From Thermodesulfovibrionia bacterium (GTDB taxonomy: Bacteria; Nitrospirota; Thermodesulfovibrionia; Thermodesulfovibrionales; SM23-35), in assembly GCA_041500225.1 (NCBI GenBank), contig JBGQLV010000006.1, forward strand, positions 8,271 to 72,270: a stretch of DNA of 64,000 nt, in the 5' to 3' direction. The notes beneath the pieces are model-generated. The model was not told where the DNA came from and did not search any database. It saw nothing but the letters and a program-made list of their open reading frames with translations. The position numbers and the translations under genes were made by a program. This document shows positions 1-64,000 of this stretch, piece by piece. Positions within the stretch are counted from its first letter, which is position 1. The number at the start of each line of letters is the position of its first letter.

Positions 1-1
1 C

Positions 2-382
2 CTTTCATCTTCTCGAAAGAGACTTGCGCCTCAGCTTTTTTTCAAGGGTGGAATTCTGCACAGTTGGCAAAAGAAAATCGCCGTTGCATTGAATAAGAGT
101 TTCTTTGCCACTCTACCCAAATTAAAGAAAGTCTCTAAAACCAAAGCAGATATCGCATGGCTGATTTACGACTTGGAACTGATTAAAGAAAAAGGGCATG
201 AGGTGGGAAGATATTTACTGAAGAAGGTGGACGAAGTCTTCACCGAGTTTGAGCCTGCTCTTCTTTCAATAACTACGGCATTACCTGGAAAAGTTGAAGA
301 TTTTATAAAGCTGCTTCAGGAGAAACTCGACGATCAAATTGAGACTCCGCCGATTAACAAGACAATTGAGAAACCATTCTGA
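2..382 (+). CDS. hypothetical protein, C-terminal part (ORF runs off the left edge)
   Basis: Frame 2 has no stop from nt 2 to TGA 380-382, so the TTG at 89 in the ORF track is probably internal. The stop lies 1 nt before the ATG of the methyltransferase gene. No motif recognised. Confidence 0.4.
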   Translation, partial: LSSSRKRLAPQLFFKGGILHSWQKKIAVALNKSFFATLPKLKKVSKTKADIAWLIYDLELIKEKGHEVGRYLLKKVDEVFTEFEPALLSITTALPGKVEDFIKLLQEKLDDQIETPPINKTIEKPF

Positions 383-383
383 A

Positions 384-1349
384 ATGACTACGCACAGCCA
401 ATCTCTGCTATTCCCTGACTTACCCGAAATAATAGCAAGACCTAAGCCGGTGAACGTAGCTTCTGTTCCTCAACGAAGCCCCTTTCGTTATCCCGGAGGC
501 AAGACATGGTTTGTACCTACATTCAGACATTGGACTGCTACCATGTATCCAAAGCCAAAAATCCTTGTTGAACCTTTTGCGGGAGGTGGGATTATTAGCT
601 TGACCGCTCTTTTCGAGAATTTAGTTCAAAAGGCAGTTATGGTTGAACTTGACGACGAAATTGCAGCAGTATGGAAATCCGTAATCAATGGCGACGCTGA
701 ATGGATAGCGAACCGCATCCTTACTTTTGAATTATCCAGGGAAGCAGTCATAAATGAAATCAAAAGACTTCCGCGCACACAAAAAGAAAAAGCATTCCAG
801 ACAATTCTTAAGAATCGAACATTTCATGGTGGCATTCTTGCCGAAGGTTCAGGGTTTCTCAAATACGGCGAGAATGGGAAAGGCATTCATTCCCGCTGGT
901 ATCCTACAACTATAGCGAAACGAATTCTAAATCTAAATACCATTGCTGATAGAATTGACTTCCGTTGTCACGACGGCTTGAAGGTGATGCAGGAATTCGC
1001 TGACAGACATGATACGATTTTCTTTATAGATCCCCCATATACTGCCGGCGGAAAGAAGGCCGGCAAACGATTATATAAACATTATGACCTCGATCATGAG
1101 CACTTGTTTGCAGTGTGTGAGACATTGAAGGGCAATTTTTTAATGACGTATGATAATGCAGAAGAAGTAAAAAAAATGGCCCGAAACCATCGTTTTGAAA
1201 TGCGCCTAGTACCGATGAATAACACACATCATGCAACCATGGAAGAATTGGTAATCGGCAGAGATTTATCATGGATGGACGCTTTTCCCGCAGTGCATGA
1301 GCCCCAAACCGAATATGCGGCACGGACAATAAAGAAAAAAAAGGTGTAA
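384..1349 (+). CDS. N6-adenine DNA methyltransferase, D12/Dam class
   Basis: FRYPGGK near the N-terminus, VEPFAGGG (AdoMet motif I) and FIDPPY (motif IV), in the order typical of Dam/DpnIIA-like enzymes. ATG 384 preferred over the TTG at 339. Target sequence not inferable. Confidence 0.85.
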   Translation: MTTHSQSLLFPDLPEIIARPKPVNVASVPQRSPFRYPGGKTWFVPTFRHWTATMYPKPKILVEPFAGGGIISLTALFENLVQKAVMVELDDEIAAVWKSVINGDAEWIANRILTFELSREAVINEIKRLPRTQKEKAFQTILKNRTFHGGILAEGSGFLKYGENGKGIHSRWYPTTIAKRILNLNTIADRIDFRCHDGLKVMQEFADRHDTIFFIDPPYTAGGKKAGKRLYKHYDLDHEHLFAVCETLKGNFLMTYDNAEEVKKMARNHRFEMRLVPMNNTHHATMEELVIGRDLSWMDAFPAVHEPQTEYAARTIKKKKV

Positions 1350-1841
1350 CAAAAGCATCCAGCCCGACCGGGAATAACCGTTTTTCTTTTTCATTCTGTC
1401 CTTTGTGGTCCGGCGACTGATGCATGTCGTTGCTCATTTCTTCCGGTATCCCTCACAGTTTCATCTTTTTGAAACGAGGTGTACACCGCACTCGTTTTAT
1501 CCTCATGAAGGCGTTTAGAAGTAGGAAAAAGTTACAATATAGAAATTCTAAAGCCCCTCTAAGAGAAAATGGGACGAGAGAGAGAAAAGGGCAGTATAGC
1601 AGGCCATTAATAGGATTTCGGTGAAAATCAGAGAATCTTCATGGAAACAAAAAATTGATCCTGCCCTTGATGAAATGAATTGAGGGCTATGCCCTCAAAA
1701 TTAATTGTGAAACCATTGACTGATGTTATTATATATGGTATATTAGAACCAATATTAAGGCGGAGTTTGTCTCGCATGTGGAAAGATAATTTAGTGATGC
1801 TCTTTTTGAGAAGGATATCGAACGTTATAAAGAGGCTAAAT

Positions 1842-2216
1842 ATGAAAGTCAGGAATCTAAAGATAGCGATAAAAACTGATAAAGAACTATTCAATGAAGT
1901 CAAGGATGTCTGGAAGAAGGCTGAAAGAGGTGAGAAGGTCAAGAAACATGAAGGCATATCATTTGAAAGCATTGAGGAAATGAGAAAGGTTCTCACTGGG
2001 GAGAGATTAAAAATCCTCAAGACAATTAAAAAGGCGCACCCTTCTTCTATCTATGAACTGGCGAAGTTGCTAAAAAGGGATATAAAAAATACCTTTGATG
2101 ATGTTCAATTTCTTGCACAGGCCGGGTTTGTAGAGCTAAAGAAAATAAAAGATGGCAGAGAAAAAACAACCCCGTTGGTAAATTACGATAAAATTCTACT
2201 CGAGATTCCAGTTTAG
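1842..2216 (+). CDS. winged-helix DNA-binding protein (HVO_A0114/TumA-like putative antitoxin or regulator)
   Basis: ATG 1842 is preceded by AGAGG. By manual alignment about 60 percent identical (76 of ~126 positions) to the convergent paralogue at 2463-2843, including HP.SIYELAKLL and the C-terminal VNYDK.LLEIPV. Family name from memory. Confidence 0.6.
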   Translation: MKVRNLKIAIKTDKELFNEVKDVWKKAERGEKVKKHEGISFESIEEMRKVLTGERLKILKTIKKAHPSSIYELAKLLKRDIKNTFDDVQFLAQAGFVELKKIKDGREKTTPLVNYDKILLEIPV

Positions 2217-2282
2217 TCTGAGTTTATCGCAAAGGTTTAACAAGTTAGACAAGAAGACTGAAAATCCTTTAAAATCAATCAT

Positions 2283-2367
2283 GCGAGAGTGGCGGAAATG
2301 GCAGACGCGCTGGACTTAGGATCCAGTGGGTAACTCCGTGGGGGTTCAACTCCCCCCCCTCGCACCA
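2283..2367 (+). tRNA. tRNA-Leu (anticodon UAG)
   Basis: 85-nt cloverleaf. Acceptor GCGAGAG/CCCTCGC (one A-C mismatch); anticodon stem CTGGA/TCCAG with loop CTTAGGA (anticodon TAG); 13-nt variable arm (type II tRNA); T arm GGGGG-TTCAACT-CCCCC; encoded ACCA 3' end. Confidence 0.88.
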
Positions 2368-2462
2368 TAAAGCACATCAACCACTTACGCCAATCCATGT
2401 TATTGAAGTCTTTTAATATCAAGGGTTTATCCCTTGAAGTTAGTTATGCTGTTTCATAAACC

Positions 2463-2843
2463 CTATACTGGTATTTCCAATAGAAGCTTATCATAATTTA
2501 CTATTGGCATTATCTTTTCCCTGCCATTTGATTTGCCCTTTTCGAGTTCTATAAGTCCCAGTTCTGCAAGATAATGGACATCATCTGCAACGTTTTTAAG
2601 ATTTCTGTTAAGCAGTTTTGCAAGCTCGTAAATAGATGCGGGATGCTTTTCCTTGATGACCTTTAGTATTTTCACTCTCTCAGGTGTGATAGCCTTTCTC
2701 ATTATTTCAAGGCTCTCAAAGTATATCCCAGGTCTTCTTTTCCTGACCTTGTCTCCACGTTCAAGCCTTTTCATAACAGACTTTGCACCATTAAGCACTT
2801 CTTCAATGCTCTTAATCCCTATGGTTACATTTTTAACCTTCAT
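2463..2843 (-). CDS. winged-helix DNA-binding protein (HVO_A0114/TumA-like), paralogue of 1842-2216
   Basis: Full-length ORF with an ATG start. Same conserved blocks as 1842-2216. Lies convergent to it across the tRNA-Leu gene. Confidence 0.65.
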   Translation of the reverse strand: MKVKNVTIGIKSIEEVLNGAKSVMKRLERGDKVRKRRPGIYFESLEIMRKAITPERVKILKVIKEKHPASIYELAKLLNRNLKNVADDVHYLAELGLIELEKGKSNGREKIMPIVNYDKLLLEIPV

Positions 2844-2964
2844 CTTTCATCACCTCTCTTAAGTCTTTGTAAAAGTCTTTAAATAGTTTCTCTATGCTCT
2901 CAAATTTATAGGGTATCTCCTTATTTCCGTGATGCCTGTGATCTCCTTTATCTTTAAGAAGTTT
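2833..2964 (-). pseudogene. possible 3' remnant of a TumE/DUF6516-like toxin gene
   Basis: 43 sense codons without a usable start (KLLKDKGDHRHHGNKEIPYKFESIEKLFKDFYKDLREVMKDEG). They end in a TAA that overlaps the ATG of the downstream wHTH gene by 11 nt, which is a typical toxin-antitoxin overlap. Homology is recalled, not tested. Confidence 0.3.
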
Positions 2965-2982
2965 TCATATTATACATAACAA

Positions 2983-3414
2983 CTATGAACCGGCCTTAAT
3001 CTTTTTCTTGATATGCTCCTCAATCATAAAAAGGGTAGTCAGTTCTTCTCCCACAATCCTCTGCACTCTAACAAGCTTTTCATGAGGGATATCCCTGCTG
3101 AGTCTGTGGCATGTAAAGTTAACACAGATGACAGGGCGGGGACTGAGAGAACATCCGTGTTTTGTGAGGAAAGCGCAAAGATCAGGCTCTTGTGTTTGTA
3201 TGTGGATGGATACACCGAGCAGAAGGTTAATCAAAATAAGAACGCTGTCGCATTTATAGCCGGTATGTACGCTGCAGCACGTTCCCTCGCCATTTACTGC
3301 ACAATCAGCACATTCTTGAACTATCCCTGAAGTAACCATTTCATTTTTTGATATTTCTATGTTGCGATCCAATTTTTGTAAAAGGTTCGTGAGCGTAGAA
3401 TCATTACGTAACAC
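2983..3414 (-). CDS. YkgJ/UPF0153-like cysteine-cluster protein
   Basis: CADC-x8-CC, then later C.FL...GC.L.PRPV.C..F.C. This is the pattern of the CxxCxxCC zinc/iron-chelating family (from memory). Confidence 0.55.
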   Translation of the reverse strand: MLRNDSTLTNLLQKLDRNIEISKNEMVTSGIVQECADCAVNGEGTCCSVHTGYKCDSVLILINLLLGVSIHIQTQEPDLCAFLTKHGCSLSPRPVICVNFTCHRLSRDIPHEKLVRVQRIVGEELTTLFMIEEHIKKKIKAGS

Positions 3415-3469
3415 GTGTTCGAAAGACGCATAGAGTTTATAAGCTGAGGCAACTATGTCGGAAATACTT

Positions 3470-4255
3470 CTACTGGAAGGTTCGATTGTGCAAATACTCC
3501 TCGATGCCTGTTTGTGACCTCAATCTCTGATAGATAATGTCAGCTATCTTAAAGAGGTTAACTGTGTCTTCCTTGTTATACATTGTGAGCAAATCCAGTG
3601 CCTCGCTGCTTCCCCTTCTTGCAGACTCCCAGAGCTTTACGGCATCATAACCATTTATGCCCCTGACAGCTTCGTGTCTTTCGATTCCAAGATATGTCTC
3701 AAGCTTCTTAAGTCCATTTTTAAACCCGAGTCTCCTTGAACCAAAGCAGATGTCAAAATGAGGGACATCGAATTTCAAATCAGGCATTGACCTCTTGAGA
3801 AAAGGGATGTCAAAAGCAGAGCCGTAAAATGTTATAAGGTATTTATATCTGGAAAGTTCTTTTTTTAGATTCTCACGAGTAAGGTTCATATCCCTTAAAA
3901 AACATTTGTAGTCATAGCCGTCGTATATGCCGACCATAGTTGTATAGCCTCCGCTCTCAGGCATAAGACCGTTTGTCTCTATGTCTAAGCAGGCTGCTTC
4001 TCCTTTGAAGATATCAAAAAGCCTCCAATGTTCTCTTCTTTTGATAGCGCTTGCGAAATATTCAGCATTGGCATTATCAAGCTCGCTTAAGGCATAAGAC
4101 AGGCATTTATCATAGAAGCTTTTTTTATTATGGTTCATGAAGTTTAAATCCGAAGTATTTATGAAATCATCCCATGTTAATATTCCACTCCTCCAGAGTC
4201 TTTTTTCAAGCCTTTCGCCGATGCCGCTTAAAATGCTGAATGTATTTCTTATCAT
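3470..4255 (-). CDS. RNase H-fold predicted 3'-5' exonuclease (YprB/COG3359-like)
   Basis: LDIETNGL (exonuclease motif I) and ITFYGSAFDIPFL. Length and layout match YprB-type proteins. Confidence 0.65.
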   Translation of the reverse strand: MIRNTFSILSGIGERLEKRLWRSGILTWDDFINTSDLNFMNHNKKSFYDKCLSYALSELDNANAEYFASAIKRREHWRLFDIFKGEAACLDIETNGLMPESGGYTTMVGIYDGYDYKCFLRDMNLTRENLKKELSRYKYLITFYGSAFDIPFLKRSMPDLKFDVPHFDICFGSRRLGFKNGLKKLETYLGIERHEAVRGINGYDAVKLWESARRGSSEALDLLTMYNKEDTVNLFKIADIIYQRLRSQTGIEEYLHNRTFQ

Positions 4256-4285
4256 GTGCCTTTGTTATTTATAAATTTTTTTTAT

Positions 4286-5980
4286 TTAAGTCTTAGAAAG
4301 ATTTTTAATCTTTTGTAAACCCTCGGCTGCCCTTTCATTAGCCGGGTCGAGTTTTATTGCCTTTTCAAAGGTATTTTTTGCCCTCAGGTTAAAACCAAGC
4401 TGCAGATAAATATAGCCGACCTCAGCCATATAATCAGCGTTAAACGGTTCAATCTTAAGTGCCTTACTTATAGCCTTCTCTGCCTCACCCAATTTTATAT
4501 TTTTCGTTAGTGATAAACCGTGGTAGAAGTGATAAGCTGGTACCGAACTATCGAGATAAGCAGCCTGCCCGAATAACTCTGCTGCCTCAGTATAAGCTCC
4601 TTTTTTGAATGCATCTTTGCCTTCTTTGAACCTGGCCCTTGCTATCTCTAATTTGTTACTTTCAATCTTTGCAGGTCTGTTTGATAAACTACGGTCATAT
4701 TCCCTACGCATCTTTGGGTCAGAGAGGATTTTATATGCATCGGTTATTTGAGAAAAGATCATATTCAATTTGTTCTTGAGGGTCTCAGAGGGCAGATAGA
4801 AATGTTTATCGGGATGGAACTCCTTTGCGACCTTATAATATGCCTTCTTAATCTTATCCATAGTAGCCCATTTCTCGATTCCAAAGATGCCATAGTAGTC
4901 TGTAATTTCAATCCTCTTATAAAGATCTTCAACTTTCTTAATGAAGGCTGAATCTACCTCTATTTCTGGTTCTTTCATTATCTCCTCGTATGTTTTATCT
5001 TCTGTTAAACCTTTTTCCCTGAGTTCGATTATTTTTGTACTGAGCAGGGCATAAAGGGTCTTCATCGTCTGGAAATTATCTAAGGGTGAGATGGAAAGGA
5101 TTTCATGAATATTACGCTTACCATTTATCAGGGAAAGGATATTTTTATCTTTATTGTCGAGGTTTATGTCCTGGAATAAGTTCATCGGGTCAGTAGAATA
5201 ATAGAGTATTGTATCCCCGGGAGGCATAGCATTTTTAATATGTGTAAGGCTATTTATTCTCTTTATTCCACGATATATAAGGTTTGCAGCACTGAGTTTA
5301 AGTGTTATGACCTCGTCTGAAGGGAGGGGGCCTTCTATGAAAATAAATTTACCATCTTCGCACTGAAAGAGGCTCAGGATGATCTCTTCAACCTGATGCC
5401 TTACTATCCAGATGACATCTTCTGGTTTGAGATAGCCGAGTTCAACAAGAGCCACACCCTGACGCTTTCCTGTTTTCTTCATAATATCAACTGATTGGTA
5501 ATACTGGTCAATAGTAAGCCTGCCGGCCTTTAACATAACCTCTCCGAGCCGGTCTTCTTCCTTGTTTGATGTGGCAAAGATCATATCCCCATTTTTCATG
5601 TATATTCTTTTAGATGTAGAACCATTTCTTATCTCGAGTATCCCGTCCTTTTCACTCCTGTGCAGGTCAAGGAAGATGTCAGCGAGCAGATAATGTTTTA
5701 AAAAACCAGAGATTGATCTCCTTTCAATTCCGACCCTGAGGTGCGAATTAACCTTCTCCGACCATACAATCCTGCCATCGATATCCAGGTTGAGGTCTTC
5801 GAGCTTCAAATCAATGACAGAGCCTGGTGTTACAGGTGGTGTATTCTCGATAGATAAGCCGATGCCTCCCAGGGAATAATCAATGGTATTAGCCTGAAAG
5901 GAATTTCCTCCAATTGATAAACGAAATCCTGATTTGAGTCTGTATCTCTTAAATCGCCTTTTGTCTTTACATGATAGCAT
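4286..5980 (-). CDS. PilZ - DUF4388-like - J domain - TPR multidomain protein
   Basis: N-terminal PilZ signatures (RRFKRY, DYSLGGIGL), a central DUF4388-like region, a J domain with HPD (AKEFHPDKH), and C-terminal TPR-like repeats. Confidence 0.75.
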   Translation of the reverse strand: MLSCKDKRRFKRYRLKSGFRLSIGGNSFQANTIDYSLGGIGLSIENTPPVTPGSVIDLKLEDLNLDIDGRIVWSEKVNSHLRVGIERRSISGFLKHYLLADIFLDLHRSEKDGILEIRNGSTSKRIYMKNGDMIFATSNKEEDRLGEVMLKAGRLTIDQYYQSVDIMKKTGKRQGVALVELGYLKPEDVIWIVRHQVEEIILSLFQCEDGKFIFIEGPLPSDEVITLKLSAANLIYRGIKRINSLTHIKNAMPPGDTILYYSTDPMNLFQDINLDNKDKNILSLINGKRNIHEILSISPLDNFQTMKTLYALLSTKIIELREKGLTEDKTYEEIMKEPEIEVDSAFIKKVEDLYKRIEITDYYGIFGIEKWATMDKIKKAYYKVAKEFHPDKHFYLPSETLKNKLNMIFSQITDAYKILSDPKMRREYDRSLSNRPAKIESNKLEIARARFKEGKDAFKKGAYTEAAELFGQAAYLDSSVPAYHFYHGLSLTKNIKLGEAEKAISKALKIEPFNADYMAEVGYIYLQLGFNLRAKNTFEKAIKLDPANERAAEGLQKIKNLSKT

Positions 5981-6034
5981 TGAATAAGTATATTAAACCT
6001 TTGTAATCAAAATCAATGATTGGGCCTACACGTT

Positions 6035-6778
6035 TTACATCATGGTATAAGGAAGGGTGAGTTTAATGACCTGATTTTTTTCTCCGATTTTCCCGATTTC
6101 TTTTCCATCAAACACTAACTTTACCCCTCCAGCATTACCGATTTTTAATGAAAAACTATTTTTTGCTTGCAGTTTGACTGACGCCCCGGGTTTCAACAGC
6201 ATTTCTTTTGAATCGGCATTGTCTATATTTACTAAAAGCCAGGTTGTATCAGTAGCAAGTATCTCAAGGACATGAGGTAAATTTTCCGTTTTTAAAATGT
6301 TTTCTTTTTTAGTCTCGACAGCAGGTGGAGGTATCTTTTTTTTAGTTTCGACGTATGGTGTAGATACATCTTTTTTGGTTTCGGTAGCCGGTAGCGGCAT
6401 CTCTGGTGTTTTCCGTAAGGGTGGGGATAGAATAAATGTGATAGTTATTATTAACAGTACTAATAGTGCTGGAATTAATAAGTACCTGATCTTCAGCTTT
6501 TTTTTAAATGTAATCTCCTTTTCACTATTTTCCATGTATTCATCTTTAGGCGGAGACATTTGTTGATTATAGGCGTTGATGGCAATTTCCGGGTCGATTT
6601 TCAAGAGGTCGGCATATTCGCGAATATAGCCTTTTACGTAAACTTCCACAGGAAGCTTTTTAAAATCATCATCCTCGATTGCCTTGAGGTAGTCGAATCT
6701 TATTTTAAGGGTTTTGGATATTTCCCTGAGATCCTGACCTGATTCTTCGCGTCTCTTCCTTAATATTTCCCCGACCAA
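6035..6778 (-). CDS. rodZ: RodZ-like cytoskeleton/shape protein
   Basis: N-terminal XRE-type HTH (LREISKTLKIRFDYLKAIE), one TM segment (LLIPALLVLLIITITFIL), a repetitive VETKK linker, and a C-terminal DUF4115-like domain. Confidence 0.75.
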   Translation of the reverse strand: MVGEILRKRREESGQDLREISKTLKIRFDYLKAIEDDDFKKLPVEVYVKGYIREYADLLKIDPEIAINAYNQQMSPPKDEYMENSEKEITFKKKLKIRYLLIPALLVLLIITITFILSPPLRKTPEMPLPATETKKDVSTPYVETKKKIPPPAVETKKENILKTENLPHVLEILATDTTWLLVNIDNADSKEMLLKPGASVKLQAKNSFSLKIGNAGGVKLVFDGKEIGKIGEKNQVIKLTLPYTMM

Positions 6779-6879
6779 TGCGCCTCCTTGTCTACAGGTC
6801 GTTTTGACAATAATAACATATATAAAGGCAATAAATCTGAAGAGCGCATTGTAAACACACTATGCTATTATAGCTAACA

Positions 6880-8136
6880 ATGAATCGGGTTGTTGTTACA
6901 GGTATCGGTGCTGTTAGTCCTCTTGGAAATTCATTTAATGAATCCTGGGAGGCAACAAAGGCAGGACTATCAGGCATAGCGCCTGTAGCAAAATTTGATG
7001 TCTCTGATGTAGGTTGGAAAGTCGCAGGTGAATTGAAAGGATTTGATTCAGGGAAATATCTTTCTCTGAAAGAGATAAACCGTCTTGACCCTTTCGTGCA
7101 TTATGCTGTTGCAGCAGCAATGATGGCGGCAGAAGATGCAGGATTGATTTCTTTTAACTCGTCACTCGTCACTCGTCACTCGTCACTCGATATGGGCGGG
7201 GTTATCATTGGTTCAAGCCGCGGTGGAATAAGCACAATAGAAAAAGAATTGCAAAGAAAGTACTTATCAGGTATTTCGCGTCATTCATCAAGAACGTCTG
7301 CCTATCTTATGTCTTCAACAACAATCAGCATGGCCTCGTCTTATGTTGCTCAAAAACTTGGAATAAAAGGCTACTGTCTCGGCATATCCAATGCATGTGC
7401 GTCAGGCACAAGTGCAATAGGTGAAGCATATAGATTAATCAGGTCAGGCTATCAGGGCCCTGTGCTATGTGGTGGTGCTGAGGCTCCTGTATGCAGGCTA
7501 TGTATTGAAGGATATGGTTCATCGGGTGTTTTATCTAAGGTCAATAATTCCTCTGCGAGCAGGCCGTTTGACAGGACAAGGGATGGGTTTGTCCTGTCAG
7601 AAGGGGCGTGTGTCTTTGTTCTGGAAGATTATGGGAATGCATTAAAAAGAGGTGCAAGGATATATGGGGAGATTGTAGGCTATGGGAATACAACAGATGC
7701 ATTTCATCAAACAATGCCATATCCGGAAGGTGAGGCAAAGGCAATAAAGACTGCAATAGATGAGGCAGGATTGAAGCCTGGAGATATTGATTTTATTAAT
7801 GCACATGGTACATCAACACCCTTAGGTGATAAAACAGAGACTGAGGCGATAAAGCTGTCATTTGGCAATAGAGCCTATCATATCCCTGTAACTTCTGTTA
7901 AATCCGTAACAGGCCATATGCTTGCTGCATCCGGTGCCTTTGAGGCAGCTTTTACCTTAATGAGCATGAACGAAGGAATTATCCCGCCTACTATCAACCT
8001 GAAAGAGAGAGACCCTGAATGCGATCTTGACTATGTGACTCAGTTAAGAAGATCCGAGGTTATATTTGCTATTTCTAATTCGTTCGGTTTTGGCGGAGTA
8101 AATGCAGTGCTGGTTTTTAAAAGGCTGAATGTCTGA
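6880..8136 (+). CDS. fabF: 3-oxoacyl-ACP synthase II
   Basis: Starts VVVTGIGAVSPLGN. Catalytic Cys in NACASG, His residues in HQT and NAHGTSTPLGD, and C-terminal SFGFGG. Collinear with E. coli FabF as I recall it. Confidence 0.9.
   Translation: MNRVVVTGIGAVSPLGNSFNESWEATKAGLSGIAPVAKFDVSDVGWKVAGELKGFDSGKYLSLKEINRLDPFVHYAVAAAMMAAEDAGLISFNSSLVTRHSSLDMGGVIIGSSRGGISTIEKELQRKYLSGISRHSSRTSAYLMSSTTISMASSYVAQKLGIKGYCLGISNACASGTSAIGEAYRLIRSGYQGPVLCGGAEAPVCRLCIEGYGSSGVLSKVNNSSASRPFDRTRDGFVLSEGACVFVLEDYGNALKRGARIYGEIVGYGNTTDAFHQTMPYPEGEAKAIKTAIDEAGLKPGDIDFINAHGTSTPLGDKTETEAIKLSFGNRAYHIPVTSVKSVTGHMLAASGAFEAAFTLMSMNEGIIPPTINLKERDPECDLDYVTQLRRSEVIFAISNSFGFGGVNAVLVFKRLNV
7157..7189 (+). repeat. heptanucleotide tandem repeat (ACTCGTC x4.7) inside fabF
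   Basis: ACTCGTC ACTCGTC ACTCGTC ACTCGTC ACTCG read directly. Translated in frame as SLVTRHSSL, in a loop longer than the E. coli counterpart. Confidence 0.95.
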
Positions 8137-9094
8137 ATTCCCTCATTGCCTCATCCTCCGGGGTATCGGTATCGTTTCTGTATTTAGGTGAAAAATGCAT
8201 AACAGCAAGATGTTTAACACCTGCCTCCCTCGCAATCCTTCCGGTAATATTTGCTGTAAGATGAAACCTTTCTAATGCCCTGTCCCTGTCTTTTCCCATA
8301 AAATATGCCTCGCAGTAAAGTGTGTCAGATTCACTTACGAATTCAATAATCTTTTTAATATTTTCATCGGATATTGATACATCGGTAACATAAGAGATCT
8401 TCTGACCCTTTGTTATCTTTGCGATATCTCTAATCCCTTCAAGCTTATATCTCCTGTTAGAGACCACAAGCTCTGTATCTCCTGATCTATGCTCCCTGAT
8501 AGCCTTTTTCAATTCTGAAAGCCAGGGACCGACAGGGAGTCCCATCTCCTTTAAGGAAGCCTTATTAATATTAATATGAAATTCTTCCTCGAGTGAGAAG
8601 GCGAGGCATGGTACCTGATGATCTAACTGGATTGCCTTTATCGTAAATAGAGGCTCTCTCAAGATAATACCGCTGAATTCAGATATCTTACAGTCTATCC
8701 TTTTAAAGCAGTTTTCAGCATGGAAGCTCGATACGATTATCTTATCTCCATTTATGCAATGGACCTCTATCTTCATCGGATATTCCTTTATAAGGTTCCA
8801 TGTGTAGCCTCTGAGCTTGCCTTCTACACAGTCAGTTATATTTGATGGTCCATACACCCTCAAAGGTATCTCCCTCCTTAAAAGTGCCCTGAGAAGAGTA
8901 TCAAATCCTATGAAGTGGTCTATATGTGTATGGGTTACAAAGACATCTGTTATCTTCTGAAGGTCGCCGGGCTTGAGTCTGTGAATACTGCCTATATCGA
9001 ATAAAAATGCCCTTCTTTCCCTCATTATCCTGACAAACAGGGAAGGGTCTTCAAAGGGGCTATTTACAAGACTGTGAATGAATGTAGGTTTCAT
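8117..9094 (-). CDS. MBL-fold metallo-hydrolase (RNase Z/BN-like)
   Basis: HTHIDH (HxHxDH) metal-binding motif about 55 aa from the N-terminus. Size is typical of RNase Z-like proteins. Confidence 0.7.
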   Translation of the reverse strand: MKPTFIHSLVNSPFEDPSLFVRIMRERRAFLFDIGSIHRLKPGDLQKITDVFVTHTHIDHFIGFDTLLRALLRREIPLRVYGPSNITDCVEGKLRGYTWNLIKEYPMKIEVHCINGDKIIVSSFHAENCFKRIDCKISEFSGIILREPLFTIKAIQLDHQVPCLAFSLEEEFHININKASLKEMGLPVGPWLSELKKAIREHRSGDTELVVSNRRYKLEGIRDIAKITKGQKISYVTDVSISDENIKKIIEFVSESDTLYCEAYFMGKDRDRALERFHLTANITGRIAREAGVKHLAVMHFSPKYRNDTDTPEDEAMREFRHSAF

Positions 9095-9204
9095 GAGTGA
9101 TTATATCCTATTGTGATATAATAATACCAAAATCAGCAGCATATAGCGGAGGGCTTAGGGCATAGAGCCTTTACCCTTTGTTAGTGCTGTATAGCGGAGG
9201 TAAT

Positions 9205-10200
9205 ATGTCTGAGCTTAGAAAGGATCCGATATCCGGTCGATGGGTTATTATCTCTGTGGAAAGAGGTAAAAGACCAACGGATTTTATTTCTCCTTCCCAG
9301 AGAAAGAGGGGTGGTTTTTGCCCATTCTGTCCGGGTAACGAATATACTACACCAACAGAGATAATGGCTTTCAGACCTTCCGGCGCAAAGCCGAATTCAC
9401 CGGGGTGGACATTAAGAGTTATGCCTAATAAGTTCCCGGCCCTTCAGATACAAGGAGACCTGAATAAGACAGGAGAAGGCATTTTCGATAAGATGAATGG
9501 GATAGGTGCCCATGAGGTCGTAGTGGAGACACCTGATCACATGCAATCTCTCTCGACGATGCCGTTGAAGGCAGTTGAGGACGTACTGTGGGCATACTAT
9601 ATAAGGCTTACTGATTTGAGGAAGGATAAGCGTTTTAAGTATGTACTGATATTCAAAAATGAAGGTGACGCTGCGGGTGCATCCCTTGAGCATTCCCATA
9701 CCCAGTTAATCGCACTGCCAATTATTCCTAAGTTGGTAAAAGAAGAGACCGATGCAGCAAAACGTTATTATGAGTTGAAGGAGAGATGTATTTTTTGTGA
9801 TGTTATTAGTCAGGAACTGGAATACAGGAAGAGGGTAATATATGAAAACTCAACGTATGTTGCACTTGCACCATTTGCACCAAGGGCCCCTTTCGAGACA
9901 TGGATATTACCCAAGAAGCATGAGTCGAGCTTCTCTCCGCCGGACAAGAACTTCTCGGATCTTGCAGAAATTCTCCAGGTGATTCTGAAACAGATGGACA
10001 GGATACTCGAGGTGCCTCCTTATAATTTTGTAATACATACTTCTCCATTTTATGATGAGGTAAACGATTACTACCACTGGCATATAGAGCTTGTGCCTAA
10101 GCTGACAAAAATTGCAGGATTTGAATGGGGATCGGGTTTTTATATTAATCCTACACCTCCGGAGGAGTCGGCCAGGTTTATGAGAGAGGCAAAGATATGA
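9205..10200 (+). CDS. galT: galactose-1-phosphate uridylyltransferase-like (GalT/HIT class)
   Basis: FCPFCPGNE zinc knuckle and the HSHTQL nucleotidyl-transfer motif. ATG 9205 is preceded by GGAGG; the upstream TTG at 9178 is less likely. Confidence 0.85.
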   Translation: MSELRKDPISGRWVIISVERGKRPTDFISPSQRKRGGFCPFCPGNEYTTPTEIMAFRPSGAKPNSPGWTLRVMPNKFPALQIQGDLNKTGEGIFDKMNGIGAHEVVVETPDHMQSLSTMPLKAVEDVLWAYYIRLTDLRKDKRFKYVLIFKNEGDAAGASLEHSHTQLIALPIIPKLVKEETDAAKRYYELKERCIFCDVISQELEYRKRVIYENSTYVALAPFAPRAPFETWILPKKHESSFSPPDKNFSDLAEILQVILKQMDRILEVPPYNFVIHTSPFYDEVNDYYHWHIELVPKLTKIAGFEWGSGFYINPTPPEESARFMREAKI

Positions 10201-11681
10201 AGATACTTATTGCAACTCCTGAGGCGGTACCTTATGTGAAGACCGGCGGCCTTGCGGATGTTGCAGGTACCTTATGGAAGGAATACAGGGGTATAAAAGA
10301 AGAGGCATATATTATCCTGCCTCTTTATAAAAAGATAAAAGAGGGTCAATCGCTGCCACTGGATACAGGTGTTAAAATAAAAGTTCCTGTTGGGGACAGG
10401 GTCATAGAGGGGAGGATATTCAGCAATAAATCCTCATCCTATTTCATAAGGTGTGATGAATTCTTTGATAGACAGGAACTATATGGTACGCCGGCGGGAG
10501 ATTATATTGATAATGCATCGAGATTTATTTTTTTCTCAAGGGGGATACTCGAGACATGTAAGGAACTGAACCTTAAGCCGGATGTAATCCACTGCAACGA
10601 CTGGCAGACAGGGCTGGTACCTCTTTATCTAAAGACAATATACAGGGCTGATAAATTTTTTAAAAATACTGCTACCGTACTTACAATACACAATCTCGGA
10701 TATCAGGGCCTTTTCCAATCATCAGAAATGCCCATCACAAATCTTGGTTGGGAGCTTTTCAACCCGGAGGGCATAGAATTTTACGGGCAGGTAAATTTTC
10801 TTAAGGCAGGCATTATCTCTGCAGATATCCTGAATACAGTCAGTAACACTTATGCAAAAGAAATCCTCAATAAAGAGTTCGGGTTTGGCCTTGATGGTGT
10901 GTTGCGAATGAGAGGGAAAGACCTTTACGGTGTGATAAATGGTATAGATTATAAAGAGTGGGACCCTTCGGGAGATAAGTTTATACCTGCCAATTATAGC
11001 CATGATGACATTTCAGGGAAGACGCTCTGTAAAAAGGAGCTTATGAGATCATTGTTCGGACCATTGGATGATATAAATGCCGAACGTATCCCACTTTTGG
11101 GTATGGTTGGAAGGCTTTCTGCACAGAAGGGATTAGACCTTGTTCTAAACTCTATTGATGAACTCTTGTCTTTTGGTGTAAAGCTTGTTATTCTGGGTAG
11201 GGGTGACGAAGTATTCCAAAGAAGCTTTTCAGAGGTAGCGAAAAAATATAAGGATAAGGTATCTGTCACCATCGGATTTGAAGAGACACTTGCCCACAGG
11301 ATTTACGCAGGTTCTGACTTTTTTCTTATGCCATCAAGGTATGAGCCATGCGGACTCGGCCAGCTTATAGCGCTGCGATATGGGTGTATTCCTATAGCAA
11401 GAAGGACAGGCGGACCTGTGGATACTATACAGGATTATGAACCTATGACCTCAAAAGGCACGGGTTTCCTTTTTTCTGATTACACTCCTTCTGCAATGCA
11501 GGATGCTGTTAAGAGAGCCCTTTGTGTTTATACAGATAGGGATAAATTGCACAAGATGGTTTTAGATGGAATGAAGATGGATTTCTCATGGAGGAAATCA
11601 GCCGAAAGATATATTGAAATTTATAGATCTGCTATAAAAAAGAAGGCTTTAAAAGGTATTTCTTATGGATATAGCGTATAA
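10197..11681 (+). CDS. glgA: glycogen synthase (ADP-glucose type)
   Basis: KTGGLADV motif at the N-terminus, SRYEPCGL later, and full GT5 length. ATGA start/stop overlap with galT. Confidence 0.9.
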   Translation: MKILIATPEAVPYVKTGGLADVAGTLWKEYRGIKEEAYIILPLYKKIKEGQSLPLDTGVKIKVPVGDRVIEGRIFSNKSSSYFIRCDEFFDRQELYGTPAGDYIDNASRFIFFSRGILETCKELNLKPDVIHCNDWQTGLVPLYLKTIYRADKFFKNTATVLTIHNLGYQGLFQSSEMPITNLGWELFNPEGIEFYGQVNFLKAGIISADILNTVSNTYAKEILNKEFGFGLDGVLRMRGKDLYGVINGIDYKEWDPSGDKFIPANYSHDDISGKTLCKKELMRSLFGPLDDINAERIPLLGMVGRLSAQKGLDLVLNSIDELLSFGVKLVILGRGDEVFQRSFSEVAKKYKDKVSVTIGFEETLAHRIYAGSDFFLMPSRYEPCGLGQLIALRYGCIPIARRTGGPVDTIQDYEPMTSKGTGFLFSDYTPSAMQDAVKRALCVYTDRDKLHKMVLDGMKMDFSWRKSAERYIEIYRSAIKKKALKGISYGYSV

Positions 11682-14112
11682 ACAAAAAATTGCAGAAATA
11701 ATTTTTGAAAACATCCGTGACGGCATTATAATGCTTGACAGAAATTCTAAGATACTTGCGGTTAACAGCGCTATAGAAAAATGGACAGAAAAGCCTGTTT
11801 CTGACCTCATAGATAAAGACTGTACAGATGTATTTCATGACATTACAGGGATATGTCCACATTGTGCAGCCAAAGTGACATTTGAAACAGGTGAGGTCAA
11901 TATTGTGATGCAAAAGGGCAATCATAAGGACATTGCATATTACGCAGAGCTTTCAGCTTACCCGATAAAGGGCGATACAGGAGAGCTTACGGGATGTGTC
12001 GTATTTATTCAGGATGTAACAGAAAGGATGCTCTGTCATGAGGAGATTCTTGGCCTTTACACCGAGGTAACACAGACAAAGGAGTATCTCGAGGGGTTTA
12101 TTGAGAACTCTGCAGATGCGATAATTACGTCTGATCAGGATGGTATTATTACATCATGGAACAAGGGAGCAGAGAGGATATACGGTTTTACGAAAGAAGA
12201 TGCAATCGGGAAATTTTTACCTTTTGTCCCTGATTTCCTCATTGACCCTGAATATGAAATGGCTCATAGAGTAATAGATGGAGAGGTGTTAAAAGAGATA
12301 GAAACCATGAGGAAGATGAAGGATGGTACGATTATAACAGTAAGCCTTACACTCTCTCCAATTAAAGATGCTGCAGGCAAGGTTATAGGAATCAGTTGTA
12401 TATCCAGAGATATATCAAAGAAAAAACGCGTTGAGAAAGAACTTATCAGGAGGAACCAGGAGCTTTCGAGACTTTTCTTTATCAGTTCAGCAATGAGGGG
12501 CACCCTTGAACTTGACAGGTTGTTAAGAATGGTTCTTACTGCAGTTACCATGGGCGATGGCCTCGGCTTTAACCGCGCAATCCTCTTCCTGTTTGATGAA
12601 AAAGAGAAGATATTGAAGGGGGCTGTAGGGGTAGGGCCTGCGAGCCCAGAGGAGGCATGGCAGATATGGGAGAGGCTCTCCTTAGAGAAGAAGACGCTGT
12701 CTGACATAATGCGTGATATAGAAATTGGGCCATTGAGAAAGGATTCTTTTTTTGACAGACTTAGCCGTGGTATGGAGATACCCCTATCAGAGGAAACAAT
12801 TCTTACAAAGACCGCGAAAGAGAAGAAACCTTTTAATATTCAGGATGTAAAAAAAGAACCACTCTCAGATACAGTCCTGATACAGCAGCTTGGTACACAT
12901 GCTTATGCTGTTTCGCCGTTGATATCGAGGGATAAGGTAATAGGTGTCCTCTGGGTTGACAACCATTTCAACAGAAGGCATATAACCGATGAAGATATGA
13001 GGTTTTTAAGCGGTTTTTCAAACCATATTACAACAGCTATAGAGAGCGCAAGGCTTTTTGAACAGGTTGCACTTGCAGAGCAGGAGCTTGAGAATATATT
13101 TGAGTCGATATCTGATATGGTCTGCTTTATCACCAAGGATTATGTAATAAAGAGCATCAATAAGGCTGTCAGTAAAAGATTGGGTAAACCCCATGATGAG
13201 ATTATAGGGAAGAAGTGTTATGAGGTATTTCATGGGATGAGCAGCCCGTGGACAAAGTGTCCGCATCATGAAACGGTTGAGACAAAAAAGGCTTATGTCG
13301 AGGAGGTAGAGGACCATTATCTTGGTGGTACATTCATTACCTCAAGCTCTCCGATATTTGGTACAACAGGAGAGTTTATAGGTACAGTCCATGTAATCAG
13401 GGATATAACTGAACTGAAAAACCTTCAAGAGCGGCTTATAATGACAGAAAGGATGGCTGCACTCGGAGAGGTTGCAGCAAGGGTAGCTCATGAGATAAGG
13501 AACCCCCTTGTATCTGTTGGTGGATTTGCAAGGAGACTCGAAAAGAAGTTAGACGGCAATCTGAAGGAATACGCTGATATAATTGCAAGGGAAGTCGAGA
13601 GACTCGAAGGAATACTTAATGAGATCCTCGGTTTTGTTAAAGAAACAAGGTTTGTAAAGGAAATAGTCAATCCTAATAGGCTTATAGAAGAGGTTATCTC
13701 TCTGATAAAGTCTGAGGTCGATGAAAGGGGGATAGTCATTGTCAAGGAGATTGAAGAACCGACCGAGATATATGTAGATCCTAATAGGATCAAAGAGGCA
13801 CTGCTTAATATATTGTCAAATGCGGTTCAGGCTATGGGCAACAATGGTACACTATTTGTAAAAACATACGTTAAAGATAATGCCGCGGTGTTCGAGATAA
13901 AAGATACAGGCATGGGTATAGCCGGGGAAGACCTGCCGTTTATATTTGACCCTTTCTTTACTACGAAAAAGACAGGTACCGGACTTGGCCTTACCATAAC
14001 TCACAGGATTATAGAAGGTCACAAAGGGAGTATCGAGGTAGAAAGCAAGCCTGGCGCAGGAAGCATTTTCAGGGTATTTATACCATTGAATAATATAATG
14101 GATGAAAAATGA
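11665..14112 (+). CDS. sensor histidine kinase (PAS-PAS-GAF-PAS-HisKA-HATPase)
   Basis: Repeated PAS-like segments, a GAF-like middle, H-box AHEIRNPL, and ATPase boxes DTGMGI and GTGLGL. Confidence 0.85.
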   Translation: MDIAYKQKIAEIIFENIRDGIIMLDRNSKILAVNSAIEKWTEKPVSDLIDKDCTDVFHDITGICPHCAAKVTFETGEVNIVMQKGNHKDIAYYAELSAYPIKGDTGELTGCVVFIQDVTERMLCHEEILGLYTEVTQTKEYLEGFIENSADAIITSDQDGIITSWNKGAERIYGFTKEDAIGKFLPFVPDFLIDPEYEMAHRVIDGEVLKEIETMRKMKDGTIITVSLTLSPIKDAAGKVIGISCISRDISKKKRVEKELIRRNQELSRLFFISSAMRGTLELDRLLRMVLTAVTMGDGLGFNRAILFLFDEKEKILKGAVGVGPASPEEAWQIWERLSLEKKTLSDIMRDIEIGPLRKDSFFDRLSRGMEIPLSEETILTKTAKEKKPFNIQDVKKEPLSDTVLIQQLGTHAYAVSPLISRDKVIGVLWVDNHFNRRHITDEDMRFLSGFSNHITTAIESARLFEQVALAEQELENIFESISDMVCFITKDYVIKSINKAVSKRLGKPHDEIIGKKCYEVFHGMSSPWTKCPHHETVETKKAYVEEVEDHYLGGTFITSSSPIFGTTGEFIGTVHVIRDITELKNLQERLIMTERMAALGEVAARVAHEIRNPLVSVGGFARRLEKKLDGNLKEYADIIAREVERLEGILNEILGFVKETRFVKEIVNPNRLIEEVISLIKSEVDERGIVIVKEIEEPTEIYVDPNRIKEALLNILSNAVQAMGNNGTLFVKTYVKDNAAVFEIKDTGMGIAGEDLPFIFDPFFTTKKTGTGLGLTITHRIIEGHKGSIEVESKPGAGSIFRVFIPLNNIMDEK

Positions 14113-14134
14113 AATTAAGGGAGGGAGGAGTGAT

Positions 14135-14485
14135 ATGAAAATACTTGTAGTCGATGATGATCTGCACATTCAAAGGCTTTACAAAGAAGAGTTTGAAGAA
14201 GAAGGCTATGAAGTCGTCATAGCATCCAATGGTAAAGAGGCAATAGAGCTATTTGATAGTGAGGTACCTGACATTGTCACGCTCGACATACTCTTGCCCG
14301 ATGTGGACGGCATCCGTCTCCTGAGGCAGATGAAGGAAAAGAGGCCTAAGGTACCTATTATTATGTCCACGGCATATGATTACAGGGATGATTTTGCTGT
14401 ATGGGCTTCAGAGGCATATATTGTGAAGTCATCAGACCTTGATGAGTTGAAGGCCACAATAAAGAAGATGCTGACCAAGGAATAA
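14135..14485 (+). CDS. single-domain response regulator (CheY-like)
   Basis: MKILVVDDD and DIVTLDILLPDVDG. A purine-rich RBS lies before ATG 14135. No output domain. Confidence 0.85.
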   Translation: MKILVVDDDLHIQRLYKEEFEEEGYEVVIASNGKEAIELFDSEVPDIVTLDILLPDVDGIRLLRQMKEKRPKVPIIMSTAYDYRDDFAVWASEAYIVKSSDLDELKATIKKMLTKE

Positions 14486-16407
14486 TGTCCAGGGATATCT
14501 ATCTTGAAAACACACCTTTGCATGAGGCACTGACAAAGTGGCTTAGAAAGCTTGATTCCGAAGGGATTGTTAGGCCACTCTCAGGTGAAACAATCAGGGT
14601 TATAGATTCTCTTGGAAGGATTACCGCAAAGGCAGTTATCGCAAAAATCTCCTCTCCTTTTTATCACTCATCAGCAATGGACGGTTATGCTGTAAGACAT
14701 GCAGAAACCTTTGGTGCGTCAGAGAGAACTCCAAAGAAACTGAAAATAGGAGAACAGGCAGTTTATGTTGATACAGGTGACCCCATGCCTGAAAGGTTTA
14801 ATGCCGTAATAATGATTGAAGATGTGAATATAGTGGATGAGAACATTGAAATAATTTCGCCTGCAACACCATGGCAGCATGTGAGGGTGATTGGTGATGA
14901 CATTGTTGCAACTGAATTAATACTTCCTGAAAATCACAGGATAAGACCAGTTGATATAGGTGCAATGCTCGCAGGTGGGCATATGGAGGTGGCGGTCAGA
15001 AGAAAGCCAAAAACAGTCATAATACCAACAGGTACAGAGATTGTAGAACCTGGCACCGATTTAAAAGAAGGAGATATTATCGAATACAACTCAAGGATCC
15101 TCGCTGGGCTTGTCTCTGAATGGGGAGGTGATCCTGTCAGGTTCAGGATTATTCCTGACAAGATCGAAGAACTGAAAAAGGCAATACTTGATGCTTGTGG
15201 TATGGGAGATTTGATAGTTACAAATGCCGGTGCATCTACAGGTTCAGAGGATTTTACGGTAAGTGCTATCAAAGAACTCGGTGAAGTAATACTTCATGGC
15301 GTTAGTATAAAGCCCGGCAAGCCTGTTATTCTTGGATTGGTAAGGGGCAAACCCGTTCTCGGTATACCAGGCTACCCTGTATCTGCATATATAACATTTA
15401 ATTTGTTTGCTAAGCCGGTCATTTACAAATGGCAGGGACTTGAGATCGAAGAACCTGAGATACTGAGGGCAAAGATTTCAAGGCAGGTTGCATCTACCCT
15501 TGGGCAGGAGGAATTCCTGAGGGTAAAGGTAGGGAAGGTCGGTGATAATTTTATAGCAACTCCTGTCAGCCGTGGAGCAGGTATACTTATGTCTCTTGTG
15601 CGTGCTGATGGATTTGTTCGAATACCTGCCATGTCTGAGGGTATTGGTGCAGGCACAGAGATAAATGTGGAGCTGATGAGGTCTAAAGGTGATATTGAAA
15701 ATACGATTGTCTGCATCGGAAGCCATGACAATGCCCTCGATCTGCTTGCAAATATATTAAAGAAAAGGTATCCGATATTTTCTATTTCATCAGCCCATGT
15801 AGGCTCAATGGGTGGTCTTATAGCATTAAAAAAGGGTGAAGCACATATAGCAGGAACGCACCTTCTTGACGATGAGACAGGGGAGTACAATGTATCATTT
15901 ATAAAAAGACTTCTTCCTGATAAAAATATTCTGCTCATAAATCTTGTCTATAGAGAGCAAGGTCTTCTTGTACCAAAAGGAAATCCCAAAAACATAAAGG
16001 GATTTGAAGATTTAACAAGAACCGATGTTGTATTTGTTAACAGACAGGCAGGTGCAGGAACGAGGCTTCTTACAGATAAATGTTTAAGGGAGCTTGGTAT
16101 ATCCCCTCAAGATGTTAAAGGTTATGAGAGGGAGGAATACACACATATGGGAGTTGCATCTGCAGTGCTTACAGGGGTTGCAGACACAGGACTTGCTATT
16201 CTTGCATCTGCGAGGGCACTAAATCTTGATTTTATTCCTGTTGCAAAAGAAAGATATGACCTTGCAATCCCTCATGAATTCTTTGAGACGGAGATGCTCC
16301 AGTGTCTTATAAAGATTATAAGGGAAGATAGTGAATTCAGGAATATGGTGATAGGACTTGGAGGATATGATGTATCAGATATGGGAAAGGTTATGTACGA
16401 AGGTTAA
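14485..16407 (+). CDS. moeA: molybdopterin molybdotransferase MoeA fused to a periplasmic-binding-protein-like domain
   Basis: MoeA N-terminal, MoCF-biosynthesis and C-terminal beta-barrel regions, followed by a C-terminal extension of roughly 230 aa resembling solute-binding folds. Confidence 0.75.
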   Translation: MSRDIYLENTPLHEALTKWLRKLDSEGIVRPLSGETIRVIDSLGRITAKAVIAKISSPFYHSSAMDGYAVRHAETFGASERTPKKLKIGEQAVYVDTGDPMPERFNAVIMIEDVNIVDENIEIISPATPWQHVRVIGDDIVATELILPENHRIRPVDIGAMLAGGHMEVAVRRKPKTVIIPTGTEIVEPGTDLKEGDIIEYNSRILAGLVSEWGGDPVRFRIIPDKIEELKKAILDACGMGDLIVTNAGASTGSEDFTVSAIKELGEVILHGVSIKPGKPVILGLVRGKPVLGIPGYPVSAYITFNLFAKPVIYKWQGLEIEEPEILRAKISRQVASTLGQEEFLRVKVGKVGDNFIATPVSRGAGILMSLVRADGFVRIPAMSEGIGAGTEINVELMRSKGDIENTIVCIGSHDNALDLLANILKKRYPIFSISSAHVGSMGGLIALKKGEAHIAGTHLLDDETGEYNVSFIKRLLPDKNILLINLVYREQGLLVPKGNPKNIKGFEDLTRTDVVFVNRQAGAGTRLLTDKCLRELGISPQDVKGYEREEYTHMGVASAVLTGVADTGLAILASARALNLDFIPVAKERYDLAIPHEFFETEMLQCLIKIIREDSEFRNMVIGLGGYDVSDMGKVMYEG

Positions 16408-17553
16408 TTATCCTTCTTTCTGTGGTTCTTCTTTTTTTCCAACTTCTCCTTCAATAAGTCTTTTTGCTCCTATGAATCTTTTGAAATAATATGGGGTTCC
16501 CAGACTATCAATGGTGACCTTCTTGCCTTTTGATGAAGCATGTATAAACAGGTCATTGCCAAGATAAATCCCTACATGTGAAGGAAAGGATGCATATGTC
16601 CTGAAGAAGACGAGGTCACCGATAGATAGCTCTCCCTTATCAACAGGATTTCCCTCAAAAAATTGCTCCCTTGCTGATCGTGGAAGATCTATTCCGATCA
16701 GGCCATAGACCTTCTGAACATATGCGGAACAGTCAATCCCGAGTAAGCTGCTACCGCCGAATCTGTAAGGTATGTCAAGTAATTTTTTTGCAAATAGGAT
16801 AAGTCTGTCCTGCAACCCCATTTCGCTGAGCTCTTTAGATTCAAATACTTTCCCCATATCTGTATCTATGCGAGCCTGTGAAAGTATTGTCTCGTAGTTT
16901 TTTGTTCCGTCAGTTTTTAAATCGTCCGGTTCTGCTTCAGGTTCCATAAGGATTTTCTGACCTGTTTTTAATAAGTCTGTTTCAAGATTATTGATATCCT
17001 TAAGCTCATCAATATCGATATTAAACATCCTTGCAATCTTATAAATGTTATCGCCTTTTTTCACAGTGTAGGTCCTTGTCACGGTTCGTTTAACGAGAAG
17101 CTTTTGTCCTATTGTAAGTTTTGTTGTTCTAAGATTATTGATCTCCCTGAGTTCACTAACTGATATTGAATATTTTTTTGATAAAGACAATAGGGTGTCG
17201 CCCTTGTTTACTCTATGAAATTGAGAATCCTCCTGATGTTTAACGGGTTTAATATTTTCACCTGAAAATCCCCCCTTTTCCTTTTTACTAAGGGGGGGTG
17301 AGGTGGGATTAAGCCTGGTTCTATTAGAAGATTCTTTCTTATTTGAAGGAATAGTTATCTTAGAGCCTAGTTTAAGATTATTTGGCCTTAGATTGTTGAC
17401 TTCTATAATATCTTGTACGCTGACTTTAAATTTCTTGGCTATTTTGGCTGGGTTGTCGCCCTTTTTTATAGTATAAGCCGTATCAGCATAAATATTGCCT
17501 GAGAAAAAGATTGTAAGTATAAAAACAGTAGTAAAAAGATAAAGCCTTCTCAT
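16408..17553 (-). CDS. LysM-repeat NlpC/P60 (C40) cell-wall peptidase
   Basis: Signal peptide. Four LysM repeats (YTIKKGDNPAKIAKKF, HRVNKGDTLLSLSKKY, YTVKKGDNIYKIARMF plus one more). Catalytic Cys in GIDCSAYV and His in SHVGIY. Confidence 0.85.
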   Translation of the reverse strand: MRRLYLFTTVFILTIFFSGNIYADTAYTIKKGDNPAKIAKKFKVSVQDIIEVNNLRPNNLKLGSKITIPSNKKESSNRTRLNPTSPPLSKKEKGGFSGENIKPVKHQEDSQFHRVNKGDTLLSLSKKYSISVSELREINNLRTTKLTIGQKLLVKRTVTRTYTVKKGDNIYKIARMFNIDIDELKDINNLETDLLKTGQKILMEPEAEPDDLKTDGTKNYETILSQARIDTDMGKVFESKELSEMGLQDRLILFAKKLLDIPYRFGGSSLLGIDCSAYVQKVYGLIGIDLPRSAREQFFEGNPVDKGELSIGDLVFFRTYASFPSHVGIYLGNDLFIHASSKGKKVTIDSLGTPYYFKRFIGAKRLIEGEVGKKEEPQKEG

Positions 17554-17568
17554 GTTTACCTCCCAGAA

Positions 17569-18102
17569 TTAAGCTGCTTCTTCCCGTATAAGGTCTTTAA
17601 GCGTCGGCAGCTCTGTAAGGTCCTTCAACCCAAAATACTGCAAAAATTCTCTTGTTGTTCCATAAAGAAATGGCCTGCCAGGTACCTCTTTGCGTCCCAT
17701 TATCTTTATAAGCCTTCTCTCGAGTAATGTCCTTATAGCACTGTCAGAATTGACACCCCTGAGTTGTTCAATCTCAGCCCTTATGATAGGTTGTTTGTAT
17801 GCCATTATGGCTAAGGTCTCGAGGGCGGGTACTGACAGCTTGCTTGAAATGTGTATATTTCTAAACTTCTTTACCCACTCTGCATATTCAGGGTTTGTTA
17901 CCATCTGATAGCCATTTGCAATCTCAACTATCAGCACCCCCGCATTTCGATTTTTGTATTCAGCCATCAACTCCTCCATAAGCCTTTTTATCTCAGGCTC
18001 AGGAAGTTCTATCACATCCTTTATAGCAGAAATCGATAGAAGTTCTCCTGAAAGAAACAAGAGAGCTTCAAGCACCGATATCTTTTCCCTGTCTTCCATC
18101 AC
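17569..18102 (-). CDS. scpB: segregation and condensation protein B
   Basis: Two winged-helix halves, with LEALLF near the N-terminus and GRPFLYGTT near the C-terminus, as in ScpB. Confidence 0.85.
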   Translation of the reverse strand: MMEDREKISVLEALLFLSGELLSISAIKDVIELPEPEIKRLMEELMAEYKNRNAGVLIVEIANGYQMVTNPEYAEWVKKFRNIHISSKLSVPALETLAIMAYKQPIIRAEIEQLRGVNSDSAIRTLLERRLIKIMGRKEVPGRPFLYGTTREFLQYFGLKDLTELPTLKDLIREEAA

Positions 18103-18139
18103 ACAACAATAGAAATATAGCAGAAATCAGCTTAAAATT

Positions 18140-18316
18140 TCAAATGTTTTCTTCAGGTTTTTCTTCTTTGACGATTTCGAGCGTTTGCTTCTTAATGCGC
18201 CTTCTATCGTATCCTTTCTCGCCCTTTCTCGTTGCAACTAAATGGCTGCGGAGTTTTAATACTGCCTCAATAGGAAGACGAGGTTTCGGTTTTTTCTTTT
18301 TTATCGGTTTCTTCAT
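18140..18316 (-). CDS. small basic hypothetical protein (58 aa, below the ORF-track cutoff)
   Basis: Hand translation: MKKPIKKKKPKPRLPIEAVLKLRSHLVATRKGEKGYDRRRIKKQTLEIVKEEKPEENI. ATG start and TGA stop. No convincing RBS or recognisable family. Confidence 0.3.
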   Translation of the reverse strand: MKKPIKKKKPKPRLPIEAVLKLRSHLVATRKGEKGYDRRRIKKQTLEIVKEEKPEENI

Positions 18317-18446
18317 CTAAATCAATATACCTTAAAAAGTTCTTAAGATTAAAGGATAAATTTCGAAAAGTTGTATAATATTTTTATATGACAGGCAGTT
18401 AAGCGAGAGCTAAAAATCATTTTTATAATGGAAGAGGATTTTTTTA

Positions 18447-19568
18447 ATGATTGAGTCAAAATCAGGACGTTTGCTAATTGTTGATGATGACATTGAATCT
18501 ATAACCCCTTTATGCGACCTTCTTTCTGAGAGTGGCTACCTCGTGGCGGGTTATACATCAGGGAAAGATGCGATAGAGGCGTTGAAGACGCATGATTTCG
18601 ATCTGCTTCTGACTGACCTTGTGATGCCTGAGATGGACGGTATTGCCTTGTTGCAAGCAGCGCTGAAGATAGACCCACATCTTGTCGGCATCATCATAAC
18701 CGGACAGGGTACGATTCAGACTGCTGTGGAAGCGATGAAGGTTGGCGCATTTGACTATGTGCTGAAACCATTCCAGTTCAAAATACTGCGTCAGATATTA
18801 TCTCGTGCAATGGAGGTGCGCCGGCTTCGGATTAATAACTTAAAGTTGCTCGAGGATATCACCGAGGGAAAACAGGTAGAGGAAGAATTAAAGAGTTCAC
18901 GCGAGCAGTTGCGTAACCTTTCCGCACATTTGCAATCCATTATGGAAAAGGAAAGGATGAATATCGCCCGTGAGATTCATGACGAGTTGGGCCAGGCATT
19001 GACAGTTTTGAAGATGGACTTATTCTGGTTGAACAACCAATTACCCAAAGATCAAAAATTACTGCTTGAGAAGACAAAATCAATGTCAGAGCTCATTGAT
19101 AAAACTGTCAAAACAGTACAGAGGATTTCAGCAGAATTAAGGCCTGGTTTATTAGATGACCTCGGACTTGCAGCAGCAATTGAATGGCAGGCAGAAGAAT
19201 TTCAAAAGAGAACAGGCATTGAATGTGAAGTTATCTTAGATCCTGAGGATATTATTCTGAATCAAGACATCTCTACAGCTATTTTTCGCATCTTTCAGGA
19301 ATCTCTGACAAATGTCTTTCGCCATGCAGATGCAACGAATGTCGAAGTAAGTTTGGACGAAAAAACTGATAGAATAGTGCTGGAGGTTAGAGATAACGGC
19401 AAAGGAATTACAGAAAAGCAGATTTCCAATCCTGAATCATTTGGGCTGATCGGGATACGAGAACGAGTCCATCTACTGGGAGGTGATGTAAAAATTGTCG
19501 GTATTCGGGATAAAGGAACCACGATAACAGTGACTATTCCACTTAATAAAAACGGAAAAACTCTATGA
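18447..19568 (+). CDS. hybrid receiver - HisKA_3 histidine kinase
   Basis: N-terminal REC (DLLLTDLVMPEMDG), a coiled coil, NarX-type H-box REIHDELGQ, and a C-terminal HATPase (RDNGKGI, GLIGIRER). Confidence 0.85.
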   Translation: MIESKSGRLLIVDDDIESITPLCDLLSESGYLVAGYTSGKDAIEALKTHDFDLLLTDLVMPEMDGIALLQAALKIDPHLVGIIITGQGTIQTAVEAMKVGAFDYVLKPFQFKILRQILSRAMEVRRLRINNLKLLEDITEGKQVEEELKSSREQLRNLSAHLQSIMEKERMNIAREIHDELGQALTVLKMDLFWLNNQLPKDQKLLLEKTKSMSELIDKTVKTVQRISAELRPGLLDDLGLAAAIEWQAEEFQKRTGIECEVILDPEDIILNQDISTAIFRIFQESLTNVFRHADATNVEVSLDEKTDRIVLEVRDNGKGITEKQISNPESFGLIGIRERVHLLGGDVKIVGIRDKGTTITVTIPLNKNGKTL

Positions 19569-20197
19569 TAAAAATACTTATAGCTGATGATCATGCAATT
19601 GTTCGGGAAGGACTGAAACAGATTATATCTGAGACTCCTGATATGGCTGTAGTTGCTGAAGCGAGCAATGGAGAGGATGTGCTGGAAAAGGTATCTGTAA
19701 ATAAATATGATGTAATTCTATTAGATATTTCCATGCCTGGCAGAAGTGGTCTGGATATTCTAAGACAACTAAAAATTGAAAAACCCAAACTTCCCATTAT
19801 GATGTTAAGTGTGCATCCGGAGGAACAATATGCGGTTAGAGCCTTGAGGGCAGGCGCCTCCGGATATTTGACAAAAGAAAGCGCGCCGGATGAATTGATT
19901 GCAGCTATAAGAAAAATATCACAGGGCAGAAAATATGTAAGCTCTTCACTGGCTGAGAAGTTGGCTTATGAACTGGGAATCGATGTTAAAAAACTACGTC
20001 ACGAGGTGCTTTCTGATCGTGAGTTTCAGGTGATGTGCATGTTTGCCTCAGGGAAGACAGTAAAAGAAATTGCTGCTGAATTATCAATAAGTATACCAAC
20101 CATCCGTACTTACCGAATCCGCATTTTAGAAAAGATGAAAATGAAGAACATTGCAGAAATCATTCATTACGCTGTAAAACAGGGACTGGTGGACTGA
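19565..20197 (+). CDS. NarL/LuxR-family response regulator
   Basis: REC domain plus a LuxR-type HTH (LSDREFQVMCMFASGKTVKEIAAELSISIPTIRTYR). ATGA overlap with the kinase gene. Confidence 0.9.
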   Translation: MIKILIADDHAIVREGLKQIISETPDMAVVAEASNGEDVLEKVSVNKYDVILLDISMPGRSGLDILRQLKIEKPKLPIMMLSVHPEEQYAVRALRAGASGYLTKESAPDELIAAIRKISQGRKYVSSSLAEKLAYELGIDVKKLRHEVLSDREFQVMCMFASGKTVKEIAAELSISIPTIRTYRIRILEKMKMKNIAEIIHYAVKQGLVD

Positions 20198-20395
20198 AAG
20201 AGATAGAGAGTTTCTTGCCGCACTTCTTCTTCCTTGTCATAAAAACTATGACAACAAACCTATTAAAAGTATTACAAAAAAAATAGCTTTTCTACGATAT
20301 TATTTCGAAATTCAATCTACTATACTTTAAATGATGGTTAAATATGCAGAAATGATAAAGGGATAAAAAAATTATGAAGGTATGAGGTATTTTAA

Positions 20396-21286
20396 ATGAT
20401 AAAGTCAAAATCAGGACGATTGATGATTGTTGATGATGAAATTGATTTATTGACCTCTTTGTGCGATATCCTTTCAGAGATTGGCTACGAGACGGTAGGT
20501 TTTACCTCGGGCAAGGATGCACTGAAGGCACTGAAGGAGCGAGATTTTGACCTGCTTTTAACAGACCTTATGATGCCTGAAATGGACGGTATTGCGCTGC
20601 TGCGAGCCGCGCTGGAAATGGACCCGCATCTTGTCGGCATCATAATAACGGGGCAGGGCACGATTCATACTGCGGTAGAAGCAATAAAGATCGGGGCATT
20701 TGATTATGTATTAAAACCGTTCAGGTTAAAGTCACTCGATATGACGCTGACCCGTGCAATGAGACTGCACCAGCTTAAAGAATCGGAAGAAAAATATCGC
20801 TCTATAGTCGAGGATCAGACCGAGCTGGTCTGTCGTTTTTTGCCTGGTGGATTACTTACTTTTGTGAACGAGGCTTACTGCCGCTATTTTGGAAAGAAGC
20901 GTGAGGAGTTGCTTGGGAACAGCTTTATGAAATTTATTCCCGATGAGGATCATGAACAAGTAGAAAGACACTTTATGTTTATTAACATGGAAAATCCTGT
21001 GGCTAAATACGAGCACCGTGTTATAAGTCCCAATGGTGAAATATGCTGGCAGCAGTGGACTAACCGGGCGATATTTGACAAGCATGGTAACTTCATTGAG
21101 TTCCAGTCGGTGGGGAGCGACATCACCGAACGCAAGCGGATGGAGGAAGAACTTAGAAAGAGAATAGAAGATCTTGAAAAGTTTTATGATATGGCAGTTA
21201 GCAGAGAGCTTAAGATGAAGGAGATGAAGAATGAAATAGAAAGCTTAAAGGTTGAACTCTCAAAGTATAAGAAGGATGAGGGTTGA
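20396..21286 (+). CDS. receiver - PAS - coiled-coil protein
   Basis: The REC domain is nearly collinear and mostly identical with that of 18447-19568. It is followed by a PAS fold and a charged C-terminal helix. Confidence 0.8.
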   Translation: MIKSKSGRLMIVDDEIDLLTSLCDILSEIGYETVGFTSGKDALKALKERDFDLLLTDLMMPEMDGIALLRAALEMDPHLVGIIITGQGTIHTAVEAIKIGAFDYVLKPFRLKSLDMTLTRAMRLHQLKESEEKYRSIVEDQTELVCRFLPGGLLTFVNEAYCRYFGKKREELLGNSFMKFIPDEDHEQVERHFMFINMENPVAKYEHRVISPNGEICWQQWTNRAIFDKHGNFIEFQSVGSDITERKRMEEELRKRIEDLEKFYDMAVSRELKMKEMKNEIESLKVELSKYKKDEG

Positions 21287-21371
21287 AGGATGCAGGACAG
21301 GTAATAAAAGAATCGCTTCTGTCCTGTCGAAGCAGTTATCCGTCATCTATCATGCGCAAAGGGAGTAATAA

Positions 21372-22970
21372 ATGGGCAAAGAACTTCAAATACTGATACT
21401 CGAAGATGTTGCTGCCGACGCTGAATTGATTGAACGCGAGTTACGTAAAGGGGGAATAGCATTCTTATCGAAGAGAGTGGAAACAAAAAAGGCGTTCCTG
21501 AAAGAAATTAAAGACTTTGCGCCAGATATTATCCTCGCAGACTATACACTTCCATCATTCGACGGTCTTTCCGCTTTAAAAATTGCAAAAGAACGGTGTC
21601 CTGATGTGCCTTTTATTTTCGTCTCAGGGACAATTGGCGAAGAACGGGCAATTGAAGCCCTAAAAAGAGGTGCAACGGATTATGTTCTTAAAGATCGGCT
21701 TTTACGCCTTGTACCGGCAGTAAATCGGGCATTACGTGAAGTTAGGGAGCGTGTTGAGCGCAAGCAGGCAGAGGAGGCATTACAATATAGAGTTGAATTC
21801 GAAAATCTCATTACTGTTTTATCAACAAACTTTATCAACGTTGCACCAGAAGATATTGACAAATGGATAAGCCTTGCCTTACAAACAATCGGAGAATTTG
21901 CAGGTGTTGACCGTAGTTATGTCTTTTTGTTTTCTAAGAAGGGAACGAAAATGGACAATACACACGAATGGTGTGCCGAAGAGATTGAACCGCAAATCCA
22001 GAGACTCAAAAATCTATCGGTTAATGCCTTCCCATGGTTCGCTAATAGGATAAAGAAGCGCGAGATTATTTATATTCCACGTGTCATTGATCTTCCACCC
22101 GAAGCGAACGCTGAAAAAGAAGAATTTCATCTATCAGCAATTCAATCGCTTATCAACGTTCCCATGGTCTATCGAGGAACCCTTGTTGGATTTCTTGGGT
22201 TCGATTCGGTACGGGAAGAAAAGTTATGGTCAGGAGACAGCATTGCGTTGCTTAAAATAGTGGGAGAAATTTTTGTGAATGCATTGGAGCGCAAGCGAAC
22301 AGAGGAGTTGCTACTGGAGAGCGAGGCTCACTTTCGACAGTGGGCTGAAAAAACCCATAAAAGCAGGGACGCATTTTTAAATATGCTTGAGGATGTAAGT
22401 GAATCCTACAAAGAACTCGAAGAACTTTTTATGAGCCTTGTGAGGGCAATGGTCAATGCCCTTGATGCAAAGAGTCCATGGACAAAAGGTCATTCCGAGA
22501 GGGTGGCAGCGTATTCAGAGAGGATTGCAAAAGAGATGGGTCTTAATGAAGAGGAAATGAAAAACCTTCAGCTTGCTGCTATCCTTCACGATATCGGGAA
22601 AATTGGTACTTATGATTATCTTCTGGATAAACCGGCAAGACTCACAGACGAAGAGTTTGATATCGTAAAGAGACATCCGGCTCAAGGGGCAATGATCCTT
22701 AAAGATATAAGGCAATTAAAGGATATAATTCCATTAATCAGGCACCACCATGAGAGGATAGACGGAAAGGGATATCCTGATGGACTTAAGGGTGAGGAGA
22801 TTCCTTTCTGTGCACGGATACTCCATGTGGCTGATTCCTTTGATTCGATGACAGCAGACAGGCCATACAGGCCCGCCCCAGGTAAAGAATATGCCTTTCT
22901 GGAATTTAAAAGGTGCAAAGGCACACAGTTTGACCCCCGGGTAGCAAAGGCAGCTTTGAAGGCATTATAA
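21372..22970 (+). CDS. receiver - GAF - HD-GYP phosphodiesterase
   Basis: REC, a GAF-like middle, and an HD-GYP catalytic region (LHDIGK ... HHERIDGKGYPDGL). Confidence 0.85.
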   Translation: MGKELQILILEDVAADAELIERELRKGGIAFLSKRVETKKAFLKEIKDFAPDIILADYTLPSFDGLSALKIAKERCPDVPFIFVSGTIGEERAIEALKRGATDYVLKDRLLRLVPAVNRALREVRERVERKQAEEALQYRVEFENLITVLSTNFINVAPEDIDKWISLALQTIGEFAGVDRSYVFLFSKKGTKMDNTHEWCAEEIEPQIQRLKNLSVNAFPWFANRIKKREIIYIPRVIDLPPEANAEKEEFHLSAIQSLINVPMVYRGTLVGFLGFDSVREEKLWSGDSIALLKIVGEIFVNALERKRTEELLLESEAHFRQWAEKTHKSRDAFLNMLEDVSESYKELEELFMSLVRAMVNALDAKSPWTKGHSERVAAYSERIAKEMGLNEEEMKNLQLAAILHDIGKIGTYDYLLDKPARLTDEEFDIVKRHPAQGAMILKDIRQLKDIIPLIRHHHERIDGKGYPDGLKGEEIPFCARILHVADSFDSMTADRPYRPAPGKEYAFLEFKRCKGTQFDPRVAKAALKAL

Positions 22971-23083
22971 GTTCAATCGTCAAACAAATAAAACAGGCTG
23001 ATGACAATAGAATCACTTCCGATGTATAATTTTAAGAAATGACACAGCCCAGATTATTCATAAATTTTTATGATGGCAGCCGT

Positions 23084-23163
23084 GGATAGAATATTCTCGC
23101 TCATTCTCGGTCGTTACGACCTCCGATTGGGTCGCATCGACAATCCGCTCCAATACTCTATCC
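23084..23163 (+). repeat. copy 1 of an 80-100 nt palindromic element in a 5' leader (upstream of proB)
   Basis: The 36-nt core at 23091-23126 matches 52989-53024 at 34 of 36 positions. Closing helix GGATAGA (23084-23090) / TCTATCC (23157-23163). Confidence 0.7.
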
Positions 23164-23215
23164 CCGGCCTGTACACCATTTCTATGAATAATCTCGGATA
23201 AAGAGGTATTTTCAT

Positions 23216-24313
23216 ATGAAGAGGATTGTTGTAAAGATAGGCAGTAATATAATTGCCTATGGAAAAGAAGGACTTGATACAAAAAGAATCTCATCTATAG
23301 CACGCGAAATAGCTGAACTGCACAATACCGGATATGACGTAGTCATTGTCTCATCAGGTGCTATTGCTGCAGGTATGAAAAAACTCGGGTTAAAGGGAAA
23401 ACCGAAAGATATAAAACTCAAACAGGCTGCGGCAGCAATCGGCCAGAGCAGTCTAATATGGGCTTATGAAAGAAGTTTTGGAGATTATGGGAAAAAGGTA
23501 GCACAGGTGTTACTTACACGTGATGATTTTTCTGATAGAAAAAAATATATTAACTCTAAAAACACTCTCCTTACATTGCTTTCATACGGGATTGTTCCAA
23601 TAATAAATGAGAATGATACCGTTGCAACTGATGAGATAAAATTTGGCGACAATGATTATCTTGCATCTCTCGTTGCAGGTATTATAGAGGCTGAGAGGCT
23701 TATAGTCCTTTCAGATGTTGATGGGCTTTATACCGAGGATCCGCGACATAGTGAAAAGGCAAAGATTATCGAATACGTTGAGGAAATAACACCTGAACTT
23801 GAGTTAAAGGCAGGCGGGGCAGGAAGTACAATAGGTACCGGGGGAATGTATTCAAAAATCCTTGCTGCAAAAAGAGCAGTAAGCCACGGTATTACAGTCC
23901 ATATTATCAGCGGGAAAAAAGATGGACTCCTGACATCTCTTATGGCAGGTAAGCACTGCGGTACTGTGTTTAATCCAAAAAAGGAAAAATTGTCTTCAAG
24001 AAAAGGATGGATTGCATACGGCAGTCGTTCAAAAGGGAGCCTTATCATAGATGAAGGTGCGGTGAAGGCCCTGATACATGGTGGTAAAAGCCTTCTTCCT
24101 TCGGGCATTATCTCTGTTGAAGGTAATTTTGAAACAGGTGATTCGGTCTATTGCCTTGATTCAAAAGGAAACCGTATTGCTAAAGGCCTGATCAATTATT
24201 CCTCTCCCGAGATTGAGAAGATAAAGGGAAGAAAGACTTCAGAGATTGAAAAGATCCTTGGATATAAATACTCTGACGAGGCGATACACAGAGATAATTT
24301 AGTGTTGCTGTAG
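23216..24313 (+). CDS. proB: glutamate 5-kinase
   Basis: Amino-acid kinase fold (VVKIGSN, VSSGAIAAG) plus a C-terminal PUA domain. Confidence 0.9.
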   Translation: MKRIVVKIGSNIIAYGKEGLDTKRISSIAREIAELHNTGYDVVIVSSGAIAAGMKKLGLKGKPKDIKLKQAAAAIGQSSLIWAYERSFGDYGKKVAQVLLTRDDFSDRKKYINSKNTLLTLLSYGIVPIINENDTVATDEIKFGDNDYLASLVAGIIEAERLIVLSDVDGLYTEDPRHSEKAKIIEYVEEITPELELKAGGAGSTIGTGGMYSKILAAKRAVSHGITVHIISGKKDGLLTSLMAGKHCGTVFNPKKEKLSSRKGWIAYGSRSKGSLIIDEGAVKALIHGGKSLLPSGIISVEGNFETGDSVYCLDSKGNRIAKGLINYSSPEIEKIKGRKTSEIEKILGYKYSDEAIHRDNLVLL

Positions 24314-24442
24314 TTTGAGAGAAGATTCGCTCACAATGGCGGTGTCAAGTTAGACCCGCGGGTTGCATTAATAATCTATTCAATTTTTTTATAGCATTTA
24401 TTTCCATTTCATGATAATATTTTTAACTAAAAAGGTGTGATA

Positions 24443-24586
24443 GTGAAATTGAAGATTTTAGCATTAATTATTTCTCTTTTAATTTTTACTGGTTGTGCCA
24501 CTTATAAATATCAACCTGAATCTTGTTATCCTTATGCAGCATACAGAGGTTATGCCGGCCCCCATTGCTCTCCCTCAGCTCCTTAA
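24443..24586 (+). CDS. small putative lipoprotein (47 aa, below the ORF-track cutoff)
   Basis: GTG start after AAAGG. VKLKILALIISLLIFTGC is a signal peptide with a lipobox-like FTGC. Cys/Tyr-rich mature part. Confidence 0.35.
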   Translation: MKLKILALIISLLIFTGCATYKYQPESCYPYAAYRGYAGPHCSPSAP

Positions 24587-25071
24587 TCAATAATCTAAAG
24601 GGCCTTTTAGTGCAATAAGAATGAGATAGGGGTCATTTCGGTGTCAGGTCTGGCAATCATGCATTTATATTCAATAAAAATTCGCCAATGCCAATTGATT
24701 TTATTGGCGGACTCAACGGGATTCGTTCCGACTAATGTCGGGATTAGCCTTGAGAGCATGCTTTGAACAATTTTTGTAAAGGGGCTTCTGTCAACGGTCT
24801 GGGCATAACTTATCGATTTAACAGAGAATTCACAGATCTATATTTTTATATAATTTCCTGTATTTTCTGCCCTTTCAGATATATTCTGCTACAAATCTGC
24901 TACATTTTTTCTGAGCCTTTAACAATGCTAAAACAGACTATCGCAAAAATTATTTTATTATTCTGCTACAATTGTCCACATGGAAGGCGTTTCATACTTC
25001 CTGAAAGCCGCACCTATGATATACTTTATAAAAATACAGACTATAAGTGGTAATCAATTCAAGAGCGGATT

Positions 25072-25329
25072 ATGAAGAAAATATTGGATACAGTAGTTTT
25101 TGGTGAATATACTGCAGAAGATGTGTTAATTGTTGCCGGAGTTGTGATTGCATTATTGATAATCTTTCGAATACTAATGAGAGTTTTCAAAAAACAAGAA
25201 AGCAGTCAATACGTCCAGTTAGCTGATTGTCTGAACTGTGGTTGGCACGGAAAAGTTAGCAAGCTTGCAGGGCGATGTCCTAAATGTAACCAACCTTTAG
25301 GGGATCAGAAAGCACGTCGGATGAAATAG
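25072..25329 (+). CDS. small membrane-anchored zinc-ribbon protein
   Basis: One TM helix (VLIVAGVVIALLIIFRIL), then CLNC-x15-CPKC. Confidence 0.45.
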   Translation: MKKILDTVVFGEYTAEDVLIVAGVVIALLIIFRILMRVFKKQESSQYVQLADCLNCGWHGKVSKLAGRCPKCNQPLGDQKARRMK

Positions 25330-25496
25330 AATAGGAACGTTATGATATCGGCTTCTTCCTGTAATCGTGAATTTTATATTTCTCCTCACAATGCAATATT
25401 ACAATCAATAATCAATAAAAAATACAAATTTACTTTCTCCAACTTGGGTAGGATTGATTGTACGGTCAAAATTCCCAGAAGAAGGCAAATAAAAAG

Positions 25497-25510
25497 GGGT
25501 CAAATCTTTA
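25497..25510. repeat. left inverted repeat flanking the RAYT-like gene
   Basis: GGGGTCAAATCTTT, the exact reverse complement of 26530-26543. Confidence 0.9.
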
Positions 25511-25513
25511 CAA

Positions 25514-25543
25514 TTGACATATTTAATTGAGAAATGCTATAAA
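25514..25543 (+). promoter_or_regulatory. candidate promoter of the RAYT-like gene
   Basis: TTGACA (25514-25519), an 18-nt spacer, then TATAAA (25538-25543). The ATG is only 7 nt further on with no RBS, so the mRNA may be leaderless. Confidence 0.3.
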
Positions 25544-25549
25544 TGATGC

Positions 25550-26530
25550 ATGGCGAGGCCGTTAAGGATACAGTATCCCGGAGCTGTATACCATGTGACT
25601 TCCAGGGGTAACGAAAGAAAGGAGATATTTAGGGATGATAAAGACCGGCAAACCTTTCTTGAAATCCTTTCGCAATCCATAAGGATTTATAACATAAAAC
25701 CTTACAGTTATGTCCTCATGGGTAATCATTTTCACTTTCTTTTAGAGACACCGTTGGGTAATCTTGGTGAATTCATGCGACATTTCAATATAACCTATAC
25801 GGGATATTTTAATCGGAGACACAGAAGAGTAGGGCATCTATATCAGGGCAGGTACAAAAGTATTTTGGTGAATAAAGACGAATATTTATCCATACTGTCA
25901 AGATATATACATCTCAATCCTGTCAGGCTAAAAAACATGAGGAAGGAACCGGAGATCGAAAAAGTGGAATATCTTGTAAACTACCGATGGAGCAGTCTTC
26001 CTGGATATATAAAGAGAGGGAAAAGGGAGGAATTCATAGATTATGAGATGGTATTGGAAGAATATGGGGGAGATAATGCCAGGGGAAGAAAAATATACAA
26101 AAACAGAATATATTCAGATATAAAAGAGGGGATTGAGATAAAAGACAAAGTAATAGGTCAAAGCATCTTGGGTGGAGAAGAATTCGTAGAATGGATTAAG
26201 GAGAGATTTCTAAAAGGAAGGCAGGATAGAGAGAGTCCATCTTTAAGAGAACTGAAGAGATACCGTGCAAAAGAAGTGATAATGAAGGCAATAGAAAAAG
26301 TAACTGGGAAAAGCCTTGAAGAGATAAAGGCATCAAAGGGAAGACTTAGGCAGATTGCAACGGATTTATTATATCGGATAGGAGGTTTAAAGGGTGTAGA
26401 AATAGGAAATTTAATGGGAGTGGATTATAGCACAGTGAGTCAGGGGAGAAAGAGGTTAAGGGGTAAAATGCAAAAAGATAAGAGCTTGCGAGAGATGGTG
26501 AGTAAGATTGAAAGGAATTTGTCAATTTAA
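25550..26530 (+). CDS. IS200/RAYT-like Y1 (HUH) transposase with C-terminal DnaA-domain-IV-like HTH
   Basis: YHVTSRGNERKEIF, HUH motif in MGNHFHFLL, and the catalytic Tyr region GHLYQGRYKS, as in COG1943/REP-associated tyrosine transposases. The C-terminal ~90 aa resemble the DnaA C-terminal HTH (from memory). Confidence 0.8.
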   Translation: MARPLRIQYPGAVYHVTSRGNERKEIFRDDKDRQTFLEILSQSIRIYNIKPYSYVLMGNHFHFLLETPLGNLGEFMRHFNITYTGYFNRRHRRVGHLYQGRYKSILVNKDEYLSILSRYIHLNPVRLKNMRKEPEIEKVEYLVNYRWSSLPGYIKRGKREEFIDYEMVLEEYGGDNARGRKIYKNRIYSDIKEGIEIKDKVIGQSILGGEEFVEWIKERFLKGRQDRESPSLRELKRYRAKEVIMKAIEKVTGKSLEEIKASKGRLRQIATDLLYRIGGLKGVEIGNLMGVDYSTVSQGRKRLRGKMQKDKSLREMVSKIERNLSI

Positions 26531-26543
26531 AAGATTTGACCCC
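26530..26543. repeat. right inverted repeat flanking the RAYT-like gene
   Basis: AAAGATTTGACCCC. It overlaps the stop codon. Confidence 0.9.
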
Positions 26544-26575
26544 ATGTTCCCCTTGTTGACCCCATGTTCCCCTTG
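26536..26575 (+). repeat. perfect 20-bp tandem duplication (TTGACCCCATGTTCCCCTTG x2)
   Basis: Read directly. The first unit overlaps the right inverted repeat. Confidence 0.95.
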
Positions 26576-27031
26576 TTCTTGCTGCCGGCGACGCTATTGT
26601 AGAAGTCGTTAATATCCCTCATAACGGAAAGAACCTCGGCACTATGCCGGTGGTGCTTATTGCCTTTTACACAGGAGAAATAGGTACACCCAACACGGTT
26701 ATGACGCCTACCGATCACTATGTGACAGCGTTAAAACATAATACGGGGCGTAAGATGCAGAGAAGAATGAGGAGGTTTGGGGGCAGGATATGATTTTAAC
26801 TTTATAGTTCTTTGTTTTCCAAAAAATCAATTACTTCAGGTTCAACAGATGCAATTACACTTCAACTAAGCCAGTCTGGGAATTCCGTGACAGGCACACA
26901 TTCAGCCTGACACTATTGTTGTTGCTCGGAATCTATTACTTTGTCTAATGTTGCCGGAAGGCCGAGTTTTGACACACAAATTATTTTTTTGATGATAAAA
27001 ACTGTGTTAACATCTCAATTATGAAAAGTTC

Positions 27032-29608
27032 CTAAGAGCTGATCTTCTTCTTAATCTCAATAAGTTTATTAAGCGCATCTTCTGGTTTAAGCTGTTTTAA
27101 ATCCAGATTTTTGATTTCTGTAATTACAGATTCTGTCACAGAAGAGAAGAGGTCAAGCTGGACCGTGCCTTTCTTCGTTTTCCTGTCTGCAAACCTTGGC
27201 CTGCCTGTCTCATTCAGCTCCTCTTTTTCGAGATTGGCAAGCACCTCCTTTGCCCTTTTTATGATGCTATCAGGAAGCCCTGCTAATCTTGCTACCTGTA
27301 TGCCGTAACTTTTGTCAGCAGGACCCTTTTCAATCTTTCTTAAAAATATAATCTCATCACCCCATTCTTTTACTGATACATTATAGTTCCTGACACCATC
27401 GTGAGTAAGGCTGAGTTCGGTTAGCTCGTTATAGTGTGTTGCAAAGAGTGTCCTTGCATTTATCTCGTTTAAGATATGTTCTGCAACAGCCCAGGCAATG
27501 CTTATACCGTCAAATGTGCTTGTGCCCCTTCCTACCTCGTCGAGAAGTATGAGACTTTTAGCGGTTGCATTGTGTGTGATGTTTGCTACCTCTATCATCT
27601 CTACCATGAAGGTGCTCTGACCTTTTGTAAGGAAATCAGATGCGCCTATCCTTGTAAAAATCCTGTCAGCAATCCCTATCTTCGCATCAGATGCAGGGAC
27701 GAAGCTCCCAATTTGTGCCATGATAACTATAAGTGCAATTTGCCTCATGGATGTGGATTTCCCAGCCATATTCGGGCCTGTAATTATAAGGAGACGGTCG
27801 TTTTCGTTATCCATAAAAATGCTGTTTGGTATAAACCTTTCATCCATTGGTATTCTTTCGAGGACAGGATGCCTCCCGTCTGTTATATCGATTACCCCGG
27901 TTTCATCTACAGTAGGCTTTATATAGTTATACCTTTTTGCAACAACGGCAAGCGAGGCAAGAAAATCAACGATTGAGACGGCTGAAGCTGTTTTTGACAG
28001 AAGTGCAGATTCTTTTTGTATATCATCGAGTATTTCCTGAAAGAGCTGGTACTCAAGATTCTTAAGTCTTTCTTCAGCTCCGAGGATACTTGTCTCATAT
28101 TCTTTAAGTTCCGGGGTTATAAACCTTTCTCCCCCCACAAGTGTCTGTTTTCTGATGTAATCGTCCGGGACCATATGGAGATTTGCTTTTGTGACCTCGA
28201 TATAGTAACCATAGACCCGGTTATATCTGACTTTCAGGGAAGATATACCTGTCCTTTGTTTTTCCTTTTGCTCCAGCTCTGCAATAAAGTCCTTACCTTT
28301 TGTAGATATGTTCCTGATCTCGTCTAAATCAGTATTATATCCAGACTTGATAATCCCACCGTCTCTGAGGCTTATCGGAGGATTATCAACAATACTTTTC
28401 TCTATTAATTTAATGAGGGCTGAAAATTCGGATATCTCCTCTGAAATTGAGCTTAGATAAGGATTTTTAGAAGAGCCAAGAGATTTCTTGATCTTTGGCA
28501 GGTATGATACGGAATTTTTGATTGCTAAAAGATCCCTCGCATTTGCACTCTTTGAACCAACCTTTGCAGAAAGCCTTTCGAGGTCCTGTATTTTCCGCAG
28601 AGACGTCCTGAAATCTTCAAGCAGCTCGTAGTCTTCTACAAGATATTCAACTGCATCCCGCCTCTTTTTTATTTCATGGATATTAATAAGAGGTTTCAAG
28701 ATGGAGGCCCTTAAGAACCTTCCGCCCATAGGGGTAAGTGTTTCATCAAGGACCCAGAGAAGCGTGCCTTCGTTTGAGCTATCCTTAAAATTGTGAGTGA
28801 GTTCAAGGTTGCGCTGTGTTGCTGCATCTAAAAACATATAAGAATCCTGTCTCAAAGTAGTTATCTTTTTAAAACTTAATGTTTCCTTCTGTGTATCCTC
28901 AAGGTAACTGATTAGTGCCCCGGCAGCAGAGATTGCAGCAGTCATGCCATCGCATCCATAACCGTCAAGAGAAGAGACCCTTAAATGCTTCAGTAAAGTC
29001 TTATATGCCTCTGAATAATCAAAATACCAATCATCATAAACAGATATATAAAAGTTATTGAGAGACTCTTTATAGTGGATATTGTCCTTGAGACTATGGG
29101 GGATCAGGATTTCTCTTGGTTCAAACCTGTACATCTCATCCTCAATATTTTCAGCTGTTTCATAAACGATAAACTCTCCTGTAGAGATATCGACTGCTGC
29201 TATGCCGTGCTTGCCTCCAGAGGAAAACAGGCTTATGATATAAGAGTTTTCTTTAGGGTTTTCGGGTGCATGTGTTCCAGGTGTAATTACCTTTACAATA
29301 TCCCTCTGGACAATGCCTTTTGCCTCTTTTGGGTCTTCTAACTGTTCGCAAATTGCAACCTTAAATCCTGCTTTAATCAGCTTTGATATATAACCTTCTG
29401 ATGCAAAGTAAGGGATACCGCACATAGGTACAGGCTCTTCCTTTGATTTATCCCTTGTTGTGAGCGCTATCTGCAGTATCTTGGATGCCTTCTCTGCATC
29501 CTCTCCAAACATTTCGTAAAAATCTCCAAGCCTGAAAAAGACAATTGCGTCTTTGTATCTTTCTTTGATGCTTAAGTATTGTTTCATCAAGGGGGTTATT
29601 TCTGACAT
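27032..29608 (-). CDS. mutS: DNA mismatch repair protein MutS
   Basis: N-terminal mismatch-binding start (TPLMKQY), Walker A GPNMAGKST, STFMVEM, and full MutS length. Confidence 0.95.
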   Translation of the reverse strand: MSEITPLMKQYLSIKERYKDAIVFFRLGDFYEMFGEDAEKASKILQIALTTRDKSKEEPVPMCGIPYFASEGYISKLIKAGFKVAICEQLEDPKEAKGIVQRDIVKVITPGTHAPENPKENSYIISLFSSGGKHGIAAVDISTGEFIVYETAENIEDEMYRFEPREILIPHSLKDNIHYKESLNNFYISVYDDWYFDYSEAYKTLLKHLRVSSLDGYGCDGMTAAISAAGALISYLEDTQKETLSFKKITTLRQDSYMFLDAATQRNLELTHNFKDSSNEGTLLWVLDETLTPMGGRFLRASILKPLINIHEIKKRRDAVEYLVEDYELLEDFRTSLRKIQDLERLSAKVGSKSANARDLLAIKNSVSYLPKIKKSLGSSKNPYLSSISEEISEFSALIKLIEKSIVDNPPISLRDGGIIKSGYNTDLDEIRNISTKGKDFIAELEQKEKQRTGISSLKVRYNRVYGYYIEVTKANLHMVPDDYIRKQTLVGGERFITPELKEYETSILGAEERLKNLEYQLFQEILDDIQKESALLSKTASAVSIVDFLASLAVVAKRYNYIKPTVDETGVIDITDGRHPVLERIPMDERFIPNSIFMDNENDRLLIITGPNMAGKSTSMRQIALIVIMAQIGSFVPASDAKIGIADRIFTRIGASDFLTKGQSTFMVEMIEVANITHNATAKSLILLDEVGRGTSTFDGISIAWAVAEHILNEINARTLFATHYNELTELSLTHDGVRNYNVSVKEWGDEIIFLRKIEKGPADKSYGIQVARLAGLPDSIIKRAKEVLANLEKEELNETGRPRFADRKTKKGTVQLDLFSSVTESVITEIKNLDLKQLKPEDALNKLIEIKKKISS

Positions 29609-29710
29609 AACTGATTATTTAATAACATAAGACATTGAAAGTGCAATATGTAAGTTTGATATATGAAAAAGATGCTTTAGGCAGCCCTTCGAGGAATCAT
29701 AAAAATTAGT

Positions 29711-29730
29711 CACAGATTTTAAAATCTGTG
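29711..29730. repeat. perfect 20-bp palindrome in the mutS / nifU-like divergent intergenic region
   Basis: CACAGATTTTAAAATCTGTG is its own reverse complement. Confidence 0.9.
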
Positions 29731-29827
29731 TTGGTTATAATCATGCATGAACCTCTTTTTGTTTTCATGGTAGAATGTTGTAGATGGGTAAAAACCTCTT
29801 CATGTAGAAAATTAAAATAAGGAGTCT

Positions 29828-30034
29828 ATGGATAAAACAGAAGAAAAGATTAGAGAGATTCTCGAGAGCCTCCAGTGTATTTTATCAGCCCATGACAGTT
29901 GTGCGGAATTAGTTGAAGTTAAGGATAACAGGGCAGTGATAAACTGTGTCGGCCCATGTGTACGCTGCGACAACAGATGCATTGAAGATGCGATTAAGGA
30001 AAAGTTACCTGATATTGAAGTGATTGTAAGATAG
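29828..30034 (+). CDS. small NifU-C-terminal-like protein
   Basis: 68 aa with the CVRC pair in a NifU-like alpha/beta context. AGGAG RBS. Confidence 0.5.
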   Translation: MDKTEEKIREILESLQCILSAHDSCAELVEVKDNRAVINCVGPCVRCDNRCIEDAIKEKLPDIEVIVR

Positions 30035-30086
30035 ATATTGTAGAAATAATGTCCTTAAAAGGAAAAAATACCTTAAAGGAGAATAT

Positions 30087-30656
30087 ATGAATCCGGTATT
30101 AAAAGCAATCGCAGGAAGAAGGGCTGTAAGGAGCTATGAGTCCAAACCAGTTCCCGGGGAAATAATTAACAAGATTATAGAAGCAGCCAATCAGGCACCA
30201 TCAGCCATGAACAGCCAGCCCTGGCGTTTTGTAATTGTGGAGGACAAAGAATTCCACAGAAAACTAACAGAAGCAGCCATCCCAAACAGCAAAAAAAGGC
30301 TGGAGCCTTTTAAGGATATTAACCCTGAAAGATACCAGTCTATTATGAAACGATACGAGGAATTAGAAGACCCGATTTACTATTCAGCCCCTGTAATCAT
30401 ATTTGTTATAGGCTCTGGTCAATTTGTAGATTTGTCCTGTCCCCTGGCATGTGAGAATATAATGTTAGCAGCATATTCACTAGGACTTGGAAGCTGCTGG
30501 GTCCATTTCGGTTCTCTGGTAACAGACAATGAAGAAATAAGAAAAGAACTTGAATTATCTAATGATGAAAAAATATACGGTCCGATAATTATCGGTTACA
30601 CACAAAATTTTCCTGAACCACCTCCGAAAAAGGAACCCCAGGTTAAATGGATATAG
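30087..30656 (+). CDS. nitroreductase family protein
   Basis: RRAVRSY, SAMNSQPWRF, and the size typical of FMN nitroreductases. Confidence 0.85.
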   Translation: MNPVLKAIAGRRAVRSYESKPVPGEIINKIIEAANQAPSAMNSQPWRFVIVEDKEFHRKLTEAAIPNSKKRLEPFKDINPERYQSIMKRYEELEDPIYYSAPVIIFVIGSGQFVDLSCPLACENIMLAAYSLGLGSCWVHFGSLVTDNEEIRKELELSNDEKIYGPIIIGYTQNFPEPPPKKEPQVKWI

Positions 30657-30691
30657 TCACTAATGCGGTCATAAGTAGAGCCATATAATTC

Positions 30692-30775
30692 GTCATTCCC
30701 TCGAAAGCGGGAATCCAGTGTATCGTGGGGTGACGAACCGCCAGTACTGGATTCCGGGTCAAGCCCGGAATGACA
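30692..30775. repeat. GTCATTCC...GGAATGAC double-hairpin element, copy A
   Basis: GTCATTCCC-TCGAAAGC-GGGAATCCAG ... CTGGATTCCGGG-TCAAG-CCCGGAATGAC. Shares termini and CCAG/CTGG joints with copies at 44515-44588 and 51136-51204. Confidence 0.85.
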
Positions 30776-30889
30776 GAAGAAAGAATAAGAACATGTCTTT
30801 TTACTTATGGTCTCCTTAGTAAATACTGAGACTAATAAAGACTGGGCAAGCTTATCTCATTTTCCATTGTGAGCCAGGGGTTAAAGGGG

Positions 30890-32122
30890 TTAAGGATTAT
30901 AATATTTCTTTTTCTTTTTCAGATAATCCTGTTCGACATGCCCGCCATAATCATGCGGATATTTATAGCCCTTTCCATGCCCTAATTTTTTAGCACCGGG
31001 ATAGTGACTGTCTTTTAAATGGTCCGGGACCTCCATTGTCTCTTCAGTAGCAATATCTTTCATTGCAGTTTCTATGGCTTTATAACAGGCGTTGCTTTTT
31101 GGTGCGGTTGCAATATAAATGGCTGCCTGTGCAAGGGGTATCCTTGCCTCCGGCATGCCGATGAATTCCACTGCCCTTAATGCAGATGTAGCAATGACCA
31201 GCGCCATAGGGTCAGCATTCCCCACATCTTCTGAGGCGCAGATGACAATGCGCCTTGCAACAAATCGAGGGTCCTCACCTGCGTAAATCATCTTTGCAAG
31301 ATAATAGACAGCAGCATCGGGGTCTGAACCACGCATGCTCTTTATAAAGGCAGAGATTGTGTCATAGTGCTGGTCACCTTTTTTATCATAGACGATGACT
31401 TTTTTCTGAATGGACTCTTCTGCTATCCGGATGTCTATTTTTATAGTACCGTCTTTGTCAGGAGATGTCGTAAGAGCAGCTATTTCCAGCGCAGACAAAG
31501 CCTTTCTCGCATCTCCGTCAGACATTTTAGCAATATGTTTTAATGAATTTTCATCTGTAATTATATTTAAGTTACCCAGTCCTTGTTCTTTATCCTGAAG
31601 GGCATTATTTAAGACCTTCAAAATATCTTCCTCTGTGAGCGGTTTCAATTCAAATATCTGACTTCTTGAAAGGAGGGCTGTATTTACGTAAAAGAATGGG
31701 TTTTCTACTGTGGCAGCAATAAGCGTTATATTCCCTTCCTCAACATCAGGAAGGAGGGCGTCCTGCTGTAGTTTATTAAACCTGTGAATCTCATCAAGAA
31801 AGACAATGGTGTGTATACCCTTAGCCTTTCTGGCCTTAGCATGCTGTATAACCTTTCTGATTTCATCAAGCCCGATAGTGGCTGCATTAAGCCATTCAAA
31901 ATGTGCCTTTGTCTTTTCGGCAATTATTCTTGCAAGGGCGGTTTTTCCAGTACCGGGCGGGCCATATAGGATTAAAGATGTGATCCTGTCCGCTTCTATA
32001 GCCCGCCTTAGTAATTTTCCAGGCCCGAGAATGTGTCTCTGTCCGACATATTCATCAAGAGTTTTTGGACACATGCGATAAGCAAGAGGCGGTATGAGAT
32101 CTTCTTCTTTAAATAATTCCAT
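30890..32122 (-). CDS. rarA: replication-associated recombination protein A (AAA+ ATPase)
   Basis: Walker A GPPGTGKT, Walker B FLDEIHRF, and the MgsA C-terminal region. Confidence 0.9.
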   Translation of the reverse strand: MELFKEEDLIPPLAYRMCPKTLDEYVGQRHILGPGKLLRRAIEADRITSLILYGPPGTGKTALARIIAEKTKAHFEWLNAATIGLDEIRKVIQHAKARKAKGIHTIVFLDEIHRFNKLQQDALLPDVEEGNITLIAATVENPFFYVNTALLSRSQIFELKPLTEEDILKVLNNALQDKEQGLGNLNIITDENSLKHIAKMSDGDARKALSALEIAALTTSPDKDGTIKIDIRIAEESIQKKVIVYDKKGDQHYDTISAFIKSMRGSDPDAAVYYLAKMIYAGEDPRFVARRIVICASEDVGNADPMALVIATSALRAVEFIGMPEARIPLAQAAIYIATAPKSNACYKAIETAMKDIATEETMEVPDHLKDSHYPGAKKLGHGKGYKYPHDYGGHVEQDYLKKKKKYYNP

Positions 32123-32257
32123 ATTTTATGTTCGCTGATATGATGGAAATTTTCAAGTTATATCAAGTCTTTTTAAAGGATATTGGAAATGATATACTAT
32201 TTTCAACATACAAGGATGTTTATAAAGTATAAGGCTGTAGATTTATAGGAGGTTGCA

Positions 32258-33424
32258 ATGTTTCATACCGCAGACCCCGAAGATGTTATTGACGGCAAGA
32301 TTACCGATGTATATTTTGAAAGAACACTAAAAATCCTTAAGGCTAAAAAGATAAACCCGGTTGTAAAGGCTGAATTTATCGCTAAAAGCCTTCCTGAAAA
32401 CTGGCCCTGGGCTATATTTGCAGGACTTGAAGAGGCGATATATCTGATGAAACATCTGCCAATCAAGGTAAGGGCAATGAAAGAAGGGACTGTCTTTTAT
32501 CCTTATGAGCCTGTGGTGGAGATAGAGGGGAGATACCAGGACTTTTGCGTGTATGAGACCGCAATACTTGGTTTGATATGTCAGGCATCAGGCGTTGCAA
32601 CAAAGGCTGCGAGATTCAAGAAACTCGCCGGCGATAGGGTTGTTATCAGTTTTGGCGCTCGCAGGATGCATCCGATACTTGCACCTATGATTGAAAGAAA
32701 TGCATATATCGGAGGATGTGATGGTGTTTCGGTTGTCAAGTCAGGTGAAATAATTGGTGAAGATCCTATGGGTACAATGCCTCATGCACTGATAATATGT
32801 ATGGGCTCTACAGTAGATGCAATAAAAGCATACGATGAGGTTTTAGAGCCTAAATTAAAAAGGGTTGCTTTAATAGATACATTTCTTGATGAAAAATTTG
32901 AATGCCTTAACGTCGCAGAGGCCCTTGGCGGAAAACTTTTCGCAGTCAGGTTCGATACACCTTCATCGAGAAGGGGAAACTTCTACAGGATTCTTGAAGA
33001 ATGCAGGTGGGAGTTGGACATGAGAGGATATAAGCATATAAAGTTCTATGTGAGCGGTGGAATAAAGGAAGAAGATGTCCCCGAGTTAAATCCTGTTGTT
33101 GATGGCTATGGTATTGGTACTTCCATAAGTAATGCCCCTGTCGTGGATTATGCAATGGATATTATGGAGGTTGAAGGGAAGCCCCAGGCTAAGAGAGGTA
33201 AATGGTCAGGAAGTAAGAGAGTCCTGAGATGCCCGGGATGTGGTAAAAGAAAGATTGTTCCGAACGATAAAGATAAGCATGTATGCTTGTGTGGAAAAAG
33301 ATTTGAAGACATACTTATTCCTGTACTCGATAAGGGTAAGCAAATTATTAAGTTGGAACCTCCCTCGAAACTCAGAAAAATGGTTTTTGAGAATATAAAA
33401 GCTCTTTTTTTGAATGAAGGATAA
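32258..33424 (+). CDS. nicotinate phosphoribosyltransferase-family protein with C-terminal zinc ribbon
   Basis: Type II PRTase layout (MPHALI, RFDTPSSRRG). C-terminal CPGC ... C.C. Confidence 0.75.
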   Translation: MFHTADPEDVIDGKITDVYFERTLKILKAKKINPVVKAEFIAKSLPENWPWAIFAGLEEAIYLMKHLPIKVRAMKEGTVFYPYEPVVEIEGRYQDFCVYETAILGLICQASGVATKAARFKKLAGDRVVISFGARRMHPILAPMIERNAYIGGCDGVSVVKSGEIIGEDPMGTMPHALIICMGSTVDAIKAYDEVLEPKLKRVALIDTFLDEKFECLNVAEALGGKLFAVRFDTPSSRRGNFYRILEECRWELDMRGYKHIKFYVSGGIKEEDVPELNPVVDGYGIGTSISNAPVVDYAMDIMEVEGKPQAKRGKWSGSKRVLRCPGCGKRKIVPNDKDKHVCLCGKRFEDILIPVLDKGKQIIKLEPPSKLRKMVFENIKALFLNEG

Positions 33425-33440
33425 GATTTTGCTATTCATA

Positions 33441-33474
33441 ACTGCTTACTACTTACTGCATACTGCTTACTAAC
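33441..33474. repeat. imperfect heptanucleotide tandem repeat (ACTGCTT-like x4.9), intergenic
   Basis: ACTGCTT ACTACTT ACTGCAT ACTGCTT ACTAAC, between the PRTase stop and the transporter start. Confidence 0.85.
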
Positions 33475-33478
33475 GAGA

Positions 33479-34303
33479 ATGGCTTCTATTTATATCTTGC
33501 TTGCAATGTTTCTCTGGAGTTCTCTCGGTGTGGTCGTTAGGCTCTCAGGTGTTGAAATACATACACTTATCTTTTATTCAGTTGTAGTAGCTTTGATTGT
33601 CCAGGGAATAATTTTATCCCTGAAAAATTACAGAAAAGAGATTCCAGAGATCAAGAAGCTTAAGTATCCCATGATACTCGGCCTTTTTTCACTTTTAAAT
33701 ACATTAACTTACTTTTATGCATTTAAACATACTACGATAGCAAATGCTGTCCTTACACATTATACAGCTCCTGTAATCGTTGCATTTCTTGCTCCGCTGT
33801 TTCTAAGAGAGATTATCACGAGAAGGATTATTTTTGTGATAGTTATAGCTTCAATCGGCCTCTGGATTATGCTTGAAGGATTCTCATTCAAAGAAGGTCA
33901 AATGGCCGGCATAATGGCTGGTCTTGCCTCAGGACTTACATATGCAATAATCATTATCTTTGCGAGGATACAGGCCCGGAATTTTAATCCGCTTGTGCTT
34001 ACTTTTTTTTCAAATGCTGTTATTGCAGTCCTGCTTGCACCCTTTATAAGGGAGGTGCCCTTAAATGCCTTATGGAGTTTTCTGGTGATGGGAATAATTC
34101 ATTCCACTATAGCACCTATTTTATATTATAAAGGGCTCCAGTATGTTACTGCTAACAGGGCTGCTGTCCTTGGTTATCTTGAACCTGTCAGCGCGATAAT
34201 CTTCAGCATGTTATTCTTAAATGAACTGCCGGGGGAAAATTCGATTATTGGTGGAATACTAATAATTATTTCAGGTTATCTGACTCTAAAAAAAGAAAGG
34301 TGA
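33479..34303 (+). CDS. EamA/DMT-family transporter
   Basis: About ten predicted TM helices in two EamA-like halves. Confidence 0.8.
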   Translation: MASIYILLAMFLWSSLGVVVRLSGVEIHTLIFYSVVVALIVQGIILSLKNYRKEIPEIKKLKYPMILGLFSLLNTLTYFYAFKHTTIANAVLTHYTAPVIVAFLAPLFLREIITRRIIFVIVIASIGLWIMLEGFSFKEGQMAGIMAGLASGLTYAIIIIFARIQARNFNPLVLTFFSNAVIAVLLAPFIREVPLNALWSFLVMGIIHSTIAPILYYKGLQYVTANRAAVLGYLEPVSAIIFSMLFLNELPGENSIIGGILIIISGYLTLKKER

Positions 34304-34311
34304 AATTACCT

Positions 34312-34596
34312 TTATTTTTTATTTTCTGAAATGTCAGGTGTTTGAGCACTTAATTCTTTATGGAATAAATAGAGTGCCTCACTCAGTGGAAGTTCCGGAT
34401 ATCTGATGGTGGCCTCAATCACATCTGCAATAGGATAATCGACGTGATGTCCTTCGGGATATAAAATTCGAATAAACTTTCGTTTTAAAAGATAACAGCG
34501 TTTAATATGACCATTTTTATCAGTGAAAGGAATAATAACATGCTCAGGGTCTTCTTCAAGTCCATAACGTTTTATTAATTCATTAATTTCTTCCAC
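34312..34596 (-). CDS. hypothetical protein
   Basis: Clean 94-aa ORF with non-repetitive composition. No motif recognised. Confidence 0.4.
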   Translation of the reverse strand: MEEINELIKRYGLEEDPEHVIIPFTDKNGHIKRCYLLKRKFIRILYPEGHHVDYPIADVIEATIRYPELPLSEALYLFHKELSAQTPDISENKK

Positions 34597-34720
34597 TACT
34601 AATGTCCGTTTAAAAAATAGCCTTAGGATTGAAGCATCAGTTTAAACAATGATATAACATAATACATTATATAAAATTATAGATTTGTATAGCTAATAGC
34701 AGCAATGAGATATCAATAAA

Positions 34721-35617
34721 ATGGATCCAATTACCCACGGGCTTGCAGGTATAACAATTGCTAACCTTGGCTTTAAGCGAAAAGCAGCCATGTGGGTATT
34801 GCTCCTTTCATCAATTGCTCCGGATTTTGACTACATAACACGATTCTGGGGTGCGGATATATTTCTCAGATACCACAGGGGTATAACACACGGCATACTT
34901 GCCTTGTTTGTTATCCCGATAATAATCGGTCTCATTTTTGGCTATAGAAAAGGGTTTTTATATTATTCCTTCACAGCCTTTCTCGGCTATGCCGCACATC
35001 TCTTTATGGACCTCACAAACCAATATGGCACGCGCATTCTTTCTCCGCTTGACTGGCAGCAGTATTCCCTTGACCTGATATTTTACATTGACCCATATAT
35101 AATTATAGGTTTTCTTCTATCTGTCATCCTGTGCAAGTTTAATAAAAACAGGACTACAGCCATAGCGCTTATTACAGTGGTCCTTTTAATTGCTTATACA
35201 GGTAGCCGATATTATCTTCACGGTAAGACAAAGGAATTTTTAAGGGAGAGAATGGATGCCAATACTTATATGGTATGTCCCCTGCCTAATGACTTTCTGA
35301 GATGGTGGTTTATTGCAAAGTCAGGGGATGAGATAAAAGTAGGTTTTGCAGACCTCTTTACACAGAGGATATGTGTGCAGGAAACATACTGGATACAAGA
35401 CAAAGACCTGTTTATAGACAAGTCAAAGGAGACCAGGGTTGTAAGAAATTTTCTTTATTTTTCAAAGTATCCGTATGCTGAGGTAAGGAAAGAAGTCGGG
35501 AAGACAACAGTGGTCTGGCGTGAGCTTGCCTATTCCTTTTTCTCAGGAGATCATTTTGTAGCAAAGGTGGTATTTGACAAAGATGGAAAGTTATTAAATT
35601 CATCCTTCAAATTTTAA
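34721..35617 (+). CDS. membrane-bound metal-dependent hydrolase (YdjM/DUF457-like)
   Basis: MDPITHGLAG start, several TM helices, and conserved His residues (HRGITHG, HLFMD). Confidence 0.7.
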   Translation: MDPITHGLAGITIANLGFKRKAAMWVLLLSSIAPDFDYITRFWGADIFLRYHRGITHGILALFVIPIIIGLIFGYRKGFLYYSFTAFLGYAAHLFMDLTNQYGTRILSPLDWQQYSLDLIFYIDPYIIIGFLLSVILCKFNKNRTTAIALITVVLLIAYTGSRYYLHGKTKEFLRERMDANTYMVCPLPNDFLRWWFIAKSGDEIKVGFADLFTQRICVQETYWIQDKDLFIDKSKETRVVRNFLYFSKYPYAEVRKEVGKTTVVWRELAYSFFSGDHFVAKVVFDKDGKLLNSSFKF

Positions 35618-35903
35618 TATTTTACAACTCTATATTCTCTTTGACTGCAGTTTTGATTATTTTTTCCTCTGCTACCTCTATAGGAATTATATCTACATCA
35701 AAAGGCTCTGCAAAAATAAGACCTGACTTTTACCCCTTGTGATACCCTTTGTCAAAGATAAAGAAACGACCCCTTATCGTCTTTTTCTCTTTAGTTTAAT
35801 TAGTCAAGAAGGTCCCCTTAGTATGTCCATGATTGACTGGAAATTCGAGCCTCTCCCTGAGGCGAGTATACCGAGTCTTAGATTTGACATAACATACCAA
35901 TAC

Positions 35904-37229
35904 TTATAACCTTATCTCTATATAGGCCTTCTCTCGTATGCCTTTAATCCAGTTTTTATATATCTCTGAAAAACGATCCTCGGCCAATTGATTCCTTACA
36001 TCTTTTCTCACTTCATCTATACTTTGTGCAGATATCTTTTCCTCAAGCTTTACAATGTGAAGCCCCTTTTCAGACCAGAATGGGATACTGAAATCGCCTG
36101 TTTTCATCGTATTAAGCACATCAATGAATTCTTTTGCGAGATGGTTTTTTTTCATAAATCCAAGATCACCACCAAGCCTTCTTGAAGGATCTTCTGAATA
36201 CTCTTTTGCGAGTGTGGAGAAATCCTCATCTTCCTTCAATTTTTGAATGATTAAGTCTGCCCTGTCCTCTATAGCCTTTTTGTCTGCATCATTTTCCGGT
36301 CTCTTAAAGAATATCTGCCTAAGCCTGAGAGTTTCACTATCACCGGGACTTTTCTTATTTTCCTCCATGTATTTTTTTACTTCTTCATCAGATATAACAA
36401 TCTTACTTCTTATTTGCTGGCTGACAAGCTTGCTGACAGTTATCTGTTCAGAGAGTATTTTTCTGTACTCTTCAAATGTTAACCCTTCTTTTTCGAGAGA
36501 TTCCCTTAAGGCGTTATCAGTCAATGAATATTTCTTTTTTATATTTTCTATAGCTTCTGTCATTTCTTCGGGTGTAACACCAAGCCCAAGCCTCTTGGCT
36601 TCCTGGATCTGGAGTCTCAGGTCAATAAGCTTACCAAGAAAAAATGCCTCATTATCTTTGAATATATTCATCCGTTCTTCTTCCTTCAACGACTTTACCT
36701 GGTCTGTTGCCTCATGCTCCATCATCTTATATAGCTCGCTCCATGTTATAACCTCCTTGTTGACCACTGCAACTACGCGGTCGAGTAAAACGGCAGCATG
36801 AGGACCCGGCTCTTCACGTACGTGTTCCAGAGGTTTTACATCAGTCCTTTCTTTAATAGGCGGTATGGTCTCTCTCTGAATAACCTGTTTCGTTGAGCTA
36901 TCTACCGTGGTAGTATCCTGAGAAGGTTGGACAGACTTAGAAACAATAAAAACCTTGTCATACCCCAGGGAATACAGTTCACTTTTTAAAGCATATGCTT
37001 GTGTTTCCTGGCTAAATTCACCGCAATAAACTTTATATAGACCTTCGGTTTCATGTACCGAGCATTTAATCCCTCTGTCTTTCAGGGTTTTGACTAAATT
37101 CTGTGTGTGTTTCTCTGACGAAAATGCTCCAACCTGAACAGAAAATATTTCTGATGAGTAAAGAACTTGATGGGTAAAAAAGAAAATAAATAATAGTGCG
37201 ATAACCTTAAAAAAGAAGTCTATCTTCAT
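35904..37229 (-). CDS. SPOR domain - SurA-like peptidyl-prolyl isomerase
   Basis: ATG 37229 is preceded by GGAGGAAAGGA. Signal/TM segment, SPOR (FSVQVGAFSSEKH ... YKVYCGEF), a SurA-N-like region, and a parvulin-type rotamase (GGDLGFM). Confidence 0.8.
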   Translation of the reverse strand: MKIDFFFKVIALLFIFFFTHQVLYSSEIFSVQVGAFSSEKHTQNLVKTLKDRGIKCSVHETEGLYKVYCGEFSQETQAYALKSELYSLGYDKVFIVSKSVQPSQDTTTVDSSTKQVIQRETIPPIKERTDVKPLEHVREEPGPHAAVLLDRVVAVVNKEVITWSELYKMMEHEATDQVKSLKEEERMNIFKDNEAFFLGKLIDLRLQIQEAKRLGLGVTPEEMTEAIENIKKKYSLTDNALRESLEKEGLTFEEYRKILSEQITVSKLVSQQIRSKIVISDEEVKKYMEENKKSPGDSETLRLRQIFFKRPENDADKKAIEDRADLIIQKLKEDEDFSTLAKEYSEDPSRRLGGDLGFMKKNHLAKEFIDVLNTMKTGDFSIPFWSEKGLHIVKLEEKISAQSIDEVRKDVRNQLAEDRFSEIYKNWIKGIREKAYIEIRL

Positions 37230-37316
37230 AAAAATATCCTTTCCTCCGCCTGAACAACTTAAACAAAGAATTCCCTGCACCAAAACTTAATGAATTATAA
37301 AATAGTAAGGAAATAA

Positions 37317-37336
37317 GGGGACTATAGGATGTCCCC
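37317..37336 (-). terminator. rho-independent terminator candidate after the OmpA-like gene
   Basis: On the minus strand GGGGAC-ATCCTATA-GTCCCC followed by TTATTT, 17 nt past the stop codon. Confidence 0.5.
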
Positions 37337-37352
37337 CTTTGTAATGAGCATC

Positions 37353-38186
37353 CTACTGCTCCACAAGTTCCACACGCCTGTTTTTGGCCTTTCCTTCTTC
37401 GGTTTTATTGGAGGCTATGGGGTTCAGTGAACTTACCCCGTATGCCTTAAGCCTTGATGAGGCTATGCCGTGTTTCGATACAAGCGAATTAGTCACGGCT
37501 ACGGCGCGGTCCTTTGAGAGCTTCATGTTGGCGTCGAAAGATCCCGCGTTGTCGGTATGGCCGACGACATAGACCTTAAGCGCGTTGTTGTTTTTGAGGA
37601 GTTTGGCAATCTCGGCTATCGCCGCGTCGGATTCGGGCTTTATCTCGGCCTTCCCGGTGTCGAAGTAGATTCCATATAAAGAAACATGGCCCGTCGCATT
37701 GATGTCGTTGCCCATCGCCTCGGCGTTGGCCTCGACCTCCTGTTTCATGACTTCTTTTTCAACAATGGTGAGTCTGTACAAGGTCGGCCAAGCCGATACC
37801 GTCACCCATGTTTCTTTGCCGTCTTTCTCAAGCTTGACAGTGGAATTCCAAGGGCGTTCACCTTCAAACAGCACCTTGCCCCCTATTTTTGTGAGTGCGT
37901 TTTGGATATTTCTGACCACCTTGAGGTCTCCCGGCCCCTTGGCACCCTGGTTGAGGTTATATTGTATATAATACTTATGGCCCTCTACGGAGACTTTTTT
38001 GCCGTTCTGGACAAAGAATTCGTGTTTATCAAAATCCTTTTCACTGTAATCGATGATATGAAAATCCGGCATCCTCGTCAGCAGGGGGTGGTCTTTGCTC
38101 CCTTGCTTATCTTTTTCGGCGGCGAAGACGTTAAAACCGATCAACACAAACAACATGCATAAAATTACGGCAATAACCTTGTTCAT
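37353..38186 (-). CDS. OmpA-family protein
   Basis: Signal peptide. C-terminal OmpA-like domain (VVGHTDNAGS ... NRRVELV). Confidence 0.8.
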   Translation of the reverse strand: MNKVIAVILCMLFVLIGFNVFAAEKDKQGSKDHPLLTRMPDFHIIDYSEKDFDKHEFFVQNGKKVSVEGHKYYIQYNLNQGAKGPGDLKVVRNIQNALTKIGGKVLFEGERPWNSTVKLEKDGKETWVTVSAWPTLYRLTIVEKEVMKQEVEANAEAMGNDINATGHVSLYGIYFDTGKAEIKPESDAAIAEIAKLLKNNNALKVYVVGHTDNAGSFDANMKLSKDRAVAVTNSLVSKHGIASSRLKAYGVSSLNPIASNKTEEGKAKNRRVELVEQ

Positions 38187-38328
38187 TATAAAGCCTCCTC
38201 AATGAGATTTTTATAAGGATACTGCGAACCGTTTGAAATGTAAAGCGTGGGTATGTCAACCCTGCGTATACGGGTTGTCTCGAACGATCTTACTTTTCGT
38301 TTGGCTTTTCATTTCTCTCTTCAATTTT

Positions 38329-38376
38329 ACCGAACAATGAGTTAAGCGGCTTGGCCGCTGGAACGTCTGGTTGGGC
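38329..38376 (-). other. attC site of the last recognisable cassette
   Basis: Plus strand: ACCGAAC-AATGA-GTTAAGCGGC-TTG-GCCGCTGGAAC-GTCTG-GTTGGGC. The stem has one bulged position. It starts 20 nt after the stop of 38397-38735. At 48 bp it is short for an attC. Confidence 0.6.
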
Positions 38377-38396
38377 GATCATTTTTCCATTCTCTG

Positions 38397-38735
38397 TCAC
38401 TTGTTAAGTTGACTAAATTGGCAACGTCCCCTATTTATCAACGCAACGCTTACTTCTAACTTTAGGACATGAGATGGCGGTAATCTATGTAGAAGAGAAG
38501 GGCGTTCGGTGTTCGGTATTTTTTTGCCTCTCTTCCCGTTGAGTTTGTCAAACTTGACCCTGTGTTCAAGTGGAGGATATATAAAGCCATCTTTGTTTTT
38601 ATATTTAGTGATCCACTTGCATGCGTTATCAAAATTAGCCGCAGGCATGACCTGACCACCATCAAATTTGATTTGTGACGCATAATCTAAGAACCCAAAT
38701 AAGTCCGATATAATCATTTTATCAACGACCAACAT
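38397..38735 (-). CDS. cassette-borne hypothetical protein
   Basis: The ORF is followed directly by an attC. I placed the start at the ATG encoding MLVVDKM; codons upstream in the track ORF run through repeat sequence. No motif recognised. Confidence 0.4.
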   Translation of the reverse strand: MLVVDKMIISDLFGFLDYASQIKFDGGQVMPAANFDNACKWITKYKNKDGFIYPPLEHRVKFDKLNGKRGKKIPNTERPSLLHRLPPSHVLKLEVSVALINRGRCQFSQLNK

Positions 38736-38817
38736 CAGCCGACCCCGCCACAGACGCCGGACTGAAAAGGAAAAGCGGCTATTCGAGGTCGGCCGGATGA
38801 ATTTGTTATCCCAAATG

Positions 38818-38906
38818 AGAACTCGTGAAGGGGTCAAATCTTTGATATTGACAAATATGTCACAGATAAAGATTTGACCCCATTCCCTGTTTTCTTCTCG
38901 AGTTCT
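38818..38906. repeat. gene-less hairpin copy (REPIN-like) of the RAYT-flanking inverted repeats
   Basis: GGGGTCAAATCTTT (38830-38843) and AAAGATTTGACCCC (38868-38881), with a 24-nt loop. Outer stem AGAACTCG (38818-38825) / CGAGTTCT (38899-38906). Confidence 0.85.
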
Positions 38907-39244
38907 GCCCCTTACCCGATCCTGGAGCTAACTGGATGACGCATTATGTGTGAGCCATATCTTTGATGAGGACGGTATAAGGGTTCTGAATTGTTTCTAT
39001 GCCGTGGAGAACAAGACCGAATGGTCTCTCCACTGTCGTCGGTAGCACGGAAGATACGCAACGTTCCGTGCTGCAAGGCTATTGAGCATCGATAAGTGTT
39101 TGGTGCAGACTTTTGTTCTGATACCGTGGTGGAAACCAAGTCGGAGCTATTGGACAATCTTTAAAAAAATAAGGAAATGGAATTTTCTATTTTTATTTCC
39201 GATCAGGTTCGCTTTTTCTCTTGACAGTGCGGGGCCTTATAAGT

Positions 39245-39251
39245 GTTGGAC
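39245..39251 (-). other. R'' box of the attC belonging to the 39276-40415 cassette
   Basis: Plus-strand GTTGGAC lies 24 nt past the stop. It is the exact complement of the cassette's first bases (GTCCAAC at 40505-40511). The rest of this attC is not resolved. Confidence 0.5.
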
Positions 39252-39275
39252 GCCTTCTCAATGCTTTTATTGATG

Positions 39276-40415
39276 CTATCTGCTCATGGTCATACATTCA
39301 TTTTTTTGTAAACACTGTGAGCACAACCCCTTGTCGCGATATTCATAAAACTTACCCAAACAACTACTGGCTGTTTTACATGAATCATTACGCGTACAGA
39401 GCGAACACTCATTCCCACTTTCAACGTATTCATAAAACTTACCAAAACAGCCTTTTAGGCTATAATCCTTTTGGGGCCTGATTTTCTCAAGTGCCCTCGT
39501 AGCCTCTTCTCTTATTGAAGAATCATCATCCCTTAAGGCAAAAATCAGAGGTTCAACTGCGCGTGGGTTTTTTATCTCCCCAAGTGCCTTTACCGTTTTC
39601 TGGCGGACAATCTGCCTTTCATCCTTTAGAGCCTCTATCAATAAGTCCAATGCACTGGAATCTCTTATCCCTTGCTGAACCATTGCATTTAGAATAGCTT
39701 GGCAAACTGCCTCACTGTGTTCACTTGTTGCATGCTTCACCTGTCGTTTCCAATTATCAACAATAAAAAAATCAGGTTTTTCTGATGTATACTTATACAT
39801 ATCTGAAAAGGATAGTGTTTCATACTCTAATACATCAAGTAACGGTTTTATAATTTTAAAGTCACCTATTTTATTTAATGAGTTAATAATAGTTATTTCC
39901 ATGTTTTTGGTGTCATTCAGTTGGTCTTTAACCGAAAGTGCAGCTGTCATGCCCTCATTAGTATTTCCTCGTAGGAACAGAAGTTCTACTACAGTCCATA
40001 AGCTTTGCCACATCCCAAAACGAAGCTTACCATTCCAAATAGAGAGTGCTTGAAGTAACGCCCATACATGATCATTCTTTATTTCCCCTAAAAATTCAAC
40101 TGCTTTAAATACAAATTGCTTTTCGCTCAGAAGTGCGATTAACGACTCACTAAATCGAGGCTGTTTGATTTTGCTTAATGCTTCCGAAGCTTTTCTTTTC
40201 ACTGATTCAGATTCACTCAGTTCATTATTCATCAGGAACTTGATTGCCTCTGATGCCACTTTTGAATCGCCGATGTCGCACAATGCCAATGCTGCTTCTA
40301 TTTGAATATCTAAGTTTACTTTAGAGCTTAAGACTTGCATTAGTCTTTGAATGTTTCCTGTTTGCTTTAACTTGGCTATATTAGGTGGGCCAAAAAATTT
40401 TTCGATGATTCCCAT
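39276..40415 (-). CDS. HEAT-repeat protein with duplicated Cys-rich C-terminal motif (integron cassette)
   Basis: Own RBS (GGAGG). The N-terminus MGIIEKFFGPPNIAKL parallels the neighbouring cassette protein. HEAT/PBS-lyase-like repeats (VRQKTVKALGEIKNPRAVEPLIFALRDDD). The tail carries C.GKFYEY...G..CS.C.....C twice. Confidence 0.7.
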   Translation of the reverse strand: MGIIEKFFGPPNIAKLKQTGNIQRLMQVLSSKVNLDIQIEAALALCDIGDSKVASEAIKFLMNNELSESESVKRKASEALSKIKQPRFSESLIALLSEKQFVFKAVEFLGEIKNDHVWALLQALSIWNGKLRFGMWQSLWTVVELLFLRGNTNEGMTAALSVKDQLNDTKNMEITIINSLNKIGDFKIIKPLLDVLEYETLSFSDMYKYTSEKPDFFIVDNWKRQVKHATSEHSEAVCQAILNAMVQQGIRDSSALDLLIEALKDERQIVRQKTVKALGEIKNPRAVEPLIFALRDDDSSIREEATRALEKIRPQKDYSLKGCFGKFYEYVESGNECSLCTRNDSCKTASSCLGKFYEYRDKGLCSQCLQKNECMTMSR

Positions 40416-40504
40416 AGGTTGCCTCCTTTCATGTGTATACCCGCAATGACGAATAAGGTTATAGACAACAATGCCGTCTTTTTCATAATTATCATTTTAT
40501 CTTC

Positions 40505-40569
40505 GTCCAACAATGAGTTAAGGGACGCGGCGGCTTTTTACCGCGTCCCTTTTGAACGACTGGTTGTAC
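40505..40569 (-). other. attC site of the 40637-41518 cassette
   Basis: Plus strand: GTCCAAC-AATGA-GTTAAGGGACGCGG-CGGCTTTTTAC-CCGCGTCCCTT(TTG)AAC-GACTG-GTTGTAC. There is a 3-nt bulge on one arm. It starts 67 nt after the stop codon. Confidence 0.8.
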
Positions 40570-40636
40570 GCTTTCATTTGTTCTTTAATCTTCCTCATTA
40601 AACGGTCGCTGTTGTCCCTATTTTCCTTCCCTATAG

Positions 40637-41518
40637 TTATCCCTGCCAATTTCCTATGCCATCCCAGATAAATTCCAGATTTCGAGAGGCACCCCGGATA
40701 GCGCATCGGCTGGTAAACTCTGCATGAGCCGCCCGCATTAAGTCCATCCCCCCTTTTTGGTTTAGTATTTTACCAATGAGACGAAGTTCTTGCTCTGGCG
40801 CTCCGCCTTGTCCTTGAACAAATCCTTGTGGATGCTCCCGATAAATGGTTACCATTTTTTCAATGGCGTCATCAAATTCGTACTCCTGCGGAACTGTTTG
40901 CACAGTTCGGTGTTCTTTAAGTGCACGCTCGACCTCCGGCCCTCCGATGCACTTCAGGGCACCTGCAACATCTATCGATATGTCATTGTCCGAGAGAGCG
41001 TTGATTAGCGATTCTATTGAACTTGCAGCACCGATTTTTCCCAGCGCATTTGCTGACATTCTTCGCACATTTATGTCTTCGTCCTTTAGCGCTGAGATTA
41101 GGGGTTCAACAGCGGGTGTCCCGAATTTTGCAAGTGCTTCTGTAACCACGTCACGCACATGCCCGTTAGAATCTTGCAGCGCTAAGATGAGCGGCTCAAC
41201 AGCGGGTGTCCCGAGTTTTGCAAGTGCTTCTGCAGCCGCTTCACGCACCAATAACAGTGCTGAGATGAGCAGCTTAGCAGCGTGTGGCCCGATTTTTGCG
41301 CGTGCTTCTGCTGCGTCATACCCCAATAAGGCTGCGTCCTTCATTGCTGAGATGAGCGGTTTAACGGCCCTCACATCTCCAACTTTACCAAGTGCTTGTG
41401 CTGCCTTTGCGCGCACATTTGCTTCTTTGTGCCGTAAGGCTTTAATTAAACCCTCAACATCTTTCTTGGCAAGCATCTTTTCCACATTCGGTGGGCCAAA
41501 CAAATCAAAGATTCCCAT
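40637..41518 (-). CDS. HEAT-repeat protein (integron cassette)
   Basis: Own RBS (GGAG). Starts MGIFDLFGPPNVEKM. Has repeated ..VR..AA.ALGK.G...AV.PLI.AL.D units and a C-terminal ~90 aa of unknown type. Confidence 0.75.
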   Translation of the reverse strand: MGIFDLFGPPNVEKMLAKKDVEGLIKALRHKEANVRAKAAQALGKVGDVRAVKPLISAMKDAALLGYDAAEARAKIGPHAAKLLISALLLVREAAAEALAKLGTPAVEPLILALQDSNGHVRDVVTEALAKFGTPAVEPLISALKDEDINVRRMSANALGKIGAASSIESLINALSDNDISIDVAGALKCIGGPEVERALKEHRTVQTVPQEYEFDDAIEKMVTIYREHPQGFVQGQGGAPEQELRLIGKILNQKGGMDLMRAAHAEFTSRCAIRGASRNLEFIWDGIGNWQG

Positions 41519-41654
41519 CTTATTTCTCCTTTATCTACGAGCCGCGCGCCGAGCAAAAGGGGAGCGGTTGCTGTTCGATTCTTATATTTTTACCGCACAA
41601 AGCACTTGCAGCGGTCATAACATAAGAGTTTCGCCTTCTCTGTTTATTTTGTTC

Positions 41655-41719
41655 GTACAACGCCGCTGCTCAGGGGTGGCGCGGTTTTTACGCCATCCCT
41701 TGGAGCAGACAGGTTAGAT
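41655..41719 (-). other. attC site of the 41885-42457 cassette
   Basis: Plus strand: GTACAAC-GCCGC-TGCTCAGGGGTGGCG-CGGTTTTTA-CGCCATCCCTTGGAGCA-GACAG-GTTAGAT. The stem is imperfect, with bulged bases on one arm. Confidence 0.75.
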
Positions 41720-41884
41720 CTTTCAGGTGATTCACCAGAACCATTTCTACTTGATCCACAAGCGACGTATATAATATAACCGCAACCTACCCCTTAATGC
41801 CGTTCAGAGATTCTTCAGCAAACGGCGAACTGTGTATTAACTGATAACCACCACGAAAGGTGCCTACAAAAATTTGTGTTATAC

Positions 41885-42457
41885 TTATTTATTGCTGGCT
41901 TCAGGCACGAGTACGGTCGCATCGCCAAATGTTAGTTTGCACATCCCCGACTTCTGGAGACTGTGTAAGGTTTCAGTATCAATACTAAAGGCTAAGCAAA
42001 GTGAACAGCGGTTCTTTAGAAGCGTCAGGGTTTGGGGCATACCTTCATTCCGCTCAAGCCGATAGCCGTCGCCGGTGGTTGCCTGCTCTGTGGCAGTACC
42101 TTTGAAACCTAGTGTCGAAGTGTAAACGCATGTACCCTTAGGTCCAGAAACGCCCACCCCAAGAAGCATGCCATCTCCCACCGCTCCGGTAACAGCGATC
42201 TGTTTTGTTACCAACGTGAGTGACTTCTCATCAGGGCTGGAGAAGAGAGCTCTAATCTCTAGATATGGGAAGTCAGTGCTCATGGCTCGGCTTTTCGTGC
42301 CGTCCGTACACTCGATCTCTTGGCTGAGGTTTGCGGAGAGTTGGGTCACCGACCACTTGCCAGGTTCTTGTGCGGCACAAACAGTAGACACAAGAATAAC
42401 AAGGGTCAGGACGAGCCCAGACATTCTAAAAAAATAGTGACTATTTGTTCTTATCAT
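41885..42457 (-). CDS. secreted hypothetical protein (first integron cassette)
   Basis: ATG 42457 is preceded by AGGAG. Signal-peptide-like MIRTNSHYFFRMSGLVLTLVILVSTVCAAQE. The 40 extra codons in the ORF track read through a palindromic block. Confidence 0.55.
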   Translation of the reverse strand: MIRTNSHYFFRMSGLVLTLVILVSTVCAAQEPGKWSVTQLSANLSQEIECTDGTKSRAMSTDFPYLEIRALFSSPDEKSLTLVTKQIAVTGAVGDGMLLGVGVSGPKGTCVYTSTLGFKGTATEQATTGDGYRLERNEGMPQTLTLLKNRCSLCLAFSIDTETLHSLQKSGMCKLTFGDATVLVPEASNK

Positions 42458-42470
42458 GAGATTCTCCTTT

Positions 42471-42618
42471 CTATCTAATGCGCGAGTTGAGCAGTGGGCC
42501 GGAGGCCCATCTGTTTCGAACTCCTGGTTCTCCCCTCGCGGAGCGCATTCACCCTGTTCGCTGCTCAACTCGCGCATTCTCCCCGAGCGGAGCGAGGGGA
42601 GAACCAGTTATTAGATAG
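42471..42618. repeat. 148-bp block of interleaved inverted and direct repeats at the expected attI position
   Basis: CTATCTAAT/ATTAGATAG at the ends. GCGCGAGTTGAGCAG (42480-94) pairs with CTGCTCAACTCGCGC (42561-75). GGTTCTCCCCTCGC (42526-39) pairs with GCGAGGGGAGAACC (42592-605). Direct repeat TTCTCCCC..GCGGAGCG at 42528 and 42577. Confidence 0.85.
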
Positions 42619-42625
42619 TTACAGA

Positions 42626-42654
42626 ACTTTAGCAGAAAGTTTTAATCCAGTCAA
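42626..42654 (-). promoter_or_regulatory. candidate cassette promoter (Pc-like)
   Basis: Minus strand: TTGACT, 17 nt, TAAAGT, pointing into the cassette array. Based on sequence resemblance only. Confidence 0.25.
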
Positions 42655-42672
42655 TAGCAATTAAAAGCAATA

Positions 42673-42701
42673 TTGACATATCTGCTGGATATAATTATAC
42701 T
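42673..42701 (+). promoter_or_regulatory. candidate intI promoter
   Basis: TTGACA (42673-78), a 17-nt spacer, TATACT (42696-701), 50 nt upstream of the intI ATG and back to back with the Pc candidate. Confidence 0.4.
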
Positions 42702-42751
42702 TTTTAAAATGACTAATACGCTATTTATGATGTTAGTCATATTCAAATTCT

Positions 42752-44281
42752 ATGCAACCTATACCAAGTGATATTTTGACTCAATTCGAGGCCGTCCTGA
42801 AAAAAAGGGCAGTGCCTGTTTCCCGCCACGCGGATTATAGGAAGTGGCTCCGGTATTATCTTGATTTCCGAGGCAAATATACGCTTCCTGATTCCAAATC
42901 AGAACATATGCGTTTGTTCATCGAAAAATTGCAAAAAAAGAATCAGACGCCCGAACAGCAAAAGCAGGCAGCGCATGCACTGTCTCTTTATTTTGAGATA
43001 CTGAATGCAGAGACAAAGGCTGCGACAATATCCACATCGTCTCAATACCGGGCAACCACGGAGGGATTGCCCCTACAGGTATCGGAGGCAGCAACAACCC
43101 CCGCCACCCCTCGTAGCGAGTCTTCGCGCAGAGTCGCTACGACCTTTACTAAGGGGGAATCTTCCAATGACTTATCGAGGGCTGAGGCGATAACGCCGAT
43201 ATATTCCCCTCTTTCGGATATGCAACAGCCGCAGCGCGTACCGGAAACAGAGCCTGCTATGCCAAAGAAATCGGCTGGCAGTCGTTATAATGAATGGCGT
43301 TGTCTGGAGAAATCCGGATCTCCAGCCTGGGACAAGATCATCGACAATCTGGCGGCAGAGATCAAGATACGGCACTATTCCCGAAAAACGCTCAAAGCTT
43401 ATGCGGATTGGAGCCGCAAATTCCAGAGCTACCTGCGAAACAAACCGCCTGATGAACTGTCGGCAACGGATGTTAAGGCTTATATCACGTATCTGGCTGT
43501 GAAATGCAAAGTGTCTGCATCAACGCAAAACCAGGCGTTCAACGCTTTGTTGTTTTTGTTCCGCCATATTCTGAAGAAAGATTTCGGCGATCACAAGGAC
43601 ATTCCCCGTGCGAAGAAATCGAAGTATATCCCCGTGGTTCTTTCACGAAAGGAAATAGACGCTGTCTTGAAACATCTGGGGCATCCCTACGATCTTGCGG
43701 TCAAACTGTTGTACGGCTGCGGGCTTCGTCTCTTCGAATGCGTGACATTGCGGGTAAAGAATTTCAATTTCGACGCCGGAATCCTTACGGTACATGGAAA
43801 GGGCAGTAAAGACCGGACCGTGCCAATTCCACAGACGATCATGCCGGAATTAACGGCACAGTTTGAGGCAATAAAAAAACTTCACGATGAGGATCTTGCG
43901 GCAGGCTACACGGGCGTGTTTCTTGAAGATCAACTCGAAAAGAAATATCCGAAAGCCGCGAAGGATTTCATCTGGCAATGGTTTTTCCCGCAGCAATCGT
44001 TAACTTTCGTGGAGGGAACCAAGGAACGGCAGCGGTATCATCTTCATGAAACACACGTTCAGCAAGCGCTATACGAGGCTGTCCGGCGGGCGAAGCTCAC
44101 GAAGCGGGTCACCTCCCACACCTTTCGCCACAGTTTCGCCACGCACCTCTTGCAGGCCAACTATGACATCCGCACAATTCAGACGCTGCTCGGCCACAGC
44201 GATGTAAGGACTACGATGATATATACCCACTGCATACCGAGCAGGACTGTAAAGGAAGCTAAAAGCCCTCTTGATTTTTAA
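42752..44281 (+). CDS. intI: integron integrase with extended N-terminus
   Basis: C-terminal HTFRHSFATHLLQANYDIRTIQTLLGHSDVRTTMIYTH. IntI-specific insertion QLEKKYPKAAKDFIWQWFFPQQSLTFVEGTKERQRYHLHE. Core-binding domain IRHYSRKTLKAYADW ... STQNQAFNALLFLF. 509 aa, against the usual ~320-340. Confidence 0.9.
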   Translation: MQPIPSDILTQFEAVLKKRAVPVSRHADYRKWLRYYLDFRGKYTLPDSKSEHMRLFIEKLQKKNQTPEQQKQAAHALSLYFEILNAETKAATISTSSQYRATTEGLPLQVSEAATTPATPRSESSRRVATTFTKGESSNDLSRAEAITPIYSPLSDMQQPQRVPETEPAMPKKSAGSRYNEWRCLEKSGSPAWDKIIDNLAAEIKIRHYSRKTLKAYADWSRKFQSYLRNKPPDELSATDVKAYITYLAVKCKVSASTQNQAFNALLFLFRHILKKDFGDHKDIPRAKKSKYIPVVLSRKEIDAVLKHLGHPYDLAVKLLYGCGLRLFECVTLRVKNFNFDAGILTVHGKGSKDRTVPIPQTIMPELTAQFEAIKKLHDEDLAAGYTGVFLEDQLEKKYPKAAKDFIWQWFFPQQSLTFVEGTKERQRYHLHETHVQQALYEAVRRAKLTKRVTSHTFRHSFATHLLQANYDIRTIQTLLGHSDVRTTMIYTHCIPSRTVKEAKSPLDF

Positions 44282-44283
44282 AT

Positions 44284-44475
44284 AAATTGAGCGATTCTTT
44301 TAAGGTTGTCATTGCGAGGAGCGGAGCGATGTGGCAATCTCTATCACTTAAGACGAGATCCCTCACGGAGTTTATCCTGAGCAGTAAGATAAGATTCCTC
44401 ACTGCGTTCGGAATGACAGGCAAAGGGTTCGGAATGACAATTCTAAATGGTTTATACATAAAAATCGCTCAATTT
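44284..44475. repeat. composite palindromic element: 13-bp outer inverted repeats enclosing a divergent GTCATT...AATGAC double hairpin (copy D)
   Basis: AAATTGAGCGATT (44284-96) pairs with AATCGCTCAATTT (44463-75). Inside is GTCATTGCGAGG...GCAATC ... GATTCC...GGAATGAC (44308-44417), plus an extra GGAATGAC at 44431-38. Confidence 0.8.
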
Positions 44476-44488
44476 AGGTTTTAAATAG

Positions 44489-44618
44489 AGTCTGTCCATA
44501 AAGTCAGTTTTTTTGTCATTCCTGCGGAGGCAGGAATCCAGAAACTATTGGAAACACTGGATTCCGGCTTAAGAACTGCCGGAATGACACATATATAAGC
44601 AGACTTTATGGACAGACT
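44489..44618. repeat. composite palindromic element: 17-bp outer inverted repeats enclosing GTCATTCC double hairpin copy B
   Basis: AGTCTGTCCATAAAGTC (44489-505) pairs with GACTTTATGGACAGACT (44602-18). Inner element at 44515-44588. Confidence 0.85.
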
Positions 44619-44780
44619 ATAGATAAGGGGATGTATATTTTGTTTTTACAGGTAACTACAATTTTAAAAAGACTATAGCATATTCCCTTTTTCAGACAAG
44701 CTACCGCCTTTATAGTACAGCAACTCCTTGCCCCGTCTGCAGTCGGGGCGTTTCATTTGGATAGACAGGTATGATTGCTC

Positions 44781-46052
44781 TTACTGATAAACCGTAGACG
44801 CTATTTTTACGGTCAGATCACCGAGCATGTTGGTATAACTTCCCAGTTCATTATCATACCAGCCATAGATTGAGGTCTGTGTAACTGGTATTTCTATGTT
44901 CGATGGAAGCTGTCCAGCTAATGACTCTGGAACTTTGTAAAGTTTCGAAAGGTCCAGTGTTACAAAGGCTGTCCTTGTGTGTGTCTCGTTGCCTTCAATA
45001 ATAGTAGCCGGCCCGAATTGTCCAATTATATCGGAAGATACATTCTGCTCATCCGTATATTTGATATAACCCCTCTTTTCCCTCTTTTCAGCATCACGAT
45101 AAATGTCGTTAATAAGGGTTCGATTAATTGCGGGGCTGCCTGGTTCGTCATATAATGCAACTACCAGGATGATTAGAGATCCTGTAGTGGTTGGGATACG
45201 CACTGATTCTGCAATAAACCCTATCTTGTTCATCTCCGGGATTACCAGGCCGAGTGTCTTAGCGGCTCCGGTAGTTGTCAAAATGATATTATTCATGATG
45301 CTTCTGTTTTTCCTTAAGTCAGTGGCACCGGCCTCTGGTAACCTGTCCAGTACTTCCTGGGTCCCTGTGGCAGCATGGATTGTGGCCATAGAAGCACTCA
45401 GTATCTTTTTTGAACCAAAGTAATCTAATAGCGGCTTGATCATATATGAAAGACAGGTCGTGGTACACGATGCAGCGGAAATAACACGATGTTTGGTCTG
45501 GTCGTATATATCGTCATTAATACCGATTACAATAGTTGTTGCATCATCCGGCATAGAAATACCTTTTGTTTTAATCTTAAAGGGTGCGGAAACAATAACC
45601 TTTTCTGCCCCTGCCTCTAAGTGGTCGCGGGCAGAACCCTCTTTAGAGTCAGGCGGGGCTGCAGGGTCTTTAAACTTACCAGTGCTTTCAACAACTATTT
45701 TTGCACCGTATTTATCCCAGGGTATAAGCCTTGGGCTGCGGGTTTCCCTTAAGATAGTTACTGGTAAGCCGTCTATCAGCATGGTACCCTTGTCTTCGTC
45801 AAGGTTTTCAATTATCCTTTTTGTCTTGTGTCCATAAAGATAACGCTGTAACATTCCATAAGTAGAATCCTTTTCAATATAAAGGGCAATATCCTCGAGC
45901 CTGGTTCCAACCTTTCTACCGATGTTTACAACAATCTCTGAAAAATATTTTCTACATATATGATGCCAGAGTGTCAGCTTGCCAATTCTGCCCAGACCGT
46001 TTATACCAAGTACGGGCTTTTTCCCAGAGATCATTTTTACTTTGTTTTTCAT
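44781..46052 (-). CDS. glyceraldehyde-3-phosphate dehydrogenase, long form
   Basis: NAD(P)-binding GINGLGRIGK, catalytic Cys in SAASCTTTCL, and C-terminal WYDNE. 423 aa, with insertions relative to the classic ~335-aa GapA. Confidence 0.85.
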   Translation of the reverse strand: MKNKVKMISGKKPVLGINGLGRIGKLTLWHHICRKYFSEIVVNIGRKVGTRLEDIALYIEKDSTYGMLQRYLYGHKTKRIIENLDEDKGTMLIDGLPVTILRETRSPRLIPWDKYGAKIVVESTGKFKDPAAPPDSKEGSARDHLEAGAEKVIVSAPFKIKTKGISMPDDATTIVIGINDDIYDQTKHRVISAASCTTTCLSYMIKPLLDYFGSKKILSASMATIHAATGTQEVLDRLPEAGATDLRKNRSIMNNIILTTTGAAKTLGLVIPEMNKIGFIAESVRIPTTTGSLIILVVALYDEPGSPAINRTLINDIYRDAEKREKRGYIKYTDEQNVSSDIIGQFGPATIIEGNETHTRTAFVTLDLSKLYKVPESLAGQLPSNIEIPVTQTSIYGWYDNELGSYTNMLGDLTVKIASTVYQ

Positions 46053-46098
46053 CTTTACTGTACCCCCTCCTGAGATTAATTTATAAGTTTTTTAAAGA

Positions 46099-49000
46099 TT
46101 ATACCAGCAGTTTGATTTCCTGTACCTGATGCCTGCCTGAATAAACCGAGCCGTTATGGCCGTCAATACTCAAAAAATCACCTGCCTTTAATATCCGGTT
46201 ATTAAGTTTACATCTCTTTTCATGTTCGCGCACATCTAAATTATTGCAACTTACCACACAGGTCTTTCCCAATCGGTTGGCAATAATAGCAGCATGAGAG
46301 GTTGATCCCCCGCGAGCAGTCAGCAAGCCGTCTGCTGCTGAGATATGTCTTATATCGTCTGGAACAGTATCCGACCTGATTAAAATAAGTGGTGTTTCCG
46401 GGTACTTTTCCCTGAACTCTTGAATTTCATCTAAATCAAAGACAATTCTACCACTAAGGGCACCACCGCCAACACCTATCCCGCTGGAAAGGTAATTGGA
46501 GGATAGTTTCTTAGAAGGGACAAAGGCCATAAAACTTTCTCTTTTTCTAATAGCCATATCACGTGCCTGAAGGATGTAAAGATTCGCAGTGTCTTTCCCT
46601 TCAAAGGTAAATTCAATCTCCTGAGCGCCCCATCTCTCTTTATAGATTAAATCCTTGATTATTTTTAGCAGTGCACTATAAATCTCAGGAAAACTGTCCT
46701 CCAGTGAAATGTCAGATGTTCTTTCTTCGATATGTCTTTGTTCATTAGAGATAGGCAGTGTCTTTACCAGCCCTGAGACTATATCCTCTCCTTGTGCTCC
46801 AAGTGTAAAGTCACCCCATAACATGACTTTATCTCCAGACTCCTGGGGGTTGCGGGTAAAAAGAACCCCTGTTCCTGAATTAGCATCTAAATTACCATAA
46901 ACCATTGCCTGCACAATAACTGCTGTACCCCAGTTTTCAGAAATACCCAATATCTCACGATAATCCCGGGCTTTTTGAGAAAACCAGGATTGAAATACCT
47001 GGGCGATTGCCATATCAAGCTGGATTTTTGGGTCATCAGTTATTTCTATCCCGTTATCCTTAACAGCATCCCGATAAGCAAATGCTACATCTCTCATCTG
47101 CTCAGGTGTAAATTGAATTTTTCTCGGAACCTTATATCTCTCCTTAAAAGAATTGATAATATCGTCGAATTTATTCCTTTCCATGCCAAAAAACATTCCC
47201 CAGCACTGTAAAAACCGTCGATAACAATCCCATACACACCAGGGCTTACCTGTTTGTTTTACTAATCCTGCAATAATAGCTTCGTTAATCCCCACATTTA
47301 AAAATGAATTCATCATGCCAGGCATAGAGATCCCTCCTCCGCTTCTGACTGATACGAGTAATGGATTCTCAGGATCACCGAATCTTTTACCTGTTAGTTT
47401 TTCGAGTCCTGTAATATGTTCATTAATCCTTTCATCCAGATGCTCCCTAACATAACAAAATCTACTGATTGCCTGCTTACAACGAAATACCTCGGTAGTT
47501 ATAATAAAACCCGGGGGAACAGGTATCCCTAAAGATGACATCCTCACAAGGTTGTATCCTTTATTCCCAAGATGAATCCTGTCGTCGGTGGTCTTATCAG
47601 GTGTATGGATACCGGATAATGCCTTTTTAGGGTCATAGCTCATTAATAAATCCAGATCTTGGACATCCAATCTCTCTGCCTGTTCGAATAAAGTTTTTAT
47701 GATATTGCTAATAAAATTATCTAATTGCTGGAGTCCAAAAGAGGTAGCCACAATCTCCCTTAAAAACCGTTCTGAAGTTGTATTTATAAAATCAAACTCG
47801 CTCTGTTCCCTGTGTTTTTCGAGATATTTAGGCAGTATATTTTCTGTCCCAACCTGAGGAATAATATTTTTGAGGTTATTCTTGTGGATGCCGCTATAAT
47901 AGGTATTCAATATATCCTGTACAGCCTCTGAGAAACCCCTGAATATGTCAATATACTGTGAGAAGGAAAATCTTCTTACCTCTAATGCCACGGATAAAAG
48001 TTCCAGTGTATTTTCAAGTCTGTTTGAGGATATCCCGTCCAACTGTAAGGCCTTGAAAAATAAATACGCAAACTTCTTAATCTGGAATAGGGTAGCCCGG
48101 GTAATAAATTTAAAATTAGATGAATTTATTAATTCTTCAAAAAGTATATTGGCCAGATTTTCCATCCGGAAGGTTAAGGCCAGGGCATCAAATTTTCTTT
48201 CCTGGTATCTCCCATACATTGAAGGTATGCCGGCAGCAATATGTCTTTTACGAAAGATATCCTCTACAGCCTCATAGCTTTCAGGAGACAAGATAATATC
48301 TTTTAAGAGTTGTAAATAACTCAGGATACCTTCGAGACGCTGATAGACATTGCCTTCCTCTAAATTATTGATTAGCGACTCTGTATTCGGAAGACCTAAA
48401 CTTTGTGCACGTCTTAACTGTTCCTTGATGTCTTGAGTATTCAGTCTATATTTCTTATTAAGCAACTGATAAAACTTAATAGCAAGAAATACCCGTCTAT
48501 TTTCTCTTTCAGAGAGATTTGGTATATCCTTTATAAGTGTACTGATGTCCTCATCTGTTAGACGTAAAAGATTACTTAAATTATGAATTTCCTTAACACT
48601 AAAAATAGAATTAAAAATAGTACTGATTTCATCAAAATATGGACCTGATGATTTGACTTGCTGATAAATGTCCTCAGGTAGAAATCTTTTTAGATGTGTC
48701 TTATCCTTTGTTCTCCAGAAACTTATAATCTCCTCGATAAAATCAACCACACGGGCAGAGCTTTCAACGTGGCTTTGTTTGCGTAAAAAATGTATAAGTG
48801 AGTCAGCCCTGCCTGTAACGTCGTCTATTTCAGCAGAGACATCTCGTAGTACCCCTTCAGAGCCAATCTCGCTGAAATACACAGGGAATAACTTAGCCAG
48901 TTGTTTAACCAGGTGATAGACTGGTTTGATATCACTGTTCAGGAGTTTGGTAATATCCTTTTGAAATAGATCCGTATCACTTATGTGTATCCCACCCAAA

Positions 49001-50253
49001 CTTAGATTAATAATTAAGGCAGAGATAAGGGATTTAGACCATTTCGGACTATTCTCGATTAACTCCAGCCATACACGGATATTTTTTAAATGGGCGCGAT
49101 TAGATTTAACCTGCCATTCATCAGTGGCACCTTGTATCTCAGGATACTGGAATCCAAGTGAAATAATTTTCTGTATATACCATTCAACAAGATTACTATC
49201 GCCCAGATTAAATATCTCATTACCGATGCTCTGGACACAATATAGAGCTGTTTCAGGATAACTGATCAGACTTTTTTTCAAAACACCAAAAGTCCCGGAA
49301 AGCATGACCTTTATTTGTTCAGGTTCCTCCATCTTAATAGCGGTCGAGAGCGCACGATTAATCTCTCTGAGAGTGCCTTCATGAATGCCGGAAAGGCCTT
49401 TAGTTTCCATAATTTTAAGGAGATATGCTACCTTTAAGTTGAGGTCCTTATGCACATCGCCAGTCTGGAATAACAGACCGGAAAGATCCTCGTAGAACCC
49501 AACCATTTGCAAATAACCGGGTAGTTTTAAGAGCTCTTCTAAAAGCAAGTATTGATCCGTAATTTTTTTAAGACTGCTCAAATGAAGAACTAATCCCTTC
49601 AAGTTAGCATGTGATATAGGATAAATTGATTCTTCTAACTCTTTGTATTTGTCTTCATTTAAGGCAAAATCTGCTTTGTGTTTTAACCAGGTTACAGGGT
49701 CTTCTTCCTCCAGCCAATATTCATAAGTTATTAAAAGAGATTTAGAGAGCAAGTCATTAACACCCTTGACATCAAAGCGGGTAGGCATTTTTGCAAGTAT
49801 GATCTGGCCCAGCTTTTTCAGTTGATGAGGATTAGTAATGAGAAAAAAGAATTGTTTTTCCTGTAGCTGATTAAGCCTGGCAATACAGTTCTGAAATACA
49901 GGTTCATATTTATAAAGGTCTTGATTACCGTCTATCAGGATTTTTTCAAGGTAAAAGACAAGGCTGTCAACGGCTGCCTGCTGTATATTTATATCAGGAG
50001 AGGTTATAGCATCTAAAAAAATATCTGCAATAATCTTAAGTACCTCTATCCCCTTTTCGTGATGATCGTGTAAATAAAAATTTTTAAGTGCATAGGCACG
50101 TAGTTCATTTACAATAAAACCCCAATTTTTAGGATGACGATTTAACTCTTGCAATAAGGGCTCGGTGGCGCTCAGGATGCCTGGGTAGTCTTTAACTACT
50201 TCTCGCAAGATATCGTATTTTGATTGAGTCGCTATCTCGTTAACTGGATTCAA
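46099..50253 (-). CDS. large protein: ~870-aa unknown N-terminal region + PPDK-type ATP-grasp + phospho-histidine swivel domain, no PEP/pyruvate domain
   Basis: GNKGYNLVRMSSLGIPVPPGF, LLVSVRSGGGISMPGMMNSFLNVG, GTAVIVQAMVYGN ... GAQGEDIVSG, and the catalytic His motif GGSTSHAAIIANRLG. The ORF ends ~45 aa after that motif. Confidence 0.8.
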   Translation of the reverse strand: MNPVNEIATQSKYDILREVVKDYPGILSATEPLLQELNRHPKNWGFIVNELRAYALKNFYLHDHHEKGIEVLKIIADIFLDAITSPDINIQQAAVDSLVFYLEKILIDGNQDLYKYEPVFQNCIARLNQLQEKQFFFLITNPHQLKKLGQIILAKMPTRFDVKGVNDLLSKSLLITYEYWLEEEDPVTWLKHKADFALNEDKYKELEESIYPISHANLKGLVLHLSSLKKITDQYLLLEELLKLPGYLQMVGFYEDLSGLLFQTGDVHKDLNLKVAYLLKIMETKGLSGIHEGTLREINRALSTAIKMEEPEQIKVMLSGTFGVLKKSLISYPETALYCVQSIGNEIFNLGDSNLVEWYIQKIISLGFQYPEIQGATDEWQVKSNRAHLKNIRVWLELIENSPKWSKSLISALIINLSLGGIHISDTDLFQKDITKLLNSDIKPVYHLVKQLAKLFPVYFSEIGSEGVLRDVSAEIDDVTGRADSLIHFLRKQSHVESSARVVDFIEEIISFWRTKDKTHLKRFLPEDIYQQVKSSGPYFDEISTIFNSIFSVKEIHNLSNLLRLTDEDISTLIKDIPNLSERENRRVFLAIKFYQLLNKKYRLNTQDIKEQLRRAQSLGLPNTESLINNLEEGNVYQRLEGILSYLQLLKDIILSPESYEAVEDIFRKRHIAAGIPSMYGRYQERKFDALALTFRMENLANILFEELINSSNFKFITRATLFQIKKFAYLFFKALQLDGISSNRLENTLELLSVALEVRRFSFSQYIDIFRGFSEAVQDILNTYYSGIHKNNLKNIIPQVGTENILPKYLEKHREQSEFDFINTTSERFLREIVATSFGLQQLDNFISNIIKTLFEQAERLDVQDLDLLMSYDPKKALSGIHTPDKTTDDRIHLGNKGYNLVRMSSLGIPVPPGFIITTEVFRCKQAISRFCYVREHLDERINEHITGLEKLTGKRFGDPENPLLVSVRSGGGISMPGMMNSFLNVGINEAIIAGLVKQTGKPWCVWDCYRRFLQCWGMFFGMERNKFDDIINSFKERYKVPRKIQFTPEQMRDVAFAYRDAVKDNGIEITDDPKIQLDMAIAQVFQSWFSQKARDYREILGISENWGTAVIVQAMVYGNLDANSGTGVLFTRNPQESGDKVMLWGDFTLGAQGEDIVSGLVKTLPISNEQRHIEERTSDISLEDSFPEIYSALLKIIKDLIYKERWGAQEIEFTFEGKDTANLYILQARDMAIRKRESFMAFVPSKKLSSNYLSSGIGVGGGALSGRIVFDLDEIQEFREKYPETPLILIRSDTVPDDIRHISAADGLLTARGGSTSHAAIIANRLGKTCVVSCNNLDVREHEKRCKLNNRILKAGDFLSIDGHNGSVYSGRHQVQEIKLLV

Positions 50254-50419
50254 TTTTAAATACCTCTTTGTTCATTATATAATAGAAGGCATAAAATTTT
50301 ACATTATCCAGGTTTTTTGTGGAAAATAGATACAGGAAAGCCTGCCTCATAATTGGCTTTATTAAAGTTTGTTGTTCTATCTATATTTTGGAGTTTTTTT
50401 AGGATAGGGGTATTTTCAA

Positions 50420-51055
50420 GTGAAGGTCTGTGAGATTTTTGCAAGCATTCAGGGAGAATCAAGTTACGCAGGCATGCCTTGTACATTCATAAGGATGACA
50501 GGCTGTAATCTCAGGTGTTCTTATTGTGATACAAAGTATGCATATAATGAAGGCAGAGAGCTCTCAGAGGAGGATATTATAGGAGAGGTCAAACGTTATG
50601 GTATAAGCCTTGTTGAGATTACAGGCGGGGAACCGTTACTTCAGAAAGAGGTTTTTCATCTGGTCAAAAAACTGCTTGATGAGAAATACAAAGTATTAAT
50701 AGAGACAAACGGTTCGATGAATATAGAAGATGTTGATAAAAGGGCAGTCGTGATACTTGATATAAAGACACCCGGCAGTGGTATGAGTGAAAAGATGGAT
50801 TTATCAAACCTTGAAAATATAAAAAGTACTGATGAAATAAAGTTTGTAGTAACAAACAGGACTGATTATGAATGGTCAAAGGATGTAATTCATAAATACA
50901 ATTTAATAAATAAGTGCCATCTCCTTCTGTCACCTGCATATGGAATCCTTCCTCCTGAAGACCTTGCGAGATGGATGATCAAAGACAGACTCAAAGCCCG
51001 TTTGAACCTTCAGCTTCATAAATATATTTTCGGCCCTTACAGAAAGGAAATATAA
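50420..51055 (+). CDS. queE: 7-carboxy-7-deazaguanine synthase (radical SAM)
   Basis: EIFASIQGES and the cluster motif CNLRCSYCDT. GTG start. Confidence 0.85.
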   Translation: MKVCEIFASIQGESSYAGMPCTFIRMTGCNLRCSYCDTKYAYNEGRELSEEDIIGEVKRYGISLVEITGGEPLLQKEVFHLVKKLLDEKYKVLIETNGSMNIEDVDKRAVVILDIKTPGSGMSEKMDLSNLENIKSTDEIKFVVTNRTDYEWSKDVIHKYNLINKCHLLLSPAYGILPPEDLARWMIKDRLKARLNLQLHKYIFGPYRKEI

Positions 51056-51135
51056 ACCAATTCAAAAATAGAAAAAATATTAGGGTTGTAATATAATAAG
51101 GCTTATTTAATTACGAACAGGTGAGGAACAGGTTT

Positions 51136-51204
51136 GTCATTCCGCACTTGATGCGGAATCCAGTTTGTTTGTATTTTCTGGATTCCTGCTTTCGCAGGAA
51201 TGAC
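51136..51204. repeat. GTCATTCC...GGAATGAC double-hairpin element, copy C
   Basis: GTCATTCCGCA-CTTGA-TGCGGAATCCAG ... CTGGATTCCTGC-TTTC-GCAGGAATGAC. Confidence 0.85.
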
Positions 51205-51259
51205 AAGCAATAAATTATAATGACTGTACCCCGAAGCCAAGCTTCGAGGATTTTTTTAG

Positions 51260-52968
<1,709 letters not shown>

Positions 52969-52978
52969 TAACGGAAAG

Positions 52979-53076
52979 ACAGGATACTATATTTTCGCTC
53001 ATTCTCGGTCGTAACGACCTCCGAGGTAAATTCTTCCGAAAAAAGAATTTAGATCCACTCAAATACTGTGTCCTGT
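52979..53076 (+). repeat. copy 2 of the 80-100 nt leader element (upstream of the sulfite-reductase-like gene)
   Basis: The core at 52989-53024 matches 23091-23126 at 34/36. Closing helix ACAGGATAC (52979-87) / GTGTCCTGT (53068-76), with one T-G pair. Internal hairpin AAATTCTT-CCGAAA-AAGAATTT. Confidence 0.7.
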
Positions 53077-53109
53077 ATTTTCTTAAAATATAAAAAAGGA
53101 GGAGAGATT

Positions 53110-53769
53110 ATGAGTAAAACTCCGAAAGGAGCTATTTTACAGAGAGACAAAGAAACATATGCGATTGTGCCGAGGATTCCGATGGGGGTCTTAACTCCCG
53201 GGATTCTTGAGAATCTGGCTAAGGTCGCACGTAAATATAAAGTCAGGATAATAAAGATAACCTCAGGTCAGCGTATTGCTCTTGTAGGAATTAAACCCGG
53301 GGATGTTGACAATGCGTGGAAAGACCTTACAATGGAAGTCGGGCCAGCAGAAGGACTATGCGTTCATTACGTGCAGGCATGTCCAGGTACTGAAACCTGC
53401 AAGTTCGGCCAAAGGGATTCACTCGGACTTGCAGCTAAGGTCGAAAAGTCATATGTAGGCAAGCAGGGATATATTCCGGCTAAGACGAAGATTGGCATAT
53501 CAGGCTGCAAACTGTGCTGTGCTGAAAGCTATTTGAGAGACATTGGTGCCATCGCTGCACCGGAAGGTTGGACTGTTGTAGTCGGTGGTAATTCCGGAGG
53601 CAGACCTCGTATTGGAGATGTTATAGCGGAAAAGCTCTCTGAAGAGCAAACAATTGAACTTATAAAGAAGTGTCTTGATTATTATTCAAAAAATGCAAAT
53701 CCCAGAGAAAGAATGCCGAGATTCATCCAGCGCATCGGCATAGAGGAATTCAAGAAAGCCGGACTTTAA
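53110..53769 (+). CDS. small nitrite/sulfite-reductase-like 4Fe-4S/siroheme domain protein
   Basis: ATG 53110 after AAGGAGGAG. Cluster motif CPGTETC ... CKLCC (CX5C...CX3C). About 220 aa. Confidence 0.7.
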   Translation: MSKTPKGAILQRDKETYAIVPRIPMGVLTPGILENLAKVARKYKVRIIKITSGQRIALVGIKPGDVDNAWKDLTMEVGPAEGLCVHYVQACPGTETCKFGQRDSLGLAAKVEKSYVGKQGYIPAKTKIGISGCKLCCAESYLRDIGAIAAPEGWTVVVGGNSGGRPRIGDVIAEKLSEEQTIELIKKCLDYYSKNANPRERMPRFIQRIGIEEFKKAGL

Positions 53770-53823
53770 TGGAACCTTTAATATTTAAGCAAATATCCTT
53801 TATTTTTATTATAATTACATCTA

Positions 53824-54555
53824 ATGAGAAAAGGGATTTATATACTTCCAAACACACTGACGCTTTGCGGGATGTTTTCCGGGTTTTATTCAATACTCGC
53901 AACGCTCAAAGGAGATTATGTTCATGCTGCCTGGGCTGTAATGATAGCTGCTATATTCGATGGTCTTGATGGCTGGGTAGCAAGGCTTACACACAGCACC
54001 ACAAGGTTTGGGATAGAATTGGATTCTCTTTCAGATCTTGTTGCTTTTGGTGTTGCACCAGCAGTGATGCTCTACAAATGGTCTCTTCTGCCTTTTGGTC
54101 GGGTTGGCTGGGCAGCTGCATTTCTATTTGTAACATGTGGTGCACTGAGGCTTGCCAGATACAACATTCAGATGGGCTCGAAAGAATCGAAGTCATTCAC
54201 TGGAATGCCTATCCCTGGCGCTGCTATGATTATCGCAACACTCATAATCTTTTATCATGAAATGTGGGAAACAGTCCCTGTTAAAAATTATTTTATACTT
54301 GTTTTTACATTTTTTCTTGCAGTGCTTATGGTAAGTACATTGAGATTTCACGGCGCAAAAGAGTTGGATTTCAGCAAAAGAAAGCCGTTCTGGATCTTAG
54401 TTGCAATAGTTATTGTCTTTGTGCTGATAGTTATACATCCGCCGGTAGCACTTTTTATATTTGCAATGATTTATCTGATTGGCGGCATAATTGAAAACAT
54501 AGTTTTATATTACAGGAAAGGGAAGCAAATGAATAAGGCAGGTATTAAACAATGA
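53824..54555 (+). CDS. pssA: CDP-diacylglycerol-serine O-phosphatidyltransferase
   Basis: CDP-alcohol phosphatidyltransferase motif DGLDGWVAR ... G.ELDSLSD. Multiple TM helices. Confidence 0.9.
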   Translation: MRKGIYILPNTLTLCGMFSGFYSILATLKGDYVHAAWAVMIAAIFDGLDGWVARLTHSTTRFGIELDSLSDLVAFGVAPAVMLYKWSLLPFGRVGWAAAFLFVTCGALRLARYNIQMGSKESKSFTGMPIPGAAMIIATLIIFYHEMWETVPVKNYFILVFTFFLAVLMVSTLRFHGAKELDFSKRKPFWILVAIVIVFVLIVIHPPVALFIFAMIYLIGGIIENIVLYYRKGKQMNKAGIKQ

Positions 54556-56063
54556 GGAGAATAAAAATATTTGATACCACACTCCGTGATGGCGAGCAGT
54601 CGCCGGGCGCATCCATGAATATTGAGGAAAAATTGACACTTGCAAAACAGCTTGCACGACTCGGTGTTGATATTATTGAGGCCGGATTTGCGTTCAGTTC
54701 ACCTGGTGATTTTGAGGCAATAAAAACCATAAGCAATGAAGTAGAAGGGCCGATTATATGCAGTCTTGCCAGGGCAAGGGAAGAGGATGTAAGAAGGGCA
54801 TGGGAGGCGCTCAGTACCGCTCCAAAGAGAAGGATTCATACATTCCATTCTACGTCTGATATCCATCTCAAATATCAGTTCCGCGTAAGCAGGGAAGAGG
54901 CATTAAAAAGGTCTGTTGAGATGGTCAAACTTGCAAGGAGCCTTGTCGAGGATGTAGAGTTCTCACCTATGGATGCAACCAGAACCGATATCGGTTACCT
55001 TTGTGAGGTTGTCGAGGCTGTTATAGAGGCAGGCGCTTCAACAGTAAATATACCTGATACAGTTGGATACAGCATTCCGATTGAGTTCGGGGCAATGATA
55101 AAGGCTATCCACGACAGGGTTAAAAATATTGAAAAGGCTGTGATTTCGGTGCACTGCCATAATGACCTTGGCCTTGCAGTAGCAAATTCGCTATCAGCTG
55201 TTTTAAACGGAGCTGGACAAATTGAATGCACTATAAATGGTATTGGAGAGCGTGCGGGAAATTGTTCCATGGAGGAGGTTGTGATGGCCCTGAGGACAAG
55301 GCGCGATATTTTTAATTCTGATACAGGAATAAATACAGAAGAGATAACACGCAGCAGCAGGCTTGTAACAAAGATAACCGGGATTTCCGTACAGCCGAAT
55401 AAAGCGATTGTGGGGGCTAATGCCTTTGCACACGAATCCGGTATCCATCAGGACGGGCTTCTTAAGGAGAAGTCTACTTATGAGATTATCAGACCTGAAA
55501 GTATAGGTCTTCATTCTACAAAGTTTGTTCTCGGCAAACATTCCGGACGTCATGCCTTTAAAACAAGACTAAAAGAGCTTGGTCATGTTCTCACAGATGA
55601 AGAGCTGAATAAGGCATTCGAGCGTTTTAAAAAGCTTGCTGATCAAAAGAAAGATATATTTGATGAAGATATCGAGGCATTGGTTTCCGAAGAGGTTGCA
55701 AAGGTCCCCGAGGTTTATAAGCTTATTGATTTGTATATTGTAAGCGGTTTGAATCAGAAGCCTACAGCAACTGTAAAACTTAAAGTCGGCGAGAATGTAA
55801 TAGACAGGATGGAGCACGGTGACGGTCCTGTGGATGCAACGTATAAAGCTATTGCATCTATAACAGATACAAAAAGTAATTTGCTGAAATTTGAGGTCAA
55901 AGGAATTACAGGCGGTACAGATGCCCTTGGAGAGGTGATAGTTTCACTTGAGGAAGAAGGCAGGGCTGTAAGGGGCCATGGAGCTGACACAGATATAATA
56001 ATTGCTTCTGCAAAGGCTTATATAAATGCACTTAATAAGCTGGCAGCAAGAAAGAAGCAGTAA
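54552..56063 (+). CDS. leuA: 2-isopropylmalate synthase
   Basis: IFDTTLRDGEQSPG, HCHNDLGLAVAN, and a C-terminal LeuA dimerisation/regulatory domain. ATGA overlap with pssA. Confidence 0.95.
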   Translation: MRRIKIFDTTLRDGEQSPGASMNIEEKLTLAKQLARLGVDIIEAGFAFSSPGDFEAIKTISNEVEGPIICSLARAREEDVRRAWEALSTAPKRRIHTFHSTSDIHLKYQFRVSREEALKRSVEMVKLARSLVEDVEFSPMDATRTDIGYLCEVVEAVIEAGASTVNIPDTVGYSIPIEFGAMIKAIHDRVKNIEKAVISVHCHNDLGLAVANSLSAVLNGAGQIECTINGIGERAGNCSMEEVVMALRTRRDIFNSDTGINTEEITRSSRLVTKITGISVQPNKAIVGANAFAHESGIHQDGLLKEKSTYEIIRPESIGLHSTKFVLGKHSGRHAFKTRLKELGHVLTDEELNKAFERFKKLADQKKDIFDEDIEALVSEEVAKVPEVYKLIDLYIVSGLNQKPTATVKLKVGENVIDRMEHGDGPVDATYKAIASITDTKSNLLKFEVKGITGGTDALGEVIVSLEEEGRAVRGHGADTDIIIASAKAYINALNKLAARKKQ

Positions 56064-56087
56064 GGCGCTCCCGGTAAATGTTGGCTG

Positions 56088-56795
56088 CTATTTTTCCATC
56101 GTTTTTATCCTTAGTTCTTTTGGCATTTTTTCAATCGCATAGCTTAAAGCTGTCCGGGGCATTATTGTTTTTTTCTTTATTATATAATCAAATATTTCTT
56201 TTTGGTGTGTGTGGCTGGCTGCTTTGAGCATCCAGCCGTAGCCTTTTTGTACTAAATCATCTTGATCTAAAAGCAGAGTATCGGCAATCTCAAAAATATC
56301 TTTTAAAAACTTCCCCTGTTTGGCGGGGATAATGAGAGATACCGCAGAGGCACGACGCATCCAGCGGTTTTTTGATTTAGCCCATTTTTTTAAATCTGAT
56401 AAATATTCAGGATACATTTCCACAAATGCGCCAACGGTATGATTACAGAGGGTATCACACGATGCCCAATTACTGACATAATTATTTACCCATTTTTCGA
56501 ATACTTCAAAATCCTTTGGTTCATAATCTTTGCGGATAAAATAAGACCAATTACAGGCAATAAATGATTCTTCCATGTATCCTGATCGCCAAAGCTCTTC
56601 ACATAAATCAAAAATTTCCGTTTTCTTTTTGTCTTTAATGGTTTTAAAGTATTCTTTTCCGATTTTGCTTACAATAGCGGTTTTTATACCATAAAACTTG
56701 ATTTTTTCTTTAAAAAAATTCTGACCTGTTTTTTTGGTTTTTTCGTCACTGTTTTGTTTTAGTTCTTGGCGGATTTTATTAATTATGTTGCTCAT
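56088..56795 (-). CDS. DNA alkylation repair protein (AlkD-like HEAT-like repeats)
   Basis: Length and helical-repeat pattern of the PF08713 family, recalled from memory. ATG 56795 chosen; a GTG at 56813 is also possible. Confidence 0.65.
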   Translation of the reverse strand: MSNIINKIRQELKQNSDEKTKKTGQNFFKEKIKFYGIKTAIVSKIGKEYFKTIKDKKKTEIFDLCEELWRSGYMEESFIACNWSYFIRKDYEPKDFEVFEKWVNNYVSNWASCDTLCNHTVGAFVEMYPEYLSDLKKWAKSKNRWMRRASAVSLIIPAKQGKFLKDIFEIADTLLLDQDDLVQKGYGWMLKAASHTHQKEIFDYIIKKKTIMPRTALSYAIEKMPKELRIKTMEK

Positions 56796-56848
56796 ATATA
56801 TGTTTTTTAACACCGTTTCTTTTTACTTCTTAAGACCCGAGAAAAATT

Positions 56849-56919
56849 GCAGATAACGTTTCAAGTGCTTGAGAAGGGCGTATCCTTTGGGTGTTAACCT
56901 CAAGCACTCTGTTATCTGC
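56849..56919. other. attC-like palindrome downstream of the DUF433/DUF5615 pair
   Basis: GCAGATAAC-7 nt-GTGCTTGAG-25 nt-CTCAAGCAC-3 nt-GTTATCTGC. Has ..AAC/GTT.. outer boxes and asymmetric internal loops. Confidence 0.4.
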
Positions 56920-56975
56920 CAATGCGGACATATATGATATAATCCATTTTTGATTTTTTAAAGTATTTTTAAAGG

Positions 56976-57338
56976 CTAATCATCTTTACCCCGAATGCGA
57001 ACTTTGGTTTCCTCCGTAATCCATAAGTGCTGGTTAAGAGGCTCTTGCTGAATAAGAGGAAGAATGCTTTGAAAAACTTTTATAACGTGCTGTTTTGCTT
57101 GACTACCAACTCTTAAAACAATAATCCCTGAAAACTCTTGTGGCGGATATGCTCTGATGTCTGAGAAATCTGTATCCAATGTAACCAGAACACGATTTTC
57201 ACTCTCGCATACATCTATAAGAATGGGGTCTCTTGCGCCTTGCAGTTGTTGCTCATTTACAGTTTTTGCATTATGTCCAGCATTAGTAAGCAGTTCTGCA
57301 ATCTCAATGGGCAGGTTTTCATCTATCTTAAACTGCAT
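56976..57338 (-). CDS. DUF5615-family PIN-like putative toxin
   Basis: MQFKIDENLP ... LVTLDTDFSDI, a pattern typical of Mut7-C/DUF5615 proteins paired with DUF433. Confidence 0.7.
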   Translation of the reverse strand: MQFKIDENLPIEIAELLTNAGHNAKTVNEQQLQGARDPILIDVCESENRVLVTLDTDFSDIRAYPPQEFSGIIVLRVGSQAKQHVIKVFQSILPLIQQEPLNQHLWITEETKVRIRGKDD

Positions 57339-57344
57339 ATTTAT

Positions 57345-57671
<327 letters not shown>

Positions 57672-57917
57672 TTAAGCAGTTACTAATTTTTCTTCACTTT
57701 GGATTATGATTTTGGGATTTGGATTTTTGGGAAGAATAGGTAACCCTTGTTCTTTAAGCAGATTAACATGTTCTATCATTCCCCACTTTGTTTTGTATAT
57801 GCAGTCCTCGATAGAAGGCCCGATACCAGAAAAACCTTTTAAGTCTGGCGAATAGAATCCAAAATAGTCTGGTTCTTCTGTTGCCTCAATTATTAAAGAA
57901 TATTCTAAATCTATCAT
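57672..57917 (-). CDS. HicB-like (UPF0150) antitoxin-family protein, no hicA seen
   Basis: YSLIIEATEEPDYFGFYSPDLKGFSGIGPSIEDCIYKTKWGMIEHV matches the HicB N-terminal fold pattern. RBS GAGGAGG. Confidence 0.65.
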   Translation of the reverse strand: MIDLEYSLIIEATEEPDYFGFYSPDLKGFSGIGPSIEDCIYKTKWGMIEHVNLLKEQGLPILPKNPNPKIIIQSEEKLVTA

Positions 57918-58094
57918 TTCTCAATCTACCTCCTCTAAAATTGGGCATATGTCGGCGCAAACACACCGTCGGCTCTGAATATTGGAGCGTCGCAAATCCG
58001 GTTGTTAAATGAAGCTTCTGGCATGTTTTAATTAAAACCGTCCCCTTTTCTTTTCCCTAAAAGTCAATAAACAAGTCTGACCCTCTTTTGCCTC

Positions 58095-58706
58095 TTAGGT
58101 CAAATAATCTTTGCCGTTAAATCTAGATATAATGGTTGGTTTTTTTGAGACAACTGAGTCGGCTATCATCCTACCAATCTCAGGATAATCAGTTTTTAAG
58201 ATATCTCTATATTTTCTCATGGATATGTTGCTGCGATTGGCTGGAGGTGCATTGTACATTCCTTTTAGAAATTCGCTTTCAAGCTCCACATCTGACAAAT
58301 TTCTTATTCTTTCTAGTTCAGCTTTAAAAGATTCGCGCATTTTAGATATACTGAGCAGGTAATCTATTTCCTCTCTAATCCATCGTGCTATGTCTGTCAT
58401 CATATGGAAAGCGCCCTCGAGATTAACGACAAAGGGTGTAAAATCTTTCTCCTGGCCTACTTTTTCTAATATTTCATTTCTTTTTAAAACCGTTAATACC
58501 TTGGCAAGGTCATTCTCTTTGGTGAACGGCAATGTTTCTGCTTCGGCAATTGTACCTGTCTTGTATTCGAGAAAGGGTATCTTTATTTTTACTTCGCCTC
58601 TGTTAATATCTTCTCTTAATTTTGTTAACGTCGTCAAATTACTGTTTATAACAATCTTAAGCATTTTTTCGTCAGTCCACACTGGTACCCATTTTATATC
58701 TGTCAT
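58095..58706 (-). CDS. hypothetical protein (203 aa)
   Basis: Clean ORF with an ATG start. No motif recognised. Lies between two attC-like sites. Confidence 0.5.
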   Translation of the reverse strand: MTDIKWVPVWTDEKMLKIVINSNLTTLTKLREDINRGEVKIKIPFLEYKTGTIAEAETLPFTKENDLAKVLTVLKRNEILEKVGQEKDFTPFVVNLEGAFHMMTDIARWIREEIDYLLSISKMRESFKAELERIRNLSDVELESEFLKGMYNAPPANRSNISMRKYRDILKTDYPEIGRMIADSVVSKKPTIISRFNGKDYLT

Positions 58707-58849
58707 CTTGCGAACCTCATATTAGAGCTTTCAAAACAGGGTTACAGGGTCAGGCTTGCTTATTGTCATTTGAATTCCAACAGAGGACAAAAAAAGGTAC
58801 AGGCTACTTTTTCTCATCCCTGTCCGTCCTTTTCGACCTTCCTCATTTC

Positions 58850-58941
58850 CGACAACATTTAAGCTTCTTTCTGAAGTCATATGATCAGAAGACGTGGGAG
58901 TATTGCGGAGAGGCGAGATTTCTGAAAGAAGCGAGTTGAAC
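58850..58941 (-). other. attC-like site downstream of vapBC
   Basis: Minus strand: GTTCAAC-TC-GCTTCTTTCAGAA ... TTCAGAAAGAAGC-TTAAAT-GTTGTCG. 13-bp stem with one mismatch. R'' begins 11 nt after the vapC stop. Confidence 0.55.
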
Positions 58942-58952
58942 GAAGCCGCTCT

Positions 58953-59354
58953 CTATTTTTTCTCATACAATTTTCTTAGTCCTTCATCAAATGTAAATAA
59001 AATTTTATTGTAACTTTTAGCTTTAGTGCATAATATACAATCAACAATATCTATATTTTTGTTAGAAAAAATATTCATTGCTTCAATAAGTTCTTTTTTA
59101 TCCTCATTTATAATTCCCTTATATTGCAAGAACCCTTTCAGCTTATCAACTGCCACCTCTTTTGGAACTTTATAAAACTTCGTCAGCATATATATACATT
59201 CCACAAGAACGCTCTCGAGGATAAGGGCTTTTTCTTCGCCTAAACGGACCTTTTCGAAAAATTCACTTGCTTTTTGGTAAAGCTGAGGCTCATCTTCCAG
59301 CAAATACCTGAGTATTACATTTGTATCAGGTAGTTTTTTTGCTGACTCTATCAC
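58953..59354 (-). CDS. vapC: PIN-domain toxin VapC
   Basis: LPDTNVILRYLLED near the N-terminus, with later acidic residues (ESVLVE, DIVDCIL). I prefer the GTG at 59354, which overlaps vapB by 29 nt, over the ORF-track start at 59420. Confidence 0.65.
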   Translation of the reverse strand: MIESAKKLPDTNVILRYLLEDEPQLYQKASEFFEKVRLGEEKALILESVLVECIYMLTKFYKVPKEVAVDKLKGFLQYKGIINEDKKELIEAMNIFSNKNIDIVDCILCTKAKSYNKILFTFDEGLRKLYEKK

Positions 59355-59568
59355 GTACCGCTCTCTCCCATACCTTGTCTCTAATATATCCCAGTGGAAC
59401 ATATTTTTTAGCATAACCATGTAAAGAACCAGCGACGGTTTTTACAGGTTTTACTACTATATTGCCGTCCGTCAACTCAAACTGCACTATATCGCTTCCT
59501 AATAAATCTCTTATTTCTTTTGGAATTGTTACCTGCCCCTTTCTGGTAATCTTAACCGCTGTCGGCAT
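59326..59568 (-). CDS. vapB: AbrB/SpoVT-family antitoxin VapB
   Basis: KITRKGQVTIPKEIRDLLG is the SpoVT/AbrB swapped-hairpin signature. RBS AAGGAG. Confidence 0.75.
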   Translation of the reverse strand: MPTAVKITRKGQVTIPKEIRDLLGSDIVQFELTDGNIVVKPVKTVAGSLHGYAKKYVPLGYIRDKVWERAVRDRVSKKTT

Positions 59569-59699
59569 ATTTTTATCTCCTTACTATTTATAATATGCAT
59601 TACTTTCATTAATAGTAATACCAAAGTAATAAACTTGTCAAGTCAGTAAAGTTTCCCATGTTTCGTTACAATTTTTAAAGCTGGTTTTAGAAACTCCGG

Positions 59700-60146
59700 C
59701 TATCTTTTAAAATCCAGTAATTCCTTTTCTTTTGCTCTCATTTTAACTTTATGATATCTGCTTTTTTCATGGTCATAATCTATAAGATGAAGGAGTCCGT
59801 GGATAAGGAGCTTTTTCAGTTCTTCATTGAATGTAAGGCCATACTGTGATGCCTGTCTTTTAGCCTGATGAAGATTGATTATTATATCACCCAAAACAAA
59901 TTGCCGAGAGCTGAGAGCTGGGAGCTGAGAGCTATATTCTATTTGCGGGAATGAGAGGACATCTGTAGTCTTATCCACACCCCTGTACTGACGGTTCAGT
60001 ATCCTCATTCTCCTGTCATTTACAAAAAGGATACTGAGTTCAGCCTTGTGGAGGCCGAGCAGACGGAGTGTCTTCTTTGAAAGGCTTCTTATTCTCTGTT
60101 GATTTACCTTTATGAGTCTTTGCTGGTTCTTTATATAGACCTTCAT
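59700..60146 (-). CDS. ybeY: rRNA maturation endoribonuclease YbeY
   Basis: Zinc motif HGLLHLIDYDHE, and VLSFP upstream. Confidence 0.85.
   Translation of the reverse strand: MKVYIKNQQRLIKVNQQRIRSLSKKTLRLLGLHKAELSILFVNDRRMRILNRQYRGVDKTTDVLSFPQIEYSSQLPALSSRQFVLGDIIINLHQAKRQASQYGLTFNEELKKLLIHGLLHLIDYDHEKSRYHKVKMRAKEKELLDFKR
59906..59933 (-). repeat. heptanucleotide tandem repeat (AGCTCTC x4 on the coding strand) inside ybeY
   Basis: Plus strand GAGAGCT GAGAGCT GGGAGCT GAGAGCT. Translated in frame as SSQLPALSS, in the loop between VLSFP and LGDI. Confidence 0.95.
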
Positions 60147-61644
60147 CTGTAAAATCGAATCCTGGATAATCTATCCTTCTATGAAATATGCTTGTTAGTA
60201 CGTGAGAGAAACGCTTCTTTATCTCATAGATATCTTTCAGTGTAAGCTCGCATTCATCGAGCTGACCGTCAAGGAATACATGGTTTATTATCCTGTCGAC
60301 CAATGATGTAATTCTTGCCGGTGTTGGATCTGTAAGAACCCTTGATGCAGCTTCGACCACATCTGCCATCATCACAAGTGCTGCCACGCGTGTCTGTGGT
60401 TTTGGGGCATGATATTTATAGTCTTCCTCAACTGGTGTGACATCCTCTTTCTGCTCTTTTGCCTTTTGATAAAAATAACTGACCAGCATGTTACCATGAT
60501 GCTGCTCTATGATATCAATAATCGGCTCCGGAAGCTTACCCTGCCTGGCAAGTTCAACACCCTCCTTGACGTGGTTGATGATTATCATGCTGCTCATGTG
60601 CGGGGTTAGTTTGTCGTGTTTACTGACTGAACCACTCTGGTTCTCAATAAAATATTCCGGCATCTTAATTTTACCGATATCATGGTAATATGCACTTACC
60701 CTCGCAAGCAAAGGGTTTGCGCCGACTGCTTCAGCAGCAGATTCCACAAGGTTTCCGACAATAACACTGTGATGATATGTGCCCGGTGCTGTGACCATAA
60801 GGGTTTTCATTATTGGCTGATCGAGATCAAGCAGTTCGAGCAAGCTTATGTCAGTGGTGACCTTGAATAAATATTCAAGAATGGGAAGCAAAATGGAAAC
60901 AATTGCAGTAACGCCAATGCCTCCAAGCGCGGCAAACATTATTGAGGGTGGTGCCTTAGCTGTGAAAAGCTCGTTTTTAAACAGGAGTATTATTATTACA
61001 GTTAAGACATTTACTGCAATTACATAGCTCCCTCCTTTGAGGAGAGAAGACCTCTTTTTGCACCTTATAACACTGAAGGCTGCTGTAATGCTTCCAACAA
61101 AGGCATAAATGGTAAAGGATGCATCATGAAGCCAGAGCCCGGTGAGGAGACTGACCATGAAGGAAAAAGTAATTGCAGTATGAAAATCAAAGAGGAGTGA
61201 TACAAGCATTGCCCCAGCCGGGATGGGAATCCCGAACAAAGCACTATCTAAGGCTTTGAGCTCCAGACCCTTGGAGAGGCTGTGCAGTAAATAACCGAAT
61301 AGCCTGCCTATCAGGAGGGTGCTTATAAGCATCATGCCGAGAAGTAATAACATATTGTATTTCTTAATATAGGCAGGTTTATATCTCATTATATCTCTGT
61401 AAAGTATAAACAGCAGGAGGCAGGTGATAAAGAAACCACCAATCAATTGTTCTATACTAAATTTTTCCTGTAATGACAGGGCAGCTATGAATCCGGCTGT
61501 GACAATTAAAGATGTCCTTATGATCTGATCATGTTTACTATAGCGGATGGGGGCATCTTTTACTTTTGAAGGAGTCACTTCAAACATTGTCCTGAAAAAG
61601 TCGATAATCCTTCGGGTTTTATTCTTCTGCAGACCGTTTTTCAT
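60040..61644 (-). CDS. 7TM-HD phosphohydrolase (PgpH/YqfF-like)
   Basis: Seven-TM region followed by an HD domain (GTYHHS, AYYHDIGK). Sits in the conserved phoH-yqfF-ybeY context. The 3' end overlaps ybeY by 107 nt. Confidence 0.8.
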   Translation of the reverse strand: MKNGLQKNKTRRIIDFFRTMFEVTPSKVKDAPIRYSKHDQIIRTSLIVTAGFIAALSLQEKFSIEQLIGGFFITCLLLFILYRDIMRYKPAYIKKYNMLLLLGMMLISTLLIGRLFGYLLHSLSKGLELKALDSALFGIPIPAGAMLVSLLFDFHTAITFSFMVSLLTGLWLHDASFTIYAFVGSITAAFSVIRCKKRSSLLKGGSYVIAVNVLTVIIILLFKNELFTAKAPPSIMFAALGGIGVTAIVSILLPILEYLFKVTTDISLLELLDLDQPIMKTLMVTAPGTYHHSVIVGNLVESAAEAVGANPLLARVSAYYHDIGKIKMPEYFIENQSGSVSKHDKLTPHMSSMIIINHVKEGVELARQGKLPEPIIDIIEQHHGNMLVSYFYQKAKEQKEDVTPVEEDYKYHAPKPQTRVAALVMMADVVEAASRVLTDPTPARITSLVDRIINHVFLDGQLDECELTLKDIYEIKKRFSHVLTSIFHRRIDYPGFDFTDEGLYKEPAKTHKGKSTENKKPFKEDTPSARPPQG

Positions 61645-62509
61645 ATCTTTCGTATGCTTTTACAATCTCCTGGACAAGTTTGTGCCTTACCACATCTTTT
61701 TCAGAGAAATATATAAATTTAATACCTTCAATATCACTCAGTATCCTCTCAGCCTCTATAAGGCCTGAAGTCTTTCCTGAGGGAAGGTCTATCTGAGTTA
61801 TGTCTCCTGTAATAACGGTCTTTGAATTAAATCCGAGTCTTGTAAGGTACATCTTCATCTGCTCAGAAGTTGTGTTCTGAGCCTCGTCAAGAATTACGAA
61901 CGAATCATTAAGGGTTCTGCCCCTCATGAATGCAAGCGGTGCTATCTCAATAATTCCACGCTCTACAAGTTTGCCTGCTTTTTCTGCTTCCATCATATCT
62001 AAGAGTGCGTCATACAATGGTCTCAGATAAGGGTTAAATTTCTCGTATATGTCGCCAGGCAGAAAACCAAGTTTTTCTCCTGCTTCTACAGCAGGCCTTG
62101 CAAGAACGATCCTGCTTACCTGTTTTTTGAGAAATGCATTTATGGCCATTGCCATTGCAAGATAGGTTTTCCCTGTACCTGCAGGTCCTATACCGATGAC
62201 TATATCGAAATTTTTTATAGCATCTATATATCTTCTCTGGGTCTCTGTTTTTGGTATGATGAATCTTTTTTTTGAAGATACAGGGATGTTATTCAAGAAT
62301 AGGTCTTTCACTGAAGTATATTCCCCTTCCGATGTAGTAGACCTCAAAGCATAACGTATGTCTTCAGGGTTGAGATTGTATCCGCTTAAGTTTATTGATC
62401 GAATATCCTGGATAAGTCTTTCTGCCTTTTCTACAGATTTATCAACACCCTGCAAAAAAATCTTATTTCCTCTTTGAGAGGCTATAATACCAAGTGTTTC
62501 CTCTATCAC
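61619..62509 (-). CDS. phoH: PhoH-family ATPase
   Basis: Walker A GPAGTGKTYLAM and Walker B ILDEAQN. The GTG at 62509 is the first canonical start, but conserved N-terminal residues are encoded further upstream (see the findings). Confidence 0.85.
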   Translation of the reverse strand: MIEETLGIIASQRGNKIFLQGVDKSVEKAERLIQDIRSINLSGYNLNPEDIRYALRSTTSEGEYTSVKDLFLNNIPVSSKKRFIIPKTETQRRYIDAIKNFDIVIGIGPAGTGKTYLAMAMAINAFLKKQVSRIVLARPAVEAGEKLGFLPGDIYEKFNPYLRPLYDALLDMMEAEKAGKLVERGIIEIAPLAFMRGRTLNDSFVILDEAQNTTSEQMKMYLTRLGFNSKTVITGDITQIDLPSGKTSGLIEAERILSDIEGIKFIYFSEKDVVRHKLVQEIVKAYERYEKRSAEE

Positions 62510-62580
62510 CTTAAGGTTTTTGTCAAGCCCTCCATAAAGAAGGTTAGATTCTTTTTCACTGTCAAGTTCGATCTCTAAGG

Positions 62581-63198
62581 TTAACGTAAGTCCTCCTGGT
62601 CTGTCTTAAACGTTACGAATGTTTTCAGACCCTCAGCCTTTTTTATTTTGATAGATAGTACCTCAGCCTCTTTTCTGGTAACGAAATCGCCTACCATCAC
62701 CTTATAGAGTTTTTTATGTGTTTTTGTTTCAGTTGGGGCTATATATGTCTTATATCCTTTTTTATCAAGCCTTGACTTAAGGGCATTTGCATCAGAAACA
62801 TCCTTGAATGCACCTGTCTGAACTGTGTATCTTTTTGTTTTTAGAGTTTTTTTAGTTTCTTTGGTTTCTGTGGTCTGTTTAGTTTCTTTAGTTATTTGAG
62901 TTTTTTTGGTTTCTTGAGCTTGTTGGGCCTTTACGGTTTGTTGAGTTTCTTGCGGTTTTTGGGTTTGCTCTGGTTGCCGGACTAATGCCTCTTTTTTCTC
63001 AGATTCTATATTTTTCTGTTCAGCACTTTCCTGTACAGGTATAACAGTTGTCTGATTTACAACAGGAGGTTGGAAGCTTTTACCAACAAAATAACCGAGT
63101 GTAAAACTAAGTGAGGATGTAATGAGTATAGCTATAATAACGGTCCATTTGCCAATATAAAATACGGATGACATTTCTTTAATTTCAGTTCTTTTCAT
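62581..63198 (-). CDS. SPOR-domain protein
   Basis: TM anchor, a repetitive Q/T/K/E linker, and a C-terminal SPOR domain (YTVQTGAFKDVSDANAL ... YKVMVGDF). Confidence 0.7.
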   Translation of the reverse strand: MKRTEIKEMSSVFYIGKWTVIIAILITSSLSFTLGYFVGKSFQPPVVNQTTVIPVQESAEQKNIESEKKEALVRQPEQTQKPQETQQTVKAQQAQETKKTQITKETKQTTETKETKKTLKTKRYTVQTGAFKDVSDANALKSRLDKKGYKTYIAPTETKTHKKLYKVMVGDFVTRKEAEVLSIKIKKAEGLKTFVTFKTDQEDLR

Positions 63199-64000
63199 AA
63201 AATAAGCATAGCATCACCATATGAGAGAAATCTATACCCTTCGGCGATAGCTTCCTTATAAGCCTTAATCAAATTTTCCCAACCGCACATAGCAGAGGCT
63301 AACATGAGAGGAGTAGACCTGGGAAGGTGAAAATTTGTGACTAGGGAATCAATAATCCTGAAATTATATCCAGGGTAGATAAATAAGTCTGTTGTTCCTT
63401 TTAATCTCCCATTTTGAGAAAATACATTGCAATTGCTGCTCATATACCCCTCTATTGCCCTTGTTGTAGTTGTTCCTACAGAAATAACTCTTTTACCGGA
63501 GGCTTTAACCTCTTTAATTTCAGAAATAAGTTCGTTGTCTATTTCAAAATACTCAATGCCCATAGAATGTTCTTCAACGTTTTTGGTTCTAATGGGGCTG
63601 AATGTGCCAATGCCTACATGCAGTGTCAGTTCTCTTAGTAATATACCCTTTGAGGTGATCTTATTTAGCAATCTAGTTGTAAAGTGAAGGCCTGCTGTAG
63701 GAGCTGCTATGGAGCCTTCCTTCTTTGCATATATAGTCTGGTAGGTTTCTTTATCTGATTCATCAGGAGAACGTTTTATATAAGGTGGAAGTGGCATGTT
63801 ACCGTATTTCCAGATGATATCCATGAAATCCCCGGAATATTTGAAATATGCAGTATCCCCATTATGAAGCTCTAACTGTAATCCCTCTGAAATCTTCAGT
63901 GTTCCTGTGAACCTTCCTTTTGAAAGTACCTCCCATGCATTACCCTCTTTCTTTCTTACAAGCAGGATTTCTAACCTGCCCCCGCTTTTTTTAAGTCCGG
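63195..64000 (-). CDS. queA: S-adenosylmethionine:tRNA ribosyltransferase-isomerase, 5' end outside the window
   Basis: MPLPPYIKR, TAGLHFT, VGIGTF and GTTTTRA. The frame stays open upstream of the ORF-track ATG (63824) to the window edge (..RLEILLVRKKEGNAWEVL..). Confidence 0.9.
   Translation of the reverse strand, partial: GLKKSGGRLEILLVRKKEGNAWEVLSKGRFTGTLKISEGLQLELHNGDTAYFKYSGDFMDIIWKYGNMPLPPYIKRSPDESDKETYQTIYAKKEGSIAAPTAGLHFTTRLLNKITSKGILLRELTLHVGIGTFSPIRTKNVEEHSMGIEYFEIDNELISEIKEVKASGKRVISVGTTTTRAIEGYMSSNCNVFSQNGRLKGTTDLFIYPGYNFRIIDSLVTNFHLPRSTPLMLASAMCGWENLIKAYKEAIAEGYRFLSYGDAMLIL

Follow-up and report, generated by a model that had tools for sequence, protein, structure and literature searches.

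The names TIRtron and TIRYT were introduced by Di Nocera, De Gregorio and Rocco (2013, BMC Genomics 14:522; PMC3733652) and describe a RAYT-like Y1 HUH gene, the TIRYT, framed by long inverted repeats (TIRs) instead of REPs. The motif at the outer end of the TIR is GGGGWSAS, and in some hosts TIR families occur as singles, dimers and clusters (PMC3733652). In the classification of Quentin, Siguier, Chandler and Fichant (2018, BMC Genomics 19:475; PMC6006769), proteins of subclass 2.1 carry the motifs NH[YF]H, FQ/W[EQ] and Y[IV]HLNP, and those of subclass 2.1.2 have a C-terminus resembling Bac_DnaA_C, HTH_23 or HTH_28. No REPs were found around subclass 2.1 genes (PMC6006769). As a rule, RAYTs behave as domesticated genes do, and Group 1 is one of the RAYT groups that most resemble insertion sequences (Bertels et al., 2017; PMC5581495). 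REP-associated 16-mers reach tens to hundreds of copies genome-wide, with 57 and 140 for RAYT Groups 2 and 3 (PMC5581495).

Two other known systems are related to these elements. The nearest solved structure is that of Escherichia coli TnpA_REP (PDB 4ER8; Messing et al., 2012; PMC3479197), a protein of 165 aa without an HTH tail, which is encoded by a single-copy domesticated gene in the company of hundreds of REPs and reads a GTAG foot and an imperfect hairpin within one REP. The IS200/IS605 elements (IS608, ISDra2) resemble the present locus in the Y1 HUH fold, single-strand chemistry and absence of target-site duplications. Their asymmetric subterminal hairpins, lack of TIRs, TnpA of ~150 aa with a Y..NQ motif, frequent tnpB and usually several identical copies are features that the present locus does not share.

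We analysed a locus in a 64,000-nucleotide stretch of DNA (the window) and propose, with a probability of roughly 0.7, that the unit at 25496-26543 is a TIRtron: an IS-like, single-strand-route transposon with one TIRYT gene, TIRs of ~24-28 bp with a GGGGTCA tip, and a leaderless, TIR-embedded promoter (Table 1). Like the described TIRtrons, it has a RAYT-like Y1 HUH gene framed by long TIRs, arms at constant distances from the gene, the 3′ one overlapping the end of the ORF, and a genome with moderately abundant TIR families and several TIRYT genes, each with its own TIR. We found no essential difference between the present copy and the TIRtrons of Di Nocera et al. (2013). Beyond that description, it adds an A rather than S at the last motif position, the −35 of a putative leaderless promoter within the arm, a ~34-fold hot spot of tip duplications and an uncultured host.

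Table 1. Features of the putative TIRtron and associated sequences in the window.
Feature	Position	Strand	Basis or remark
TIR-L, GGGGTCAAATCTTTACAATTGACA	25496..25519	+	outer 14 nt perfect; inner part with −35 hexamer
Candidate promoter: −35 TTGACA (25514-25519), 18-nt spacer, TG-extended −10 TGcTATAAA (hexamer 25538-25543)	25514..25543	+	
TIRYT gene, 326 aa	25550..26530	+	Pfam, profile searches, AF2 model, Foldseek
Predicted TIRYT protein layout: N-terminal Y1 HUH nuclease (H60-F-H62, Y119, N123), helical middle with conserved RWSS motif, C-terminal DnaA-domain-IV-like HTH (~230-326)			
Stop codon TAA of TIRYT gene	26528-26530	+	
TIR-R, reverse complement = GGGGTCAAATCTTTTAAATTGACA	26520..26543	-	codes last protein residues (NLSI*); overlaps stop
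Perfect tandem duplication, 2 x 20 nt (TTGACCCCATGTTCCCCTTG x2): last 8 nt of TIR-R plus 12 nt of flank	26536..26575	+	exact repeat
3′ remnant of Cupin_2 gene abutting right end of element	26582..26790	+	90% identity over 207 nt to C69
Gene-less 52-bp TIR dimer, arms head to head, 14-bp stem plus inner 5-bp stem	38830..38881	.	

The TIRYT gene and its predicted protein

The first-pass annotation of the window had described a 326-aa Y1/HUH gene, and both the ORF and its NHFHFLL motif are present. The protein matches Pfam Y1_Tnp (3.9e-12) and scores 64.7 bits against NCBIfam REP_Tyr_transpos, which is under the cut-off of 80. A PDB search with the single sequence gave no match, and profiles were required: the TIRYT profile matched TnpA_REP (4er8) at 1.4e-5 with the HUH and tyrosine motifs aligned. 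This structure was also the top Foldseek match of the AF2 model (pLDDT 91.9; TM 0.72 on the target), with the IS608 and ISDra2 TnpA proteins also among the fold matches. In the profile alignment, the HUH histidines H59 and H61, the metal-binding N119 and the catalytic Y115 of TnpA_REP (PMC3479197) correspond to H60, H62, N123 and Y119 of the TIRYT, the latter within RYIHLNP. H60, H62 and N123 are invariant in 32 homologs and Y119 is conserved in at least 90% of them. As judged from these alignments, the catalytic residues of the TIRYT are intact. The catalytic tyrosine had originally been placed in HLYQGRYKS; the peptide is present, but its HLYQGRY part lines up with the W/FQ motif NIWQPRFW, which is not catalytic, and the assignment moves to Y119 of YIHLNP.

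A C-terminal HTH resembling domain IV of DnaA had been proposed as well, and here profiles and structure agree with the proposal. The Bac_DnaA_C-like tail reached only 0.0054 in a single-sequence Pfam search, which is under the cut-off. The profile matched DnaA (2hcb, 2.6e-8; 1j1v, 1.9e-6), and the model superposes on 3pvp, the DNA-binding domain of DnaA, with a TM of 0.80 and an rmsd of 1.6 Å. This tail and the length of 326 aa distinguish the protein from TnpA_REP.

Profile alignments and the predicted fold identify the protein as a RAYT-like (class 2) Y1 HUH enzyme and not an IS200 TnpA. Its motifs (NHFH at 59-62; YQ at 98-99, which is FQ in paralogs; YIHLNP at 119-124) include a Y motif of the class 2 type Y---NP rather than Y..NQ. 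NHFH, YQ/FQ and YIHLNP are also the motifs of subclass 2.1.2, with which the locus further shares a long protein, a conserved WSS region, the Bac_DnaA_C-like HTH tail and the absence of nearby REPs. In both, genomes carry several diverged copies and some near-identical duplicates, and the distribution is wide and patchy. We assign the TIRYT, by motifs and architecture, to TnpA_Y1 subclass 2.1.2. It is probably also a Group 1 RAYT, following a table of Quentin et al. (PMC6006769) that equates Group 1 with subclass 2.1.

Conserved arms and an embedded candidate promoter

A perfect 14-bp inverted repeat flanks the gene, with GGGGTCAAATCTTT at 25496-25509 and its reverse complement at 26530-26543. 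The repeat had been noticed in the first-pass annotation, with the left copy at 25497-25510; this copy lies one base further left, while the right coordinates hold, including the overlap with the stop codon, whose final base the right 14-mer shares. The 14 bp are part of a longer repeat of ~24-28 bp, in which the left arm GGGGTCAAATCTTTACAATTGACATATT and the reverse complement of the right arm GGGGTCAAATCTTTTAAATTGACAAATT agree at 22/24 and 25/28 positions. The window contains five matches to the 14-mer with up to two mismatches versus 0.68 expected, a number reached in 0/100 shuffles. There are 6 exact copies in the 2.7-Mb genome, including the 52-bp dimer described below and additional copies on C1 and C16 beyond those listed in the first-pass annotation, and 13 copies with one mismatch. 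All TIR subfamilies of the genome together amount to ~58 arms, including 91-bp dimers and tandem pairs. The tip GGGGTCAA fits GGGGWSAS at 7/8 positions, with A at the final S, and the tip GGGGTCAG, found in the paralogs and in the majority of the 57 other loci described below, fits at 8/8.

Similar arms frame homologous genes in distant phyla. We compared 78 homologous loci from NC10, Planctomycetota, Desulfobacterota, Acidobacteriota, Omnitrophota, Gammaproteobacteria and others, and 57 of them had GGGGTCA-tipped arms. In most homologous loci the left arm precedes the ATG by ~50-56 nt, and in the 57 the right tip lies ~4-64 nt beyond the stop, most commonly at ~4 nt. Each full-length paralog in the genome also has its own GGGGTCA-tipped arm pair at the same distances. 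Five orthologs with 41-57% amino acid identity (L022, L024, L025, L029 and L050) have the exact GGGGTCAAATCTTT in both arms, another (L027) retains 13/14 of its positions and one (L023) retains it in the left arm only. Furthermore, the ortholog of G007 (71%) has GGGGTCAATTCTTT in both arms, an AAT to ATT change made in concert. At the sequence level, the arms change together with the protein lineage, and their conservation far exceeds that of the protein. By the same comparison, the inverted repeats belong to the TIRYT gene.

The left arm also contributes to a candidate promoter (Table 1). The earlier description of TTGACA and TATAAA separated by 18 nt, with no RBS, is correct, and 6 nt lie between the −10 hexamer and the ATG. 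We found no Shine-Dalgarno or GGAGG-like motif before the ATG. A consensus promoter scan did not list the site because TATAAA breaks the scan's rule of a T at position 6. With the −10 ending only 6 nt before the ATG, the TIRYT mRNA is predicted to be leaderless, the position of the −10 giving the putative transcript start. The geometry that had suggested a leaderless message is conserved: the −10 ends 5-8 nt before the start codon in three paralogs (C62, C10 and C66) and four orthologs (L024, L029, L031 and G007), and loci with a longer leader carry a Shine-Dalgarno sequence instead.

Sister elements, dimers and tip duplications

Mobility, cleavage, binding and transposition of the element are activities that we infer. 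Copies of the C10-type element in the genome are 97-98% identical, end exactly at the tips and have unrelated flanks, and ends of the C62-type are found on three contig ends with 98-100% identity. The copies of these sister elements are bounded at the tips without target-site duplication. The 326-aa gene (C6-type) is single-copy, with no second copy above ~44% identity in a tblastn search of the genome, and blastn of the whole element against the genome recovered only short fragments of 71-75% identity, on C23 and C66. The C6-type gene was not found in a genome of the same genus (best match 39%), and it is present at 71% in another genus. Decayed fragments are numerous in relatives, and a patchy distribution is seen. 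The present copy is single in its genome and may be only rarely active.

The second pair of 14-mers noted in the first-pass annotation, at 38830-38843(+) and 38868-38881(-), is present and forms a gene-less dimer with a 24-nt spacer (Table 1). This 52-bp dimer, a miniature derivative of the element, folds as single-stranded DNA at -17.8 and -19.1 kcal/mol (z -5.5 and -6.6). Arm dimers in the genome range from 52 to 91 bp, with 91-bp dimers at C58 and C65. The one at C58 is absent from the orthologous intergenic spot in 4/4 relatives inspected (G001, G003, G010 and G013), with boundaries good to ~8 nt because the spacer is hypervariable. The presence/absence contrast was obtained from this dimer only: no clean filled-versus-empty pair was available for a full element because the flanks have no counterpart in relatives, as seen for the C10 and C36 elements in five of them. 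In the same-genus genome G001, purC sits beside the 3′ end of mutS, a break in synteny that leaves no clean empty site. A genome search for excision or sealed-donor footprints of the form GGGGTCA(N0-6)TGACCCC gave no credible site.

The cupin remnant at the right end of the element has an intact paralog at G000:C69:2296-1858(-) with a Pfam Cupin_2 match of 1.8e-14. A search of the DNA left of the element for the missing 5′ half did not find it. Rfam gave no match over 24300-27100.

The 20-bp tandem duplication at the right end, another early observation, is exact and re-uses the last 8 nt of TIR-R. Such tip-plus-flank duplications occur at 28/172 TIR tips versus 29/6000 random positions, a ~34-fold enrichment. 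We also considered reading the nick site from them. After six spurious hits were set aside, the right edge fell after GGGGTCA in 18/26 genuine duplications, but this preference is an artefact because the search was anchored on GGTCA. In an unbiased scan, the duplication edges were spread over TIR positions 1-10, much like in the random-position controls. The enrichment of tip duplications stands and the cleavage position does not.

Alternative readings of the locus

The alternative that survives best, though we consider it improbable, is domestication: the gene would be an immobile locus that the host recruited as a nuclease or regulator, and the arms would be its operator or binding sites rather than transposon ends. 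The single-copy state of the gene would fit this reading, as would the −35 inside the arm, the DnaA-type, duplex-binding HTH of the tail, the small number of 14-mer copies, 6 here and 2-30 in other hosts, and the domesticated-like behaviour of RAYTs generally (PMC5581495). However, regulation does not explain why an equally conserved arm is found at the 3′ end, in the coding tail. Nor does domestication explain the near-identical sisters bounded at the tips, the gene-less dimers at polymorphic sites, the decayed fragments, the truncated cupin gene and the patchy distribution.

A classical REPtron, in which a RAYT is flanked by inverted REP palindromes dispersed in high copy number, is disfavoured and in our view very unlikely. 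The first-pass annotation had read the flanks as inverted REPs, and the kinship with TnpA_REP, the inverted arms at both gene ends and the existence of extra copies and dimers are consistent with this view. However, a single arm is not a palindrome, its folding does not exceed that of shuffled sequences (z -0.8 and +0.4), and the arms lack a GTAG or CGTC foot. A REP-like GTCAA..TTGAC hairpin inside a single arm was discarded, unsupported by folding and confounded with the −35 hexamer. The copy numbers given above (6 exact, ~58 arms overall) contrast with the tens to hundreds reported for REP-associated 16-mers (PMC5581495). The REP_Tyr_transpos score below cut-off and the absence of REPs near subclass 2.1 genes (PMC6006769) also argue against a REPtron. 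Unlike the REPs of TnpA_REP, the arms are non-palindromic, low-copy TIRs, in the TIRtron arrangement (PMC3733652).

An ordinary IS200/IS605 insertion sequence with an incidental inverted repeat has a negligible probability despite the Pfam Y1_Tnp match and the IS608 and ISDra2 fold matches, and was rejected on the type of Y motif (Y---NP, not Y..NQ), protein length and tail (326 aa plus HTH versus ~150 aa), copy number (only the short fragments on C23 and C66, and nothing above ~44% in tblastn) and the TIRs themselves, which are not incidental since they are kept in 57/78 homologous loci.

A possible mechanism

If the element is a TIRtron, its HTH tail could recognise the arm as duplex DNA and place the HUH domain at the tip. 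In single-stranded DNA, such as that at a replication fork, the arms would pair with each other as a panhandle, or as a hairpin in the dimers, and Y119 would cut and rejoin one strand at both ends. Movement would follow a peel-and-paste, single-strand route like that of IS200/IS605 and REP/RAYT, with no target duplication. Transcription would proceed from the promoter with its −35 inside the left arm and its −10 six nt before the ATG to yield a leaderless mRNA, and the arm-bound protein might also repress its own promoter. In reading the arms, the Y1 enzyme would depart from the solved REP and IS608 complexes because the single arms have no significant hairpin. Binding of the HTH to the TIR is a guess because the TIR is unlike a DnaA box (PMC6006769).

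A more speculative extension, which we regard as doubtful, is that TIRYTs recognise their ends in duplex form by means of the DnaA-type HTH and not as single-stranded hairpins. A single arm of 24-28 bp would then combine the roles of transposon end, operator and −35 element of a leaderless promoter, and the tip duplications could be the footprint of abortive strand transfer. If true, such end recognition would have no known precedent in the IS200/IS605-RAYT superfamily.

We know of no TIRYT or TIRtron member that has ever been tested at the bench. The present copy adds no new principle, and its comparative data offer a starting point for the first biochemistry of the family: a 14-mer kept across phyla at ~41-57% protein identity, concerted changes in the two arms, an arm-embedded candidate promoter and duplications at the tip boundary.

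Distribution of TIRtrons

The TIRtron reading accounts for a dispersed repeat family in the assembly, for several of its contig breaks and for the truncation of a cupin gene. It also bears on other genomes, as 26 of the 31 searched (this one and 30 relatives) carry TIRtrons, and one scan of representative genomes contained more than 554 TIRtron loci. The family is rare on plasmids (27/72,556 records, all with less than 60% identity). TIRtrons are very common and are routinely annotated just as "transposase".

Classification of the element and its arms

The tyrosine transposase gene and the arms that frame it form a unit that we read, with a probability of about 0.7, as an IS-like TIRtron. RAYT-like genes with long terminal inverted repeats (TIRs) instead of REPs have been named TIRYTs, and the whole units TIRtrons (Di Nocera et al., 2013; PMC3733652). 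They share the TIR motif GGGGWSAS, and their TIR families are moderately abundant as singles, dimers and clusters (PMC3733652). Most TIRYTs were assigned to TnpA_Y1 subclass 2.1, which has the motifs NH[YF]H, FQ and Y[IV]HLNP, a Bac_DnaA_C/HTH tail in group 2.1.2, and no REPs near its genes (Quentin et al., 2018; PMC6006769). The most IS-like RAYT groups are Group 1 and Group 6 (Bertels et al., 2017; PMC5581495). The present protein and arms match the descriptions of TIRtrons and TIRYTs, subclass 2.1 and Group 1 RAYTs feature by feature. The element is of an already described kind, to which this copy adds one more TIRtron.

Features of the element and its surroundings (window coordinates)
Feature	Position	Strand	Details
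Left arm 14-mer	25496-25509	+	GGGGTCAAATCTTT, exact
TIRYT ORF	25550..26530	+	326 aa
Right arm 14-mer	26530-26543	-	reverse complement of GGGGTCAAATCTTT; shares one base with TAA stop
20-nt tandem duplication	26536-26575		exact
Cupin_2 gene remnant, last third (3')	26582-26790		90% identical to intact paralog G000:C69:2296-1858(-)
Gene-less second inverted pair	38830-38881		52-bp arm dimer

The perfect 14-bp inverted repeat noted around the gene in the first-pass annotation is present, although its left arm lies one base to the left of where it had been placed. The window holds five matches to the 14-mer at two or fewer mismatches against 0.68 expected, a number that no shuffle reached. The match between the arms continues inward (GGGGTCAAATCTTTACAATTGACATATT versus GGGGTCAAATCTTTTAAATTGACAAATT, identical at 22/24 and 25/28 positions), so that the terminal inverted repeat actually spans ~24–28 bp, ATTGACA included. 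Single arms fold no better than shuffles (z -0.8 and +0.4); arm dimers, in which both arms stand head to head without the gene, fold strongly (z -5.5 to -9.8). The earlier reading of the locus as a RAYT flanked by inverted REPs, a strict REPtron, is not upheld and seems very improbable, as the single arms do not fold and the protein scores 64.7 bits with the NCBIfam REP-associated tyrosine transposase model, under its cut-off of 80. A plain IS200 element, which likewise fails the defining features tested, is more improbable still.

Protein domains and catalytic residues

Pfam recognizes a Y1_Tnp domain in the protein (3.9e-12) and Bac_DnaA_C below threshold only. The DnaA-domain-IV-like helix-turn-helix (HTH) proposed for the C-terminus is nonetheless there: a 32-sequence profile matched DnaA domain IV (2hcb, 2.6e-8; 1j1v, 1.9e-6), and the tail of an AlphaFold model (pLDDT 91.9, pTM 0.82) superposes on the DNA-binding domain of Mycobacterium tuberculosis DnaA (3pvp; TM 0.80, rmsd 1.6 Å). 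The model's best fold match is E. coli TnpA_REP (4er8; TM 0.72 on target), followed by the IS608 and ISDra2 TnpA proteins, and an N-terminal profile also matched 4er8 (1.4e-5). The catalytic tyrosine of TnpA_REP is Y115 and its metal ligands are H59, H61 and N119 (PMC3479197). In the alignment, NH(F)H 59–62 lies opposite E-H59-M-H61, in agreement with the HUH motif first assigned, and RY119IHLN123P lies opposite DY115IYIN119P. The HLYQGRYKS stretch had been taken for the catalytic motif; GHLYQGRY aligns with NIWQPRFW and corresponds to the non-catalytic W/FQ motif. Because Y119 lies opposite Y115 of TnpA_REP, the alignment identifies it as the catalytic tyrosine. All 32 homologs share H60, H62 and N123, and at least 90% of them have Y119.

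Copies and sister elements in the source genome

The source assembly (G000; 2.7 Mb, 141 contigs) contains six exact copies of the 14-mer, which are the two gene arms, both arms of the 52-bp dimer and, beyond these, one copy each on contigs C1 and C16; 13 sites match with one mismatch. An arm profile found ~58 copies, which fall into recognisable subfamilies. The genome encodes at least five long paralogs that are ~40% identical (C66, C10, C36, C62 and the present one), together with two shorter or divergent ones and several fragments. Each of the long paralogs is bracketed by an individual pair of GGGGTCA-tipped arms; the left tip (the arm's outer end) precedes the start by ~52–58 nt, and the right one lies at the stop. 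The C10-type element has 97–98% identical copies on other contigs, with boundaries exactly at the tips, unrelated flanks and no flanking direct repeat, and C62-type ends lie on three contig ends (98–100%). Dimers of 91 bp occur at C58 and C65, and that at C58 is absent from the orthologous intergenic spacer in all four relatives inspected (G001, G003, G010 and G013). Sealed-donor palindromes were not found in G000.

In L014 (G000:C1:77253-78290), a divergent Y1 paralog with ~32–34% identity, the two flanking copies (31/33) of CCCATTTCCGCTCAAAGCACTTTTGGGTAAGAA are in direct rather than inverted orientation; the genome has no others, and each can form a TACCCA/TGGGTA stem. The short-form paralog L013 (G000:C49:3825-4493; 222 aa) has no HTH tail and carries GGGGACATCATACTTAATTCTTGAC and its inverse as arms. 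At G000:C23:23388-23570, a second-element remnant retains the final 54 codons, interrupted by one stop, and the right arm AGGGTCAATTCTTTCATATTGACA; it is of the type found in relative G007 (arms ATT, not AAT), with a matching solo arm at C20:26303.

Distribution beyond the source genome

A scan of representative genomes recovered more than 554 loci encoding relatives in many phyla, and 57 of the 78 examined share this arrangement, with an arm (G)GGGTCARRYCT... upstream of the gene and the inverted sequence at the stop codon. At five loci (L022, L024, L025, L029 and L050) the protein is only 41–57% identical, yet these orthologs have GGGGTCAAATCTTT exact in both arms; L027 matches it at 13 of 14 positions, and in L023 only the left arm has the 14-mer. 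The G007 ortholog (71%) comes from a different genus within the source organism's family; both of its arms read GGGGTCAATTCTTT, a concerted change. TIRYT paralogs, many of them broken, occur in 26 of 31 genomes (the source and 30 relatives), and the best match to the present protein in the same-genus genome is only 39% identical. Matches on plasmids are rare (27 of 72,556 records).

The main alternative, which we consider unlikely, is that the gene has been domesticated and is immobile, its product acting as a nuclease or regulator and the arms at either end serving as binding sites. Five host genomes with the same 14-mer arm carry 5 to 30 copies at no more than one mismatch, inverted dimers and tandem pairs among them; the flanking pair provides the only exact copies in two of the five.

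Local context and tip duplications

The perfect 20-bp duplication reported past the right repeat is exact and precedes the Cupin_2 remnant. The remnant has lost its stop, and its frame therefore continues for ~25 codons. Its missing 5' part was not found left of the element, and in same-genus genome G001 purC adjoins the mutS 3' end instead. Together, these flanks point to a history of insertion or adjacent deletion rather than to an ancient resident locus. At the G001 site occupied by purC in place of the TIRtron and cupin remnant (L002, G001:C57, 1338-1500, beside the mutS 3' end) lies a ~70-nt double-hairpin repeat (..GTCATTCCCG..GGAATCCAG..CTGGATTCC..GGAATGAC..). This separate family is abundant, with more than 40 places in G000, and also occurs at window position 30692 and elsewhere. 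A 31-mer, TTCTTAGGGCCGCTTGGGGTCATGATCAACC, sits 60–210 nt from five contig ends (G000:C9, C43, C69, C71 and C129); it probably represents one end of a different multi-copy element, at which the assembly breaks.

Perfect short tandem duplications cross the arm's outer boundary at 28 of 172 tips, the window's 20-mer pair among them, versus 29 of 6000 random positions put through the same scoring (~34-fold). A fixed breakpoint after GGGGTCA was rejected as an artefact of search anchoring, and no cleavage site is readable from these duplications. L013 also has a tandem tip duplication (CCCTGGAATCAA twice), and G000:C103:3137-3246 is an extreme case, with five tandem 22-nt units of GGGGGTCAGGTCACGAATCTTT directly before a TIR-like end.

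Promoter candidate and proposed mechanism

The promoter candidate proposed earlier, without a ribosome-binding site, is present: TTGACA, within the arm, is followed by 18 nt, TGcTATAAA, 6 nt and the ATG, with no Shine-Dalgarno sequence. Placement of the start codon follows from the MAR..R N-terminus, which is invariant. Paralogs C62 (TTGACA-17-TATAAT-6-GTG), C10 and C66 share the promoter geometry, as do orthologs L024, L029, L031 and G007: in each, the -10 element ends 5–8 nt ahead of the start codon. Homologs with the arm more than 75 nt upstream have GGAGG-like sites instead. This recurrent geometry, together with the GGAGG-like sites of long-leader homologs, makes a leaderless mRNA, with the transcript start it implies, a well-supported inference. 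A consensus promoter scan did not list the candidate site.

What the data show directly are the domains, the conserved catalytic residues, the association of arms with protein, copies bounded by the tips, the dimers and the truncated neighbouring gene. As a TIRtron, the unit would have its arms recognized by the HTH tail, and the Y1 HUH domain would cut and rejoin one strand near the tips, with the arms paired in single-stranded DNA. Such strand exchange could mobilise the unit, and its gene-less dimers too, and would leave no target duplication. The arm would double as promoter carrier and, probably, as operator for a predicted autoregulation.

Follow-up and report, generated by a model that had tools for sequence, protein, structure and literature searches.

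A probable complete chromosomal integron in an uncultured Nitrospirota bacterium, with a gene-less cassette next to attI

Does the tyrosine recombinase gene that stands beside a run of oppositely oriented genes and imperfect palindromes in this genome belong to an integron, and is that integron complete and resident in the chromosome? A preliminary description of the locus, which lies in a 64-kb window (the whole stretch of DNA that was analysed), had proposed a chromosomal integron with at least four cassettes. We put at roughly 90% the probability that the region represents a chromosomal integron, complete in structure, whose host is an uncultured Nitrospirota bacterium, probably of class Thermodesulfovibrionia. 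The integron is typical of a class already known, and it comes as no surprise, since homologues of its integrase already bear the annotation integron integrase. In the proposed layout, intI is read rightwards and a predicted promoter, Pc, in a 150-nt A+T-rich gap would fire leftwards across attI into an array on the minus strand, which would comprise four intact cassettes, a fifth with an attC interrupted by an insertion sequence (IS), and an orphan attC. Two later events appear to mark the array, namely an IS1111-type insertion in cassette 3 and the presence of cassette 0 in first position.

The features of the integrase are as follows.
42752..44281, plus strand: intI, integron integrase, long form, 509 aa (TIGR02249; PF13495 in two stretches; PF00589; alignment to VchIntIA, 2A3V)
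intI residues 12-82: second SAM-like core-binding domain (PF13495)
intI residues 196-508: full IntI core

Judged by its sequence, the intI product is a member of the IntI family. It scores 379.6 bits with TIGR02249, the NCBI integron-integrase model, against a cut-off of 265 and covers model positions 1-313 of 315; with the XerC and XerD models it stays far under their cut-offs. The closest solved relative is VchIntIA of Vibrio cholerae (2A3V; E 3e-70, residues 204-499), and the two proteins align without a gap through the I2 insertion (LEKKYP...WQWFFP...RYHLHE). The ORF is intact, with a full-length match to the IntI model and a VchIntIA alignment that reaches the C-terminal IYTH motif. The preliminary description had recognised an IntI from an insertion segment, QLEKKYPKAAKDFIWQWFFPQQSLTFVEGTKERQRYHLHE, which is found within ORF 42752-44281; the model score and the gap-free alignment bear this out and speak against the Xer-like or phage-like protein that it had named as the contrary outcome. 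The SAM-like domain is joined to the IntI core by about 110 aa of linker, for which no family match was obtained. Approximately 8000 homologues were retrieved, including proteins from Deltaproteobacteria/Desulfobacterota, Nitrospirota, Nitrospinota, anammox Planctomycetota and Elusimicrobiota. Lengths among the best 120 range over 353-517 aa, and NCBI or JGI has named many of these proteins integron integrase. A deltaproteobacterial "clade 15" of IntI proteins has been described that shares a gene fusion and exceeds other IntI in length by about 120 aa (Nemergut et al. 2008, PMC2426708). Both that clade and the present enzyme are longer than normal IntI with the recombinase core intact, a likeness drawn from length and core; here, in contrast, the added segment corresponds to a second PF13495 SAM-like domain followed by a linker, and members of the long-form family also occur in Nitrospirota, Nitrospinota, anammox Planctomycetota and Elusimicrobiota.

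A recombination site and two candidate promoters lie between intI and the array.
42598..42616, minus strand: attI core, ATCTAATAACTGG|TTCTCC, crossover G42604|T42603 (motif conservation in relatives)
42626..42654, minus strand: candidate Pc, TTGACT-17-TAAAGT with TG before the -10, directed toward the cassettes (consensus scan)
42673..42701, plus strand: candidate Pint, TTGACA-17-TATACT, directed toward intI (consensus scan, 11/12 matches; prediction)

The core rTCTAATAACTGG|TT is common to about 30 related integrons, where it lies 128-340 nt upstream of intI, and directly past its GTT the sequences of all of these loci diverge. Similarly, blastn homology of the window to its relatives ends at 42602-42611. 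The first cassette had originally been taken to start at 42478; this has to be revised, as the related integrons place the attI crossover at G42604|T42603 and 42478 is an internal cassette boundary. The two candidate promoters from the consensus scan point in divergent directions. A TTGACy-17-TAnnnT element stands equally far from the attI core in relatives (for example, loci L008, L012, L017, L030, L033 and L049), and Pc is a candidate for a positionally conserved, sigma-70-like outward promoter aimed at the cassettes.

Four attC sites were found in the array.
41719-41655, minus strand: attC A, ATCTAAC (41719-41713) ... GTTGTAC (41661-41655), read directly; fold z -3.7
40569-40505, minus strand: attC B, GTACAAC (40569-40563) ... 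GTTGGAC (40511-40505), read directly; fold z -4.9
38376-38329, minus strand: attC C, GCCCAAC (38376-38370) ... GTTCGGT (38335-38329), read directly; fold z -2.3
38720..38811, minus strand: attC D, GGATAAC-AAATT-CATCC...GATG-TTGGTC-GTTGATA, read directly (hairpin scan, -13.2/-13.5 kcal/mol)

Sites A, B and C have the architecture R''-5 nt-L''...L'-5 nt-R' and follow a stop codon by 165, 67 and 20 nt, respectively. In their folds, for which z-scores refer to the bottom strand as single-stranded DNA, the extra bases are confined to the '' arm. The preliminary description had these three palindromes right in coordinates, box architecture, distance from the stops (20-165 nt) and bulges on one arm only, and the bottom-strand folding that it proposed gave the z-scores listed above; its inventory lacked attC D at 38811-38720. 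As a chance control, AAC...GTT hairpins with 4-6 nt unpaired spacers were sought on both strands of the whole 64-kb window. The top hairpins (-13 to -15.6 kcal/mol) all fall within 38.7-41.7 kb, cluster on a single strand and include A, B and D, and the best one outside the array region reaches -11.6 kcal/mol. Rfam 15 contained no matching family for the integron region at E-values up to 5. Sites B and C share AAC-CAGnC-GTTC...CTTAAC-TCATT-GTT, and AAC-CAGnn-GTTC is common to B, C and an inner site of cassette 0. Homologues of attC D sit in the arrays of L030 and L015. The TTATCC cassette start that would partner the R'' of attC D appears nowhere in the present array, and two readings fit the site, an orphan attC or a body split off from the attC of cassette 3.

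By analogy with the family, IntI would bind the folded bottom strand of attC by reading its shape (the paired R box, the unpaired spacer and the extra bases on one arm) and would recombine this hairpin at G|TT with a partner that is either double-stranded attI or a second attC. Recombination at G|TT means that the first six bases of a cassette should be the complement of its own R'' box, a memory that can be read from the cassettes themselves.
42479..42603, minus strand: cassette 0, 125 nt, ORF-less, structured, starting TTCTCC (fold, copies in relatives)
42582-42576 and 42533-42527, minus strand: R'' boxes of cassette 0, GGAGAAT and GGAGAAC
41661..42478, minus strand: cassette 1, ORF 42457-41885, 190 aa, signal-peptide-like N-terminus, plus attC A
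40511..41660, minus strand: cassette 2, ORF 41518-40637, 293 aa, HEAT repeats (PF13646, 1.5e-34), plus attC B
39245..40510, minus strand: cassette 3, truncated, ORF 40415-39276, 379 aa, HEAT repeats; R'' box GTCCAAC (39251-39245) only
38335..38725, minus strand: cassette 4, ORF 38717-38397, 106 aa, no family, plus attC C

The array thus runs from the 125-nt ORF-less cassette through the 190-aa secreted-type protein, the HEAT-repeat proteins of 293 aa and 379 aa (the latter with the IS-interrupted attC) and the orphan attC to the 106-aa protein. Its cargo consists of two HEAT-repeat proteins and two proteins of no known family, the secreted-type 190-aa product of cassette 1, which has no Pfam, NCBIfam or PADLOC match, and the small 106-aa product. 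The complementarity of start and R'' holds for cassettes 0, 1, 2 and 3, including the three pairs previously reported as 6/6 and present as described: TTAGAT/ATCTAA (cassette 1), TTGTAC/GTACAA (cassette 2) and TTGGAC/GTCCAA at 39251-39246 (cassette 3). Cassette 4 fails, with TTGATA facing an R'' of GCCCAAC. The same memory is found in relatives, in all four cassettes checked in L018 and in L020. Between 42457 and 38397 every plausible ORF lies on the minus strand, as had been noted for the region left of intI, and AAGGAG/AGGAGG motifs precede not only ORFs 2 and 3, for which ribosome-binding sites had been claimed, but also ORF 1. The suggested differences in G+C among cassettes and flanks were partly right: cassettes 1 and 2 (0.483 and 0.484) stand apart from cassettes 3 and 4 (0.379 and 0.408) and the flanks (0.39) but are equal to each other. 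Likewise, the number in "at least four cassettes" stands but its detail does not, given the 125-nt cassette 0, the IS-cut cassette 3 and the orphan attC D. Site C is a real attC, although the cassette that it ends is not the one implied by the earlier numbering, and GTCCAAC at 39251-39245 is an R'' box without a stem of its own behind it.

What follows that box is accounted for by two further features.
38902..39244, plus strand: IS1111-type right-end non-coding region, remnant, perhaps extending to about 38812 (79% identity to L020 2256-2612)
38830..38880, no strand assigned: REP-like palindrome GGGGTCAAATCTTT...AAAGATTTGACCCC (self-match; matches to 25493-25524 and 26517-26543)

The remnant is 79% identical to L020 2256-2612 (E 1e-79), which is flanked by an IS110/IS1111-family transposase gene (PF01548 + PF02371) and a subterminal inverted repeat; the inverted repeats of the L020 IS are ACTTATAAGGCCC and GGGCCTTAATAAGT. 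Indels of 1, 2 and 5 nt relative to L020 mark the remnant as non-coding. Both the remnant and the L020 element begin directly past the AAC of an R'' box, and in L020 the same sequence lies downstream of a different R'' (GCCCAAC) that pairs with the start of that cassette, TTGGGC. An IS1111-type element of the attC-targeting kind probably inserted past the AAC of the cassette 3 R'' and later lost its transposase. The known IS1111-attC group includes ISPa21, ISKpn4 and ISPst6 (Tetu & Holmes 2008; Post & Hall 2009; PMC11187229), and the family features used for comparison were taken from PMC11187229. The complete L020 element resembles this group in its DEDD/IS110-family transposase, the long non-coding region downstream of tnp, imperfect subterminal inverted repeats of 13-14 bp and insertion at the R'' end of attC. 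The copy in the window, likened by its features, shares the homologous right-end non-coding region and the same attC position; unlike the group, it lacks a transposase (no DEDD, IS110/IS1111-type ORF occurs within 38300-39300) as well as a left end and is therefore classed as a remnant rather than a member element. The palindrome at 38830-38880 resembles hairpins around an IS200-like Y1 transposase ORF (25550-26530, Y1_Tnp).

Cassette content was compared within the population and with species-level relatives. About 15 contigs of the same population (NCBI, JGI and Logan assemblies) hold the identical array, with the same cassette order where covered, and no gain, loss or shuffling of cassettes was seen among them. 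By contrast, cassette content is wholly different among 80 species-level relatives from the crossover onward; other integron arrays contain further examples of cassette 0 and of attC types C and D, and a homologous cassette end of the cassette 4/attC C type is found in L039. The cassette-wise variation that had been anticipated is thus absent within the population and present between species-level relatives, beginning exactly at the crossover. The opposing outcome, no attC and the same genes in relatives without variation, fails in substance, since the hairpin scan ranks the sites at the top and the cassettes of relatives differ. One left-end variant, L001, was considered as an attC event and rejected; divergence inside the adjoining OmpA gene explains the difference.

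The uniform population raises the rival view that this is an integron by descent and now a frozen relic, its array without turnover and its integrase kept for another reason or not yet decayed. The non-canonical boundary between cassettes 0 and 1 (A42479|TTAGAT, with ATT where GTT is expected), the IS remnant that splits the cassette 3 attC and the mismatch between the start of cassette 4 and its own R'' box are all in keeping with it. Sedentary chromosomal integrons are typically stable in a clone, however, and a single near-clonal population is unable to reveal turnover. In addition, the intI ORF is intact at full length and attC A and B are canonical with strong folds. We regard a frozen relic as somewhat unlikely.

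Next to the last attC stands a gene that may belong either to the array or to the flank.
37353..38186, minus strand: OmpA-family gene (PF00691)

No attC follows this gene, and no ACCGAAC box lies downstream. Its G+C is 0.487 compared with 0.39 in the flank, and the values of 0.48-0.50 for intI, cassettes 1 and 2 and the OmpA gene against 0.39 in both flanks would suit a recently acquired mobile island rather than a long-resident platform, as would the IS and REP-like debris within the array. The flanking genes at the integron are shared by 0 of the 80 species-level relatives, but this missing synteny is weak evidence because many related loci are short contigs. Moreover, the integron has housekeeping genes as direct neighbours at each end (SurA at one, a PPDK-like gene and GAPDH at the other), and neither transposition genes nor terminal repeats nor a tRNA turned up beside it. 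These flanks support the original designation as chromosomal, and a mobile island seems improbable. Least credible by far is an Xer-like or phage-type recombinase that by chance neighbours terminator-like or REP-like palindromes, for although the palindrome at 38830-38880 is truly REP-like, the others carry AAC/GTT boxes, unpaired spacers of 5 nt and bulges on one side only, the integrase has the IntI-specific model match and insertion, the six-base memory holds in four cassettes, and attI is conserved with divergence exactly at GTT.

Taken as a chromosomal integron, the locus invites comparison with the V. cholerae superintegron (VCR attC, 2A3V). Both have an attI crossover at G|TT, attC hairpins in which an R box and an unpaired spacer are combined with one arm that carries extra bases, attC types that are partly homogeneous, and cargo of unknown function, and with the candidate Pc the divergent intI/Pc arrangement would also be common to the two. 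At four intact cassettes, an IS-interrupted one and an orphan attC, the present array is far smaller than the V. cholerae array of more than 100 cassettes, its integrase has an extra N-terminal domain of about 195 aa relative to VchIntIA, and its host belongs to the Nitrospirota, not the Gammaproteobacteria.

Cassette 0 is a covarying hairpin almost throughout, with its own R'' and R' boxes. Its DNA fold has an energy of -40.2 kcal/mol (z -5.85), and compensatory changes occur at 19 of 32 pairs of the hairpin. The family, with members of 125-135 nt, has 27 near-full-length copies across 16 related genome loci and is found in at least 69 metagenome contigs; by MAG labels its hosts are Nitrospirota, Nitrospinota and Desulfobacterota, in integrons with long-form IntI. 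Copies adjoin attI or attC at G|TT, frequently directly at attI, and all lie in cassette sense with one exception (L013 12697-12827, plus strand). In some arrays a copy stands after every gene cassette, and L018 has seven. ORF-less gene cassettes with promoter activity are known from oral Treponema integrons (PMC6557892). Cassette 0 likewise lacks an ORF, is bounded by IntI crossovers and has its own attC, whereas it is only 125 nt long, mostly covarying hairpin, without an evident promoter, and kept across several phyla at up to seven copies per array. We tentatively suggest that cassette 0 represents a family of integron cassettes not described before, minimal in size and self-propagating. 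It could travel with IntI as a selfish passenger, or it could serve as a functional module, for example as an insulator, as a processing site or, via a competing fold, as a brake on excision.

For catalogues, the locus is a useful addition, one more chromosomal integron from an uncultured anaerobic lineage with uncharacterised cargo, and it provides an environmental case of an IS1111-type element placed exactly at an attC R'' box. With the attI core and predicted Pc now defined for the large family of long-form IntI, recombination assays become possible. As a natural substrate of very small size, cassette 0 could help to show what IntI requires in attC and whether cassettes can act selfishly.

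Between about 38 and 44 kb of the window lies a real and structurally complete integron, chromosomal and of the long-IntI type. The preliminary description had called it an integron, and that identification stands, although it needs correction in the position of attI, in one extra ORF-less cassette, in an attC disrupted by an insertion sequence (IS), in a further attC (D) that was missed and in one complementarity that fails. The integrase and its surroundings are as follows.

Integrase and predicted promoters
42752-44281, plus strand: intI, integron integrase, 509 aa, including the segment quoted in the preliminary description
42673-42701, plus strand: predicted divergent promoter toward intI, a strong candidate
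42654-42626, minus strand: predicted promoter toward the array, conserved TTGACy-17-TAnnnT

The intI product matches TIGR02249, the NCBI integron-integrase model, at 379.6 bits (cut-off 265) over model positions 1-313 of 315, whereas with the XerC and XerD models it scores near 150 bits, where about 330 would be required. Among solved structures the nearest is that of V. cholerae IntIA (2A3V, E 3e-70), to which the protein aligns without gaps across the IntI-specific region (window LEKKYPKAAKDFIWQWFFP...RYHLHE, IntIA LKEKYPNAPYEFRWHYLFP...RHHMNE) up to the catalytic IYTH. Both results bear out the initial reading of this gene as an integron integrase with the IntI-specific insertion. Residues 1-195 are extra relative to the IntI core; residues 12-82 form a second SAM-like core-binding domain (PF13495, 28.7 bits, cut-off 27), and the linker that follows has no family match. 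The two SAM-like domains do not align in a BLASTP self-comparison, and the N-terminal one is detected by the Pfam profile only. The best 120 homologues are 353-517 aa long (mostly 440-517), nearly all cover the whole query, and many carry the name integron integrase. By the MAG labels of species-representative genomes, long-form homologues occur in Nitrospirota/Thermodesulfovibrionia, Desulfobacterota, Nitrospinota, Elusimicrobiota and anammox Planctomycetota, so the extra N-terminal part is not peculiar to this genome. The long form is not new here: already in 2008 a deltaproteobacterial IntI group was noted in which a common gene fusion adds about 120 aa (PMC2426708). Two long-form intI copies (3275-4630 and 7962-9351) lie about 4.7 kb apart on one Thermodesulfovibrionales MAG contig, L030, and an attI motif accompanies each.

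The attI site was defined by aligning the region upstream of intI across related loci. A core, rTCTAATAACTGG/TT, is kept in about 30 of them, 128-340 nt before the intI start codon; past its GTT the sequence differs in each locus, usually resembling GTTRRRY, and blastn homology between the window and related loci ends at 42602-42611. Taken together, these observations put the crossover in the window at G42604/T42603 and not at 42478, previously taken as the attI junction. The stretch 42473-42614, considered as attI or a degenerate attC (ATCTAAT...ATTAGAT), is ruled out as either by the relatives and consists of attI plus cassette 0. The predicted array-facing promoter sits about 10 nt upstream of the attI core and 22 nt from the crossover. 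In several relatives (L016, L027, L013 and L020), two more direct copies of GACTAATAA precede the core, spaced by about 12 nt (tGACTAATAAcgGACTAATAAactGTCTAATAACTGGTT). They may serve as accessory binding repeats for the integrase, and its additional N-terminal domain might conceivably recognise them; the window has none.

Array features, cassettes counted from attI
42603-42479, minus strand: cassette 0, ORF-less; start TTCTCC, end ...CTCAAC-TCGCGC-A/TTAGAT
42478-41661, minus strand: cassette 1, ORF 42457-41885 plus attC A
41719-41655, minus strand: attC A, ATCTAAC-CTGTC-TGCTCC...GAGCA-GCGGC-GTTGTAC
41660-40511, minus strand: cassette 2, ORF 41518-40637 (293 aa, HEAT repeats) plus attC B
40569-40505, minus strand: attC B, GTACAAC-CAGTC-GTTCAAAAGGGACGCGG...CCGCGTCCCTTAAC-TCATT-GTTGGAC
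from 40510, minus strand: cassette 3, ORF 40415-39276 (379 aa, HEAT repeats) plus R'' box 39251-39245
38880-38830: REP-like palindrome, related to hairpins around the Y1 transposase ORF 25550-26530
38811-38720, minus strand: attC D, GGATAAC...GTTGATA, not noticed in the preliminary description
38725-38335, minus strand: cassette 4, ORF 38717-38397 (106 aa) plus attC C
38376-38329, minus strand: attC C, GCCCAAC-CAGAC-GTTCCAGCGGC...GCCGCTTAAC-TCATT-GTTCGGT
38186-37353, minus strand: OmpA-family gene beyond attC C, G+C 0.487 versus 0.39 in the flank

All plausible genes left of intI lie on the minus strand, as first read from the ORFs, and gene calls made independently on this population's public contigs concur. 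The three attC-like palindromes originally proposed (A, B and C) were found at exactly the coordinates proposed for them, and their bottom-strand ssDNA folds have z-scores of -3.7, -4.9 and -2.3, with R boxes paired, 5-nt spacers unpaired and surplus bases on the '' arm only, in keeping with the one-sided bulges already described. As a chance control, both strands of the 64 kb were scanned for AAC...GTT pairs around a hairpin with 4-6 nt spacers. All top-ranked hairpins (-13 to -15.6 kcal/mol) fell within 38.7-41.7 kb and included A, B and D, and the strongest outside the array region reached -11.6. An Rfam search of the array gave no match at E-values up to 5; a tRNA gene (2283-2364) is the only Rfam gathering-threshold match in the window. 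The rule that a cassette's first six bases complement its own R'' box holds 6/6 in the three pairs for which it had been claimed: TTAGAT with ATCTAAC (cassette 1), TTGTAC with GTACAAC (cassette 2) and TTGGAC with GTCCAAC, 24 nt beyond the stop codon (cassette 3). Cassette 4 breaks it, with start TTGATA and R'' GCCCAAC. Since no cassette start TTATCC, the partner of attC D, occurs in the window array, D either remained as an orphan after a deletion or is the body of the cassette 3 attC, now detached. Homologous attCs are present in the arrays of L030 and L015, and the xxxTAAC boxes of D's relatives mildly favour the orphan reading.

The cargo was said to have no known function, and the searches agree. 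Both HEAT-repeat proteins match generic HEAT/PBS-lyase repeat models only, far below any equivalog cut-off, with weak PADLOC matches to the HEAT-ARM model; the cassette 1 protein (190 aa, with a signal-peptide-like N-terminus) and the 106-aa protein have no family match. No attC was found after the OmpA-family gene, a possible member of the array. In L020, a related integron-bearing contig, the first cassette (2621-3082) encodes a TIR-domain protein (PF13676, ThsB-like), in line with reports of frequent anti-phage defence genes in integron cassettes.

Behind the GTCCAAC of cassette 3 there is no attC stem. The sequence found there, 39244-38902, matches L020 2256-2612 at 79% identity (E 1e-79), with indels of 1, 2 and 5 nt that mark it as non-coding. 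In L020 an IS110/IS1111-family transposase gene (identified by PF01548 and PF02371) is followed by 540 nt of non-coding sequence, of which this segment is the distal part. A subterminal inverted repeat, ACTTATAAGGCCC, closes the segment, and the partner of this repeat, GGGCCTTAATAAGT, is found past the start of the transposase. The full element (L020 945-2612; repeats imperfect, 13-14 bp) stands directly behind GCCCAAC, the R'' box of the TIR-domain cassette (start TTGGGC), and the rest of the interrupted attC continues on its other side. It behaves as described for IS1111 elements that target one attC end and carry a guide RNA in the downstream non-coding region (PMC11187229). The window copy is a right-end remnant, without transposase, directly after the AAC of the R'' box, and the attC of cassette 3 is thus disrupted by an IS1111-type remnant. 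Window and L020 share sequence from CCAAC on, and the preceding bases differ in step with each cassette's own start; this comparison proves independently that GTCCAAC is a genuine R'' box. A cassette 3 free of the interruption was sought through its 379-aa HEAT protein, for which no homologue above 35% identity was found. Inside the remnant, CCAAACACTTAT (39112-39101) mimics the junction CCAAC/ACTTAT, as a seekRNA guide segment might. Palindromes of the GGGGTCAAATCTTT type also flank an IS200-like Y1 transposase ORF (326 aa, PF01797) at 25493-25524 and 26517-26543, and the one within the array (38830-38880) is solo; ORF and palindromes look like a REP/RAYT-type system. A similar layout, GGGGTCAGCCCTTG repeats around a 316-aa Y1_Tnp, occurs at 707-1740 of L001, a MAG contig of the same population.

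No cassette variation was found within this population: about 15 of its contigs (NCBI MAGs, JGI metagenomes and Logan assemblies) agree in cassette content and order, without exception among those that span the array. Several contigs end near the intI-proximal edge, but this is not cassette turnover: the ends cluster within the palindromic cassette 0 (42478-42600), where contigs reaching it from either side overlap one another. Over 12.7 kb L001 shows 42 differences from the window and otherwise matches it exactly; all but one of these differences fall in the OmpA gene's 3' half (window 37352-37862; L001 2982-3500), and the left flank of L001 has a 359-aa protein and a Y1 transposase where the window has SurA. 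A cassette swap is rejected for this flank, the divergence lying within the OmpA coding region and not at an attC; an OmpA paralogue, through recombination or mis-assembly, would account for it. Among species-level relatives the cargo differs entirely: a tblastn comparison with 80 related loci found no cassette proteins or synteny shared with the window, and the sole shared flanking gene was a SurA homologue in L026, at another position. Some individual pieces are shared with other arrays, namely cassette 0 and attachment sites of types C and D.

The start TTCTCC of cassette 0 complements two internal boxes (GGAGAAT, 42582-42576; GGAGAAC, 42533-42527), and its fold reaches -40 kcal/mol (z -5.9). 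A profile of this 125-135-nt element found 27 near-full-length copies in 16 of 80 genome loci (L039 621-751, for example); apart from L013 12697-12827, every copy is upstream of intI and in cassette orientation. L013 has four copies and L018 seven (3240-9814). In L018 the element follows almost every gene cassette: six copies lie downstream of the attI-adjacent one, each directly behind a conventional attC that has the GTTCTCC of the element as its R', and the start/R'' rule is kept in the 4/4 ORF cassettes checked. RNAalifold on 15 copies predicted 32 pairs, 19 with compensatory double changes, and covariation links the first base of R' to the box GGAGAAY at its third base (AAT with ATT, AAC with GTT). 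A smaller attC-like fold at the 3' end, GGAGAAC-CAGGA-GTTCG...CTCAAC, resembles attC B and C, and the strongly supported long stem is predicted to compete with it. In metagenomes, a scan with a 19-base pattern matched at least 120 loci, of which at least 69 carry the element, at least 51 at nearly full length. Among the matches listed, 86 copies have an intact 5' end: 16 adjoin an attI motif, 47 adjoin a hairpin scored by the attC scan, and 23 were unscored, several of them visibly behind attCs. The element often lies directly at attI in integrons with long-form IntI. Because its copies abut attI motifs or attC hairpins, it behaves as a cassette moved by IntI. A non-exhaustive literature search found no description of it. 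The integron itself belongs to a known kind, and this widespread minimal ORF-less cassette is the side finding with the most potential.

Follow-up and report, generated by a model that had tools for sequence, protein, structure and literature searches.

Pyruvate phosphate dikinase (PPDK; EC 2.7.9.1; TIGR01828; PDB 1kbl, 1dik and 5jvn) combines an ATP-grasp domain and a swivelling histidine domain with a C-terminal TIM barrel that binds PEP/pyruvate. An ATP-grasp domain and, at the C-terminus, a swivel His domain are also found in rifampin phosphotransferase and the PigC/RedH-type enzymes (NF041857, NF052631, NF052632), where they serve a family-specific substrate domain and no barrel is present; in these proteins of ~860-880 aa, the ATP-grasp is followed first by the inserted substrate domain and then by the His domain. 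PTS Enzyme I and EI-Ntr (TIGR01417) have a phospho-His mobile domain as well, but they are charged by PEP at a barrel. A His domain of this kind can deliver phosphate to a protein. Among GAPDHs, GapB of Bacillus subtilis is a gluconeogenic NADP-dependent enzyme that is present in addition to the glycolytic GAPDH.

We analyzed a 64,000-nucleotide stretch of the genome of a Thermodesulfovibrionia bacterium (the window), where a gene for a barrel-less dikinase was followed by a gene for a long-form GAPDH paralogue, here called GapL. The dikinase gene (46099..50253, minus strand) had a TTG start codon with AAGAGG located 9 nt upstream, and its translation was 1384 aa long and contained all four motifs quoted in an earlier note on this DNA. 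Homologues of 1350-1430 aa possessed the same architecture. The Pfam search placed PF01326 at residues 936-1238 (1.8e-34) and PF00391 at residues 1288-1368 (7.9e-18) and gave no PF02896 match in the 1384-aa protein, just as the reading of an ATP-grasp and swivel module without the PEP/pyruvate barrel had it. The distance from the His motif to the stop codon had been given as ~45 aa and needed correction, since the actual value was 64 residues after His1320; the ORF ended 16 residues beyond the end of the swivel domain. The enzyme is intact and consists of three parts, namely a variable helical arm, a conserved helical core, and a PPDK-derived module with the ATP-grasp and the swivel phospho-His domains.

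The PPDK-type ATP-grasp nucleotide-binding domain occupied residues 887-1238 (46540..47595, minus strand), as identified by PF01326, by TIGR01828 positions 13-335 and by residues 15-337 of PDB 1kbl/1dik, and included the conserved motifs SVRSG..SMPGMM, GAQGEDIVSG, QEIEFTFE and LQARD. The phospho-histidine swivel domain (PEP-utilizers mobile domain; 46150..46392, minus strand) covered residues 1288-1368, scored 64 bits with PF00391 and matched PDB 2fm4, the isolated PPDK His domain. The phospho-carrier His1320 belongs to GGSTSH, and its codon was computed to be at 46294..46296 (minus strand); G1315, G1316, T1318, S1319 and H1320 were present in at least 95% of the 64 diverse family members compared. 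All ATP-grasp and His-domain motifs were retained in the 1384-aa protein; the two domains aligned over PPDK residues ~15-510 and shared with PPDK every catalytic motif as well as the Thr-Ser-His triad.

In contrast to PPDK, the dikinase lacked the C-terminal barrel after the His domain, carried an 877-residue helical region before the ATP-grasp domain and had a dedicated GAPDH partner. Its whole-protein score was less than half of the PPDK family cut-off: TIGR01828 matched with its positions 13-335 only, to residues 890-1232, at 408 bits versus 843. This was still far above the matches to the PEP synthase models (TIGR01418 and NF005057), which reached 86-100 bits against cut-offs of 598-740, covered the His-domain region only and left the protein outside of that family. 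Similarly, it was not an Enzyme I, since it scored 15.6 bits with TIGR01417 versus the cut-off of 341.7 and had an ATP-grasp domain instead of charging by PEP. The analogy with rifampin phosphotransferase held only as a logic of domain use, whereas the domain order differed and NF041857, with its cut-off at 999, scored 38 bits. The additional region of the dikinase was N-terminal and unrelated, and the models of the rifampin phosphotransferase and PigC/RedH group scored 32-38 bits versus cut-offs of 999-1350.

The N-terminal region was correctly described as helical and without a recognized family. The AlphaFold model of residues 1-890 (pLDDT 82, pTM 0.74) was all-helical except for one beta-hairpin, and no family was found in Pfam, NCBIfam, the PDB sequence profile or Foldseek. 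As judged from column identity, the type B alignment and AlphaFold, residues 1-340 (49234..50253, minus strand) formed a variable helical arm that belongs to the GapL-associated subfamily (type A) alone. The mean column identity of the arm was 0.28-0.39 in 64 diverse members, and proteins of a distant subfamily (type B) could be aligned only from approximately residue 340 onward. The conserved helical core, which was delineated by conservation, AlphaFold (pLDDT 83 and pTM 0.81 for the core) and Foldseek and is a candidate acceptor/substrate domain, comprised residues 341-877 (47623..49233, minus strand). About 30 mostly charged residues were kept in at least 95% of the 64 members, even with identity to the 1384-aa protein down to 24%. 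They included W380, H388, D426, R470, D477, D484, R491, K492 and H495, as well as K601, E664, K669, R670, H671, S678, Y683, E685, Q766, R832 and D845, and were concentrated in two places, residues 380-500 and the flexible hairpin formed by 664-685. The most conserved motif was located in this beta-hairpin (residues 663-685; 48199..48267, minus strand), for which AlphaFold predicted one strand at 663-670, another at 678-684 and, between them, a tip of low confidence (671-676). The motif E-x4-K-R-H-x-A-xx-I-P-S-xx-G-x-Y-x-E was conserved across types A and B, and its sequence here was VEDIFRKRHIAAGIPSMYGRYQE. Conservation of this kind is more suggestive of an active or ligand-binding site than of a passive scaffold. 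A Foldseek comparison of the core with the PDB gave no match below E = 0.1, leaving a core of 540 residues without a solved relative, and the whole N-terminal region matched only generic alpha-solenoids (karyopherins, Blm10, SF3B1) weakly, with TM 0.12-0.17.

The downstream gene was, as had been claimed, a 423-aa GAPDH at a distance of 46 nt. It (44781..46052, minus strand) encoded both GAPDH domains (PF00044 and PF02800), and the codon of the catalytic Cys196 in ASCTT was computed to be at 45465..45467 (minus strand). GapL had the features of a type I phosphorylating GAPDH (Gp_dh_N, Gp_dh_C, the Cys/His pair and the arginines of the Ps and Pi sites), retaining Cys196, His226, both anion-site arginines, DLRKNR, SVRIPT and the TTGAAK loop. 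Since the Cys, the His, the phosphate-site arginines and TTGAAK were kept, GapL should handle a phosphorylated acyl-phosphate/aldehyde pair. The equivalent of the NAD-specifying Asp32 was absent and replaced by N-x-G-R, and GapL is probably NADP(H)-preferring. Relative to canonical GAPDH it had four insertions, and the conserved ones included FKIKxK near the active-site side. It was ~35% identical to solved GAPDHs and scored 322 bits with TIGR01534, below the curated cut-off of 367. GapL was similar to GapB, as the latter is described in general knowledge, in being a second GAPDH with phosphorylating chemistry kept and Asp32 lost. However, it differed in being ~80-90 residues longer, in its four insertions, in its score below the type I GAPDH cut-off and in its occurrence almost only alongside the barrel-less dikinase.

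The ATG of GapL was preceded by its own ribosome-binding site GGAGGGGG inside the intergenic spacer (46053..46098, minus strand), and no terminator-like hairpin was seen in these 46 nt. A G+C-rich hairpin was present 30 nt past the GapL stop codon (44729..44750, minus strand); it may represent the end of the transcription unit and was not followed by a T-run on the minus strand. With this arrangement, co-transcription of the two genes is plausible. An Rfam scan of the locus returned nothing relevant.

The dikinase family is large and architecturally uniform. Its carriers were 81 of the 301 sampled Desulfobacterota genomes and 31 of the 301 sampled Nitrospirota genomes, which corresponds to approximately a quarter of the Desulfobacterota species and a tenth of the Nitrospirota in the samples, and cultured strains such as Thermodesulfovibrio yellowstonii carry it too. 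In T. yellowstonii DSM 11347 the dikinase has the accessions ACI20473.1 and B5YLA1, and its GapL has ACI22063.1 and B5YLA2; Desulfopila inferna (WP_240194424.1) and Desulfolithobacter dissulfuricans (BCO10165.1) are other cultured carriers. The 1384-aa protein was 45-94% identical to family members over the full length and shared their defining features: a length of ~1350-1430 aa, the helical core with the KRH hairpin, the ATP-grasp domain, the His domain and a GapL gene in the genome. In the library of papers searched, for which the UniProt and RefSeq accessions of both T. yellowstonii proteins were also used, no description of the family was found. Some family members had an N-terminal hemerythrin domain.

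The pairing with GAPDH was not lost in relatives. A GAPDH gene was located within 2 kb in 74 of 82 loci, and GapL was present in 111 of 112 carriers (31/31 type A carriers from Nitrospirota and 80/81 carriers from Desulfobacterota). GapL was directly downstream of the dikinase gene in 69 of the 82 loci, and in several its start codon overlapped the stop codon of the dikinase gene; in one Desulfobacterota clade GapL was convergent and not co-oriented. In at least 10 Desulfobacterota carriers the two genes did not share a contig or were separated by hundreds of kb. Only 10 genomes had GapL without the dikinase; among these, two copies contained in-frame stops and two were fragments at contig ends. 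GapL was absent altogether from type B relatives. Thus, the dikinase and GapL have a near-obligate partnership at the genome level that holds even where the genes are unlinked, an observation that is new here. The mirror-tree distance correlation was 0.83 for dikinase versus GapL and 0.88 for dikinase versus canonical GAPDH and does not discriminate between them.

The common gene order was canonical gap, dikinase gene and GapL, often within gap-pgk-tpiA-secG operons, and the recurrent neighbors in 92 loci were PGK (20), TIM (17) and SecG (14). The presence of the dikinase gene inside such clusters strengthened the link to triose-phosphate metabolism that the pairing had first suggested. In one clade, the dikinase gene was downstream of rpoN-hpf-ptsN-rapZ, and genes for glycogen synthase or glycogen phosphorylase were near a few loci. 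Taken together, the tie between the dikinase and GapL points to an undescribed step of sugar metabolism at the level of GAPDH, and it is very probable that the protein is a functional dikinase-type enzyme that works with GapL at the triose-phosphate level. Lower glycolysis/gluconeogenesis is usually regarded as fully mapped, yet an enzyme of ~1,400 residues that is often encoded in gap-pgk-tpiA operons has no assigned reaction.

As a whole explanation, we tentatively favor an ATP/AMP(+Pi/PPi)-linked 3-phosphoglycerate/1,3-bisphosphoglycerate phosphotransferase that works with GapL. As in PPDK, His1320 would be pyrophosphorylated by ATP at the ATP-grasp site. Because the ATP-grasp domain is of the PPDK lineage, Pi would probably take off the outer phosphate as PPi, so that His~P remains. 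From there, the phosphate would travel with the swivel domain to the conserved helical core as the acceptor site in place of the barrel. The most likely acceptor would be the carboxylate of 3-phosphoglycerate (3-PG), giving 1,3-bisphosphoglycerate (1,3-BPG), so that the predicted reaction, ATP + Pi + 3-PG <-> AMP + PPi + 1,3-BPG, would be an AMP/PPi-linked alternative to phosphoglycerate kinase. GapL, possibly docked on the type A-specific arm, would reduce 1,3-BPG to glyceraldehyde-3-phosphate or act in reverse. This specific reaction is suggested by gene context and should be regarded as possible rather than probable. It is somewhat doubtful that the dikinase and its private, probably NADP-preferring GAPDH act as a '3-phosphoglycerate, phosphate dikinase', with a previously unknown AMP/PPi-linked interconversion of 3-PG and 1,3-BPG and channelling to glyceraldehyde-3-phosphate or from it. 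If they do, the pair would provide a strongly driven gluconeogenic bypass of PGK for energy-limited anaerobes, and in the reverse direction it would make ATP directly from AMP and PPi.

Several observations did not fit the 3-PG reaction easily. PGK was encoded in the genome and often in the same operon, and a PGK substitute is therefore not needed for the pathway to be complete. Additionally, if the product was ordinary 1,3-BPG, then a dedicated GAPDH would require channelling or a choice of cofactor, which is an assumption. The resemblance of the N-terminal region to generic alpha-solenoids, which are usually protein-binding, the hint of regulation from the hemerythrin sensor domain of some members, the type B relatives without GapL and the clade with convergent GapL also counted against it.

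In a rival reading, the target is a protein. Namely, the phospho-His arm may phosphorylate, modify or reactivate GapL, GAPDH or another solenoid-held protein in an ATP-dependent manner, and the dikinase would then be a regulator or a repair factor of the GAPDH step and not a metabolic enzyme. We considered this unlikely, with the following points in its favor: the exclusive matching of the whole N-terminal model to protein-binding alpha-solenoid scaffolds, the hemerythrin domain typical of O2/NO/redox sensors, the rpoN-hpf-ptsN-rapZ neighborhood of one clade and the precedent of PTS Enzyme I for phosphorylation of a protein by a His domain. However, the Foldseek matches were weak and the core had none at the threshold used, while the deep conservation of clustered Arg/Lys/His/Asp/Glu looked like a small-molecule site. 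Moreover, it is not obvious why a regulator would need a GAPDH paralogue of its own, one that hardly occurs without the dikinase. An HPr-type carrier (PF00381) was not found in the 100%-complete host genome; a PTS-like relay to HPr was rejected, and the rpoN-ptsN-rapZ context was limited to a single clade.

It was similarly unlikely that the acceptor is another small molecule, such as a different carboxylate, sugar acid or triose derivative (e.g., glycerate, 2-PG to 2,3-BPG, or 4-phosphoerythronate), with GapL acting on that product instead of 1,3-BPG. A different substrate would make the private paralogue easier to explain, GAPDH paralogues with other substrates are known (e.g., erythrose-4-phosphate dehydrogenase), and the score of GapL below the GAPDH cut-off together with conserved insertions such as FKIKxK would be in line with it. 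On the other hand, GapL had lost none of the residues that define phosphorylating GAPDH in its two anion sites and its thioester chemistry, and the recurrent location in clusters with gap, pgk and tpiA pointed to C3 phosphates. Identification of the acceptor would either add a new AMP/PPi-linked energy-coupling step to the central metabolism of anaerobes such as sulfate reducers and sulfur disproportionators and their like, or it would reveal a new ATP-driven control or repair of GAPDH.

Very improbable was a bacterial analogue of the plant glucan, water dikinase (GWD) that phosphorylates glycogen or another polymer, for which the glycogen genes near a few loci could speak: these genes were not among the recurrent neighbors, the N-terminal region had neither a carbohydrate-binding module nor any Pfam match, the domain order of GWD differs, and GapL would be left unexplained. 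A second, divergent PGK of the host genome (contig C19) was considered as a third partner and rejected for lack of co-occurrence, as it was found in 0 of 11 genomes of the Thermodesulfovibrio-like family and in 10 of 20 type B carriers versus a background of 35/64.

Finally, a split or decayed PPDK, to which the clearly PPDK-derived C-terminal 500 residues might point, can practically be dismissed in view of the full-length homologues, which number in the thousands and conserve both the catalytic residues and the N-terminal core. An adjoining ORF with the PEP/pyruvate barrel, the sign of a split that the earlier note had proposed to look for, was absent from 92 related loci, where the single match was an ordinary full-length PEP synthase. 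The host genome encoded elsewhere a complete 910-aa PPDK, a PEP synthase, a canonical GAPDH and a PGK, and with these separate genes the dikinase is not a split PPDK. Family entries were annotated as 'PEP/pyruvate-binding domain-containing protein', and with the acceptor known, thousands of database entries that now carry the label "pyruvate phosphate dikinase" or "PEP synthase" could be corrected as well.

The 1384-aa barrel-less dikinase (the type A enzyme; 50253..46099, minus strand) had a TTG start codon with AAGAGG 9 nt upstream. Judged by its residues, it carried an intact PPDK-type engine. Pfam matched two domains only, PPDK_N (PF01326) at residues 936-1238 and PF00391, the PEP-utilizers mobile domain, at residues 1288-1368; all the PPDK motifs quoted in the earlier note were found in the translation, and the phospho-carrier was His1320 within GGSTSH. 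The PPDK equivalog TIGR01828 was aligned over its positions 13-335 only, to residues 890-1232, and scored 408 bits (cut-off 843); the PEP synthase models scored 86-100 bits and the rifampin phosphotransferase model 38 bits. Likewise, a profile of the dikinase family matched the PPDK structures 1kbl, 1dik and 5jvn over the ATP-grasp and His domains only. The PEP/pyruvate barrel was absent, as the earlier note had claimed: the ORF stopped 16 residues past the swivel domain and therefore had no room for it. A split PPDK was refuted.

The earlier note had recognised no motif in the N-terminal region, and residues 1-877 had no Pfam, NCBIfam or PDB sequence match. AlphaFold modelled the region confidently with 49 homologues (pLDDT 82, pTM 0.74) and predicted it to be all-helical with the sole exception of a hairpin at residues 663-684; Foldseek against the PDB returned generic alpha-solenoids only (TM-scores 0.12-0.17). 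In an alignment of 64 diverse members, with identity down to 24%, residues 1-340 were weakly conserved, and residues 341-877 formed a conserved core in which about 30 positions, most of them charged, were near-invariant, including W380, H388, D426, R470, D477, D484, R491, K492, H495, K601, E664, K669, R670, H671, S678, Y683, E685, Q766, R832 and D845. The best conserved motif of the core, KRH..IPS..G.Y.E, was located on the hairpin, the tip of which was the lowest-confidence part of the model. The core alone was again modelled confidently (pLDDT 83, pTM 0.81), and a Foldseek search with it gave nothing below E = 0.1. A conserved new domain thus replaced the PPDK barrel, and its conservation pattern would be that of a ligand or active site, not of a passive scaffold.

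More than 2,700 relatives of the dikinase came from a word-based search, and an exhaustive one gave 544 clusters at 50% identity. Nearly all full-length members had 1350-1430 aa and an unchanged architecture; a few had an extra N-terminal hemerythrin domain. Four cluster representatives (P0154, P0156, P0147 and P0195) had about 150 additional N-terminal residues, which in P0154 matched PF01814 (hemerythrin HHE cation-binding domain) with 47 bits. Such fusions suggest that the enzyme may respond to O2, NO or iron in some lineages. A full-length type A orthologue was present in 31 of the 301 sampled Nitrospirota genomes, and 81 of 301 Desulfobacterota genomes had type A. About 26 other Nitrospirota genomes, mainly from one family with 3-5 Mb genomes, encoded the distant type B subfamily (1450-1500 aa; loci L040-L047, e.g., L042:7142-11530, in G095, G087, G155 and others), which aligned with the 1384-aa protein only beyond about residue 340, with an identity of 28-31%. 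Cultured carriers of type A included Thermodesulfovibrio yellowstonii, Desulfopila inferna and Desulfolithobacter dissulfuricans; every copy was annotated generically, and literature searches on the family found no paper.

GapL, the 423-aa long-form GAPDH paralogue (46052..44781, minus strand), followed the dikinase head to tail after a 46-nt spacer with GGAGGGGG about 10 nt 5' of its ATG. Since no terminator-like hairpin was found in the spacer and a G+C-rich hairpin without a T-run was situated 3' of the GapL stop codon, co-transcription of the two genes is plausible. An Rfam search gave no relevant match. The pairing with GAPDH extended to other genomes: among 82 type A loci with enough downstream flank, GapL was within 2 kb in 69, canonical GAPDH in 36, both in 31 and any GAPDH in 74. 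The usual order was canonical gap, dikinase, GapL, with overlapping or abutting stop and start codons in several loci. When the neighbours (831 ORFs from 92 loci) were clustered, GAPDH was found in 73 loci, PGK in 20, TIM in 17 and SecG in 14; thus, the pair often belongs to a gap-pgk-tpiA-secG operon. In one Desulfobacterota clade with 1.5-1.8 Mb genomes (L106, L110-L114), rpoN-hpf-ptsN-rapZ and a GNAT acetyltransferase were directly upstream, in the order rapZ, GNAT, canonical gap, dikinase, GapL.

Presence of the two genes agreed as well, although the genomes were interrelated and the counts were not independent events. GapL accompanied the type A enzyme in 31 of 31 Nitrospirota and 80 of 81 Desulfobacterota carriers, the lone exception being a 183-aa fragment. 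GapL alone was found in four Nitrospirota genomes, one with an in-frame TGA (G068:C57:10890-12080), and in six Desulfobacterota genomes, comprising two contig-end fragments and one copy with an in-frame TAA (G415:C1:180636-181679); these stops may reflect decay of GapL after loss of its partner. All eight loci without an adjacent GAPDH came from genomes with GapL elsewhere, and the partnership outlasts lost linkage in at least two lineages. A GAPDH partner was near-obligate, in a triose-phosphate gene context. By mirror-tree analysis, GapL and canonical GAPDH were not distinguished from each other.

GapL had about 35% identity to solved GAPDHs and scored below the type I GAPDH cut-off (322 vs 367 bits). 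Cys196 and His226 were retained, as were the TTGAAK loop and the arginines at the two anion sites. Because N-x-G-R replaced the NAD-specifying Asp32, GapL probably uses NADP(H). It had four insertions; FKIKxK was conserved and the largest (residues 359-393) was variable.

The genome itself (2.7 Mb, 100% complete) also encoded a normal 910-aa PPDK, an 802-aa PEP synthase and a canonical GAPDH adjoining a canonical PGK. A second, divergent PGK of 435 aa (contig C19:11801-13105; L054:1444-2751, minus strand) lay outside the window and scored 264 bits with PF00162; the canonical PGK beside gap scored 531 bits. It was kept at 70-85% identity in 59 of the 301 sampled Nitrospirota genomes, where its distribution showed no co-occurrence with the dikinase or GapL. 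Two tandem PPS-like paralogues of about 860 aa (853 and 865 aa; contig C2:97833-101654, L007 and L008), also outside the window, matched PPDK_N strongly (about 311 bits). The true PEP synthase was a separate gene, on contig C9, and in size the two paralogues resembled rifampin phosphotransferase or PPS-like proteins.

By analogy with PPDK, ATP would charge His1320 with conversion of Pi to PPi, and the phosphate would pass from His1320 to an acceptor that binds to the core. As acceptor, 3-phosphoglycerate would be the most economical choice, giving ATP + Pi + 3-PG <-> AMP + PPi + 1,3-BPG. We estimated from textbook hydrolysis energies that this reaction would cost about +3 kJ/mol in the forward direction, compared with about +19 kJ/mol for reversed phosphoglycerate kinase. 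The labile acyl phosphate would be consumed or supplied by GapL. As type B has neither the type-A-specific arm (residues 1-340) nor GapL, this arm may be the surface on which GapL docks. The main Nitrospirota family with type B lacked GapL; in two of eight type B loci, a canonical-type GAPDH and then a DEAD-box helicase were just downstream. Since PGK was present and often co-located, the dikinase would not replace PGK but offer an alternative to it that is specific to a direction or a condition. Alternatively, the enzyme might be a protein-directed kinase or a reactivator of GAPDH. In favour of this are the solenoid-like N-terminal model, the fusions to hemerythrin and the neighbouring rapZ and ptsN; the conservation pattern of the core and the absence of HPr from the genome argue against it. 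It might also be a dikinase for another small molecule, the product of which is handled by GapL, and an analogue of glucan dikinase is unlikely.

Directly downstream of GapL, several genes in the 38400-44300 stretch may form an inserted element; the G+C content there was raised to 0.45-0.48, compared with about 0.40 elsewhere in the window. One of them, on the plus strand, encoded a tyrosine recombinase of 509 aa (42752-44281) in which PF00589 was accompanied by SAM-like N-terminal domains. HEAT-repeat proteins were encoded at 39276-40415 and at 40637-41518, and a 230-aa ORF had no assignment. Elsewhere in the window, a small protein of 233 aa (53068-53769, plus strand) combined a 4Fe-4S domain with a nitrite/sulfite-reductase ferredoxin-like domain. 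It was encoded in an ilvC...leuA stretch, with the gene for phosphatidylserine decarboxylase on one side and a CDP-alcohol phosphatidyltransferase-like gene on the other.
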